This document shows, piece by piece, positions 1 through 64,000 of a stretch of DNA of 64,000 nucleotides. Made by a program: the position numbers and the translations under genes. The notes below the pieces were generated by a model, which saw only the letters and a program-made list of their open reading frames with translations, was not told where the DNA came from and made no database searches. The DNA lies in contig CM075981.1 in NCBI GenBank assembly GCA_038087875.1, positions 1,364,001 to 1,428,000 of the forward strand. Direction: 5' to 3'. Each line of letters begins with the position of its first letter. Within the stretch, counting starts at the first letter, position 1. The DNA comes from Malacoraja senta. Taxonomy: Eukaryota.

Positions 1-368
1 ATCACCGTGTCGCATGACAAAATGTGAATTAAAGGCTTCTTAAGAAGCACTTTTATACATTTAAAGAAAGCACTTTCGTTTACCTGTCCATTGTGTGAAA
101 TCCGTCCCCGTTATTGGCGTTGACGCTTCAGGAGCTGCTTTTAAAATGACTGTAGCGCTGACATTGACGATTTAATTTTTTTTTTAATTCCCAAAAAGCC
201 GGTAGGAACGATTTTGTCAGCGAAGTTTTGTACTCCAACAAAATATTTCCAGGACAGGGAAGGAGAAACCGCGTTTTAACCCCGCCCCCCCCTTAAAGGC
301 GCCAAAATCGCGCACACGGCCAGTGGCAAAATTACAGCGCGACTGAAGGTAAGTTTTGTAACATACCT
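1..368. mobile_element. Probable transposon end upstream of V1
   Basis: Homology to the V2-upstream intron starts only at about 369 (CAATATGACACATC); family unassigned. Confidence 0.3.
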
Positions 369-480
369 ACAATATGACACATCATGGGACGATTTAAGTT
401 TTCTTTATATAATTTTCAAAATGTATCTACTTTCATGAATCAGTTCAATTCCTCTCAGTTCTGAAAGTTTCCCCTTTCAG

Positions 481-801
481 TTTCAGATGCAGTGAAGGGA
501 GAGACGTATGTAAGAGGAGTTCTGGGAAGAGCGATCACAATCGATTGTAACTATGCAGCAGAGTACCGCTCACACACAAAATACTGGTGCCGTGCTCGGA
601 CTCACCAATGTTCAGATATGGTGGAAACAAATGGGCAACACGGACGGAGTGGAAGAGTGTCAATCACAGATAACCCGGCACGAGGAATATTTACTGTGAC
701 TGTGGAGGATCTTCACTCTGGAGATACAGGGTGGTACAGATGTGGAATTACTACACCTGGCGACCATCCAATGTTTCCCGTACATCTCGAAGTATCTGAT
801 G
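481..801 (+). CDS. Gene A exon: V-set Ig domain 1 (CD300/pIgR-like; MDIR-type receptor)
   Basis: Acceptor ctttcag|481 (alternative in-frame AG giving start 487), donor G|GTACGT at 802, phase 1-1. Open frame with IDC..KYWC..QC..D.G.Y.C; the extra C-C' Cys pair is typical of CD300/pIgR/TREM V domains. Confidence 0.92.
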
Positions 802-2678
802 GTACGTTTCGCAGCGATTGACTTCATGTCTCCACTGAAATGCCTGATCCATGTTTTCGCCGGGAAGGATCAGGGCAGCACCGATATCCCGAGGCTCCGC
901 AGCAGTGCAGAGACCTGCGGGGAGCGGGCTGGGGTGGGGAAACCCCCATTCGTGTTGATCTCACCCAGTGCGGGCTCTGTCCCACTGAGCGGCCACCCAC
1001 TTCAAGTGGGACGCACAGCACATTTCCGTGCCTCGGAACTGTATGAAATGTCACCCTATCAGAGGTTTGCAATCCGACTCAAACTAATAATCCGACAGAT
1101 CAGTGAGAAACAAGGGTTGCTCGCGTTCTGAATACCCAGAGATTTTCTTTTAAAGGGAATCAGTCCCCAGAGCTCAACAGACTGCGTTCAGTCCTCTCGG
1201 GGCAGACCAGCCCGCTTCCCGCTTCCTCCCCACCCCGCTCGCTCTCTTTCCCTCTGTCCCGTCAATGCGCCCCGAGGCCCAGCAGCCACTGTTCACCCAC
1301 CGCCCGGCAGCCAGCCAGTCTCTCCACCCAGACATTTGCCCGGTGATAAGCAGAATAACCTCATCTTTCGCCACATCAGCCGTCGCATACAAGATATAAT
1401 CATCCGACATTTTCGCCACCTCCTACGGGATCCCACAACTAGCCACATCTTTCCATCTCCACCGCATTCAGCTTTCTGAAGAGACCGTTCCCTCCGCGAC
1501 TCCCTGGTCAACTCGTCCTCCCCCCGAAGGACAGAGGTTCCAACATCACCACGAAGTTAATTCTACACTTCTAAAATGTGTTTACAACTGAGGTGGAAGT
1601 CAGGATTGTGGACTCATTATGTCAGTTCAAATATTCCCTGCATTTGTCCAACTCAACTCAATCGCAAACCGAACAATTCCTCGGAGTCTGAGACTGAACC
1701 ACTGTCCCCGCTCTATCCACCCAACCCCAAATTTCTCTCCATCCTCTCTCCAATCCGCGGCCCAGTCGTGCTGAATTGTCCAGGGCGAACCGGGGTCATT
1801 GGGAATAGAACCTGTCCCCGATGAGCAGCGGGACATTTGGCTCCCAAATCAGTTTAGTTTATTGTCACGTGTACCATGGTACAGCGAAAAGCTTTTTTGT
1901 TGCGTGCTAACCAGACAGCAGAAAGACAATCCATGATTACAATCGATCCTCTTACAGTGCGCAGATACATGAAAAGGAAATAACGTTTAGTGCAAGGTAA
2001 AGCCAGCAAAGTCCGATGAAGGGAATTCCGAGGGTCATCAAAGATGTAGATAGGGGTTCAGAACTACTCACTGTTTGTGGTATGATGATTCAGATGGCTG
2101 ATAACAGCTGGGAAGAAACTGTCCTAGAATCTGACAGTGTGCGTTTTCAACCTAGTAACGCTCTCCGGTAACGAAGCCGCTTTATTGTAAACCGCCGCCC
2201 TCTGTCCTCATTCAGGGCTATGTAAAGGCAGTGGCGGCGGTGAATGTCTAAACACGGGTCCGGCCCAGTGTCGGTTGAGAAATGAATGTTGGCAGCGCAG
2301 CCGGCGGCACCGCCATTGAAATAGCAAAGTGGGGTATTTCTGTAGGGTGAGAGGACGGGCACCGCCTGGGATTGTTGAAAGGCAGCTCCTGCAACACTGC
2401 CACGCTCCCTCAGTACCGCACTGCGATCCCAGCCGAGTTTCTGCTCAGGGATCTGGAGTGGGAAGTGAACCTAAATTGTACTGACCCGGGGACAGAACAC
2501 TGACACAACTGGTACAATAACTGCACTGCCTGCACTTCAGACCGGAGACATTGTCCGTAAAGCAATATGACACATCATGGAACGATTATGTTTTCTTTCG
2601 TGTAATCTTCCAAATGTATCTATTTCCAGTAAACAGTTCATTTGTTCTCCATCTGAAAGTTTCTCCCCTCCATTTCAG

Positions 2679-2993
2679 CTACAGTGTGGGGAGAGAGGAA
2701 TGTAACAGGAGTTGTGGGAAGAGCGATCACAATCGATTGTCACTATGCAGCAGAGTACCGCTCACAAACAAAATACTGGTGTCGTGGGAGGAGTCGCCAA
2801 TGTACAAATATAGTGGAAACAAATGGGCAGCACGGAGGGAGTGGAAGAGTGTCAATCACAGATTACTCGGCACGAGGAATGTTTACTGTGACTGTGGACG
2901 TTCTTCACTCTGGAGATACAGGATGGTACAGCTGTGGAATTACTACATCTGGCGACCATCCAATGTGTAACGTACATCTCCAAGTATCTGACG
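2679..2993 (+). CDS. Gene A exon: V-set Ig domain 2
   Basis: catttcag|CT ACA GTG TGG acceptor, G|GTAGGT donor at 2994, phase 1-1, open frame (ORF 2684..3013), four conserved Cys, paralogous to V1. Confidence 0.92.
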
Positions 2994-3634
2994 GTAGGTT
3001 TCGCAGCAATTGACTTGACGTCTCCACTGAAATGCCTGATCCATGTTTTCTCCGGGAAGAGTCAGGGCAGCACCGATATCCAGAGGCTCCGCAGCAGTGC
3101 AGAGACCTGCGGGGAGGGGCGGGGGTCGGGAAACCCCACTCATTTTGCTCTCACCCAGTGCGGGCTCTGTCCCGCTGAGCGGCCACACCTCAAGGATCAT
3201 CACTCCCTCCCCACCCCGCTCTCTCTCTCTCTCCCTCTGCCCCGTCAATGCGCCCCCACCCCCAGCAGCCACTGTCCACCCACCGCTGGCAGCCAGCCAG
3301 CCTGTCCACCCGGACATTTCCCCGGTGGTAAGCATAATAAACTCATCTTTCGCCCCATCAGCCGTCGCACACAACATATAATCCTCCAACATTTTCGCCA
3401 TCTCTAGCGGAATCCCACAACTAACCGCATCTTTCCATCTCCACCGCTTTCTGCTTTCCGAAGAGACTGTTCCCTCCGCAACTCCCTGGATTACTCGTCC
3501 TCGCAGAGATGCAGATGAGCCGGTGAGATATCAACCGGACGATTCGGGCTGAGATAAAGGGCTGCTGAGATTTAGCAACTGTTTATTTGTTAACTGTTCA
3601 TACAGGTGACGGAATGTTTGCTCCATTCCCACAG

Positions 3635-3955
3635 AACCTGTGTCTGTTCCTGTGCTCAGATATCTGTCAGCAGCAAATGCCTCACGTCTCGGCGGCTCAG
3701 TGTCAGTGTCCTGTGAGGCTGTCGGTGGATCTCTTCCCATCCATTACACATGGTTTGAGAAGAACGAGCATTGGGTTTCAACGATCTTGAAAAGCAATCA
3801 ACTGGATCTGAGTTGTGAAATCCTCGGAGGTCAAAACCGTCAATTTTACTGCACAGCCTCAAATAACCGTGGGACAAAATCCGGTGAAATGCTCAACGTG
3901 AAATTCTTCAAAGGAGCAGGAACGTGTAGTTATGTGACAGAAATCAATAATACAG
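3635..3955 (+). CDS. Gene A exon: C2-type (FcR-like) Ig domain a
   Basis: cccacag|AA CCT GTG acceptor, G|GTGAGT donor at 3956, phase 1-1. EPVSVPVL..SVSCE..GSLPIHYTWF..FYCTASNNRG resembles FCRL-type C2 domains. Confidence 0.9.
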
Positions 3956-5212
3956 GTGAGTGTTATTTTCCCGTGGGAATACTGTTTCACAATTCCTCTT
4001 GTGTTCTTGGAGCTGCTGCTTTTCACCTTGTGGTTATGTTCGTGGGTTCTTGGTATTTGCAAACGGCATCATTGCAGCCACCGTGAGCTCATGGTGTAAA
4101 ATGCGAGAGTTTGCTTGGGGGACTGGCAAATAATTGCCTGATGCTTTCACCTGGGAGCTGATGAGCAATTTCAGCAAAGGAGAGAAATAAATGCACTTAT
4201 CACAACAGGTTAAGTGCAATACATCAAATTGCTGCCTTCTGCCTTAAAAACGATTTTCTGGCTGCCGCTTAAGATCTCAAAGTCAATTTGAGAAAGAGAA
4301 AGAAATGCATTCTGTTTGGATCCATCATCATTTAAAACCAAGGATGGACAATTTCATGATCATGTTCATGATTTTATCTCTTTTAAATAAGTGTGAATCA
4401 CTGGAACTTAAGTAATCTCACAAAATTAACGTGGAATCTACTTGGACGACACTCCATCAATATAACCCTTACTTTTGTCAGATAATTTTGTATCCCAGTA
4501 GGTGTGGGAACGCTCAGATTGGAAGTCCATAAGTGTGAATGGTTTACATCAGCGAGACCAAGCGCAGCCTAGGCCAGTGCTTCTGAAACTATTTCAGCGT
4601 CGTTCACCCTTGAGTCTTTATCACAAAATTTCATTCACCCTCGACTAAATGTTCTTATGTTTTTTAGGTAATTTTCATCTTATTCTCCCTTGTGTATAAT
4701 TGTATATACAATTTATATTGTCACATGAGCAAAAAATACAATTCACTCCAAAGTAATTTCATTCACACTTGGGTGAACCATTCATCAGTTAAGAAGCATT
4801 GGTCTAGGCCACAATTTCACTGAACACTTGTGCTTGGTCTGTCATGACCCAGAATCGCGCTTGATAGACACCCCATCATCAACCTCCCACGCTGATACAG
4901 AGCAGCAGCAATTTGCACCATCTGCAAGATGCACTGCAGCAACTCACCAAGACTCCACCGACAGCGCCTTCCAATTCCAACAGGCTCCGTGTTCAATGTA
5001 TCATTCTTCACCATTCACACCCATATTGGCTGGGAACGCCTGTGCAGATGGTGAGGGACGGTGTACAGTATCTGTCTCTCATCGCAATCAAGGTGGAATT
5101 CAACAGTTAACAAAATGGGCGGTCTCCCCTGTGCACACTGATGTATACGATAATGTATATGTTTGTAAAAGGCTAATTTTGTTCTTCAATTCATGAAATA
5201 TGTTTCCTTCAG

Positions 5213-5530
5213 TTTCAGGTGCTCTGTGGGCAGAGAGCGAAGTAGGCGGGGTTGTGGGAAGAGCGATCTCAATCGGTTGTCACTATTCAGCAGTGTATCG
5301 CTCACACATAAAATACTGGTGCCCTGGGACAAGTCGCCAGTGTACACATGTAGTGGAAACAAATGGGAAATATGGACAAAGCGGAAGAGTGTCAATCACA
5401 GATAACCCGGCACGAAGAATATTTACTGTGACTGTGGAGGATCTTCAATCTGGAGATACAGGATGGTACAGTTGTGGAATTACTACACCTGGCGAACCAA
5501 CATTTAAAGTACATCTCCAAGTATCTGAAG
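5213..5530 (+). CDS. Gene A exon: V-set Ig domain 3
   Basis: ccttcag|TT TCA GGT GCT acceptor (alternative start 5219), G|GTAGGT donor at 5531, phase 1-1, open (ORF 5200..5550). Confidence 0.92.
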
Positions 5531-5837
5531 GTAGGTTTCTCAGTGAGTGACTTTATGTCTCCACTTTGGCATCCGCACAAAATATTTGGTAGGTGGGAGT
5601 CTGGTGCACAGTTCTGGTCGCCGCGTTATAAAACAAAAGATGTGAAAGGTTTGGAGAGGTTGCAGAAAATGTTCACCGCGAAATTTAGTTGTCGTTTACA
5701 AATGCAACATGGAAATGGATCCTGCGGCCCACCGAGTCCACACCAACTAGCGATCTCCGGTCACACTAGTCCTGTTATTCCACTTTCCCATGCGCTCCCT
5801 ACACACAATTCTGCAATACCGCCATTCAGACACGTCA

Positions 5838-6061
5838 TTAATGAGGAGAAGGAGCTTTCTGCCGGGCAATTTGGCTGTCGCTTTGAAATGTAACGTCTGA
5901 GTAGCTGACATTGTCCTCATCTGTACTGGAGTGTGTCCCTGTCATAATTGCATTCCTGCATACACAGTTTGATTTTGAATAGACAAACGGGCAGCTTCCT
6001 TGTTGCTTTGAATGTCTGACAATGTTGCACAAACGATGCTCCCTTTTCCTGCTGGCAATTC
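5838..6061 (-). pseudogene. Inverted, decayed copy of the B-type ITIM tail exon inside a gene A intron
   Basis: Reverse complement reads ELPAGKGSIVCATLSDIQ..TVYAGMQL* then, in another frame, THSSTDEDNVSYSDV..APSPH*. Homologous to 47078-47354; acceptor AG mutated to GG. Confidence 0.85.
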
Positions 6062-6124
6062 CCGAAATGTAAAGGAGAATCCAAGATTTGTCTGATGATT
6101 TGTCTGATTTGTGGTCAGTTTTAA

Positions 6125-6660
6125 TCACCATGTTATAGGAAAGATGCTATCGTTGGATAGGGCGCAGAGAAGACTTACAAGGATGTTGCGATGAGTTGAG
6201 GGCCAGACCTACAGGGAGGGGTTGAGCTGACTAGGACTTTATTTCTTGGAGCGCAGGAGGATGAGGTGTGATCTTATGGCAGGTACAAAATCTTGCGAGG
6301 AATAGATCGTGTAAATCCACAGGAATAGATCGTGTAAATGCACAGGAATAGATCGTGTAAATGCACATACTCTGAGTTTTTGCCCAAAGTACGGGGATCG
6401 AGAACCAGAGAACATTGTTTTAAGATAAGCGGGAATGATTTAACAAGAACCTGGGGGTAACGTTTTTACACAAAGGTTGGTAGGTATATGAAACAAACTG
6501 CCGACGGAAGTAGTAATGGCAGGTTTTCGCAATATTTAAGTAAAATGTGGACAGGTTCATGAATAGGATAAGTTTAGAGGGTTAAGGGCCAAACAAGTGC
6601 AGGTGGAACTAGTGTAGATTGGGCGTGTTGGTCAGTGCGTGCAAGTTAGACCGAAGGGCC
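6125..6660 (+). mobile_element. CR1-type LINE 3' fragment, carried in with the inverted tail exon
   Basis: RKDA..LDRAQRRLTRML-like sequence; reverse complement matches about 41390-41680 and 46741-47045. Confidence 0.75.
6298..6367. repeat. 23-bp tandem triplication AGGAATAGATCGTGTAAATGCAC
   Basis: Three adjacent copies with one mismatch, inside the CR1 fragment. Confidence 0.9.
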
Positions 6661-6815
6661 TGTTTCTACGCTACATGACTCTATGACTCTATGTAGATGG
6701 ATGGGTCAGTTTCCAACATGGCGGCTCTGGCTAAGGTACAGAGATGGTGGATATTTGCGAGTGTTGGATTTACAGATGTTCACTCAGTGTCTGACTGTTT
6801 GCTCCTTTCCCACAG

Positions 6816-7136
6816 AACCCGTGTCTGTTCCTGTACTTGGATTTCTGTCACCAGCCAATGAACCCTGTCTCAGAGGCTCAGTGACAGTGTCCTGTGAGTC
6901 GGTCCGGGGATCCCTTCCCATTAACTACAGCTGGTATGAAAAGACCCCATCTGTGGATTCAAAGATCTCAGACAGCAATGCCCTGGATCTACATTGTCAA
7001 TCCTTCCAACACCAGCACCATCAATATTATTGCACGACTTCAAATCAACTTGGGTTACAATCCAGTGAAATGGTCAACGTGTCCATCTCCAGCAGTGACG
7101 TGCCCTGCAGTATTCTAGCGAAAATCAACGGCACTG
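6816..7136 (+). CDS. Gene A exon: C2-type (FcR-like) Ig domain b
   Basis: cccacag|AA CCC GTG acceptor, G|GTAAGT donor at 7137, phase 1-1, same length (321 nt) as and homologous to C2a. Confidence 0.9.
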
Positions 7137-8199
7137 GTAAGTAGTGGAGGGAATGCGGAGAAGAAAGGGAAGTGGTTCATATGATCATGTGATAGAAGCA
7201 GAAATAGACCATTCAATCATGGCTGATCTATCTTCCCCTCTACACCACATTATCCTGCCTTGTCCCCATAGCCCCCGACGCCCTGATATCCATGCACCTT
7301 ATTTAATTAATTTATCAAGATTAAAATGATGGAATTAAGGTCCATTTGTCAATACTTGGTTGTTGGGTTATAGAAATAGATTTCCCAGTGCTGGTGTAGG
7401 CCTGCTTCCCGGCTAGAACATCCTCTTATGTTTACACAGCTTTCAACTGGGTTTGCAGTGACATCAGTCCAAGCACTTTCATTTTCCAGCATCTCCAAAT
7501 GACCGACGCTCAAATATGGGAAGGGAAAAGAAATTATCAGTAAATGTGGCCACAGTTAACTCCTAGAGGACTGTATCAGCTTTGGTCCACTGTGTTAATG
7601 TTGACCATTCAGTACCATCGATACTAATCCCATTTTACCAGCCCCTCATCCACGGTCTTCTCAGACTTGACAATTCAAGTGTCTCCACTATCTAAGTTTA
7701 AAAATACTTCTTGCTGAGATACCCTCCAAATATTCTACACCTTAACCCAACCCTATGTTCTCCACTTCTTCGCACATCTGCTGTGCTGATTTCCCACGAA
7801 GTCCCCTATCACCTTTATCTTACTTTCTTTATCTTTATTACTTTATTGTCATAGTAGTGGTGTATACAACGAAATTCAGGCGCACAGATGAAATGTACAA
7901 GATAAAAAATAACAATAAAATAACATCAAAAAAAGTGAAAATAATAAAAATACACATACACACAGATTCACATACGCATACACATTATGCCTACGTATGA
8001 ACCCTTACCAGAATATCCACTGTGCATCGAACCGATGGTTGGTCGTTCATGGGTACACAAAAATGCTGGAGAAACTCAGCGGGTGCAGCAGCTTCTTTGG
8101 AGCGAAGGAGATAGGCAACGTTTCGGGCCGAAACCCTTCTTCAGACTGATCTCAGTTTTGTAGTTTGATAGTTCATGTTGGTTATTTAAAGATTTTGGT

Positions 8200-8475
8200 C
8201 GGAGATACAGTGCGGTAACAGGGTCCACGGCGACCAGCGATCCTCGCACATTAACACTATCCTGCACCCACTAGCGCATTTTTAAAAAACATTTACCAAG
8301 CCAATTAACCTATAAACATGTCGTCTTTGGAGTGTGGGAGGAATCCGAAGAACTCGGAGAAAACCCACGCAGGTCACGGGGAGAACGTACAAACTATGTA
8401 CAGACAGCACCCGTGGTCGGAATCGAACCCGGGTCTCCGGTGCTGTAACGCAGCAACTCTACCGCTGCGCCATCG
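8200..8475 (-). mobile_element. tRNA-derived SINE (HE1/V-SINE-like)
   Basis: Minus-strand A box TGGCGCAGCGG, B box GGTTCGATTCC, core GGTTTCCTCCCAC equivalent. Confidence 0.8.
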
Positions 8476-9192
8476 TGTGATATGTTCCCGTATGCATACG
8501 TGGCACTCAATAATAAATAAACTAAAAGAATACTAATTAAGGAACACCGGCTCGAGAAGTGTTGAACCGCTGCACGTACGTGCCCCGCCATCTTGTTCCT
8601 CATAGCTTTGCACCCCTGTAATAGGTCCCTCCTTCCCCTCCTGTATGGAATAAAACCCCCATCAATCCAGCCTCTCCTCCGAACTGTAATGTTTCATCCC
8701 AGGCACTATCCCTCTCGTAACATCACCTCCTTTAGTTTAGTGATCCAGCGTGGAAGCAGCTGCCTTTCACCGGTGCCCTAATTCTATCCTACTCACCAGG
8801 GACAATTTACAGAAGGCAATTAACCTACAAACCTGCACGTCTTTAGAATGTGGGAGAAAACCGGAGCACTTGAAGAAAACCCACTCGGTCACAGGGAGAA
8901 CATACAAACTCCGTGCAGACAGTACCCGTAGTCAAGATTGAACCCGGGTCTCTGGCGCTGTAAGGCAGCAACTCAACTGGTGGGCCACTGTGCCGCCCTA
9001 ATGTAGGCAACCTGAGTTGGAACCAGCACTACAGCTTATCACGATAACATCTCCCATTTGCTGCAAATTACACTGAAGAAACATTGCCCTGTCAATTAAA
9101 CCTATAAACTCCTTATATCGGACAAACATGCTCTCTTGTTCAACTGCAAGTGAAAAGCAGTGAAACTGATTTTTATTTCCTTGTTCCAACAG

Positions 9193-9241
9193 GACTTGAA
9201 TATTCTTGTGAAACTTCGAAAAGAACCAATTATTCTTCAAG
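9193..9241 (+). CDS. Gene A exon: short stalk GLEYSCETSKRTNYSSR
   Basis: Polypyrimidine tract plus ttccaacag acceptor, AG|GTAAAC donor. Its phase 1 to 2 is exactly what is needed to join C2b to the TM exon. Not in the ORF track. Confidence 0.8.
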
Positions 9242-10997
9242 GTAAACTACTCTGTTTCCAATGAATGGGGCCATGTACAAATTGCTGGTGTTTATGATTG
9301 GGATTGCTTCAATTGGGAGAAAATTGTGTCGTCCGTTCACTGGCATTAAAGGCCAGTTGGAGTATTGATCTGAATAGATAGTGACACAGCCAGTGGAACC
9401 ACAGCCTCACAATGCCAAGACCCTAAACTTAGGTGCCGTCTATGTGTGGTCTATATATTTTGCTTTCATTGTGTTGGAAGGAACTGCAGACGCTGGTTTA
9501 AACTGAATATAGGCACCACTCGGAGTAACTCGGCCGGTCAGGCAGCATCTCTGGAGAAAAGGGATAGGTAACGTTTCGGGTTGAGACCCCTCTTCAGAGT
9601 GAGGGTCAGGGGAAAGAGAAACGAGAGCGATATCGACAGTGATATAGAAAGATATAAAACAACGAATGAAAGATATGCAAAAAATAACGATGATCGCAGC
9701 CACCCGAGCTACTGAATGAGTTGCTGGCATGATCCCCAACCCTAACCTCCTCAACGCTCCTGCCCTCCCCGCAACTTTACCCCTGTCGGCCCAGCCAAGT
9801 TTGCTACTTTGTGCAGCCCAGGCGGTGCTGACCCGCGCCAGACTCCCCACACGCTGTGAAAGGAACGCCCCCCTACCCCCCCCCCCCAGCGCTTTGACAG
9901 CCGCTTCCCACTTCACACCGTTCCAGGGTCGAAGGCATGGCAGGTTCCGCGGAGAGTGGAATTGCTCGGCAAATTCCACTCCAGTGTACGGCCACTGTCC
10001 CTGCTGCCCCAGCGGAAAGCTGCTCTGTCTTCCCGCCCTTGGGACCTGCTGGTAAAATGTCGCCATCAGCAAAGTGTTTGCAAGGGCGACACTGGGCCTG
10101 GCCACCCAGCCAGAGAATGTAAATCAGCTGCCAGCAATGATGGATAGATTTGTCTATCCCTCTTTACAGCAACATCGTTCTTGATGTTGCTGTACTGAGC
10201 GATAGACAAGTCTATCTTTCTTGGCTAACAATCCAACCTTCGACCTCCAAGACGCAGGTAAATTTTCGGGCCTTATTTTAGGGTAAATAATAGCGTCTTC
10301 ATTGCCCGGAAAAACGGTATATAACTTGCAAACCAGATATTAGTTAACTCACCAAAAGGGAAATTGCACTGGTTTACATCTTGTGTTGTGTATATGCTTG
10401 GGTGATAAGAACAGGTTCCTTCATTTGTTGCCCTTCAGAGGGCGTTCCCTGCAGTATTCACCATGACCTCTCCAAAACTAATCTCATCCCATAGTGTGGG
10501 ATTAGTTGCCGAACCCAAGTATTGCTGCTTTGCCTAGTGAATTATGGGCTAAAACACTATCCTTGATATCACTTATGGCAACACCTTCCAGAGTTGGTCA
10601 AGGTCTGAATGGCAGTCACTCCAACAGCAGGAAGTGTCTCCACGTAGAACGTGACCATGAGTGATAGGCACGTTCGGTCAAGTTAACTAAACTAATCACT
10701 GCGATAAACGTGTAACAGTTCCCATGCATTGTTTGTGAAGGAGAAGGGAGGGTTCCTTAATAGTTGGACGCAATTGCTCTTCAACCAGTTTCACGATCGT
10801 TGGTCAATGTCACTTTATTGTGAGCAGATTAGCTGCTGCATTACCCACCGAAACAGACTCGACACTTCATTTCCTTTGCAGCACAATTTAAAAAAATCAT
10901 AAAAGGCGCCATATAAATGCTTGACTTTTGTTCCTTACTGAAGGCCATGAATCAATGATGAGTCGTATCTCACCCTTCCCTATTCTCTATCCGACAG

Positions 10998-11086
10998 GAT
11001 CACTTACATAGTTGCGCCTGGTGTCACTGTGCTTCTCCTGATTCTCATCATTGCCTTCCTTTGGTACCGAAAGCGTAAAATCAAGG
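10998..11086 (+). CDS. Gene A exon: transmembrane segment ITYIVAPGVTVLLLILIIAFLWY-RKRKIK
   Basis: ccgacag acceptor, G|GTGAGT donor at 11087, phase 2 to 1. Hydrophobic run followed by a basic stop-transfer, with no charged TM residue. Confidence 0.88.
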
Positions 11087-11714
11087 GTGAGTTTCTGATT
11101 TCCCTTAAATAATTTCACAATGTCTCAGTTCCTTGCAGAATGTCAAGAGATTGTATCCTGTTGTAATCAACAAATACCTGGCATTAATGTATTAAAATGT
11201 AGAAGGAAGCATAATTGATCAATAATGGTATCATGTTTGATGCTATCGTGATGACTCGGTGAGAAAAGCTGTTCTTTTAACATTATTGTACAGAAACTGT
11301 CTGAGAGTGAAATGGCAGAGATGTGTGATAACTAAGAGGCTAGGTAGAAGTAAGATTTACATAAATACTCTCATCCTCTCAGCTGTTAGAATATGCTTTG
11401 TGTGATTAGCTGTTATATTTCGAATCAGGTTAAGTCGTGTTTATTGTCACATGCACAAGCATGGTGAAGTACAGTTACAATGAAGATCACACCTGCAGCC
11501 TCACAGGGACATAGACAACGTACAACATAGCTGCCTCACACAGAGGAAGGTGGGTATATGGCAGGAGCTTCCAGAGGAGATACTTGAGGCAGGGCAGGTC
11601 TAGCCTGAACAGGTAATGCCAAATGTGAACGCCCATGAACTTGAAGCTGCAAACTATCTCCACCGACGATGAAAATGTGAAAGTTCACTGAGCTGTTTCT
11701 CAGTCGGAGAGCAT

Positions 11715-12475
11715 TACAATACAATACAATACAATACAATATATTTATTGTCATTTGAACCTCAAAAGAAGTTCAAACGAAATTTGGTTTCTGCAGTCAT
11801 ACAACAAGAAAAGCGCCAGGACACGCAACCAACACAATTTACACAAACATCCATCACAATGAAACTCCTCCTCACTGTGATGGAAGGCAAAGTCTTGTCT
11901 CTCCCCTGTGTTGTATTCTTCTCCCGATGTTAAAGCCCCCGGCGGGCGATGGCAAATCCCGCGGCCGTTAAAGGCGCGCCGGGCGATGCCGGGTCATTTT
12001 CAACCCCGCAACTCGGGCGGGAGAAGTTGTCGTTGCGGGAGCTCTGAAAAGAGGTCTCCCACCAGGGACCGCGAGCTCCCGATGTCACCGTCCACATGCC
12101 TGCAGCTGGAGCCTCCGAGCTCCGGAGTTGGGTCGCAGCCCTTGCGTAACCAGAGCCCTCCACGCTCCGAAGCCGGTCAGCCCCATGATGGCAAGTCCGC
12201 ATGCTCCGCGACTGGAGCACCCAGGTCGTTCCGGTTTGAGGCCGCTCCACGGCACTAGGCCCCAACGACAACGAAGACCCGACAGGGAAAAGGTCCGGTT
12301 ACCCGTACAGGGAAGATATTTAAAATCCCCCCCCCCCCACCCACCCCCGCCCCCCACATATACACAGCTAAAAACAATATAAAAACCACAACAAACTATA
12401 CATTCAACAGGACAAAAATCAAAAAGACAGACCAACTGCAGAGGCCGCTGCAACGTCGGTCGCGTAAAAAGTAAA
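11715..12475 (-). mobile_element. Retroelement-like insertion with AATAAA and (TTGTA)n tail
   Basis: (TACAA)n at 11716-11740 next to TTTATTG, with a GC-rich body; family not assigned. Confidence 0.45.
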
Positions 12476-12539
12476 TATTTCAGATCCAAGACCCATCATA
12501 CAACTGGGAAAGAGGGAAAAGAGGGGGGAGCCTCATTGA

Positions 12540-12880
12540 AAGATCAAATAGAGAAAGTCCTGAATAGAGTGGATGTTTCCGCTAGTGGGAGAGTCTAGGC
12601 CCAGAGGTCATAACCTTATAATTCTGTTAGGATGGAGAGGAGGAAGAATTTAATTAGTCAGAAGGTGGTGAATCTGAGGAAATCTTTGCCACATAAGGCT
12701 GTGGAGGTCGTCAATAGATATGTTTAAGACATAGATAGATAGATCCTTGATTAGTACATGTGTCATGGGTTATGGAGAGAAGGCAGGAGAAAAGGGTTAG
12801 GAGGGAGAGATGGATCAGACATGATTGAATGGCAGAGTAGATGGATGGTCCGAATAGCTTAATTCTACTCCTATCACTTA
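12540..12880 (+). mobile_element. CR1-type LINE 3' fragment
   Basis: Homologous to the 3' part of 20580-21340. Confidence 0.65.
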
Positions 12881-12919
12881 TGTACTTATGAAAACCTGTT
12901 GGAGCAGATAAAGTTGAGA

Positions 12920-13310
12920 CGATAGACACAAAATGCTGGAGTAACGGAGCGAAACAAGCAGCATCTCTGCAGAGAAGGAATGTGTGATGTTTCAAGGCGA
13001 GACCCTTTTTCAGACTGATGTCAGGGGAGTGGGAGTACAGAGATGAAATGTAATCGGAGACAGTAAGACTGGTCAAAGAACTGGGAGGGGTAGAGAGAGA
13101 GGGAAAACAAGGGCTACTTGAATTTAGAGAAGTCAATGTTCATACCGCTGGGGTGTAAGCTGCCCAAGCGAAATATGAGGTGCTGTTCCTCCAATTTTCG
13201 CTGGGCCTCACCCTGACAACAGAGGAAGCCCAGGACAGAAAGGTTAGTGTGGGAATGGGAGGGAGAGTTAAACTGTTGATCAACCGGGAGATCAGGTAGG
13301 TTTAGGCAGC
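12920..13310 (-). mobile_element. Penelope-like 3' fragment
   Basis: Reverse complement of EEQHLIFRLGSL plus the terminal repeat. Confidence 0.7.
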
Positions 13311-13949
13311 TTTAGGGTGGGATGGGTAGAGCACAGGGAATATGATCCATTCTGAACTATATGCACAGTAACCAGAACAACAGGGCAGATTCTTGCTCCG
13401 TGCGTGCAAATACACTGCAGTACTTTAGGGGTTCTCCTAAATATAAGGTCTTGGAAATAACACGTAGATGTTTGTGTGTTGGGAGGAACTGCAGATGGTG
13501 GTTTACACTGAAGATAAACATAAAAATGCTCCAGCAATTCAGCGGGTCAGAAGCGACATTTTGCCGGCAACGCAACAGAAAATCATCAAATATGGTAGTT
13601 TTCAGGTTAGCTGGATAAAAGAAACAGATTGAGTATGTGTGTATGTGTATATATACACACTGAACTTTTTTTCTCTCCCGTTATGTACTATGTTTACATA
13701 TTCTATTGTGCTGCAGCAAGTAAGATTGTCATTGTTCTATCTGGGACATATGACAATAAAACACTCTTGACTCTTGACCCTTGAAAAGGAACAGGTGACG
13801 TTTCGAGTCGAGACCCTTCTTCAGACTGAGAGTCAGAGGAAAGGGAAACAAGAGATATAGAAGGTACACAGAACAAATGAATGAAATGTATGAATTAATG
13901 ATGTTTAAACCTGTTCCTAATATGGCTCTATCGACAACATATTTTCCAG

Positions 13950-13996
13950 AATCCAAGTGCAAAACATCACACGGTGAAAACAACAATGAAACCCAG
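13950..13996 (+). CDS. Gene A exon: cytoplasmic 1 (ESKCKTSHGENNNETQ)
   Basis: attttccag acceptor, CAG|GTAAAA donor, phase 1 to 0, 47 nt; same size and phase as and homologous to 40621-40667. Confidence 0.82.
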
Positions 13997-14094
13997 GTAA
14001 AAATGTGAAATATAAGTTCTCTGAGTGATGAAGAATATAGGACTTTGAATTATCTGTATTTACACAGGCCTTTAGCAACACCAGTCCACTCCAG

Positions 14095-15870
14095 TTAAGA
14101 TGGTTGTCCTACCCAAATTCCTGTATCTTTTCCAGCATGTCCCCATACTTATCACCAAATCTTTTTTTGACAAATTAGAAAGGACAATATCTAAATTCTT
14201 ATGGCGTAGCAAACCGGTCAGAATCCGAAAGGCGATACTGCAGTCGCCTAAGAGTGATGGCGGTTTGGCCCTCCCTGATTTTAGGCGATACTACTGGGCA
14301 GCTAACTTGCAAAAAGTCCTGTATTGGATGAATGATGATTGCGAGCACCCACCGATCCGGATATATATGGAAAAGGCGAGTTCACGTCTCCCATTGCGGT
14401 CTGTCCTATGTTCCCAACTCCCCCTTTCTATAACATCTGTGGGTGCAGGCCCAATTGTGCCCCTTTCGCTCAAGGTATGGAGTGAATTTAGGAAAAACCT
14501 CGGTTTACAGGGTCCTTCCATCTTGACCCCACTGCTTAAAAATCACATTTTTAAACCTTCAAGTATAGACCACGCATTTAAAACCTGGCATAGTAATGGC
14601 ATCAGTAGTATTAACAACCTATATAAGGATGGTATCTTCTCATCTTGCGCGGAGCTCTCCTCTAACTACAACCTCCCAAACTCCCACCTTTTTCGGTTTT
14701 TCCAGATTAGGGATTTTGTGAAGAAGACATTTCCCTACTTCCCAAATCGCCCTCCTGAAACCCTGACTGATATCATCTTAGCTTTAGACCCCAATCGGAA
14801 GAAATGCATCTCTATTTTGTATAATTTCATAGGGTCGGTTTTATTGAAACCTCATACCTCATTAAAAGCTGCATGGGAGGGAGAGCTGAATACGCAATTA
14901 ACAGACCAGCAATGGGACTCTGCCTTGGATTTGATCCACTCTTCTTCCATATGCGCTCGTCATGGCCTAATCCAATGCAAGGTCCTTTACAAAGTCCACT
15001 ATACAAATGCAAGATTAGCTAGAATGTACCCAGCTGTCAATGATACCTGTAACAGATGTAGTCAATCTCCTGCCAACCATAGCCACATGTTTTGGTCTTG
15101 CCCTAAGCTAGCAGCCTTTTGGAGGAGTGCTTTTGAATTGATAAGCAGAGCTTATGACCAGACTATTCTTCCAAATCCAATGTCAGCCATTTTCGGTACC
15201 CCTCCCAATACCAACCTCTCTGTTGCGGTGAAACGGGTCCTAGCTTTTACAAACTTGTTAGCCCGGAGACTGATCTTGCTTAGTTGGAGGCTCACCTGTC
15301 CCCCGACACACGCCCGTTGGATTAAGGAGGTGCTTTACAATCTGAAAATTGAAAAACTTAGGTTCTCTCTCAAAGGCTCTACCAAGACATTCCTAGATAC
15401 ATGGAACCCTTTCTTTGAACTGGTTAACTCTCTTACCTTGTCCTCGGACTCGGAAGAGGACTGAGTGTTCTCCATCATCGTTTTGTTCTACAGCAGCTGC
15501 TTTCCCCTTAACCCCCCTCCCTNNNNNNNNNNNNNNNNNNNNNNNNNNNNNNNNNNNNNNNNNNNNNNNNNNNNNNNNNNNNNNNNNNNNNNNNNNNNNN
15601 NNNNNNNNNNNNNNNNNNNNNNNNNNNNNNNNNNNNNNNNNNNNNNNNNNNNNGTCTATTTTACCATTTGTGTATGGATGTGTACGTATGTGAGTGTTGT
15701 TTGTCCCCGTTTGGCTCCGTCCTGACTTGGGTGGGTTGAAGGTGGGTATGGGTAAGGGTTTTGAGGATCGCTTACATACTGTTGTACAATTATGCCTTGA
15801 TTATTACTGTCTTATTATTGTATGTATGTAAATTGCCGTGAAATTCAAATATAAAGATTAAATTTAAAGA
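14095..15870 (+). mobile_element. 5'-truncated L1-clade LINE (ORF2 C-terminus plus 3' UTR)
   Basis: Uninterrupted 454-aa ORF 14100..15464 beginning KMVVLPKFLYLFQ, with GGLALPD and CxxC..HMFWSC motifs; 3' UTR spans the N gap. Confidence 0.85.
15523..15653. other. N gap (131 nt)
   Basis: Run of N. Confidence 1.
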
Positions 15871-16179
15871 GATCCAGCGCAGAAGCAGGCCCTTCGGCCC
15901 ACCGAGTCCACGCCGACTGGTGACCCCGCACACTAACACTATCCTACACATACTAGGGACAATTTGCAATTATACCAAACCAATTAACCTACAAACCTGT
16001 TGTATGCGCTGTCAGGCAGCAACTCTACCGTTGCTCTACATTACTACACTATCTTTGTGTTGTAAACAGCAGCAAATGCGTGTTCTGTACACTGAACATT
16101 TGAGCTATTTTGCAATAGACATCTATTGCGGGCCTATCAGATCTATTAGGTTGTAAAATTGGATTTTGTTATATTTCAG

Positions 16180-16434
16180 GAAATGGTAGTATTAGAAGGG
16201 AACCACAGGGCAGCTGACCATTTGGATAACAATGAAGGTGGAATCACGTATGCAGTGGTGAAATGTCAAAGGAAGTTGAGATCAAGGCACCATGTGACTG
16301 ACAACGCTGTCGTCTACGCAGATGTCAATTTTCAAAGCAACTGCCCGAAGGGCAATCGGAAACCCCACTCTACTCTGCCTCCAGAGAACCTTGAGTCAAC
16401 CTATGCCTCTGTTGTTCTTAGGAGAGATGTTTAA
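16180..16434 (+). CDS. Gene A terminal exon: cytoplasmic tail with three ITIMs
   Basis: atatttcag|GAA acceptor, phase 0, stop TAA at 16432-16434. Contains ITYAVV, VVYADV and STYASV matching (S/I/V/L)xYxx(L/V). Confidence 0.88.
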   Translation, partial: EMVVLEGNHRAADHLDNNEGGITYAVVKCQRKLRSRHHVTDNAVVYADVNFQSNCPKGNRKPHSTLPPENLESTYASVVLRRDV

Positions 16435-18942
16435 TTCGGTGTGCGTTTTTGGCAATAATTGCTTTACACTGCTTTAATCTGCCCTATACTTTGTCAAAGA
16501 TGGACACAAAATGCTGGAGTAACTCAGCAGGTCAGGCAGCATTTCTGGAGAAAATGGACAGGTGACGTTTGAGGTTGGGACCCTTCTTCAGATGGTCTGT
16601 AGAAAGGTCCTGACCCAAAATGTTAACTATCCATTTTTGCCAGATATGTTTCTTGACCATCTGAGTTACTCCAGCATTTTAGGTTCGTCTTTGGTATAAA
16701 CCAGCATATTTTTATAACTATTCTTTGTCAAGCTCTTTCTGAGCGGTTTCGTTCAATTCATCAGGTGTCAGGGGGTATTGGGAGGAGGCAGGAGATTGGT
16801 GTTAGGAGGGAGAGGTACATCAGCGATGATTGAATGGTAGAGTAGCCTTGATGGACCAAATTGCCTATTCCTATCACTAATGAACATGAATTCCACTCCC
16901 TTCATCGATCTCTTTCATCTGCTAGTATATTGAGGGAGCCTAGATCGTGCATACAAATGATAAAATGGCGCTGCTTCCCATTCCTATAATTTCCACCCTC
17001 ATTCCCTCCACCCACAAGTTCCCCAACCCTCCCATCATCATTCCTTGCCAGGGTCAGCGTCGCCACCATAAAATCCATTGTCGCTGGGGCAAAATATTGT
17101 GTATTCAAGTCTGTAAAGGGGCAATGGATCAAGCAAGAAAATGGGTTCAAGTGGATAGTGGGCTATGGCAGATAAGCCCAAGATGTAAAATGATCCTCAA
17201 GCCTGGGTAAGGGGCCTCACTGAAACTTAATCAAGACTGGATTTTAACTGCCTCAGTGACCAGTTGCAAATAAAATGATCTTAAGTGAGCCCATCCATAG
17301 ATACTGCACAGCCAAGGGGAAACGAGGAGGGGGAGGGGAGTAATGTAGCGTGGAACTGCAGAACTATTCGTAGCTTTTATAGCCTATTAGAGTGCAAGAA
17401 GTGTCAAAAGTGTTTTATTGTCATACAGTATGTACTTGCAGCAGCACAACAGAGTAATAGACATGAATTCCTTTATCTTATGTACTCACTGAGAATGCAA
17501 GTTGGAGGTAGGGGAGGAACGTAATGTAGATGTGGTTGTATAAAATGCACTGAATGTTTTGTATCTGAGGGCATATGCCCCAGGACATGTGTAAACAAAG
17601 TTGGCCAATTCGTAATAAAATAAAAAATTCTGAAAACAAGCCCAGAATCCACGTGAAAATTTCCCGTCTACAACGTCCCTCCCCAGTACATGAGCACACG
17701 ACCTACGAGCACATCAGTGCCAACTGGTAGAGTACATCACTGCCTGAACTGCAAATTTCTGGGTGAGATTCTAAACCAAGGAAATTCAACTGTCATGACC
17801 ACAGAAACCCCCCACAAAAAAGGCAATTTCTGTAGCAGAAGAAAGTTCGATTGGAAATTCTGGTCTTAGCAGCATTGCTACAGGACATCTTCTCAACTCT
17901 AGAGGTACTCCGTTCGAAATATGCAAAGTTCTTACTGAGCAGGAGAGTGCAGGTGAAGGGATGAGGTTTTCCTTGGCTCAATTGTCCAAACGTAGTGTGA
18001 AGGGGTAAGTTGGGCCGAATGGCCTGTTTCTCCGTTGTATGACTCTATGACTCCAATGCAATCTAGCCTGGGAACAATTGTTTCTCAGATGTTAAAGTAT
18101 CTATGGAAATATAACTAGTACAGGATATTGACATGATGAAGAATAAGCTATGATTTTAATGCATGGTGTAGTTATGAAGGACCGAATGGGGCCTGACATA
18201 TTTGTTCATTAATTTGTTCACCCTACAATACACATGTATTTGTTTTTGAACACATTTCCAGTCAATATACAAACACATCAAAGGCCAACGTGCCATGGAA
18301 TGAAACATTGAGTGTGAGCTGCATCTTGCTGTGGTCAACGTGCTTCCTGTTAATATGAGCAGTTGAGCAAAACACAAAAAAAACACTTCAGTGGATCAAC
18401 CAACATCTCTGAAAGGAAATGGGCAGATGACATTTCAAGTCAAACCCTACTTCAGACTGGTGTTACTTTTCTCAGAATATGACTGCAGCAGAAACCCACA
18501 AACAAACAATGTTCATAAGTTCATAAGTACTAGGTGCAGAATTAGGCCTTTTGGCCCAACAAGTCTACTCCGCCATTCAATCATGGCTGATCTATCTTCC
18601 CCTCTCAACCCCAATCACCTGCCATCTCCTACATAACCCCTGACACCCACGCTAATCAGGAATCTGTCAATCTCTGCCTCAGAAATATCCATTGACTTGG
18701 CTTTTACAACCGTCAGTTGAAATACATTCCACAGATTCACCACCCTCTGACTGAAGAAATTTGGCCCATATCGCTCTGAACCTATCCTGCCAAGGTTCCC
18801 TCAAGTTCCTATCAAATCTGTCCCCCCTCATCTTAAACCTATGTACCCTGGTTCTCAAGTATTCAGCAAGAACATGCAGACTATAAGAATGTTAGCTCAG
18901 GGAGAGCACCTTGCCCTGGCAGGTCAGTGGGTTTCAGGTAGA

Positions 18943-19203
18943 ACACAGTGGCACAGCAGTAGAGTTGTTGTCTTACAGCATCTGAGACCCTGGTTCGATG
19001 CTGACTTCGGGTGCTGTCTGTATGGAGTTTGTACGTTCTCCCTGTGTCCGCATGGGTTTCCTCTGGGTGCTCGGGTTTCCTCCAACACTCCAAAGACATG
19101 CAGGTTTGTAGGTTATTTTGCACAGTAAATTGTATACGGATTGAACACTGGTAGGCGTGGACTCATTGGGCCGAAGAGCCTGTTTCCATGTTGTATCTAT
19201 AAA
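18943..19203 (+). mobile_element. tRNA-derived SINE (HE1/V-SINE-like)
   Basis: A/B boxes, conserved core, CR1-like 3' end. Confidence 0.8.
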
Positions 19204-19516
19204 GTTGTATTGCCAATTGCACACTCGAGTGGTAGATGGATAACAGTTTCATCCAGAGCACAGCTGCCTTGTGTAGCTCTGTGGTTGTGCAACACAACGC
19301 AACGCAAAAAAAAGGATCTGACTTGGGAGCCCTTCCCACCACCGCCCAAGGAAGGATGTTCACTGTCGGCTTACAAAACCATCGGGGAGGAAGTACCATA
19401 GACTTAACTCTGCAGTATGCATGCCGTTTTGCAAGCACGCAGCTCCCATGCTGCTGAGCATGGTTCAATCCTCGCTCTAGCCTGCAAGGTAAGTTGAAGG
19501 ATATGTCAGACAATCA

Positions 19517-19790
19517 CACATTGGCACAGCAGGTAGAGCCGCTGCCTCACAGCATCCAAGTTCCGGGTTCGATCCTGACCGTGGGTGCTGTCTGTGTGGA
19601 GTTAGCACCTTCTCCCTGTGACCATGTTCGTTTCCGCTGGATGCTCGGGTTTCCTCCCACAACCCAAAGACGTGTGGGTTTGTAGGTTAATTGGCCCTCT
19701 GCAAATTGACCCTCGTGTGTAGGGAATGGATGCGAAAGTAGTCGGTGTGGACTCGGTGGTCCGAAGGGCCTTTTCCATGCCGTATCACCC
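19517..19790 (+). mobile_element. tRNA-derived SINE
   Basis: Same family, GGGTTCGATCC B box. Confidence 0.8.
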
Positions 19791-20579
19791 TGTAAATGAG
19801 TTTACCGAGTGCAGCTTAGTGTGCATTCTGATATTTGGATGATCTTAAACGTTGATGGGAGGAAAGTGATAACTTACACGAGAGACCACTGGAACAGCCA
19901 ACACACTCGATATGCATTTCAGTCAGAAATCGGATGAGACAGTGTGATGAAAGAATAATACATGGGAGACTGTGTTGAATATGAGAAGGATTGTTAGCAC
20001 AGGCCTTCAGCCAAGAGGTAAATATAATCCAAGCTTTATGTATAAGAAGGAACTACAAATGCTGGTTTAAATCAAAGATAGACACAAAATGCTGGAGTAA
20101 CTCAGCGGGACAGGCAGATTCTCTGGAGATTCCTTCCCTCCAGAATTGCTGCCTGTCCAGCTGAGTTACTCCAGCATTCTGAGTCTATACAAGCTTTATG
20201 TAGTCTGGTTTACTGGCATTCCATACAGCTGTACCTGCAGTAAACATGAAATTAATTGCTGCGACATTAACAACACCAAGAGTGAAATTATGTTGAATTT
20301 GGCTTTTTTTTTGCTAAGATTTTCATTGTACCTGTGCCTCGCTGTACTTGTACACATCACAATAAATTTGGCTTGACTTGACTGTTAGGGGTGGGACAGT
20401 GGAGCAGCGGTAGAGCTGCTGCCTCACAGCACCAGAGACCTAGATTCGATGCTGACTACGGGTGTTGTCTGCAGAGTTTGCACGTTCTCCCTGTGACTAC
20501 ATGGGTTTCTTCCTGATGCTCCGGTTTCCTCCCACATCCCAAAGGTGTACAGGTTTGTAGGTTGATAGACTTTGGTAAG

Positions 20580-21340
20580 AAAAATGGCGTCAAGTTGGGA
20601 AAAGGGGAAGTACAACGGGATCTGGGGGCTCCTTGTATATCAGTCTATGAAAGTAAGCATGGAGGTCCAGCAGGCAGTGAAGAAAGCGAATGGCATGTTG
20701 GCCTTTATAACAAGAGGAATCGAATATAGGAACAAAGAGGTCCTTCTGTAGTTGTACAGAGCCCTAGTGAGACCACACCTGGAGTATTGTGTACAGTTTT
20801 GGTCCCCTAAATTGAGGAAGACATTCATGCTATTAAGGGAGTGCAGCGTAGGTTTACAAGGTTAATTCCCGGGATGGCAGAACTGTCATATGCTGAGAGT
20901 ATGGAGCTGCTGGGCTTGTACACTCTGGAGTTTAGAAGGATGAGAGGGTATCTCATTGAAACATATAAGATTGTTAAGGGCTTGGACACGCTAGAGGCAG
21001 GAAACATGTTCCCGATGTTGGGGGAGTCCAGAACCACGGGCCACAGTTTAAGAATAAGGAGTAAGCCATTTAGCACGGAGACAAGGAAACACTTTTTCTC
21101 ACAGAGAGTGGTGAGTGTGGTATTCTCTGCCTCAGAGGGCGGTGGAGGCAGGTGCTATGGATGCTTTCAAGAGAGAGATAGAAAGGGCTCTTAAAAATAG
21201 CGGAGTCAGGGGATATGGGGAGAAGCCAGGAACGGGGTACTGATTGGGGATGATCAGCCATGATCACATTGAATGGCGGTGCTGGCTCGAAGGGTCAAAT
21301 GGTCTACTCCTGCACCTATTGTCTATTGTCTATTGTCTAA
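20580..21340 (+). mobile_element. CR1-type LINE 3' fragment
   Basis: [16 protein letters not shown] and [11 protein letters not shown] motifs, (GTCTATT)n tail. Confidence 0.88.
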
Positions 21341-21724
21341 AAATTGTAAATTGATTCTAGTGTGTAGGATGGTGCTAATGTACGGGGTGATCGCTGGTCG
21401 GTGCGGACTCGGTGAGCAAAGGGCCTGTTTGCACACTGTATCTCTAAAAGTAATAAAAACTAAAATTAAAAGGCTGGACTATGAAAATTGGATTATTTTT
21501 ATTTTACACTCCAAAGACGTACAGGTATGTAGGTAAATTGGCTTGGTAAATGTAATAATTGGCCCTAGTGTGTGTAGGATAGTGTTAATGAGCGTGGATT
21601 AGTGGCCGGCACGGACTCGGTGGGCCTGAGGGCCTGTTCACTAAACTAAACAGAACTAAATTTGTTGAATTTAACTGAGACAACTTCAAATTCAAAAGAT
21701 TCAGATTTTATCAGCAGTCTCATT

Positions 21725-21830
21725 CTGGTTTCACAATCAGGCTTCCTGTTCCCTGCTTCCTCATTCTTAATACATGGCATATTTGTCAGACCATTCAGTC
21801 TGAGGACTAAGAGTTGAGCAGCAAATCAGT
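21725..21830 (+). promoter_or_regulatory. Conserved proximal upstream block of the leader exons (copies about 32965-33060 and 52730-52825)
   Basis: Shared GTTTCACAATCAGG-(T/C)(A/T)TCCTG and GGACTAAGAG blocks 30-130 nt upstream of each ATG; Ets-type CTTCCTG at 21742 and CTTCCTC at 21756. Function is inferred. Confidence 0.5.
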
Positions 21831-21857
21831 GCTAACATGGTCTCCTTGGATAAAACT

Positions 21858-21894
21858 ATGTGGATTCCAATTCTTCTCAATTATTCCCTGCCCG
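21858..21894 (+). pseudogene. Orphan leader exon MWIPILLNYSLP
   Basis: ATG..CCC G|GTAAGT, 37 nt, phase 1, homologous to the leaders at 33100 and 52868 including upstream sequence. Hydrophobic core degraded; no Ig exon found before the next leader. Confidence 0.75.
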
Positions 21895-23239
21895 GTAAGT
21901 AACAGCTTGTCTGGACGTTCATGTGATCAGACTGTACGAGATAGTCACAAAGTGCTGGAGTAACTCAGCGGGACAGGCTGAAGAAAAGTCTCGACCCGAA
22001 ACGTCACCCATACCTTCTATCCAGAGATGCTGCCTGTCCCTCTGTGTTACTCCAGCATATTGTGTCTATCGGTGTAAACCAGCATCTGCAGTTCCTTCCT
22101 TTACATATGCTGGAAATACTTAGTAGGTGTGCCGAGGAAAAGTGTTACCCTTTCAGATCAGAGATCATTCGACCTAAAACCTAACTCTATCTCTCTCCCC
22201 ACAGATGCGGCCTGACCACCTGATTATTTTTTTGTTTTCGTAGTTTTATTTTGATATTCATTTTGGTGATCAGAATTGTGCACCATTTCTGCAGTGGAGA
22301 TAGTTAAATGTTGCAGATGTAAAGATAACTGAACAATATTGGGACGTGGAACAAGAAAAGGTATGTTGGAAGAACTCAGCGAGTCAGCCAGCATCTGTGA
22401 ATGCGAAGAGGACCCTGCATCTGGACTGAGTAAGGGAGGCAGGAAAGGGTGAATCAGTATCGGAAGGTGGGCTTGCGTGAGAGGAGTCCACCAGAGGGTG
22501 TGAATTACCCAAAATTGGAAAATGTAATGTTTGTACCATTGAGTTTTGAGCTATCAATCAACCTCTCAAGGTCTGCTTGTGTATTCTCTATTAAACACAT
22601 CCTCTTCATCCAGTTCCATCTTCCTCAACCAACCCCGACCCTCCCACCGTTTAGTACATCTATATGCTGCCAAGCATCTCTTTCCCCTCTCAGTCCTGAT
22701 GCAGGGTCTCGATCTGAAAGAACGACTTGCACTTTTTTGCCTTCAAACCTCCATGACCCACTGAGTCCTTCCAGTGTGCTGTTTGTTGTTCCAGAATCCA
22801 GCATCTGCAATCTCTTTTGTCTCAATATTAGAGTGTGGTCTTCCAGTCTCCTCCTGTCTCTATCACTGTGCCACACATAAATCGTGTCCGCCAATGTATC
22901 TGAAAGCACAAACTGACTGTGAATGAAAGAACAGAGACCCCCCCCCCCACACCTCACGCCTATGTTCTCGGCAGCACCGACCAGGACCTGTGTTGTTGGT
23001 TGCTCCATCTTCACGCCATGGTTGAAATGAGGTTTCTCTGCAATAAACGACGCATCTACTTACTTTGAAGAAGGGTCTAGACCCGAAAAGTCACCCATTC
23101 CTTCTCTCCAGGGATGCTGCCTGTCCCGTTGAGTTACTCCAGCATTTTGTGTCCTTCTTCAGTTTAAACCAGCATCTGCAGTTCCTTCCTAGACACTACT
23201 TACTTTGCCAAGCCTTTTCAAATTAAGCCCCCCAACTCA

Positions 23240-23567
23240 GGGTTGCACAGTGACGCAGCGGTGGAGTTGCTGCTTACAGCGCCAGAGACCTGGGTTCGAT
23301 CCTGACCTCGGGTGCCGTCTGTGTGGAGTTTGTAGGTTCTCCCCATTACTGCATGGCCTTTCTCTGCCTGCTCCGGTTTCCTCGCACATTTCTAAGATGT
23401 GCAAGTTTGAAGGTTAATGAGCTTCTGTAAATTGCTCCTAGTATTTTGGATGTGAATGTGGGATGAGATTGAACTAGTGTGAACGGTTGATCGATGGTCG
23501 GCATAGACTTGGTGGGTTGAAGGGCCTGTTTCCACGCTGAATCTCTAAACTAAAACTAAGCTAAACT
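23240..23567 (+). mobile_element. tRNA-derived SINE
   Basis: Same family, (TAAAC)n tail. Confidence 0.8.
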
Positions 23568-24669
23568 CCACTCCCATTTGAAGCAAGGTCCCGATCTGAA
23601 ACATCACCTATTCATCCTCTCCAGAGATGCTGCCTGACCCGTTAAGTTGTTCCAGACCTTTGTGTCTTTTTTTTGCAAACCAGCTTCTGCAGTTCCTCAT
23701 TTTTCCACTCCCTTGTTCCCAAAGATCAGCAATTGCCAATATATTACTGAATCTGGGTCAGCTTTGTAAATAGCAGCCATTTTGCTCAATGCATTGAATG
23801 ATGCAGTCTCCTTCCTCACACCCATCCCCAACATAGACTGAGAGGAGTTATGTTACAGTGCAAACATCTTCCCTCTACACCTAAAGGTTGTGAGTTCAAA
23901 TCTCATCACAGCACCTGATCAAATAACCCATCTGAACTCTTCAGTGCAGAGCGAGTGAATGTGCCGATCTGCAAGGCATGCCGTGCATCGCAGGCAGGGC
24001 CGGATTTAGATGAAGAGAGGCCCTATGCTGTTCCACTTGTGAGGCCCCTCCCAATCCCCCACCCCCACGACTAGAGGAAGATGGTCCACCAGATTGACAC
24101 TGATTTGCAGCCGAGCGTGGCCAATGAGATAAGGGGCAGGAAAGATGCGCTTTTTACTGATTTATTTATTGCCAGTGCTGGTGTCGAGTTATTGGCTTAA
24201 AAGACTATTATTCTGAAATGGAGGGCAAGGAAAATTACTGAAGGGTTGTTTGGAGACTACAGTGCGTATGTAAGAAAGGCCTATGACAGTGTCAAAAATA
24301 TTATACACCTTGCAGGGCTCTCACTTAATTTTTTTTCTCTGTTGTCAGCCAGCCAACCTTGGCAGCTTTTTAAGTTGCCAAATGACAGTTTAGGTGGTCA
24401 TTTAAGACGGCTTGCATGACGCGTGCCATAATGTGCTCGGATGAAGTGTGTAGTTACCAGTCGGAAATATGCTCAATGAAGCATTCACATATTATTCCTG
24501 CTTCAAATAAAATCACAAACTAAACATATTCACCAATCACGACATGATATATACCACAATGACATGCAGCAAAATTATAATACAGTATCTCAACTCTTTT
24601 TGCACATTGCAATGAATGCAAGTTATATTATTTCTTTCCACTATCAAACAAAAATGTGGTTGGATTATT

Positions 24670-25110
24670 CAGCGTATGATCAACCTCGGTGAGACCACAC
24701 GCAGGCTTGGCGATCGCTACGCACAACACCTACACTCAGTTTGCAATAACCAACCTGATTTCCCGGAGGCTCAACACTTCAACTCCCCTTCCCATTCCGA
24801 ATCCGACCATTCTGTCTTGGGGCTCCTCCATGGCCAGAGTGAGGCCCACCGCATATTGGAGGAGCAGCACCTCATAGTTTTCTGGGTAGTTTACAACCCA
24901 GCGGTATGAACATTGGCTTCTCTAATTTCAGGTAGTCTTTGCTTTCTCCCTCCTTCCCCTCCCATTCCCAGCTCTCCCACAGCTCACTGTATCCGCCTCT
25001 TCATTTCTTTTTCGTGGCCCCCCCCACCACCCCCCCCCCCCGACATCAATCTTAAGAAGGGTCTCGACCCGAAATGTCGTGTATTCCTTCGCTCCATAGA
25101 TGCTGCCTTA
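24670..25110 (+). mobile_element. Penelope-like element 3' fragment (GIY-YIG)
   Basis: GETTRRLGDRYAQHL; ends in the shared terminal repeat. Confidence 0.8.
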
Positions 25111-25134
25111 CCCGCTGATTTTCTCCAGCTTTTT

Positions 25135-25870
25135 TGTCTGCCAATGGGATCCCACCACTGGCCACATCTTCCCATCTCCTCCCCTATTGGCTTTCAGCAG
25201 AGACCGCTCCCTCCGTAACTCCCTGGTCAATTCGTCCCTTCCCACCCAAACCACCTCCTCTCCTGGCTCTTTCACTTGCAACCGCAGGAAATGATACACT
25301 TGTCGCTTTACCTCCCCCATTGACTCCATTCAAGGACCCAAGCAGTCTTTCCAGGTACGGCAGAGGTTCACCTGCCCCTCCTCCAACCTCATCTATAGCA
25401 TCCACTGCTCTAGCTGTCAGCTGCTCTACATCGGTGAGACCAAGCGTAGGCTTGACGATCGTTTCGCCCAACACCTCCGCTCGGTCCGCAATAACCAACC
25501 TGATCTCAGGGTGGCTCAGCACTTCAACTCCCCCTCCCATTCCGAATCCGACCTTTCTGTCCTGTGCTTCTTCCATGGCCAGAGTGAGGCCCACCGTAAA
25601 TTGGTGGGAGCAGCACCTCATATTTCGCTTGGGCAGTTTACACCACAGCGGTATGAAGATTGACTTCTTCAATTTCAGGTAATCCCTGCTTTCTCCTCCC
25701 CTTCCCAGCTCTCCCTCAGCCCACTCTCCGCCTCTTCCATTCTTCTTCCCGTCCCCCCAACACTCACATCAGTTTGAAGAAGGGTCTCGACCCGAAACGT
25801 CGCCTATTTCCTTCGCACCATAGATGCTGTCTCACCCGCTGAGATTCTCCAGCATTTTTGTCTACCCATT
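25135..25870 (+). mobile_element. Penelope-like element 3' fragment (GIY-YIG)
   Basis: NLIYSIHCSSCQLLYIGETKRRL..QHLIFRLGSL, followed by the terminal repeat. Confidence 0.85.
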
Positions 25871-26526
25871 CACACATGTTCTGTTATCCCACTTTCCTCA
25901 CCCACTCCCTACACATTAGGGGCAATTTTACAGAGAAAAGTTTTCCAACAAAGCCAATGCGTATTTGGGGTATGGGAGGAAACCCACACGCTTGCAGGGA
26001 GAATGTGCAAATTCAACACGGACAAGTGCCCGTGGACAGGATCGAAACACAGATCTCTGGCGTGTGAGGCAGCAAGTCTACCAGCTGTGCCACTATATTT
26101 TGTTTTCCAACACACAAAAATTATACGTTGATAACTTTGGTTACTAAAAAAATGAAAATATCAATTTTCAGTTTTAAATCTCCAAGTGATGCTATCTCCC
26201 CCTTTACAGCTACTGTATGTTTTAATTAAGTTCAAGACTATGGGGCAGTACATTGGCCATAAAGTTGCTGCCTAAAAGTTCCAGAGACCAGGAATTGATC
26301 CTGAATATGGGTGCTGTCTGTATGGAATTTGTTCCTTTTCCCTTTGATCGCATAGGTTTTCTCCGGGTGCTCTTGTTTCCTTCCACATTCCAAAGGTGTG
26401 CAGGAACCTATTTCACACCCAATCCAACCAATTCAGTTACTCCAGCTTTTGTGTCTATCTTCAGTTTAAATCAGCATCTGCAGTTCCTTCCTACACACAC
26501 AATACTATACGATAGAACTTTACTAA

Positions 26527-26716
26527 NNNNNNNNNNNNNNNNNNNNNNNNNNNNNNNNNNNNNNNNNNNNNNNNNNNNNNNNNNNNNNNNNNNNNNNNNN
26601 NNNNNNNNNNNNNNNNNNNNNNNNNNNNNNNNNNNNNNNNNNNNNNNNNNNNNNNNNNNNNNNNNNNNNNNNNNNNNNNNNNNNNNNNNNNNNNNNNNNN
26701 NNNNNNNNNNNNNNNN
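26527..26716. other. N gap (190 nt)
   Basis: Run of N. Confidence 1.
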
Positions 26717-29700
26717 GTTTTGTTTTCTCGTTTATAACATTGTTTACAGAGCACTTTGTTTACGTCTTCTTTTGAGCTGCTGCAAGTAAGGATTTAATTG
26801 TTCTAACTGGGACGTGAGAGAATAAAACACTCTTGGCTTTCTCCGCTAATGTGTGGGATAGAAATAGTGTACGGGTGATCGGTGGTCGGCGTGGACTCGG
26901 TGGGCCGAAGGGCCTGTTTCCACGCTGTATCTTTAAAATAAACTAAAAACACTAAAACCAGAGGGAGTCTAAAGAAGGGTCTCTACCCGAAACGTCACCC
27001 AATTTCTTCTATCCAGAGTTGCTGGCTGCTCCATGGAGTTCCCCCGCACTAATAAAGCATGGAATAGTCTTCACCCTACCATAGTTACCCAACCAGATGC
27101 AACTAAATTTAAGGTACCTCTTTTTTCCCCAAGAACCCTTTTTTGCTTAAGTCCAAGTCAAGAGTCAAGAGAGTTTTATTGTCGTGTGTCCCAGATAGGA
27201 CAATGAAATTCTTGCTTGCTGCAGCACAACAGAATATGTAAACATAATACAGAACAGGAGATAAAAGTTCAGTGTGTTTATATACCATAGACCATATATG
27301 TACACAATAAATAAACAGATAAATGCAATAGGCTGTTATTGTTCAGCCCTCCACCAGCTCCAGTTTAAATTCCATTTAGAATATTTATGGAGGACCAAGA
27401 AACCAGAAGCAAGAGTTACTCCAGGGAGTTACTCCAGATCCAGGGTCAGGGAGTGATTCTGCGTTGGTTTTCAGCGGTCGCGGCGAGGCGGCGAACGGAC
27501 AGCAATGGCGTCCAGATCTCCCACAAAGCGAGGCAGAAAGTGCCCCGTACCGACCAGTTGCCGTGCCAGTGCGCATGCGCAGGGCTGCCGATGATGTGCT
27601 GGCCGTGGTTGTGCGCATATGCGGGGGGGAGGATGTGCTGGCCGTAGGAGTGCGCATGTGCAATGCGGCCTGCCGTGCCGGCGGATGAGGAACGAGCGGA
27701 GAGCGGAGACCCGGCGGCCCAGACACGGATACAGATGGCGGGCGGAGACGGAGAGTGACAGAGAGAGAGATAGAGAGGGGGTCCCGCCACAAGTTGAACA
27801 GCAGGTGTACTGCCTTGGCCGGAGGCCGCCTAGATTTCGAGGCCGTAAGCTTAGCTTGTGAAACTTATACGTAAATCCGGCCCTGATTGCAGGAGACACA
27901 GAAAAAAGGAAACAACAGTTGGAGATGGCAAATATTGCATATTGAAGATGATGAATATGTACTTGCGCAGAGAATGTTTCTGCTTCAAGGAAAAGCCACG
28001 CTGAGATCATGTTGAATGTTGAGATTAATAAGACACAATAAAGCTTTTTTTTCTCTTCACACGATAATTTTTGACTCGAGAGCCAAGGGTGTTTCATTGT
28101 CATATGTCCCGAAATGTAACAAAGACCTTCTTACTTGAAGCAGCACAATAGGTTTGTAAACACAGTTTCGTAGTCAGTTTCAGTTTAGTTTATTGTCATG
28201 TGTACCAAGGTACAGTGAAAAGCTTTTGTTGCGTGCTAACCAGTCAGCAGAAAGACAATACATTCTTACAATTGAGCCATTACAGTGTATAGATACATGA
28301 TAAGGGAATAACGTTTAGTGCTAGGTTAAGCCAGCAAGTGCTCAATGGATAAAATAACAAGCAAACAAAACAATAAGTTGAACAAATTAAAAAAAATAGA
28401 GCCTATTCGGATCCATAATCAAACCACTCCAAAAGCCCTGGGTTATGAGCTGCATGGCAGGATGAGCTAAGAAGAGGATATTGAGAGTCATTGTGGAATG
28501 CAGTTGGGTTAAGTGAATGCACCATGATGTGGGAAATGCAACATATGAGACAGCAGACGAAGAAAGCAGAAATGCTGAACGGTTTTATTAACGGCAAGAG
28601 ATTGAAAGGTCTTCATGTTTAATTTAGAGATACAGTGGAGGCAGGCACTTCGGCCCGCCGAGTCTGCACCACCAGCAATTAACACTACCCTACACACACT
28701 TGGGCAGTGGGCAGGTGCTATGGACATGCATGGGAAGGTAGACGCACCCGCCCCCACGAGTCTCGGGCAGGTGGGGCTCGTCAGCCTGGGAAAGCAGTCA
28801 ATCTAGGAGAGGGAAAACTCTGATTTAAAATCTCCACTGCCTTGTGGCCATATCCAGTCATGGAAAAGGCTCCTGGAGTAAACCTCAAGAAAATCCGAAG
28901 TCGGAACCCCTAAGGCAGTTCACCATTGTCTACAACCTCGCTCTGGCAGCTATGCGACGCCGCTGGTGCCAAACTGTAACGGCCCTGCTGGTCCTTTGGA
29001 TTGACCAGCGACGTGGAGAGGTGGGACGTGCTGCATGGGCAGCAGCCTGTCCTCCATATGACATCGCCCAGGCTTGCATCCGACCACACATCACCTGAAA
29101 ACTAGGATGCATCACCGATGGTCAGTCATGACCGAGGGGGGTCTACAACACACAATTGGGACAATTTACAATTTTACCAACCCAATTATCCTGCACCTGT
29201 ATGTCGTTGAGGAAAGGAGGAAACCGAAGATCTTCAAGAAAACCCATGTGGTCACGGGGAGAACATACAAACTCTATACAGACAGCACCCGTAGTCGGGA
29301 TTGAACCTGGATCTCTGGCGCTCTAAGCGCTATAAGGCAGCAACTCCACCGCTGCGCCACCATGCTGTGGAGCAGAAGTGCCCAGATATCTCTGAACATG
29401 AATCATTGAAAGTTGACCAATAGTGCAGCTATTAGGAAGGTAAACAGCATGTGGGCAATTGTTGTCAATTATATAGGATTCTGTTGAGAATGCGTCTGGA
29501 ATGTTTTGTAGGTCTGATCTCTATACTTAATGATGGATATACTTGCAAAGGAGAGAGTGCAGCTAAGATTGAACCGTTTGATGCACAGCTGGTAGAGCTG
29601 CTACCTCACAGCACCAGAGGCCCAGGTTCAATCCTGACTATGGGTTCTATTTGTGAAGAGTTTGCATGTACTGCTATGAAGAGACTGCATGGGTTTTCTC

Positions 29701-31354
29701 TGGGTGCTCTTGTTTCCTCCCACATTCCAAAGATCTGCAGTTTTGTAGGTTGATTGGCTTCTGTAAATTTTCCCCAATGTGTAAGATGTGAAAGTGGGAT
29801 CACATAGAACTACTACAAAGGTGAAAGATGGTCAGCATAGACTCAGTGGTCCAAAGGGCCGATTTCAACACTGTATTTAAACTAAACTAAAAATGCAGCA
29901 GTCTGTACTCTGATGAATAAGGGTCTTGACACGAATCATCACCTATTGCTTTTCTCCAGAGATGCTGCCTGACCAGCTGAGTTACTCTAGGTTTTTTGTG
30001 GCTAATTTTATGGAAGCAGGTACAGGAGATACTACTGCTTGTGCATCTGCCTCACAGCTCCAGTCGGTTGGGTTCAATTCCGAACTTCATTGCTTTTTGT
30101 GTGAAGTTTGCATGTTCTCCCTGCGACAGCATTGTTATCCTCTGGATTCTCCAGTGTCCCCCCACATCCCAGAGCATGCTAGGTGGTAGGATAACTGGCA
30201 ACTGTAACATGCAAGGTGAAAGGATGTAGGTTGGGGAACAGACTAATGGGATTGCTCCAAGAGCTGTTATGGAATCGATGGGCCTAAATGGTTTGACAGG
30301 GTAGCTGCAGGGATGAAGCTTCCCCTTTTTTTAAGGTGCATCTGACTCAAAATATGAGGTCAGTCATTCAAGAATGGGACAAGAAGAAGCCTCTTTACAA
30401 AGAATCCTCAGTTGTCTCACCAGGAGGCCGTGAAGGCTCAATCACAGTACAAATCAATATTTTTATTAGAAATTATAGGAAACAAGGGATATGGAATCAG
30501 TTCACAAAAGTGGTGCTGTGTCAGCCATGATGCCTATGAGTGGCAGAGTAAATACAAAGGGCCAATGATCTACTGAAGAGAGACACAAAGTGTAGGAGTA
30601 ACGTAGTGGGTCAGGCAGCATCTCTGGAGATAAAGGATAGGTGTCATTTTAGGTCGAGACATTTCTTCAGACTATAATTTTGCTATATGTTCTCTTCAAA
30701 CTATGAGCACTGCATGGTATGATTTTTGGCACGGTGCTGTTATCTTAGTTGAATGTTGTTTCAAACAATAAAGGAAGTTGATGCTCTGTTTTGTTGACAG
30801 CTTTTTCTCCATCAACCTGCGGCAGAATGGCGCAGCTGGTAGAGCTGCTGCCTCACATCGCCAGAGACCCTGGATCCATAAATCTCTCAGCTACTTTGTG
30901 AGACATGATTTACCTCCCATAAATGCACCATGAACCTGTCCTAATTGGTTGCTAAGATCACATTAACTTTTCCTTGAAAAAAATTACGGAAGTGAGATAC
31001 TGAAATAATCTACTTGGGATTTTCTCATGCGGAGTGTCTCACTTCTGTTTTTCTTTCTGAGAAAGTATATTGAAGGCGTTCAAAACACCTACTAGTTTAT
31101 TTTGCCTAACCTAATGACCTTGCGTATTGAACTCAGACACAATCATTTCATTACCACTATTAGTTCTTTACTGATGTCCAATCGTACACCTACTGTACCA
31201 GCGTCAAAACACAACGCCAAGCGATGCTTTCAAGTGGTTAGTAATTCTTATCGCCACACAGGCGGACTTTAAGGGCAGCAATCTGCCTTGAAATAGATTG
31301 AAGTGAGATATAATGATTTCATTATTTTCTTTGACCTTTATTAACACAGTGTCC

Positions 31355-32000
31355 GATTGTATACTGACATCCCTTCCATTGACTCCATCTACACTACACG
31401 CTGCCTTGGCAAAGCCACCAGCATAACCAGGGATGAGTCGCACCCTGCACACTCCCTCTTCTACCCTCTCCCATCAGGCAAGAGGTACAGAAATATGAAA
31501 ATGCATACCTCCAGATTCAGCTCAGTTTCTTCCCAGTTGTTATCAGAAAATCCTCTCACTGACTAGATAGAAGTCCTAAGCTCTCTTCTACGTCATTGGA
31601 GACCATCAGACTATTTTTACCCAGAATTTACTGGACTTTATCTTGCATTAAATGTTATTCACTTTATCCTGTATCTGTACACTGTGGATGGCTGATTGTA
31701 ATCATGCATAGGTAGACAAAAATGCTGGAGAAACTCAGCGGGTGAGGCAGCATCTATGGAGCGAAGGAATAGGTGATCTTAGCTCTCGACCCGAAACATC
31801 GCATATTCCTTCACTCCATAGAGGCTGCCTTACCTGCTGAGTTTCTCCAGCATTTTTGTCTACCTTCAATTTTTCCGGCATCTGCAGTTCTTTCTTAAAC
31901 AGTAATCATGCATAGTCTTTCTGCTGACTGGAGAGCATGCAACAAAAAGCTTCTCGTTGTACCTCGGTACACGTAACGATAAACTAAACTAAACTAAACT
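31355..32000 (+). mobile_element. Rex1/Babar-like LINE 3' fragment (paralogs about 46545-46735 and 51110-51740)
   Basis: PSIDSIYTTRCLGKA..SHPAHSLFYPLPSGKRYR motif and (AAACT)n tail. Confidence 0.7.
31712..31901. repeat. Fold-back of two head-to-head Penelope termini with a 14-bp target duplication
   Basis: About 65-bp inverted arms within 31711-31864; GTAATCATGCATAG at 31698 and 31902. Confidence 0.8.
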
Positions 32001-32227
32001 TGCCAACCGGACTGTGAATGACATCCTGGCCAAAGGTTTTGTGCAATGAGCACGAAGAGATTTTTAAAAACTTACAATGTTGTTGAGGTTTAATCTGAAA
32101 TCCAATCCCCCTCCCAACCAGTAAGGCTTGCTGGGGAATCTCTTTTCTGGTAATTGTGGGTCAGGTTTGCACTGGGCTACTTAGCTGGTTGTGAGAATCA
32201 AACTTGGAATGAAGCAAAACCCATCAG

Positions 32228-32510
32228 GAACAGTGGTCCAGCGGTAGAGCTGCTGTCTCACAGCGCCAGAGACCTGGATTTGATCCTGACATCAGGCGTT
32301 TGCAAGTTTTCCCTGCGACCACGTGGGTCCTCTCCGGGTGTTCTGGTTTCCCCCCACATCCCAAATATGTACAGGTTTGTAGGTTCATTAGCATCTGTAA
32401 ATTTCCCCCAGTGTGTAGGATGTGAAAATGGGATAACATTGAACTAGAATGGTGTGGAATTGGTTGGCCCGAAGGGACTGTTTCCATGCTGTATCTCTAA
32501 ACAAAACTAA
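32228..32510 (+). mobile_element. tRNA-derived SINE (paralog about 51975-52268)
   Basis: Same family, at the same position in both duplicated blocks. Confidence 0.78.
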
Positions 32511-33099
32511 ATCGCCCACCATTAACAAGCTCCAGACATGAAACAAGACCTGCCCTGAGAACAAAGCCCCAGCCAGGATCACACCCATCACAGTTCAGAA
32601 CAAATCACGCCCACATTGGCATGTCTTGCCCACCACAATGAGTCATTCCTGGTCCAAGGGTGATCAGAGATGTGCGTGCGTGTGTCGATGCTACCTGTCC
32701 TGAAGACCTCTGCAGCCAACATGCAGCATAGACATGGTGGTCCTCTCTCAACTACAGAAAGAGGTGATTCCACAGGTGTGTCCAGACTTGGCACAATCCC
32801 TTCTGACTTTGTCCAGTTATCTTGACCTCGTAAGTTCATAAGTCATGGGAGCAGCATGGAGTCATAGCGTAACTACATTCTATCATTTGATGAAAATTCA
32901 CATTGATTCATGCAATTATTTATGGCCAGTGGGAAGATCTAGCTGTTTGTCAGCAATTGGCTCACTCTTGTTTCACAATCAGGTATCCTGTTGCTTCCGT
33001 CATCATTTTTTTGTAACATTTATTTTCGATGGGCATTTAGTTCTCTGGACTAAGAGCTGAACGACAAACGTCCCAGCATGGGGGTCTGCATCTAAAACG

Positions 33100-33136
33100 A
33101 TGTTGGTGCCAATTCTTCTCATTTGTTTCTTGCCTG
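33100..33136 (+). CDS. Gene B leader exon MLVPILLICFLP
   Basis: ATG, hydrophobic core, G|GTGAGT donor, phase 1; completes a signal peptide when joined to the xSGALW start of a V exon. Confidence 0.82.
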
Positions 33137-33337
33137 GTGAGTAACATTCAGAATTGGACATTCTGGTCATTAGTATTAATTTGCGTGTTATACACTGTTT
33201 CCACTGCAGAGATGCAGTGTTATTAATGTTTAATGTTTTATGCTTCATTCCGAACTGTCACTGTGTGTCATGTTGTCACATGCGGGCGAGGCATCAAGGC
33301 AAATTCCTTGTATGTGAATAATTAGCCAATAGACGTA

Positions 33338-33377
33338 TTCATTCATTCATTCATTCATTCATTCATTCATTCATTCA
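33338..33377. repeat. (ATTC)n microsatellite
   Basis: About 10 units; only about 3 at the paralogous site near 53106. Confidence 0.9.
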
Positions 33378-34781
33378 GGTGGTTCAACATGTGTGGATAC
33401 GTAAAGCTGCAAATTGTTCAGCACATAATAATATGACCAGTATTGGAATACAGTCATGTAAATACCCTCTCTCTGCAACATGGTACGACACAAATCATCA
33501 CCAATGTACCCAATAATTCTAATAGCGCTTGCTTTCCCTCTGTTTCCATCACCTCCCCCTTCCAAGTTCTCCCACCAGTCTTACTGTCTCCGACTACATT
33601 CTATCTCTGTCCTGCCCACTCCCCTGACATCAGTCTAAAGAAGGGTCTCGACCCAAAACGCCACCCATTCCTTCTCTCCAGAGATGCTGCCTGTCCCGCT
33701 GAGTTACTCCAGCATTAGTGTCTACCAGCGGCATGATAATTGATTTATCTAACTGCAAGGAACCCTTGCATTCCCTCTCTCTCCGTCCCTCCCCCACCCT
33801 AGTCTTCTTGCTAATTATACTTTTTGTATTCCTTCGTTATCACCTCATCCCCAGCCAACAATGGACCATTGTGGACTCCACCTTTCTTGAGTTATAGATG
33901 CAGTCTCTGCATTGTTCTGTACTTTCCCATACCTCTAGTTTCCCCCTCCCTGACTCACAATCTGATGAAGGGTCTCGACCCAAAATGTCTCCTATTCAAA
34001 TTTCTCCAGAGATGCTGCCTGACCCGCTGAGTTACTCCAGCATTTTGTGTCTATCCGAGACTATGATTGATTGTGAAATATGCAAAATGGAAGTTTATTT
34101 TTAGAAAGTTCGTCTACGTAATATCTTCAAAGATGCACCCATTCCATTTTATAAACGCTTCAACTAGTTCGTATTAAAATATGTTGTGGAATAACATTGT
34201 CTCCAAATAGGTTCTCTCCAAATTATACAATACCGATTATTTAATATAGGATGTATGAAAAATATAATGGCTCTGGATCATGGATGAAGAAAAAAATGAG
34301 GAACTTGACTGTTTCGACAGCATTCTCGACATTAGTAATCATTGTTTATTTTACCATACTAGCCTAATCTTGCTGTAGTCTACTGCCCCCTTCTGTCCCT
34401 TTGGTCAAATGGAACTTCTGCCAATGTCACTGATTGTCAAAGCAATAATTTATGGTCTTGAACTCAATGTCTTTATGGGCTATTACAGGCAGACAATTAG
34501 TGGTCACACATTTTGGTGGGGTTGGAAGGTGACGTAGAGAGAGGAGCGAGGGAGGGGTGGGGCTGAGGCAGGGGCAGGTAGGTGGCAGATGCACTCGGAA
34601 AGGGAGAGGGATGATGGGAGGAAGATGAGGAGGGGGAGATTTGAGACAAGAGGCCAGTGTGTGGTCGGGGTAAAAGACAAGAGGTTAAACAAGGTTGAAG
34701 TGAAATAGATGGAGATATCTGGGTGGTGAGTAGACTTACCGAGCAACAATACATCCAACACTAACACACTCTCTCTGTGGG

Positions 34782-35070
34782 CAGCACGGTGGCACATGGG
34801 TAGAGTTGCTGCCTCACAGCTCCAGAGACCCAGGTTCGATCCTGACTACATGTGCTGTCTGAACGGAGTTCGTACGTTCTCCCTGTGACCATGTGGGTTT
34901 TCTCCGCATTCTCCGATTTCCTCCCACACTCCAAAGACGTGTAGAATAATTGACTTCACTAAAAATGTACATTATTCTTAGTATGTGTAGTGGGATAGTG
35001 CTAGTGTACGGAGATCGCTAGCTAGTGTGGACTTGGTGGGCAGAAGATCCTGGCTCCACGCTGTATCTTG
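34782..35070 (+). mobile_element. tRNA-derived SINE (paralog about 54646-54960)
   Basis: Same family, in the leader-V intron of genes B and C. Confidence 0.78.
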
Positions 35071-35793
35071 AAAGTCAATTATAAAGCCAGTTCCTCAAGG
35101 CAGTGGAGGGTGACCCAGGGATTCATCCTAGATCTCTGGAGTGGAAAGTAACCCTAGAATGTACTGACCCGGGTGGGGGGAGTACAGACATGGCTGGTCC
35201 AACAATGACAATGACTGCACTTCAGACTAAAATCATTGGGGAACAATGGCTGAAAAGGGCCATGCATGGAGAGGGAGCGCAAATTGGTGGATGACCAAGG
35301 AGGCTTCCCCTCCCCCGCCGTTACCACCCACCACCCACACCACCCCTCTCTACCACCTTTCCCCTTCCTACTAAAGTTTTTCTGAGTAAATGTCCTGACC
35401 CGAAACGTCACCTCTCCATTCCCGCCACAGATGCTGCCTGATCTGCTGAGTAACACTTTTTATTAAATACAAATACTTTTACTCAGAAACAAATCAAACA
35501 TACAAAAAAAGTAACACAATCAAAACTCCCTTTGTGACATTTTACAAACCAACAGCCATCAATTTTAAAATAACGTTGTCATCATCGGTTTTCCATTCGA
35601 CCTCCCGCGGCGACGAGCGTTCACGCAAGGCTTACAAAGTCGCTGATTAACACCGGGACTTTGAGTTTGGCTCAAGGGTAAGTGAATGTCCATACATGGG
35701 TTGGACCATTCAGCCCAACGTTGGTTTGGACAAGAGAGGGTGGGCCAGCAAACGCTGTGATAAGTAGATTTGTCCTGTACATTTTCCTCTCAG

Positions 35794-35935
35794 ATTCAGG
35801 TGCACTGTAGGCAAAGCTATATGCAAGAGGATTTTTGGGAAGAGCGCTCACAATCGATTGTCATTTTGGAGATGAGTACCGCTCACACACAAAATACTGG
35901 TTTCGTTGGAGGAGTCACCAGTGTACAGTTTTAGT
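35794..35935 (+). pseudogene. Gene B V-domain exon, dead and 3'-truncated
   Basis: TAG at 35808-35810 in place of TGG, KYWC changed to KYWF, homology ends where a Penelope fragment begins. Confidence 0.85.
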
Positions 35936-35944
35936 TTAAGAAAA

Positions 35945-36527
35945 AACTACAGATGCTGGAAAATCGAAGGTGGACAAAAATGCTGGAGAAACACAACAGG
36001 TGAGGCAACATCTATGGAGCAAAGGAAATAGGCGATGTTTCGGGTCGAGACCCTTCTTCAGACTGATGTGGGGGTGGTGGGGGGTGGGAAGAAGGAAGGA
36101 AGATGCGGATACAGTGGGCTGTGGGAGATCTGGGTAGGGGAGGGGAAAGAGGGGAAAAGCATGGGACTACCTGAAATTGGAGGTCAATGATCATACCGCT
36201 GGGGTGTAAACTACCCAAGCGAAATATGAGGTGCTGCTCCTCCAATTTACGGTGGACCTCACTCTGGCCATGGAGGAGGCCCAGGACAGAAAGGTCGGAT
36301 TCGGAATGGGAGGGGAAGTTGAGGTGCTGGGAGATCCGGTTGGTTATTGCGAACCGAGCAGAGGTGTTGGTCAAAGCGATCGCCAAGCCTACGCTTGGTT
36401 TCGCCGATGTAGAGCAGCTGACACCTAGAGCAGCGGATGCAATAGATGAGGTTGGAGGAGGTGCAGGTGAACCTCTGCCGCACCTGGAAAGACTGCTTAA
36501 GTCCTTGGATGGAGTCAAGGGGTGAGG
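35945..36527 (-). mobile_element. Penelope-like fragment truncating the gene B V exon
   Basis: NLIYCIRCSRCQLLYIGETKRRLGDRF (ORF 36259..36483, minus strand). Confidence 0.85.
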
Positions 36528-36947
36528 TCTCTTCTCCCAGCTAACAATGATCTATTCTACATTTTCCTTTGATATGCATACCCTTTGTCCCGTTTTCACA
36601 CCTTACAATTCCTTATCCAAGTATCTCCCTCTTCCCTGACTTCAGTCTGAAGAAAGGTCTTGACCTGAAACGTCACCCATTCCTTTCATCCAGAGATGCT
36701 GCCTGGCCCGCTGACTTACTCCAGCATGTTGTACAACCATTTTTTTTGATTGATGGTAACATACAGCATGGATACAGACCATTTGGCCCACCTATTCCAC
36801 GTCAACCAGCAATCAACCCTTTCACACTAGTTCTATATCACCCCACTTTCATGTCTTTTGAGTACCGTAATATTAATAAACATTTTAATCCTGCAACGAG
36901 TTATTAATTTTGTCCACCGTACAAAGGAGTTAAATGAATATAAATAG

Positions 36948-37175
36948 TGGCCACGGTGGAGCAACGGTAGAGATGCTACCTTACAGCACTTGCAGCGCCG
37001 GAGACCCGGGTTCGATCCCGACTACGGGAGCTTTATGTACGGAGTTTGTACGTTCTCCCAGTGACCACGTAGGTTTTCTCCGAGATCTTCGGTTTCCTCC
37101 CACACTCCAAAGACGTACAGGTACGTAGGTTAATTGACTTGCTATAAATGTTAATTGTCCCCAGTGTGTGTAGGC
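36948..37175 (+). mobile_element. tRNA-derived SINE
   Basis: Same family. Further copies at about 8790, 15870, 20392, 21500, 25880, 26240, 29140, 29580, 39170, 44165, 44715, 48745 and 49280. Confidence 0.8.
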
Positions 37176-37184
37176 TGGCAAATT

Positions 37185-37575
37185 TTCAGTCTTAGTATTA
37201 CTGGATCTCAGTGCTGCATTTGACACGGTCGATCACACCATATTACTAGACTGATTGGAAAACTGGGTTGGACTTTCTGGCACAGTACTAAACTGCTTTG
37301 AATCCTACTTAAAGAACAGGGACTACTTTGTGTCTATAGATAATTACACCTCAGAGCAGACAAATATGACATGCGGAGTTCCCCATTCCGGGCCCTCTTC
37401 TGTTTAGCATCTACATGCTCCCACTGGCATATATTACGGAAAACAACAAAAAAAGTTACCATAATTATGCCGACGACACACAAATTTACATAACCATATC
37501 ACCAGGGGACTATGGACCAATCCGAATACCGAGTAAGTGCATCGAACAAATCAACGACTGGATGTGCCAAAACTT
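37185..37575 (+). mobile_element. L2-clade RT fragment
   Basis: LVLLDLSAAFDTVDH..CGVP..PLLFSIYMLP..YADDTQIY read across stops. Confidence 0.8.
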
Positions 37576-37700
37576 GTTTTTCAATTAAACAACCCGAAAC
37601 TTCACCCATTCCTTCTCTCCAGAGATGCTGCCTGTCCCGCTGAGTTACTCCAGCATATTTTGTCTAACTTTAATTGTCTTTTATTTCCTTTTCTCAACAG

Positions 37701-37809
37701 AACCTGAATCTAATCCAGGATCGTCAACAACAGTAGCATTTACTTCAAATACAAATGTAACACACGAATACAATCATCAGGAAAGCACTGCGCCCAGTTT
37801 CTCTCACAG
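37701..37809 (+). CDS. Gene B Ser/Thr-rich stalk exon (open)
   Basis: ttctcaacag acceptor, AG|GTATAA donor, phase 1 to 2, EPESNPGSSTTVAFTSNTNVT..SFSHR. Confidence 0.75.
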
Positions 37810-37904
37810 GTATAATGTTCTCTTGCTCAAGTTTTGATTGGCCTTGCTTTTCAATATGAGAGGTGGAGACACAAGGAACTGTAGATACATACATAGATAC
37901 ATAC

Positions 37905-38365
37905 ATAGATAGATAGACAATAGGTGCAGGAGTAGGCCATTCAGCCCTTTGAGACAGCACCGCCATTCAATGTGATCATGGCTGACCATCCACAATCCGT
38001 ACCCCATTCCTGTCTTCTCCCCATATACCTTGATTCTGCTAGCAATAAGAGCTCTATCTAACTCTCTTTTGAATGGATCCATTGAATCGGCCTGCACTGC
38101 CTTCTGAGGCAAAGACTTCCACAGATTCACAACTCTCTGGCTGAAAACGTTTTTCCTCCTCTCAGTTCTAAGTGGCCTAACCCTTATTCTTCAGGACTCC
38201 CCCAACCTCGGGAACATGTTTTCTGCATCTCGCGTATCCAATCCCTTAATAATTTTACATGTGTCTAGAAGATCCCCTCGCATCCTTCTAAATTCCAGTG
38301 ACTACAAGCCCAGTCGCTCCATTCTTTCATCATATGACAATCCCGCCATCCCGGGAATTAACCTT
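37905..38365 (-). mobile_element. CR1-type LINE 3' fragment
   Basis: Minus-strand NLWKSLPQKAV..FKRELD motif (ORF 37804..38130). Confidence 0.8.
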
Positions 38366-39753
38366 GCTGGCTGGAAACTTGAGTACAACACAAAATGCTG
38401 GAGTAAGTCTATGGTGTTGGAGGGTGGCATGGTGGTGAAGCGGTAGAGTTGCTGCCTTACAATGCCTGAGAGGCATAATCAAGGACCAGTCCCCCCGGTT
38501 TCTCCCTCTTCTCCACTCTCCCACCAGGCAAGAAGTATGGAGGTTTGAAAACGCACACCTGCAAAGTTAGGGGCATTTTCTTCCCAGCAGTTATCAGGCA
38601 ACTGAACCATCCCCTCACCAGCTAGAGAACGATCCAGACCTCCCATCTACCTCATTGGAGACATTACAACTATCTTTAATCAGACTTTATTGGACTCGAT
38701 CTTGCACTAAACATTATACCCTTTATCCCGAATCTGTATGCTGTGACAGCTTGATTGTAATCGTGTATAGTCTTTTCGCTGATCGGATAGCACACAACAA
38801 AAAGCTTTTCACTGCACCTCGATAAACGTGACAATCATAAACTAAACTAAATTAAAGAAACAACAGTCAATGTTCAAACCAGTGTTAAACTTGGCAGGAC
38901 ATTGACACCCACCACTAGCCACATCTTCCCATCTCCACCACTTTCTGCTTTCTGCAGAGATCGTTTCCTCCGCAACTACCTGGTTAACTCATTACTTCCC
39001 ACTCAAACCATCTCTCCCCAGGTGTAGCAGATGTAACACTTATTGACTGTCCACTGGTTTTGAACAAGGGGTGTTTCCTTCGTAAATCTGTGAGCTGTGA
39101 GTAGTTGAAAACCAATCGGCAGATACATCTACCACTAACAATGCCACTGGCCAGTTCTCACACGCAATTAGTTTAGTTTTAATTTAGTTTAGAGCTACAG
39201 CATGGAAATAAAATCCTTCGATCCACCGAGTCCATGCTGTCCATCGATCACACTTTCATATTAGATCTATGCTATCCCACTTTTTCATCCACTTGCTACA
39301 CATTAAGGGCAATTTACCAAGGCCAATTAACCCACAAACCCACACGTCTTTGTGACGTAGGAGGAATCCGGAGCACCCGGACGAAACCCACTTCATCACA
39401 GAGAGAATATGAAAACTCCTTACAGACAGCACCTGTAGTCTGGATTGAACCTGGGTCTCTAATGCTGTAAGGCAGCAACTCCATGCTGCGCAACTGTTGG
39501 GTTGAGTTGGGTTTATTCTTTATCCAGCATCACAATCATTGGTCATTATCGCACTGCTGTTTGTGGAACTTGCTGTGGGAAGTTTGGCTTTGGTGTTTAC
39601 AACATTACAGCAATGTCTGCACTCCATTCACTGGGCTTGACATATCCTGAGCTCATGAAAGATACCTTGCAGATGTTAAACTTTTGTTCTTTACCAAAGG
39701 ATAGGAATCAATGATGAAACAAGAGTAATCTTTTTGCTTTCTCTGTCCCATAG

Positions 39754-39839
39754 ACACATAATTGTGCTCAGTATTGCTGGAGTTCTTCTCGTCCTACTCT
39801 TTGTTGGTCTACTTTGGTGCCTAAAGCGTAGACAAAGGA
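39754..39839 (+). CDS. Gene B transmembrane exon (open) HIIVLSIAGVLLVLLFVGLLWC-LKRRQR
   Basis: cccatag acceptor, A|GTGAGT donor, phase 2 to 1, paralogous to 10998-11086, no charged TM residue. Confidence 0.85.
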
Positions 39840-40620
39840 GTGAGTTTCCATGTTTCCTTCATCCTTTCTTGATGTATGTGATCATTTCTTGCAGAGAGAG
39901 AGAGAGAGATACAGCACGGAAACAGGCCCTTTGCCACACCAAGTTCACGCTGACTATCACCCATCGCTTTATTCTAGTCCTACAATAATCTTATCCAGTC
40001 TGAAGAAGGGTCCCAGCCTGAAATGTCACCCACCTTTTTCGTCCAGAGATGCTGCCTGGTCCACTGAGTTACTACTTTGTATCTATCTTTGGTGTTTTTA
40101 AAGCTTAGATTGACGGGTTCTTGATTAATGGGCTAATCAATCGTGGGGGATCACTTTTTCCCTCTCCATTCTCCTGCCATCTCCCCTTAAACTTTGAAGT
40201 CCCTATTAATCAAGAAGGGTCCTTTCTGATCCTTTTGGAACTTTCAGTGCAGTAACCTGACCAGAATTGTGCTGCTTGCAGTGAGTTGGGCCTGTGGTGC
40301 CCCTGTGGTTCTCATGAATCAAAGAGTAGGAAGGAACGTCAGATGCTGGTTATACCCCAAAGATAATCTCAAGATGCTGGAGTAAATCAGCGGGACAGGC
40401 ATCTCTGGAGAGAACAGTCTGAAGATGGGTCTCAACCAGAAACGTCATCCATTCCTTCTCTCTAGAGATGCTGCCTGTTCCGCTGAGTTACACCAGCATT
40501 TTGTGTCCATCTTCAGTTTAAGCCAGCATCTGCAGTTCCTTCCTACTCTATATGCAGCAAGATGGCTGGTTAGAAATGTGCCTGACATGCTCCTTTCAAT
40601 GTTAACAATGTGTTTTCCAG

Positions 40621-40667
40621 AATCAGAGGGGAACAAACCTCCCAGAGCATATAACAATGAAATGCAG
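40621..40667 (+). CDS. Gene B cytoplasmic exon 1 (KSEGNKPPRAYNNEMQ)
   Basis: gttttccag acceptor, CAG|GTAAAG donor, 47 nt, phase 1 to 0. Confidence 0.8.
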
Positions 40668-41715
40668 GTAAAGTATGAATTCTCCGAGTATTTGAGAACT
40701 TACAACATTCTGTAATTCAACCTCACAAATCTGCTTCAATGGTTCTATGGTTCCTTTATTATCAAATGTGTCAAGGTCCATCAAGGTTATTTTATGCATA
40801 CAGATCAGATGATTATTTCAAAGGAACGGAGTGCTAATTGTGGATGATCAGCCATGATCACAGTGAATGGCGGTGCTGACTGGAAGGGCCGAATGGCCTA
40901 CTCCTGCACCTATTGTCTATTGAAACATAAGTACAATGTGTATATCATGCATAGAAACCCACTGAGTCTGTACGCGAGAGTTGTCAGGTGTTGGCGGCAT
41001 TTCACAGTCCCAACTGCAGCTGGCCATAAAGGCCTGTTATGCTTCCCGCAGCCAACCTTGATGGTGTGGAAGGTAAGACCTCCCCGCTTCCTTCTTACCG
41101 GCCCTTTGACCCGCGTCTGCTGCCGTTGCGGGTTCCCTCCATCACCTCACCGAGTCCCGGTCTTCGGGAGCAAACAGGGGCTGGAAACAGCAACTTCCCT
41201 CCACTGGTTCCACGGCGGTCGAGCCATCTCCACTACTCCCGCCTGCCTGAGTTTGGCCCACATCCCTCCAAACATCCTATCCATGTACCTATCTACATGT
41301 TTCTTAAACATTGCGACAGTCCCTGCCTCAACAACCTCCTCCAGCAGCTCGTTCCATATACCCACCACACTTTGTGTAAAAAAGTTACCCCTCGGGTTTC
41401 TATTAAATCTTTCCCCCCTCATCATAAACCTATATCATCTGGTTCTCGATTCCCTTACTCTGGGCAAAAGACTGTGTGCGTCGACCCGATCTTTTCTTCT
41501 CATTATGTTATACACCTCTATAAGATCACACCTCATCCTTCTGTGCTCCAAGGAATAACGTCCTAGCCTGCTCAACCTCTCCCTCTAGCTCAGGCCCTCG
41601 AGTCTGGGCAACATCCTTGAAATCTTCTCAGCACCCTTTCCAACTTGACAGCATCTTTCCTATAACATGATGACTAAAATTGAACACAAACCTTGGTTTC
41701 TCTTTTGTATTTCAG

Positions 41716-42137
41716 GAATGCCAGCAGGAAACGGGAGCATCGTGTATGCAACACTGTCAGGCATGCAAAGCAACAAGGAAGCTGCCCATTGTTCTAATCA
41801 ATATCAAACTGTGTATGCAAGAGCGCAATTTCAAAGTAAATCGACAGGGTCTTCTTCTTCTTCTTTCGTGTGGCGTGCACAGCCTAAAGTTATGTACAAC
41901 TTGTTCTATTTGATATTCCGTTTGTGCACGTCGAGTTGATTGCATTAGTCGAAACAGGGCGGACCACGTGAAGGTTGCAATCTTCCACCCCGACATGGTC
42001 TCACTCCAGTACTGAGGAGGACAATGTCCCCTTCTCAGAAGTTACATCTCACAGCTTCAGGCAAATTGCCCGTCAGAAAGATCGTTCTCACAATCCACAG
42101 AACTGTGCAGGGTATTTATGCCACTGTGACTTTTTAG
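41716..42137 (+). pseudogene. Gene B terminal ITIM exon, frameshifted and interrupted
   Basis: Intact acceptor, but a 1-nt deletion near the start puts IVYATL/TVYARA out of frame; 139-bp insertion at 41853-41991; a further 2-nt deletion before the last Tyr motif. Confidence 0.82.
41853..41991 (-). mobile_element. Short non-LTR retroelement tail inserted in the gene B tail exon
   Basis: (GAA)n tail on the minus strand; imperfect 10-bp TSD GACAGGGTCT (41843) / GACATGGTCT (41992). Confidence 0.7.
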
Positions 42138-42339
42138 ATTAACCATTGAGTAATTGATTGATTGATTGATACTTTATTACCACATGTGACATGTCACGGT
42201 GATAATTCATTTGTTTTGCGTACCATAAACAAGGTATACAAAGAGTCACTATGTATAGGGTGCCGACTGTTACAAACTATTCATTACAGTCCCTATTGGT
42301 CCCCCTTTCTTCTCGGCTCCCCCCCACTCCATGTACCCC

Positions 42340-42575
42340 ATTGTTAACCCCCCCACGCCATGTTCCCCTTTGTTAACCCACACCCACCCCCCACTCCATG
42401 TCCCCCTTTGTTAACACCCCCCCCCCACGCCATGTCCCCCTTTGTTTACACACACCCCCCCCCCACTCCATGTCCCACTTTATTAACACCCCACCTCACG
42501 CCATGTCCCCCTTTGTTAACCCACCTCACGCCATGTCCCCCTTTGTTAACCCACCCCACCCCACGCCAGGTCCGC
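42340..42575. repeat. C-rich minisatellite (CCATGTCCCCCTTTGTTAAC plus C-run); paralog about 47535-47705
   Basis: About 7 imperfect units with variable C-run length. Confidence 0.85.
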
Positions 42576-43884
42576 TATGTTCTCGGCAGCCCCCTACCTG
42601 GACCAGTGTTGTTTGTTGCCCCATCTTTACGCCATGGTCGCATTGAGGTTTCTCTGCTGTAATCGACACATCTACTTACTTTAAAGAAGCCTCTCGACCC
42701 GAAACGTCACCCATTCCTTCTTTCCAAAGACGCTGCCTGCCCGCTAAGTTACTTCAGAACGTTGTCACTTTTTATTTGCAAACCAGCTTCAGCAGTTCCT
42801 CATTTTTCCACTCCCTTCCTTGTTCCCAATGATCATAAATTGCCATTAAATTACTGAATCTGGGTTAGCTATGCAAATAGCAGCCACTTTGCTCAATGCA
42901 TTGAATGATGCAGTCTCCTTCCTCACACCCATCCCCAACATAGACTGAGAGGAGTTATGTTACAGTGCAAACATCTTCTCTCTACAACTAAAGGTTGTGG
43001 GTTCAAATCTCATCACAGCACCTGAGCAAGTAACCCACCTGAACACTTGAGTGCAGAATGAGCGAGTGTATCGATCTACAAGGCACCTCCTGCATCGCAG
43101 GAGACACAGAAAAAAAGGAAACAAAAGTTGGAGATGGCAAATATTGTATATTGAAGATAATGAATATGTACTTGTGCAGAGAATGTTTCTACTTCCAGGA
43201 AAAGCCACGCTGAGATCATGTTGAATATTGAGATTAATAAGACACAATAAAGCATTTTTTTCTCTTCACGTGATAATTTTTCACTCGAGAGTCAAGGGTG
43301 TTTTATTGTCATATGTCCCGAAATAGAACAATGACATTCTTACTTGCACTAGCACAACAGGTTTGTAAACAGTGTTTCGGAGTCAGTTTCAGTTTAGTTT
43401 ATTGTCACGTGTACTGAGGTACAGTGAAAAGGTTTTGGTGCGTGCTAACCAGACAGCAGAAAGACAATACATGCTTACAATTGAGCCATTACAGCGTATA
43501 GATATATGATAATGGAATAACGTTTAGTGCTATGTTAAGCCAGCAAGTGCTCAATGGTTAAAATAACAAGCAAACAAAGCAATAAATCCACAAATTTAAA
43601 AAATAGTGCCTATTGGGATCCATATTCAAACCACTCCAAAAGCCCTGGGTTATGAGCTGCATGAGCTGCATGACAGGATGAGCTCTGAAGAGGATATAGA
43701 GAGTCATTGTGGAATGCAGTTGGGTTAAGTGAATGCATAAAGATGTGGGAATTGCAACATACAAGACAACAGGTGAAGAAAGCAGAAATGCTGAACGGTT
43801 TTGTAAACGGCAAGAGAATGAAATATCTTCATGTTTAGTTTAGAGATACAGCGTGGAAACAAGCCCATCGCCCCACCGAGTCTG

Positions 43885-44165
43885 CACCACCTTTGCGGCG
43901 ACTGGCTGCGATGGCCTCAAACTGGCCCCGACCTCGGGTGGACTAGGAGGAGGAGGACTGGACATTTTAGTGCCTTCCCTCACAGTGGAGAGTGTAGATT
44001 CTACTGTGGGGGGATGTTCGTGTTGAATTTCTTATAGTGTGTTGTGTCATTTTTTCTACCTCTTTTTATTATTTGTATGGATAGTCTTCCCTGTAAAGCA
44101 CTTTGGCTTTTGATTGAAATCGACTGAAAAGTGCTATATAAATAAACTTACTTTACTTTACTTTA
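43885..44165 (+). mobile_element. L2-type 3' tail fragment
   Basis: GTAAAGCACTTTG..AAAGTGCTATATAAATAAA plus (CTTTA)n; absent from the other two paralogous blocks. Confidence 0.6.
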
Positions 44166-47077
44166 CCAGGAATTAACACTTCCCCAGACACACTGGTGAC
44201 ACTTTACAATTTTACCAAGCCAATTATCCTGCAGCTGTATGTCGTTCGGAAAGGAGTAAACCGGAGATCTCGAAGCAAATCCAGGTGGTCACGGGAAGAA
44301 TGTACATACTCTTTACAGACAGCACCCGTAGTCGGGATCAAAGGTAAACAAAAGTGCTGGATAAACTCAGTGAGTACAGCAGCATCTATGAAGCGAAGGA
44401 AATAGGCAACGTTTCGGGCCGAAACCATTCTTCAGACCTGGGACTCTGGCGCTGCAGGCGTTGTAAGGCAGCAACTCCATCGCTGCTCCACCGTGCTGTG
44501 GAGCAGAAGGGCCCAGATATCCCTGTACATGAATCATTGAAAGTTGACCAACAGTGCAGATATTAGGAAGGCAAACAGCATGTAGGAAATTGTTGCAAGA
44601 AATTTGACACTTTGGTTCAATTATATAGGGTTCTGTTGAGACTGCATCTGGAAAGTTTTGTAGGTCTGGTCTCTATACTTGATGATGGATATACTTGCAA
44701 ATAGCGCAGTCAAGATTCAACAGAGCTGCTGCCTCACAGCACCAGAGGCCCAGGTTCAATCCTGACTATAGATTCAGTCTGTGAAGATTTTGCATATCCT
44801 CCCAGTGACTGTGTGGGTTTTCTCTGGGTGCTCTAGTTTCCTCCGGCATTCCAAAGTTTTGTAGGTTGATTGGCTTCTGTAAATTCTCCCCAGTGTGTAA
44901 GGTATGAAAGTAGGATCACATAGAACTAATACAAAGGTGATAGATGGTCAGCATAGTGGGCCAATGAGCCGGTTTCAACTGTATTTAAACTAAACTAAAA
45001 ATTCAGCAGTCTATACTCTGAAGAAGAAGGGTCTTGACCCGAAACATCACCTATTCCTTTTCTCCGGAGATGCTGCCTGACAAGCTGAGTTACTCCAGCT
45101 GTTTGTGGCTAATTTTGAGGAGATTCTACTGCTTGTGCATCTGCCTCGCAGCTCTAGTCGTCTGGGTCCAATTCCAAACGTCATCGCTTTCTGTGTTAAA
45201 TTTGCATGTTCTCCATGTGACAGCATTGTTATCGTCTGGATTCTCCAGTGTCCTCCCACATTCCAGAGCATGCTTGGTGGTAGGATAATTGGCCACTGTA
45301 ACATGCAAGAGAATAGGTGAAGGGATGTAGGATGGGGACAGATGAATGGGATAACTCCCAAAGCTGGTAAGGAATCGATGGGCCTAATGGGCTCAATATA
45401 TCAATAGGGTTTGACAGGGTAGCTGCAGGGATCAAGCTTCCCCTGTTTATAAGGTGCATTTGACTCAAAATGAGAGGTCAGTCATTCAAGAATGGAACAA
45501 GAAGAAGCCTCTTTACAAAGAACGTGGTGAATCTTCGAAGGTCTCTCACCAAAGGGCATCGAGGCTCAATCACAGTAAAAAATCTATATTTTATTAGAAA
45601 TTATAGGAAACAAGGGATATGGAATCAGTTCACAAAAGTGGTGCTGTGTCAGCCATGATGCATTGAGTGGCGGAGTAGATACCAAGGGCCAAATGATCTA
45701 CTGAAGATGGACACAAAGTGTTGGAGTAACTTAGCGGGTCAGGCAGCATCTCTGGAGATAAAGGATAGCTGCCATTTTTGGTCGAGACCCTTCTTCAGAC
45801 TATACTCTTGCTTTATGTTGTGTTCAAACTATGAGCACTGCATGCTATGATTTTTGGCACAGTGCTGTTATCTTAGTTGAATGTTGTTTCGAACAATATA
45901 GGAAGTTAGATTAGATGCTCTGTTTTGTTAACAGCAATACACTGAAGAAGCCCCCAGAGCCTACAAGTTGACAGCTTTTTCTCCATCATCCTGTGGCACC
46001 GTGGCGCAGCTGGTAGAGCTGCTGCCTCACATCGCCAGAGACCCGGGATCCATAAATCTCTCAGCTACTTTGTCAGACATGATTTCACTCTCATAAATGC
46101 ACCATGACCCTGTCCCAATTGATTGCTAAGATCACATTAAACTTTCCTTGAAAAAATGTACGGAAGTGAGACGCTGAAATAATCGATTTTGGATTTTCCC
46201 ATGCGGAGTGTCTCACTTCTCTGTTTTTCTTTCTGAGAAAATATATTTCAAAACACGTCTCCTCCCAGAGATCCTTACTAATTTATTTTGCCGAACCTAA
46301 TGAGTATTGAACTCAGATACAATCATTTGATGACCACTATTAGTTATTTGCTGATTGTGTGTCCAATCGTACACCTACTGTACCAGCGCCAAGACACAAC
46401 TCCAAGCGAAGCTTTCAAGTGGTTAGTAATTCTTATCGCCACACAGGCTGTCTTTAAGGGCAGCAATCTGCCTTGAAATAGATTAAAGTGAGATATAATG
46501 ATTTCATTATCTTCTTTGACCTTTATTAACACAGTGTCTGATTGTATAACAACCTCCCTTCCATTGACTCCATCTACACTACACGTTGCCTTGGCAAGGC
46601 CACCAGCATAATCAGGGATGAGTCACACCCTGGACACTCCCTCTTCTCCCCTCTCCCATCAGCCAAGAGGTACAGAAATGTGAAATGCATATCTCCAGAT
46701 TCAGGGTCAGTTATTCCCAGATGTTATCAGGAAAAACCCATCGGGTTCCTATTAAATCTTTCCCCCCTCATCATAAACCTATATCATCTGGTTCTCGATT
46801 CCCCTACTCTGGGCAAAAGACTCTGTGCGTCTACCCGATCTTTTCCTCGCATGATGTTATACACCTCTATAAGATCACCCCTCATCCTCCTGCGCTCCAA
46901 GGAATAATGTCCTAGCCTGCTAAACCTCTCCCTATAGCTTAGGCCCACGAGTCTGAGCAACATCCTTGCAAATCTTCTCAGCACCCTTTCCAACTTGACA
47001 GCATCTTTCCCATAACATGGTGAATAAAACTGAACACAAATCATCAGACAAACCTTGGTTTCCCATTTGTATTTCAG

Positions 47078-47354
47078 GATTTGCCATCAGGAAAAGGGGG
47101 CATCGTTTATGCAACAATGTCAGACATTCAAGGCAACTAGGAAGCTGCCAATTGATCTAATCAACATCAAAATGTGTATGCAGGAGTGCAATTTCAAAGC
47201 AAATCCACAGGGACACTCCAGTACTGAGGAGGACAGTGTCACCTATTCACATGTTACATCTCAAAGCGTCAGCCAAATTGCCCGTCAGAAAGCTCCTTCT
47301 CCTCACAATCCACAGAACACTGTGCAGGGTATGTATGCCACTGTGACTTCTTAG
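47078..47354 (+). pseudogene. Duplicated B-type ITIM tail exon with stops
   Basis: atttcag|GAT TTG CCA..IVYATM, TAG at 47138-47140, a second TGA, and a 2-nt deletion before VTYSHV..MYATV*. No TM exon upstream within the duplicated unit. Confidence 0.85.
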
Positions 47355-50300
47355 ATAAACCATCGAGTAATTGATTGATTGATTGGTACTTTATTACCAC
47401 ATGTGACATGTCACAGTGATAATTCTTTTGTTTTGCGTACCATAACAAGCTACACAAAGAGTCACTATGTATAGGGCGCCGACAGTTACAAACAATTCAA
47501 CTATTACAGTCCCTATTGGTCCCCCTTTGTTCTCGGCTCGCCCACCCCCCCCCCCCACACGCCCTGTCCCCCTTTGTTAACCCACCCCCCCCACTCCATG
47601 ACCCCCTTTGTTAACCCACACCCCTCCTCGCCAGGTCCACCTTTGTTAACCCACCCCCCCCCCACGCCAGCTCCATCTTTGTTAACACACCCCCACTCCA
47701 CGCCAGGTCCGCTATGTACTCGGCAGCCCCCTACCTGGACCAGTGTTGTTTGTTGCCCCATCTTTACGCCATGGTTGCATTGAGGTTTCTCTGCTGTAAT
47801 CGACACATCTATTTACTTTGACGAAGAGTCTCGACCTGAAACGTCACCCATTCCTTCTCTCCAGAGATGCTGCCTGACCCGTTAAATTATTCCAGAACTG
47901 CGTCTCTTTTTTTTTGCAAACCAGCTTCTGCAGTTCCTCATTTTTCCACTCCCTTCCTTGTTCTCAATGATCAGCAATTGCAATTAAATTACTGAATCTG
48001 GGTCAGCTTTACAAATTGCAGTCATTTTGCTCAATGCATTGAATGATGCAGTCTCCTTCCTCACACCCGTCCCCAACATAGACAGAGAGGAGTTCTGTTA
48101 CACCAAAAACATCTTCTCTCTACAACCAAAGGTTGTGGGTTCAAATCTCATCACAGCACCTGAGCAAGTAACCCATCTGAACACTTGAGTGCAGAACGAG
48201 TGAGTGTGTCGATTTACAAGGCATCTCCTGCAAATCAGGTCCAACAGAAAAAAAGGAAACAAAAGTTGGAGATGGCAAATATTGTATATTGAAGATAATG
48301 AATGTGTACTTGGCAGAGAATGTTTCTGCTTCCAGGAAAAGCCACGCTGAGATCATGTTGAATATTGAGATTAATAAGACACAATAAAGCTTTTTTTCTC
48401 TTCACGTGAGTCAAGGGTGTTTCATTGTCATATGTCCCGAAAAGGAACAATGACATTCTAACGTTTAGTGCTAGGTTAAGCCAGCAGGTGCTCAATGGAT
48501 AAAATAACAAGCAAACAAAACAAGTTCAACAAATAAAAAAAATTGTGCCTATTGGAATCCAAATTCAAACCACTCCAAAAGCCCTGGGTTATGAGCTGCA
48601 TGTTAGGGTGAGCTATGAAGAGGATATAGAGTGTCATTGTGGAATGCAGTGAATGCACAACGATGTGGGAAATGCAACATATGAGACAAGAGGGGGAGAA
48701 AGCAAAAATGCTGAACGGTTTTATACACGGCAAGGGATTGAAAGGTCTTCATGTTTAGTTTACAGATACAGCGTGGAAATAGGCCCTTCGGCCCACCGAT
48801 TCTGCACCATCAGCAATTAACACTACCCCACACACACTGGGGACAGTTTACAATTTTACCAAGCCAATTATCCTGCACCTGTAGGTCGTTGCGGAAAGGA
48901 GTAAACCGGAGATCTTGAAGCAAACCCGCGTGGTCACGGGGAGAACGTACATACTCTTTACAGACAGCACCCGTAGTCAGGATCAAACCTGGGTCTCTGG
49001 CGCTGTAGGCGTTGTAAGGCAGCAACTCCACCGCTGCGCCACTGTGCTGTGGAGCAGAAGGGCCCAGATATCCCTGTACATGAATCATTGAAAGTTGACC
49101 AACAGTGCAGATATTAGGAAGGCAAACAGCATGCAGGCAATTGTTGCAAGAAATGTTAGAGCAAGCATAGTGACACTTTGGTTCAAATATATAGGGTTCT
49201 GTTGAGACTGCATCTGGAATGTTTTGTAGCTCTGGTCTCTATACTTAATGATGGATATACTTGCAAATAGTGCAGTCAAGATTCAACACAGCGGCTGCCT
49301 CATCACACCAGAGGCCCAGGTTCAATCCTGACTATAGGTTCTGTCTGTGAAAAGTTTGCACATCCTCCCTGTGACTGTGTGGGTCTTCTCCGGGTGCTCT
49401 GGTTTCCTCCCACATTCCAAAGTTTTGTAGGTAGATTGGCTTCAATAAATTCTCCCCAGTGTGTAAGATGTGAATGTGGGATCACATAGAACTACTACAA
49501 ATGTGATAGATGGTCAGCATAGTGGGCCAAAGAGCCGGTTTGAACACGGTATTTAAACTAAACTAAACATTCAGCAGCCTGTACTCTGAAGAAGAAGGGT
49601 CTTCACCCGAAACGTCACCTATTCTTTTCTCCGGAGATGCTGCCTGACAAGCTGAGTTCCTCCAGCTATTTGTGGCTAATTTTGAGGAGATTCTACTGCT
49701 TGTGCATCTGCCTCACAGCTCTAGTCGTCAGGGTCCAATTACAAACGTCATTGCTTTCTGTGTTAAACTTGCATGTTCTCCCTGTGACAGCATTGTTATC
49801 GTCTGCATTCTCCAGTGTCCTCCCACATCCCAGAGCATGCTAGGTGGTTGGATAACTGGCAACTGTAACATGCAAGAGAATAGGTGAAGAGATGTAGGAT
49901 GGGGACAGATGAATGGGATAGCTCCCAAAGCTGATAAGGAATCGATGGGCCTAATGGGCTCAATATATTAACAGGGTTTGATAGGGTAGCTGCAGGGATG
50001 AAGCTTCCCCTGTTTATAAGGTGCATCTGACTCAAAATGTGAGGTCAGTCATTCAAGAATGGGACAACAAGAAGCCTCTTAACAAAGAACGTGGTGAATC
50101 CTCGAAGATCTCTCACCAGTAGGCCATCGAGGCTCAATCACAATAAAAATCAATATTTTTATTAGAAATTATAGGAAACAAGGGATATGGAATCAGTTCA
50201 CAAAAGTGGTGCTGTGTCAGCCATGATGCATTGAGTGGCGGAGTAGATACAAAGGGCGAAATGATCTACTGAAGATGGACACAAAGTGTTGGAGTAACTT

Positions 50301-52867
50301 AGCAGGTCAGGCAGTATTTCTGGAGATAAAGGATAGGTGACAATTTTGGTCGAGACCCTTCTTCAGACTCTACTCTTGTTTTATGTTGTGTTCAAACCAT
50401 GATCACTGCATGGTATGATTTTTGGCACAGTGCTGTTATCTTAGTTGAATGTTGTTTCAAACCATAAAGGAAGTTAGATTAGATGCTCTGTTTTGTTAAC
50501 AGCAATACAGAGAAGAAGCCCCCAGAGGCTACAAGTTTACAGCTTTTTCTCCATTAACCTGCGGCACAGTGGCGCAGCTGGTAGAGCTGCTGCCTCACAT
50601 CGCCAGACCCCCGGGATCCATAAATCTCTCAGCTACTTTGTCAGATGATTTTACTCTCATAAATGCACATGACCCGGTCCCAATTGCTTGCTAAGATCAC
50701 ATTAACATTTCCTTGAAAAAATTTACAGAAGTGAGATGCTGAAATAATCTATTTGGGATTTTCCCATGCGGAGTGTCTCACTTCTCTGTTTTTCTTTCTG
50801 AGAAAATATAATGAAGGCGTTCAAAAGATGTCTCATCCTAGATCCGTACTAATTTAATTTGCCGAACCTAATGATTATTGAACACAGACACAATCATTTG
50901 ATGACCGCTATTAGTTATTTGCTGATTGTCTATCCAATCGTACACCTACTGTACCAGGGTCAAGACACAACTCCATGCAATGCTTTCAAGTGGTTAGTAA
51001 TTCTTATCCCCACACAGGTTGACTTTAAGGGCAGCAATCTGCCTTGAAATAGATTAAAGTGTGATATAATGATATCATTATCTTCTTTGTCCTTTATTAA
51101 CACAGAGAGATTGTATACCAACCTCCCTTCCATTTAGTCCATCTACACTACACGCTGCCTTGGCAAGGCCGCCAGCATAATCAGGGATGAGTCACACCCT
51201 GGACACTCCCTCTTCTCCCCTCTCCCATCAGCCAATGGTACAGAAATGTGAAAATGCATACTTCCAAATTCAGGGTCAGTTTCTTCCCAGCTGTTATCAG
51301 GAAACTGAACCATCCTCTCACCGACTAGATAGCGGTCCTAACCTCCCATGTACCTCATTGGAGACAGTCAGAATATCTTTACCCGGTCTTTACTGGACTG
51401 TATCTTCCATTAAATTTTATTCACATTGTCTTGTTTCTGCACACTGTGGATGGATGATTCTAATCATGCACAGGCATCATGCATGGAGCGAAGGAATAGG
51501 TGACGTTTCGGATCTCGACCCAGGGTCTCGACCCGAAACGTCGCCTATTCCTTCGCTCAATAGATGCTGCCTCACCCGCTGAGTTTCTCCAGCATTTTTG
51601 TCTACCTTCGATTTTTCCAGCATCTGGAGTTCTTTCTTAAACAGTAATCATGCATAGTCGTTCTGTTGACTGGAGAGCATGCAACAAAAAGCTTCTCACT
51701 GTACCACGGTACACGTGACGATAAACTAAACTAAACTAAACTTGCCAACTGGACTGTGAATGTCATCCTGGCCAAAGGTTTTGTGAAATGAGCACGAAGA
51801 GGTTTTTTTAAACTTACAATGTTGTTGAGGTTCAGTCGGACATGCAATCCCCCTTCCAACCAGTAAGGCTTGCCGGGGAAGTCTAACTTTTGGCAATTGT
51901 GTGTCAGGTTTGTACACGGGTTTTCTTAGCTGGTTGCGAGAATCAAACTTGGAATGAAGCAAAAAAAAACAGGAACAGTGGTGCAGTAGTAGAGTTGTCG
52001 TCTCACAGCGCCAGAGACCTGGATTCGATCCTGACATCATGCGCTGCCTGTGTGGAGTTTGCATGTTCTCCCTGCAACATTCGAGTTCTTTCCGGGTGCT
52101 CTAGTTTCCTCCTACATTCCAAATATGTACAGGTTTTGTGGTTCATTAGCATCTGTAAATTTCCCCCAGTGTGTAGGATCTGAAAATGGGATAACATTGA
52201 ACTACAATGATGTGGAATTGGTTGGCCCTAAGGGACTGTTTCCATTCTGTATCTCCAAACAAAACTAAATTGCCCATCATTAACAAGCTCCAGACATGAA
52301 ACGCGACCTGCCCTGAGATAAAAGTCCCAGCCAGGATCACACCCATCATAGTTCAGAACAAATCCCGCCCACATCAGCATGTCTTGCCCACCACAAGTTG
52401 CCTGCCAATGAGCCATTCCTTGTCCAAAGGGTATCAGAGATGTGGGTGTGGGTCTATGCCGCCTTTCCTGAAGACCTCTGTAGCCAACATGCAGCATAGC
52501 CATGGTGGTCCTCTCTCAACTACAGAAAGAGATCATTCCACAGATGTGTCCAGAGTTGGCACAATCCCGTCTGACTTTGTCCAGTTATCTGAACCTCGTA
52601 AGTTCATAAGTCATGCGAGTTGCATGGAGTCATAGCGTAACTACATTCTGTCATTTGATGAAAATTCACATTGATTCATGCAATTATTTATAGCCAGGGG
52701 GAACTTCTAGCTGTTTGTCAGCAATTGGCTCACTCTTGTTTCACAATCAGGTTTCCTGTTGCTTTCTTCATCATTTATATTGTAACATTTCTTCTCGATG
52801 AGAATTCAGTACGCTGGACTAAGAGCTGAACGATAAATGTCCCTGCATGAGGTCGGTATCTAAAACG

Positions 52868-52904
52868 ATGTTGCTGCCAATTCTTCTCATTTGTTTCTTG
52901 CCCG
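52868..52904 (+). CDS. Gene C leader exon MLLPILLICFLP
   Basis: ATG..CCC G|GTGAGT, 37 nt, phase 1, paralog of 33100. Confidence 0.82.
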
Positions 52905-55683
52905 GTGAGTAACATTCAGAATTTGACATTCTGATAATTAGTATTAGTTTGCACGTTTTACATTGTTTCCACTGCAGAGATGCAGTGTCATTAATGTTTA
53001 ATGTTTTATGTATCATTCCTAACTGTCACTGTATGTCATGTTGTCACTTGCGGGGGGAGTACCACAGCAAATTTCTTGTATGTGAATACTTGGCCAATAA
53101 ACTTATTCATTCATTCAGATGGTTAAAAATTTGTAGGTACGTAAAGCTGCAAAATGTTCAGCACATAATAATATCACCAGTATTGGAATATAGTCACGTA
53201 AACACACTCTCTCTGTAACATGGTACTACACAAATCATCACCAATGTATCCAATGTGCACTTCAAATAGCCCTTGCTTTACCTCTGTCTCTATCCCCTCC
53301 CCTTTCCCAGTTCTCCCACCAGTCTTACTGTCTCCGACTACATTCTATCTCTGTCCTGCCCACTCCACAGACATCAGTCTGAAGAAGGGTCTCGACCCGA
53401 AACGCCACCCATACCTTCTCTCCAGAGATGCTGCCTGTCCCGCTGAGTTACTCCAGCATTAGTGTCTACCAGCGGCATGATTATTGATTTCTCTAACTGC
53501 ATGGAACTGTTGCATTCCCTCTCTCTCCGTCCCTCTCCCACCCTAGTCTTCTTGCTAATTTCACCGTTTTTTATTCCTTTGTTATCACCTCATCCCCAGC
53601 CAACAGTGGACCATTGTGGACTCCACCTTTCTTGAGTTATCGATGCCGGCTCTGCGTTGTTCTGTACTTTCCCATACCTCTAGTTTCCCCCTCCCTGACT
53701 CACAGTCTGATGAAGGGTCTCGACCCAAATTGATTCCTATTCAAATTTCTCCAGAGATGCTGCCTGACCCGCTGAGTTACTCCAGCATTTTGCGTCTATC
53801 CCAGACGATGATTGATTGATGAAACAAGCAAAATGGGAGTTTATTTTTAGAAAGTTCATTTAAGTAATAGCTTCAAAGTGTTGTTGCACCCATTCCATTT
53901 TATAAAAACTTTAACATCCTAGTTCTTATTAAAAGCTGTTGTGGAATAACATTGTCTCCACATAGGTTCTCTCCAAATTATACTACACATATTCTTTAAT
54001 ATACGATGTATGAAAAATAAAATGGCTCCAGATCATGGATGAAGAACTAAAATGAGGAACTTGACAGCTTCGACAGCATTCTCAACATTAGTAATCATTT
54101 TTCTATATCATATATATGGTCTATGGTATATCGACACTGAACTTTTATCTCCTGTTCTGTATTACGTTTACATATTCTGTTGTGCTGCATCAAGCAAGAA
54201 TTTTATAGTCCTATCTGGGACACATGACAATAAAACTCTCTTGCATCTTGACTCTTTTACCATTCTAGTCTAATCTTGCTGTAGACCACGGTAACCCTTC
54301 TGTCCCCTTTGTCAAATGGAACTTCTGCCAATGTCACTGATTGTCAAAGCCATATTTTATGGTCATTCTCAATGTCTTTCTGGGCCATTACAAGCAGACA
54401 ATTAGTGGTCACACATTTTAGTGGATTTGGAAGGTGACTTATAAAGAGGAGAGTGGGAGCGGGGGCTGAGGCAGGGGCATGTAGGTGGCAGATGCGGAGG
54501 GGGAGATTTGAGACATGAGGCCAGTGTGTGGTCGGGGTAAAAGACAAGGGGTTAAACAAGGTTCAAGTGAAATAGATGGAGATATCTGGTGGTGAGTAGA
54601 CTTACCGAGCAACAGTATCCCCAACACTACCGCACTCTCTCTGTGAGCAGCACGGTGGCACATGGGTAGAGTTGATGCCTCACAGCTCCAGAGACCCAGG
54701 TTCGATCCTGACTACATGTGCTGTCTGAACGGAGTTCGTGTGACCATGTGGGTTTACCTGTGACCATGTGGGTTTTCTCTGCATGCTCCGACTTCCTCCC
54801 ACACTCCAAAGACGTGCAGGTTTGCAGGATAATTGACTTCACTAAAAATGTACATTGTCCTTAGTATGTCTAGTGGAATGGTGTTCGTGTACGGAGATCA
54901 CTAGCTAGCGTGGACTTGGTGGGCAGAAGATCCAGTTTCCACGCTGTATCTTGAAAGTAAAGTATAAAGTCAGTTCTTCAAGGCAGTGGAGGGTGACCCA
55001 GGGATTCATCCTAGATGTCTGGAGTGGAAAGTAACCCTAGAATGTACTGACCCGGGTGGCGGGAGTACAGACATGGCTGGTCCAACAATGGTAATGACTG
55101 CACTTCAGACTAAAATCATTGGGGAACAAAGGGCTGAAAAGTGCCATGCATGGAGAGGGAGCGCAAATTGGTGGATGACAAAGGAGGCTTCCCCTCCCCC
55201 GCCATTACCACCCCACCCCCACCCCCCATTACCAACCCCTCTCGGCCAGCTTTCCCCTTCCTACTAAAGTTTGCCTGAGTAAAGGTTCTGACCCAAATCG
55301 TCACCTACCCATTCCCTCCACATATGCTGCCTGATCTGCTGAGTAACACTTTTTTTTTAATACAAATACTTTTACTCAGAAACAAAACAAACATACAAAA
55401 AAAAGTAACACAATAAAAACTGCCTTTGTGGCATTTTACAAAAGAATTACCATCAATTTTAAAAATAACGTGGGCATCATCGGTATTACATTCGACCTCC
55501 CGCGGTGACCAGCGTTCACGCAAGGCCTCCAAAGTCGCTGAGTTACACCGGAACTTTGTGTTTGGCTCAAGGGTAAGTGAATGTCCAGACACGGGTTGGA
55601 CCATTTGTCGTTGGTTTGGGCAAGTGAGGGTGGGCCAGCAAACGCTGTGATAAGTGGATTTGTCCTGTACATTTTCCTCTCAG

Positions 55684-55825
55684 ATTCAGGTGCACTGTAG
55701 CCAAAGCAATATGCAAGAGGATTTGTTGGAAGAGCGATCACAATCGATTGTTATTTTGGAGATGAGTAGCGCTCACACACAAAATACTGGTGTCTTTGGA
55801 GGAGTCACCAGTGTACACTTTTAGT
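55684..55825 (+). pseudogene. Gene C dead V exon fragment
   Basis: Same TAG (55698-55700) and same Penelope truncation point as 35794-35935, plus an additional stop. Confidence 0.85.
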
Positions 55826-55829
55826 TTAA

Positions 55830-56620
55830 GAAAGCACTGCAGATGCTGGAAAGTCGAAGGTAGACAAAAATGCTGGAGAAACTCAGCAAGTGAGGCAACA
55901 TCTATGGTGCGAAGGAAATAGGCGACGTTTCGGGTCGAGACTCTTCTTCATACTGATGTGGGGATGTGGGGGGCGGGAAGAAGAAAGGAAGAGGCGGATA
56001 CAATGGGTTGTGGGAGATCTGGGAAGGGGAGGGTAAAGAGGGACTACCTGAAATTGGAGAAGACAATGTCCGTACCGCTGGGGTGTAAACCACCCAAGCG
56101 AAATATGAGGTCCTGCTTCTCCAAATTACGGTGGGCCTCACTCTGGCCATGGAGGAGGCCCAGGTAAGAAAGATCGGATTCGGAATGGGATGGGAAGTGC
56201 TGATCCACTGGGAACTCAGGTTGGTTATTGCGAACCGAGCGGAGGTATTGGGTGAAGCGATCGCCAAAGCCTCCGCTTGGTCTCTCCGACAGAGAGCAGC
56301 TGACACCGAGAACAGCGGATGTAATACATGAGGTGCAGGTGAACCCCTGCCACACCTGGAAAGACTGCTTAGCTCCTTGGATGGAGTCAAGGGGGGAGGT
56401 AAAGCGACAAGTGCAGCATTTCCTGCGGTTGCAAGGGAGAGGGTGTAGTTTGGGTGGGAAGGGACGAATTGTCCAGGGAGTTACGGACGAAACGGTCTCT
56501 GCGCAAAGCCGAAAGGGGAGGAGATGGGAAGATGTGGCCAGTGGTGAGATCCCATTGGAGGTGGCGAAAATGTCGGAGGATTATCTGGAGAATGTGACGG
56601 CTGGTAGGGTGGAAGGTGAG
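55830..56620 (-). mobile_element. Penelope-like fragment, paralog of 35945
   Basis: Same junction with the V remnant and same motifs; extends further 5'. Confidence 0.85.
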
Positions 56621-56664
56621 GACTAGGGGACTCTGCCCTTGTTACTAGTGGAGGGATAGAAAAC

Positions 56665-58110
56665 AAAGAAAACATAGAAAATAGGTGCAGGAGTAGACTA
56701 TTCGGCCCTTCGAGCCTGCACCGCCATTCAATATGATGATGGCTGATCATCCAACTCAGTAGCCTGTACCTGCCTTCTCTCCATACCCCCTGATCCCTTT
56801 AGCCACAAGGGCCACATCTAACTCCCTCTTATATATTGCCAATGAACTGGCCTCAACTACTTTCTGTGGCAGAGAATTCCACAGATTCACACTCTCTGTG
56901 TGAATTTTTTTTCTCATATCAGTCCTAAAAGACTTCCCCCTTATCCTTAAACAGCGATCGCTTGTTCTGGACTTCCCCAACATCGGGTACAATCTTCCTG
57001 CGTCTAGCCTGTCCAACCCCTTAAGAATGTTGCAAGTTTCTATAAGATCCCCCGTCAATCTTTTAAATTCTAGCGAGTACAAGCCGAGTCTATCCAGTCT
57101 TTCTTCATATTAGTCCTGCCATCCCAGGTATCAGTCTGGTGAACTTTCTCTGTACTCCCTCTATGGCAAGAATGTCTTTCCTCTGATTAGGAGACCAAAA
57201 CTGTACGCAATACTCCAGGTGTGGTCTCACCAAGACCCCGTACAACTCCCTGCTCCTATACTCAAATCCTTTTGCTATGAATGCTAACATACCATTCGCT
57301 TTCTTCGCTGCCTGCTGCACCTGCATGCCTACTTTCAGTGACCGGTGTACCATGACACCCAGGTCTCGTTGCATCTCCCCTTTTCCTAATCGGCCACCAT
57401 TCAGATAATAGTCTACTTTCCTGTTTTTGCCACCAAAGTGGATAATCTCACATTTATCCACATTATACTGCATCTGCCCTGCATTTGCCCACTCACCCAG
57501 CCTATCCAAGTCATCTTGCTGCCTCCTAGCATCCTCCTCACAGCTAACACTGCCCCCCAGCTTTGTGTCATCCGCAAACTTGGAGGTGTTGCATTCAATT
57601 CCCTCGTCCAAATCATTAATATATATTGTAAATAGCTGGGGTCCCAGCACTGAGCCTTGCGGTACCCCACTAGTCACTGCCTGCCATTCTCAAAAGGACC
57701 CGTTTACTCCTACCCTTAGCTTCCTGTCTGCCAGCCAGTTCTCTATCCACATCAATACTGAACCCCCAATACCGTGTGCTTTAAGTTTGTATATTAATCT
57801 CTTATGTGGGACCTTGTCGAAAGCCTTCTGAAAGTCCAGATATAACACATCGACTGGTTCACCCTTATCCACTCTACTAGTTACATCCTCGAAAAATTCT
57901 ATAAGATTCGTCAGACATGATTTACCTTTCATAAATCCATGCTGACTTTGTCCAATGATTTCACCACTTTCCAAATGTGCTGCTATCCCATCTTTAATAA
58001 CGGACTCTAGCAGTTTCCCCACTACTGATGTTAGATTAACTGGTCTGTAATTCCCTGTTTTCTCTCTCCCTCCCTTTTTAAAAAGTGGTGTTACATTAGC
58101 TACCCTTGGG
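56665..58110 (-). mobile_element. CR1-type LINE, 5'-truncated, with reverse transcriptase domain
   Basis: QHGFMKGKSCLTNL, YLDFQKAFDKV, SGVPQGSVLGP, KFADDTKL in minus-strand ORFs 57690..58022 and 57105..57677. Confidence 0.92.
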
Positions 58111-58270
58111 GTTACATTAGCTACCCTTGGGGTTACATTAGCTACCCTGGAGTTACATTAGCTACCCTGGGGTTACATTAGCTACCCTGGGGTTACATTA
58201 GCTACCCTTGGGGTTACATTAGCTACCCTGGGGTTACATTAGCTACCCTTGGGGTTACATTAGTTACCCT
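58090..58270. repeat. 20/21-bp tandem array GTTACATTAGCTACCCT(T)GGG, 9 copies
   Basis: Units start at 58090, 58111, 58132, 58152, 58172, 58192, 58213, 58233 and 58254; no spacers. Confidence 0.92.
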
Positions 58271-59056
58271 ATATTTTCCTGGACGTATTTTCTCACTCGG
58301 TCAATAAAGCAAGCCATTAGTTGGTAGCTAAAGTGAGGTAATTTGCCGAATATTGTACTCTGCGGTCTCCTTCCATTCACAATTGCTAGATCTTCTGGGA
58401 AGTCACCAGCCGACACTAAGACCGGGAGATGCCGCTCCCAGCAGCGTGACGAGCAACGGACGAGGAAACGCCGGCAATGCTGAGGGGACAGAAGAGACAA
58501 TGTTGGTTTGGAAGATAGACAAAATACTGGAATAACTCAGCTGATCAGACAGCATCTATGGAGCTAAGGATCTAGACCTACAGACTGAGAGTCAGGGGAA
58601 AGGGAAACGAGAGATATAGACAGTTGTGGAGAGAGATATAGAACAAATGAATGATATATATGTAAAAAAGTAACAATTATAAAGGAAACAGGCCATTTCT
58701 AGCCGTGCGATAAGTGAGAACGAGTTACAGGCAATGAGATTCAACAAGAAACTGGTACAACTTGGGTGGTGGAGGGATGGACGGAGAGTGGATGCAAGGT
58801 TTAATTGAAGTTTGAGATATCAATATTCATACCATTGGGGTGTAATCTGCCGACGGAAAATATGAGATGGTGTTCCATACCACTGGGTTGGAGATGGCAG
58901 AGACGCTTCCAATTCAAACGAGGGCAAGTCCATTCAGTGATTGATGATCTGGTCCAAAGTTAGTGTGGGGGGGTGAATGTTGTCCAGCGCACCCCTAATC
59001 ATTCCGAATGTTCACCTGATTTTTCCTGTTCATTTTCAGAAGATTTGTCCTCTCAG

Positions 59057-59374
59057 TTGCAGGTGCGGTGTGGGGAAAGACATATGTAGGAGGAGCTGTA
59101 GGAAGAGCGGTCACAGTCGATTGTCACTATGAAGCAGAGTACCGCTCACGCCCAAAATACTGGTGTCACGGGTGGACTCGCCAGTGTACAGTTCTAGTGA
59201 AAACAAATGGGCAACGCGAACGGAGTGGAGTGTCAATCACAGATAACCCGGCACGAAGAATATTTACTGTGACTGTGGAGCATCTTCACTCTGGAGATAC
59301 AGGATGGTACAGCTGTGGAATTACTGCACCTGGCTTGGATCCAATGTTAAACGTTGATCTTCATGTATCTGACG
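59057..59374 (+). CDS. Intact V-set Ig exon (V4), probably gene C
   Basis: ctctcag|TT GCA GGT acceptor (alternative start 59063), G|GTAGGT donor at 59375, open, four Cys (ORF 59068..59394). Downstream exons are not in the window. Confidence 0.85.
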
Positions 59375-60099
59375 GTAGGTGTCGCAGCGATTAACTTGAC
59401 GTCTCCACTGAAATGACTGATCCTCGTTTTCTCTGGGAAGGGTCAGGGCAGCACCGATATCCCGAGGCTCCGCAGCAGTGCAGAGACCTGCGGGGCGCGG
59501 GCGGGTGTCGGGAAACCCCACTCATGTTGCTCTCACCCAGTGCGGGCTCTGTCCCACTGAGCGGCCACCCACTTCAAGTGGGATGCTCAGCACATTTCCG
59601 TGCCTCTGAACTGCATGAAATGTCACCCTGTCAGAGGTTTGCATTCCCACTCAAACTAATAATCTGACAGGAACAGATCAGTGAGAAACAAGTGTTGCTC
59701 AGGGTCTAAATACCTGGAGAATCGTAAACAGGGAATCAGACTCGTGAGTTCAACAGACTGCGTTCGGTCCTCGCGGCCCAGGCCAGCCCGCTCCCCGCCC
59801 CTAACTCAGGGATCATTCACTCCATCCCCACCCATCGGTCTCTCTCTCTCTCTCTCTCCCTCTGTCCCGTCAATGCGCCCCCACCCCCAGCAGGTGCAGA
59901 CCACCCACCGCCCGGCAGCCAGCCAGCCTCTCCACCCGGCCCAATCTCGGTGGAAAATTGAGTAAAGCAATCCTAATCAGACCTTTCAGGAAATTCCGGG
60001 CGACCTCCACCTTCCCCGATTTTCTGGGATTCTCAGACTGACAATATCTCTCGCTGTCTCCACCCCGATATCAGCACCAATGGCCTGCAAACAGAAAAA

Positions 60100-60330
60100 A
60101 AAAGACATACTAAACTGGGATACATTCATGGCCCCTCTAAGGAACCATGCTCCTACCTGGTCGAAGTCGATGGTGTCCTCTACAGACGCAACCGTCAACA
60201 TCTCCTTCCTGTGAAGGAACGTTGTTCGGCATCCCAGGGTCCTGATGCCCCACCGCTCGAGTTGAAACCGACGTCTGTTGCGGCTGTTCCAGCAATGCCG
60301 CTACCGGGTCCGCCCACTCCCCGCATCGGT
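60100..60330 (+). mobile_element. Ty3/Gypsy integrase C-terminal fragment
   Basis: EPCSYLVEVDGVLYRRNRQHL resembles the SYxV..RRNRxHL motif of Gypsy polyproteins. Confidence 0.6.
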
Positions 60331-60424
60331 CTGTCCCTGCGTCCCCTGTTGTAATCTGCACCCCGGGTCCCAGCGTCGGTCCACCCCAGGCTCCCCGCGG
60401 CTGCCTCCCCCCCACAAACCCACA

Positions 60425-60479
60425 ATCACTACACCTAGCTGGGATCCAATGTTTAACGTTCAGCTCCAAGTATCTGACG
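60425..60479 (+). pseudogene. 3' remnant of another V exon (ITTPSWDPMFNVQLQVSD)
   Basis: Matches the end of V1/V2/V4 and is followed by the same donor and homologous intron; the 5' part is missing. Confidence 0.8.
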
Positions 60480-60859
60480 GTACGTTTCGCAACGATTGAC
60501 TTGATGTCTCCACAGAAATGCCTGATCCATGTTTTCTCCGGGAAGGGTCACTTCAAGTGGGATGCTCAGCACACTGCCCTGCCTCTGAACTTAAAAAAAA
60601 AACGTCAGAGGTTTGCATTCCCACTCAAACTATTAATCCGACAGGTACAGATCAGTTAGAAACAAGTGTGCTCGTAGTCTGAATACCCGGAGAATCAGTC
60701 CCCAGAACTCAACAGACTGCGTTCAGTCCTCCCGGGGAAGGCCAGCCCACTCCCCACCTCCACCTCAGGGATCAGTCACTTCCTCCCCACCCAGCACGCT
60801 CTGTCTCTTCCCTCTGCCCCGTCAATGCGCCCCCACCCCCAGCAGTCACTGTCCACCCA

Positions 60860-61560
60860 CCGCCCAGCAGTCAGCCAGCCTCTCCACCCCGACATTTCCC
60901 CGGTGGTAAGGAGAATAAATTCATCTTTCGCCCCATCAGCCGTCGCACACAGCATATAATGCACCAACACTTTCGCCACTTCCATCGGGATCCCACAACT
61001 AGCCACGTCTTTCCATCTCCACCGCTTTCTGCTTTCCGAAGTGACCTTTCCCTCCGCAACTCCCTGGTCAACTGGTCCTTTCCCACCCAAACCACCCCGT
61101 CCCCAGGTACATTCCCCTACAACTGCAGCAGATGCAACACCTGTCCCTATACATCTTCCGTCCACTCCGTCCACTCAGTCCAATGACTCCAACAGTCTTT
61201 TCTGGCGAGGAAGAGGTTAACTTCCATCTCCTCTAACCTCATCTACTCTATCCGCTGTTCCAGATGTGAACAAACGGATATAGTAGATGGGAGACCAAGC
61301 GCACAGTCGGCGATCGTTTCGCTGAAAAACTCCGCTCACTCTGCATTGGCGTACGCTACTCCCGATTGCTAAACACTAACTCCCCCTCCCATTCCCAAAC
61401 TGATCTTTCTGTCCTGGACCTCCTCCACTGTTAGAGTGAGGCCAAACGGAAATTGGAGGGGAAAAAACTCATATTTCGCTTGGGCAGCTTACAACCCAGC
61501 GGTATGAATATTGACTTCTCAAACTTCAATTAACCCTTGCTTTACTCCTGTCTCCACCGC
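60860..61560 (+). mobile_element. Penelope-like fragment in the V-associated intron (shorter paralogs about 1270-1520 and 3270-3500)
   Basis: HFRHFHRDPTTSHVFPSPPLSAFR and the GIY-YIG region. Confidence 0.75.
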
Positions 61561-61949
61561 GCCCTAGTTCTCCATTTTGTTTCACTGTCCTCCTGATTAT
61601 ATTTTACTGATTGTATGCCTCGTTGTCACCTTCCCTTCATCTGACAGATCCAATCTATGTGTTCCTTTAACAGTCACCTTTGATCATTGGTTTCATCCTT
61701 ACTCTTCCATTTCTCTTCTGTTACCCTGAACACGACTCTCAGGTTGAAGAAGTGTCACTACCCGATACTTCACCCATTCCTTCTTTCGAGAGATGCTGCC
61801 TGCTCCGCTGAGAGACCCCTCCATTTTGTGTCTATCTTAAAGAGATCGTGATTAGTTTTCGCCTTTAATTTCCAAGGAATTGAATAGTGTTTTTGGCAAG
61901 CTGGTCTTCATCAGTGAGAACATTCAGAACACAATTTAAGATAATATGC

Positions 61950-64000
61950 TTCAGACGTGCAGATGTCCGAGAGCCGTTGGAGCGGTCGCAGAGGGAGGAG
62001 CTACACCCGAGCGGTAGTAGTTAAAGTGGAGCGCGGGGCTTGCTTCTTACAGCGGCCCGAGAGCCGTTGGAGCGGTCGCAGAGGGAGGAGGAACCGAAAT
62101 CTGTAACGTTCCAAGTTCCACTCGCACTTCAAAAACAAGTGGGCTTAAGGAAGCCGCTGATTGGTGGAAGCAGACAAGAGGGAGCAGCTGATTGGGAGTC
62201 AGATCCCTGCTGATTGTACTGTATTGTAGCAGTTTGTTTTGTATTGTATCCTAGGTAAGGGGTGTATGAGGGCCAGGGCAGTTTAAAGGCCTGTCTCACG
62301 AGTCTGCGGTCATTGGCGGCGAAACAGGAAGAATCTACCGCTCCTGGACCGCCAGAGACCGCGGACTCGGTCAAACGCACAATTCCGGGGCCGTGCTGTG
62401 CTATAAAAAATCAACACTGTCCAAAAATATGTTCTTACCGCACAGCCGCCGCCAGTGAGGCACGAGTGCGGCACGGTCACCGCCACAGCCGCCGCCAGTG
62501 CGGCACGAGCGCCGTGCGTCCAACTTGGACCGCCACAGCCTCCGCCAGTGCGGCACTGCCGCCGCCACAGCCGCCGCCAGTGAGGCAAGTGTGCGGCACG
62601 ACCGCCGCCAGTGAGGCACGTGTGCGGCACGGCCGCCGCCTCAGCCGCGCGATCCGAAAGACGTCATCGCGTAGCGCGATGACGTCATCACCCGACGCCG
62701 CAAGCTCGTGCAACCGGCCGTACTCGGCCACCGCGCAGCATCCGTGCGGCGCTCACGTGGCTGCCGTGCGGCGCTCTCGTGGTTGCCGTGCGGTCCCCTC
62801 TTCCGGCGACGACGTCCACATCTGATGACCTCCGTCTGGTCAGGAAGAGCGAGGAAGTCATTGAGAGGAGTTACATTGAGGTGGTCACTCCAAGACCACA
62901 GGAGGCAGGCAAGTGGATCACGGTTGGGAGTCGCAATGGGCACAGGCCGGGACTAGAGAGTACCCCGGTGGCTGTACACCTTGACAATAAGTACTCCTGT
63001 TTGAGCACTGTTGGGGGGGGACAGCCTACCTGGGGTAGCGACAGCGGCCGGGCCTCCGGTACAGAGACCATTCCTGTTGCTCAGAAGGGTAAGGAAAAGA
63101 AGAGGAGGGCAATACTAATAGGGGACTCTATAGTTAGGGGGTCAGACAGGCGATTCTGTGGACGCAGTCGGGAGACCCGGATGGTAGTTTGCCTCCCTGG
63201 TGCCAGGGTCTGTGATGTGTCTCAACGTGTCCAAGATATCCTGAAAGGGCAGGGAGAGGAGCCCAAGGTCGTGGTACATATACGTACCAATGACATAGGT
63301 AAAAAAAGAGAAGAGGTCCTGAAAGGAGAATTTAGGGAGTTAGGAGGGGAGTTAAAGAGAAGGACAGCAAAGGTAACAATCTCGGGATTACTGCCTGTGC
63401 CACGCGACAGTGAGAGTAGGAATGGAGCGAGGTGGAGGATAAATGCGTGGTTGAAGGACTGGTGCAGAGGGCAGGGATTCAAATTTCTGGATCATTGGGA
63501 CCTCTTTTGTGGAAGGTGCGACCTGTACAAAAAGGATGGGTTGCACTTGAACCTGGGGGGGGCTGATATCCTGGCGGGGAGATCTGCAAAGGCTACTGGG
63601 GAGACTTTAAACTAGAATGGTTGGGGGGAGGGACTCAAATAGAGAAAGCTATTAGACAGTGTGTGAGGCAGGAGGCAGAGAAGGAAAGCACTCAGACCCA
63701 ACATGTAGGGGGGAAAGAAGAAAACAATAATAAACAGGGAATAAGAGGTGGTGGGGTTCTTAAATGGGTGAGCAGAGAAACAGAGGGTGTAAAATGCGGG
63801 CGGAAGCAATAGGTAGCAAGGTGAAAAGTAAAAGTGGCAGGCAGACAAATCCAGGGCAAAAATCAAAAAGGGCCACTTTCAACATAATTGTATAAGGGGT
63901 AAGAGCGTTGTAAAAACAAGCCTGAAGGCTTTGTGTGTCAATGCAAGGAGCATTCGTAATAAGGTGGGTGAGTTGAACGTGCAGATAGCTATTAATGATT
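61950..64000 (+). mobile_element. 5' part of a long CR1 LINE: 5' UTR, ORF1 esterase, start of ORF2 endonuclease
   Basis: 30-bp direct repeats at 61971 and 62061; ORF 62779..63615 has GDS, TND and DGLH SGNH blocks; CVNARSIRNK at the window end. Confidence 0.85.
62285..62820. mobile_element. GC-rich MITE-like insertion interrupting CR1 ORF1
   Basis: Abrupt CpG-rich segment, CCGCCAGTG(A/C)GGCA repeated five times, 12-bp-arm palindrome at 62660-62686; second terminus not identified. Confidence 0.5.

Follow-up and report, generated by a model that had tools for sequence, protein, structure and literature searches.

A gene of nine exons on the forward strand of the window (the whole 64,000-nucleotide stretch of Malacoraja senta DNA analysed here) belongs, as judged by its sequence, to the skate modular domain immune-type receptor (MDIR) family and to its MDIR3 subtype, and is an ordinary extra copy of a receptor type cloned in 2006. 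The nine-exon model is correct and the gene is real, with a frame that is apparently undamaged inside the window. In our view it is probably a germline gene, one that does not rearrange, and encodes a type I membrane receptor of the MDIR3 subtype, which would serve as the inhibitory partner in a paired cluster.

Of the named proteins, ‘Modular domain immune-type receptor 3’ (MDIR3) of the clearnose skate comes closest; the model is collinear with it through all nine exons and identical at 514 of 671 aligned positions (76.6%). In a tree of 30 sequences that covered V3 through the C-terminus, ten rows formed a clade with support of 100/100; it holds the window gene, MDIR3 and skate proteins, among them ones that NCBI names ‘pIgR-like’. 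MDIR2 fell into a separate clade, also at 100/100. The original prediction of an MDIR family member is borne out by these results.

Gene model and exon structure

The gene occupies positions 481–16434 of the window, with the same start and the same end at the stop codon as first proposed. Its exons, together with an insertion in the last intron, are as follows:

481–801, forward strand: E1, V-set Ig domain V1 (321 nt, phase 1-1; AG/GT sites)
2679–2993, forward strand: E2, V-set domain V2 (315 nt, phase 1-1; AG/GT sites)
3635–3955, forward strand: E3, C2-type Ig domain C2a (321 nt, phase 1-1)
5213–5530, forward strand: E4, V-set domain V3 (318 nt, phase 1-1)
6816–7136, forward strand: E5, C2-type Ig domain C2b (321 nt, phase 1-1; AG/GT sites)
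9193–9241, forward strand: E6, membrane-proximal stalk GLEYSCETSKRTNYSS (49 nt, phase 1-2; AG/GT sites)
10998–11086, forward strand: E7, transmembrane helix, then an RKRKIK stop-transfer (89 nt, phase 2-1)
13950–13996, forward strand: E8, cytoplasmic mini-exon ESKCKTSHGENNNETQ (47 nt, phase 1-0)
14101–15866, no strand: insertion in intron 8 without an Amblyraja radiata counterpart, non-coding for this gene
16180–16434, forward strand: E9, cytoplasmic tail with three ITIMs and TAA (255 nt including TAA, phase 0)

The nine exons sum to 2036 nt and give 678 codons (the first partial) followed by a stop, with no internal stop. Canonical AG/GT dinucleotides were present at all 16 internal splice sites, and the phases run 1-1 five times, then 1-2, 2-1, 1-0 and 0. 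The predicted exon number, splice sites, phases, total length and stop-free product of about 678 aa were all reproduced. The three short exons (49, 89 and 47 nt) of that prediction were confirmed by ordered, in-phase alignment to MDIR3 and A. radiata proteins: the E6 stalk aligns with ‘GLEYSCVTSKRSKYSS’ of MDIR3, the E7 helix shows 76–84% identity to the transmembrane segments of relatives, and E8 aligns with ‘GSNCNTSHGEENNEIQ’ of MDIR3. At the DNA level, these mini-exons share 92–95% identity, flanks included, with A. radiata exons (E6 and flanks, 92% to positions 79423–79531 of the A. radiata locus L001; E7, 94%; E8 and flanks, 92–95% to three A. radiata copies), and E4 shares 95% nucleotide identity with its A. 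radiata exon. As for the other exons, E3 shares 74–85% identity with domain three of MDIR3 and A. radiata proteins, E5 shares 81–86% with domain five of MDIR3 and of the A. radiata model P0160, and the E9 tail, in which the three ITIM cores are kept, shares 65–73% with those of MDIR3 and A. radiata proteins.

E4 has tandem acceptors, the second AG lying 6 nt downstream of the first and giving an alternative start at 5219; the start at 5213 closes a two-residue gap against the homologues and yields the predicted total of 2036 nt. With the acceptor at 481, E1 begins ‘VSDAV...’, compared with ‘VSGAL/VSDAL’ in relatives. The leader exon, which in relatives reads ...KTMWIPILL...SLP, was not found at window positions 1–480 in any of the three forward frames, and must therefore sit upstream of the window. 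As this exon lies outside, the model is intact only with respect to the content of the window.

The true transcript might differ from the five-domain model by carrying extra upstream Ig exons, by skipping V1 or V2, or by using the acceptor at 5219, which we consider rather unlikely. The Ig exons are all phase-symmetric (1-1), so that skipping one preserves the frame; relatives with V-C2-V-C2-V-C2 order and with other domain numbers exist (P0003, P0152), and A. radiata has one V only at the V1/V2 position. V1 also opens with ‘VS.A’, as internal V exons do, so that its start leaves adjacency to the leader unproven. On the other hand, behind their leader MDIR3 and four A. radiata models show precisely the V-V-C2-V-C2 order, and in A. 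radiata P0160 V1 directly follows the leader exon, about 4 kb downstream of it.

Intactness of the reading frame and selection

Frameshifts in the model are clearly excluded. Introns aligned to the A. radiata locus have 9.2 gap openings per kb, a rate that predicts about 13 for E2–E8, yet these exons showed no net indel. DNA contigs from two independent runs, which span 300–6299, carried indels in introns only. Neither of the two runs holding the locus contained exon–exon joints, and coverage of introns and exons was alike, as expected of DNA; an RNA run of another organism gave matches to repeats only.

Substitution rates are close to neutral and amino-acid constraint is weak (dN/dS about 0.7 to 2). 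Compared with A. radiata, the Ig exons gave a dN/dS of about 0.70 and E6–E9 one of about 2.1, a value for which only some 5.5 synonymous changes were available; between the V exons of the window dN/dS was 0.9–1.4. Divergence from the A. radiata locus was 8.0% in exons and 10.5% in introns.

These values bear on whether the gene has recently become a pseudogene, or is silent and decaying, with the frame still open and expression or selection already lost. Open-frame but silent or unselected copies are frequent in immune gene families that evolve by birth and death. In favour of such a copy are the dN/dS near or above 1, the exon divergence only slightly below that of introns, a 1-nt deletion near the C-terminus, an extra cysteine in V2, the missing leader in 1–480, the lack of transcript support, and dead MDIR pieces with in-frame stops in the rest of the window. 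Nevertheless, a length of 2036 nt without a stop or net frameshift, for which E2–E8 alone would be expected to have collected those 13 or so gap openings, argues against decay, as do canonical sites at 16 of 16 internal splice positions and the retention of every framework cysteine and tryptophan and of the three ITIM cores. A dN/dS near 1 is, moreover, equally usual in the ligand-binding domains of working paired receptors. We therefore regard a pseudogene as improbable and an intact gene as the preferred reading.

The insertion in intron 8 carries a LINE remnant (an ORF at 14100–15464 with a Pfam zf-RVT match) and, at 15523–15653, an assembly gap of unknown length, which lies 1526 nt past the E8 donor and 526 nt ahead of the E9 acceptor. 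Window positions 12471–14100 align to L001 up to 84387, and positions 15867–17000 align from 84384. Because the flanks of the insertion adjoin in A. radiata, the gap leaves the reading frame untouched, and no missing residues were seen at the E8/E9 junction against homologues. That the scaffold was mis-joined at the gap, so that the ITIM exon E9 came from another MDIR copy than E1–E8, can hardly be true: the gap does fall between E8 and E9 in a family with many near-identical copies, but it lies within an insertion whose flanks abut at L001 84384–84387, E9 follows E8 about 400–500 nt on in three A. radiata copies, and E9, like E5–E8, is of MDIR3 type.

Domain composition, ITIM tail and proposed signalling

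All three V exons matched Pfam V-set above the cut-off (E1, E=3.5e-13; E2, E=3.7e-13; E4, E=9.3e-12), and each keeps the B–F cysteine pair and an extra C–C′ pair. Among structures in the PDB, E1 matched CD300 domains at about 1e-19 and pIgR at 1.7e-49 summed over domains; as a single domain it scored higher with CD300 (about 74 bits) than with pIgR D1 (47–54 bits). The C2 exons E3 and E5 matched Pfam Ig_3, Ig_2 and Ig_C17orf99, all just below the cut-offs. FCRL5 was the sole strong PDB match of E3 (E=3.2e-26) and was also matched by E5 (E=6.3e-43). The combination of CD300/pIgR-like V domains with FcR-like C2 domains, as originally described, is seen in these matches. The V1 cassette (370–1520) is duplicated as the V2 cassette (2563–3502) with 87–88% identity, intron flanks included. 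The extra cysteine of V2, probably unpaired, takes the place of a phenylalanine in V1 and relatives.

E7 holds the only strongly hydrophobic 19-mer between 7137 and 16180 in all forward-strand frames, and its helix is uncharged, without D, E, K or R. The cytoplasmic tail is about 100 residues long. A scan of E9 with the motif (S/I/V/L)xYxx(I/V/L) detected ITYAVV (16243–16260), VVYADV (16309–16326) and STYASV (16396–16413), at model residues 616, 638 and 667, with the tyrosines 22 and 29 residues apart. All three are conserved across close relatives. The 1-nt deletion lies just 3′ of the last ITIM and changes the C-terminal end to ‘VVLRRDV’ from the family's ‘VVS’.

From outside to inside, the receptor would consist of the leader encoded off the window, V-V-C2-V-C2, a short stalk, an uncharged transmembrane helix and a three-ITIM tail. 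Once the ectodomain has bound a ligand close to an activating receptor, the ITIM tyrosines may be phosphorylated by Src-family kinases; the tandem-SH2 phosphatases SHP-1, SHP-2 or SHIP could bind there and weaken the activating signal. In a cluster where activating and inhibitory MDIR genes are paired, this receptor would thus supply the inhibitory side. It is from established ITIM biology that we infer inhibitory signalling via SHP/SHIP recruitment. The gene had been called a functional inhibitory member: the inhibitory type stands, with the uncharged helix and the three conserved ITIMs, while ‘functional’ is at most a plausible reading of the sequence.

More speculatively, MDIR3-type proteins might be cartilaginous-fish inhibitory receptors for polymeric Ig or Ig-opsonised targets, and in function a forerunner of pIgR/Fc-alpha-mu receptors as well as of FCRLs, an idea to which we give very little credence. 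To our knowledge, no true pIgR has been characterised in cartilaginous fish. If it were true, the near-neutral to positive dN/dS combined with invariant ITIM cores would represent diversification driven by ligands or pathogens.

Since 2006 the name MDIR has stood for a family known through cDNA clones, for which the usual annotation is ‘pIgR-like’. The present analysis adds the exons of an intact-looking MDIR3-type gene, cleanly mapped on the genome down to the mini-exons. Knowledge of the family itself is unchanged by this gene; the intact copy is a reasonable candidate for work on expression, SHP binding and ligands, and a reference for annotation of the cluster.

Comparison with known receptors

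The V domains of CD300A and CD300LF are of the same subtype as those of the window gene, with the extra C–C′ disulfide (E about 1e-19). These receptors, too, have an uncharged transmembrane helix and several ITIMs in the tail, and they lie in paired activating/inhibitory clusters. CD300 proteins, however, have a single V and no C2, and the CD300 family proper (single V, stalk and transmembrane segment) was rejected as an assignment for a gene of five Ig exons, including two of FCRL-type C2. The lipid ligands of CD300 should not be assumed for the window gene.

pIgR, the top PDB match on summed domain scores, has repeated V domains of the window-gene subtype. It has V-type domains only, no FCRL-type C2 and no ITIMs, and carries transcytosis signals in its tail. 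A pIgR with a V-only ectodomain and non-ITIM tail was rejected, since C2-type domains and ITIMs are present in the window gene. FCRLs are ITIM-bearing multi-Ig receptors, like the window gene, and FCRL5 domains are strongly matched by its C2 exons (E=3e-26 and 6e-43); we know of no FCRL with CD300/pIgR-type V domains.

The best overall identity to the window gene (79–81%; 80.7% for P0160) was that of the A. radiata ‘polymeric immunoglobulin receptor-like’ models P0160, P0154, P0156 and P0167, which form a tandem cluster on CM021389.1. They share with it the V-V-C2-V-C2 order, the mini-exon sizes, the uncharged helix and the three ITIMs. Window positions 2155–17000, from V2 to the tail exon, are collinear with an A. 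radiata MDIR3-type locus. This locus differs in having a single V where the window gene has the V1/V2 cassette pair, in lacking the LINE insertion of intron 8 and in about 11 kb of extra sequence past C2b; P0160, a public model, extends over 75 kb and skips a partial copy. The A. radiata relatives are in tandem. At 17–60 kb of the window there are more MDIR exons and relics, some of the pieces plainly dead with in-frame stops.

The MDIR family was described by Cannon et al. (2006, Immunogenetics 58:362), and its MDIR3, from Rostroraja (Raja) eglanteria (our P0159), is a protein of 701 aa (GenBank ABC86797.1, the accession given in PMC3031540). Compared with MDIR3, the window gene lacks 11 residues within the tail exon, has a V2 start shorter by two residues, ends VVLRRDV in place of VVS and has the extra V2 cysteine; a near-identical match is absent, and the difference is that of another species or a paralogue. 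Whether this exact architecture had been described before was left undecided in the original prediction. It had: MDIR3 itself contains three V-set and two C2-type stretches in V-V-C2-V-C2 order, and has in common with the window gene the stalk, the uncharged transmembrane helix and the tail with its three ITIMs, ITYAVV, VVYADV and S(I/T)YASV.

Exon structure and reading frame

The forward-strand ORFs from which the gene was assembled comprised three V-like and two C2-like segments within 465–7144, plus a tail ORF at 16159–16434. The exons were built by script from a reading of the splice context, and the transmembrane (TM) and tail exons were placed by mapping the relatives from the V1 search back onto the window.

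Exons of the receptor gene (window positions)
481–801, + strand: E1, V1 (321 nt)
2679–2993, + strand: E2, V2 (315 nt)
3635–3955, + strand: E3, C2a (321 nt)
5213–5530, + strand: E4, V3 (318 nt)
6816–7136, + strand: E5, C2b (321 nt)
9193–9241, + strand: E6, stalk (49 nt)
10998–11086, + strand: E7, TM (89 nt)
13950–13996, + strand: E8, cytoplasmic mini-exon (47 nt)
16180–16434, + strand: E9, ITIM tail (255 nt)

All internal exon boundaries showed the AG...GT context, and the exon lengths gave phases of 1-1 (five times), then 1-2, 2-1, 1-0 and 0. When spliced, E1–E9 amount to 2036 nt, or 678 codons plus TAA, with no internal stop; the original prediction of nine exons with these sites, phases and length was thus reproduced by the reassembled model with identical figures. 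With the V3 start at 5219, the total fell to 2030 nt and the alignment to the homologues showed a 2-residue gap, which disappeared when the AG located 6 nt upstream was used (start at 5213, total 2036 nt); the frame was preserved with either acceptor. No leader exon was found within 1–480, read in three forward frames. In P0160, a 'polymeric immunoglobulin receptor-like' model of Amblyraja radiata, the leader lies approximately 4 kb before V1. The gene is intact as far as the window covers it, the leader exon being located outside 1–480.

Intron 8 contains a run of N (15523–15653) adjoining a LINE remnant (ORF 14100–15464, Pfam zf-RVT). In the protein alignment with MDIR3, the modular domain immune-type receptor 3 of clearnose skate (P0159), no residue was missing at the E8/E9 junction (...ETQ/EMVVLEG in the window, ...EIQ/DMAVLEG in MDIR3). 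Window 12471–14100 matches the A. radiata locus (L001; CM021389.1, 33645798–33740766) up to 84387, and window 15867–17000 matches it from 84384. The flanks are thus contiguous in A. radiata, indicating that the block 14101–15866, including the gap, is an insertion absent from that species. A hidden exon inside the gap was ruled out, since the junction is complete and the gap lies within this insertion; both tests show that the gap is irrelevant to the reading frame. A second assembly gap (190 N at 26527–26716) lies outside the gene.

Sequence constraint and sequencing runs

Window 2155–17000 is collinear with L001 59302–85566, the locus of P0160, with a divergence of 8.0% in exons vs 10.5% in introns. 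Gap openings occurred in introns at 9.2 per kb; at this rate approximately 13 would be expected in E2–E8, where the net indel observed was 0 and the sole gap pair was +1/−1, 4 nt apart. All other exonic gaps fall in E9: one of 2 nt near the exon start, where the P0160 model begins E9 further downstream; one of 24 nt, in-frame; the loss of 1 nt from the window gene at 16416, downstream of the third ITIM, so that the C-terminus reads VVLRRDV where the family has VVS; and one of 1 nt at the stop codon.

The dN/dS value was about 0.70 for the Ig exons (E2–E5) against A. radiata, and 0.9–1.4 among the window's own V exons. For E6–E9 (vs L001 79423–85013) it was about 2.1, based on 37.5 non-synonymous and only about 5.5 synonymous changes, a count too small to separate positive selection from relaxed constraint. 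Despite this high value, the three ITIM cores were unchanged between the two species. Amino-acid constraint is weak, and it may have been lost recently; with a net indel of 0 across E2–E8, we read the receptor as a fast-evolving one whose frame has probably been held open by selection.

Two sequencing runs, X1 and X2, contained 31–45% of the words sampled from window 2600–7200, but each contained only 0.17 of those sampled from the tail exon. When reads were placed on window 300–6299, introns and exons were covered alike, short contigs spanned the exon–intron borders, and indels in the contigs were confined to introns. No exon–exon joints were detected in X1 or X2 over this interval, and both runs are read as DNA by their behaviour. 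The runs found gave no transcript evidence, and the polyA RNA run X24, from another organism, matched repeats only.

The P0160 model itself spans 75 kb, joining a leader and V1 at 10.0–14.4 kb to V2 at 59.8 kb and skipping an N run and a partial copy (C2b to tail, L001 39.3–46.9 kb). In two further A. radiata models, P0154 and P0156, the opening sequence corresponds to the final part of a C2b exon that probably belongs to the preceding gene. All three look like chimeric or read-through annotations.

Other MDIR pieces and repeats in the window

The V1 cassette (370–1520) and the V2 cassette (2563–3502), each an exon with intron flanks of approximately 1 kb in all, were 87–88% identical, and both were 82–88% identical to a cassette at 59035–61079. 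In A. radiata, one V is present at the V1/V2-equivalent position; together with the similarity of the cassettes, this points to duplication or conversion of cassettes within the cluster. An inverted tail-exon relic of another MDIR type (5841–6619, − strand) sits in intron 4, which separates V3 from C2b. It reads ...IVCATLSD...NVSYSDVTFQS..., includes a stop and shares 81% identity with 46823–47305. A. radiata has homologous sequence at the equivalent position (L001 65118–65783), indicating that the relic is old. The minus-strand ITIM-like ORF at 5838–6131 was rejected as part of the gene because it belongs to this relic. From 17124 to 47351 (+ strand) lie the decayed remains of at least one MDIR gene whose tail is of another type, and further V sequences follow.

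MDIR-related pieces downstream of the gene (window positions)
21837–21894, + strand: intact-looking leader exon, MVSLDKTMWIPILLNYSLP followed by GT
~35.7–36.0 kb, + strand: V fragment with in-frame stops, continuing into a repeat
39740–39838, + strand: TM-like exon
41718–42103, + strand: tail piece
47072–47351, + strand: tail piece with stops
55584–55949, + strand: second V fragment with stops, interrupted like the 35.7 kb fragment
59047–59379, + strand: intact V-set exon (Pfam V-set, E=1.1e-9)

The last of these may start another MDIR gene toward the window end. A short interspersed repeat at ~8290–8480 and 8790–9000 recurs over 20 times across the window. Two ORFs have a transposon-derived look: 57105–57677 (− strand), resembling a reverse-transcriptase fragment by eye, and 62779–63615 (+ strand, 278 aa).

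Domain types and family placement

Exons were queried one by one in remote searches, and the joined model was analysed by local scripts only. The V exons matched Pfam V-set. Their PDB relatives were CD300 domains (about 1e-19) and pIgR, with NKp44, TREM2, FAIM3 (the Fc-mu receptor) and TIM proteins next in rank. Each V contains the B–F cysteine pair and an extra C–C' pair, the latter being typical of the CD300/pIgR-type V subtype. Residue 204 in V2 (window 2965–2967) is an odd Cys in place of the Phe of V1 and the relatives (PMCNV vs PMFxV). For the C2 exons, FCRL5 was the sole strong PDB relative (3e-26 and 6e-43). These PDB matches bear out the earlier description of CD300/pIgR-like V domains mixed with FcR-like C2 domains. 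The TM is uncharged. The tail carries three ITIMs, ITYAVV, VVYADV and STYASV, and their cores are conserved in MDIR3 and four A. radiata proteins. By analogy with established ITIM biology, phosphorylation of these tyrosines would recruit SHP-1, SHP-2 or SHIP, which in turn would damp the signals of nearby activating receptors; the receptor would be expected to signal as an inhibitor.

A HMMER search with V1 gave 2706 matches, the top ones being multi-Ig proteins of 60–78% identity. The relatives were skate, ray and shark proteins, named 'polymeric immunoglobulin receptor-like' or 'Fc receptor-like 5' by NCBI; the clearnose skate entries in UniProt, 'Modular domain immune-type receptor 2, 3 and 5', were among them. 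Among the 250 proteins listed, overall identity to the window gene never exceeded about 81% (80.7% for P0160). MDIR3 (701 aa) was collinear with all nine exons, with 76.6% identity over 671 aligned positions. The stalk E6 (GLEYSCETSKRTNYSS in the window, GLEYSCVTSKRSKYSS in MDIR3) and E8 (ESKCKTSHGENNNETQ and GSNCNTSHGEENNEIQ, respectively) corresponded residue for residue, and the mini-exons with their flanks showed 92–95% nucleotide identity to the A. radiata exons. In a maximum-likelihood tree of the stretch from V3 to the C-terminus, the window gene and MDIR3 fell into a clade of ten skate sequences (100/100), and MDIR2 into another. Protein search and phylogeny thus uphold the proposed MDIR assignment, and every sequence-testable feature agrees with MDIR3-type membership. 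PMC3031540 cites both the MDIR family and the MDIR3 accession ABC86797.1, and its reference list gives Cannon et al. (2006, Immunogenetics 58:362) as the original MDIR paper.

The likeness to CD300 proper, pIgR and FCRL holds domain by domain only, the window gene departing from the defining architecture of each. According to Pfam, MDIR3 itself contains three V-set and two C2-type stretches in the same order as the window gene. The V-V-C2-V-C2 triple-ITIM design is MDIR3's own, so the architecture, whose novelty the original prediction had left undecided, has already been described; the window gene is a further MDIR3-type member, distinguished only by its intactness within the window.
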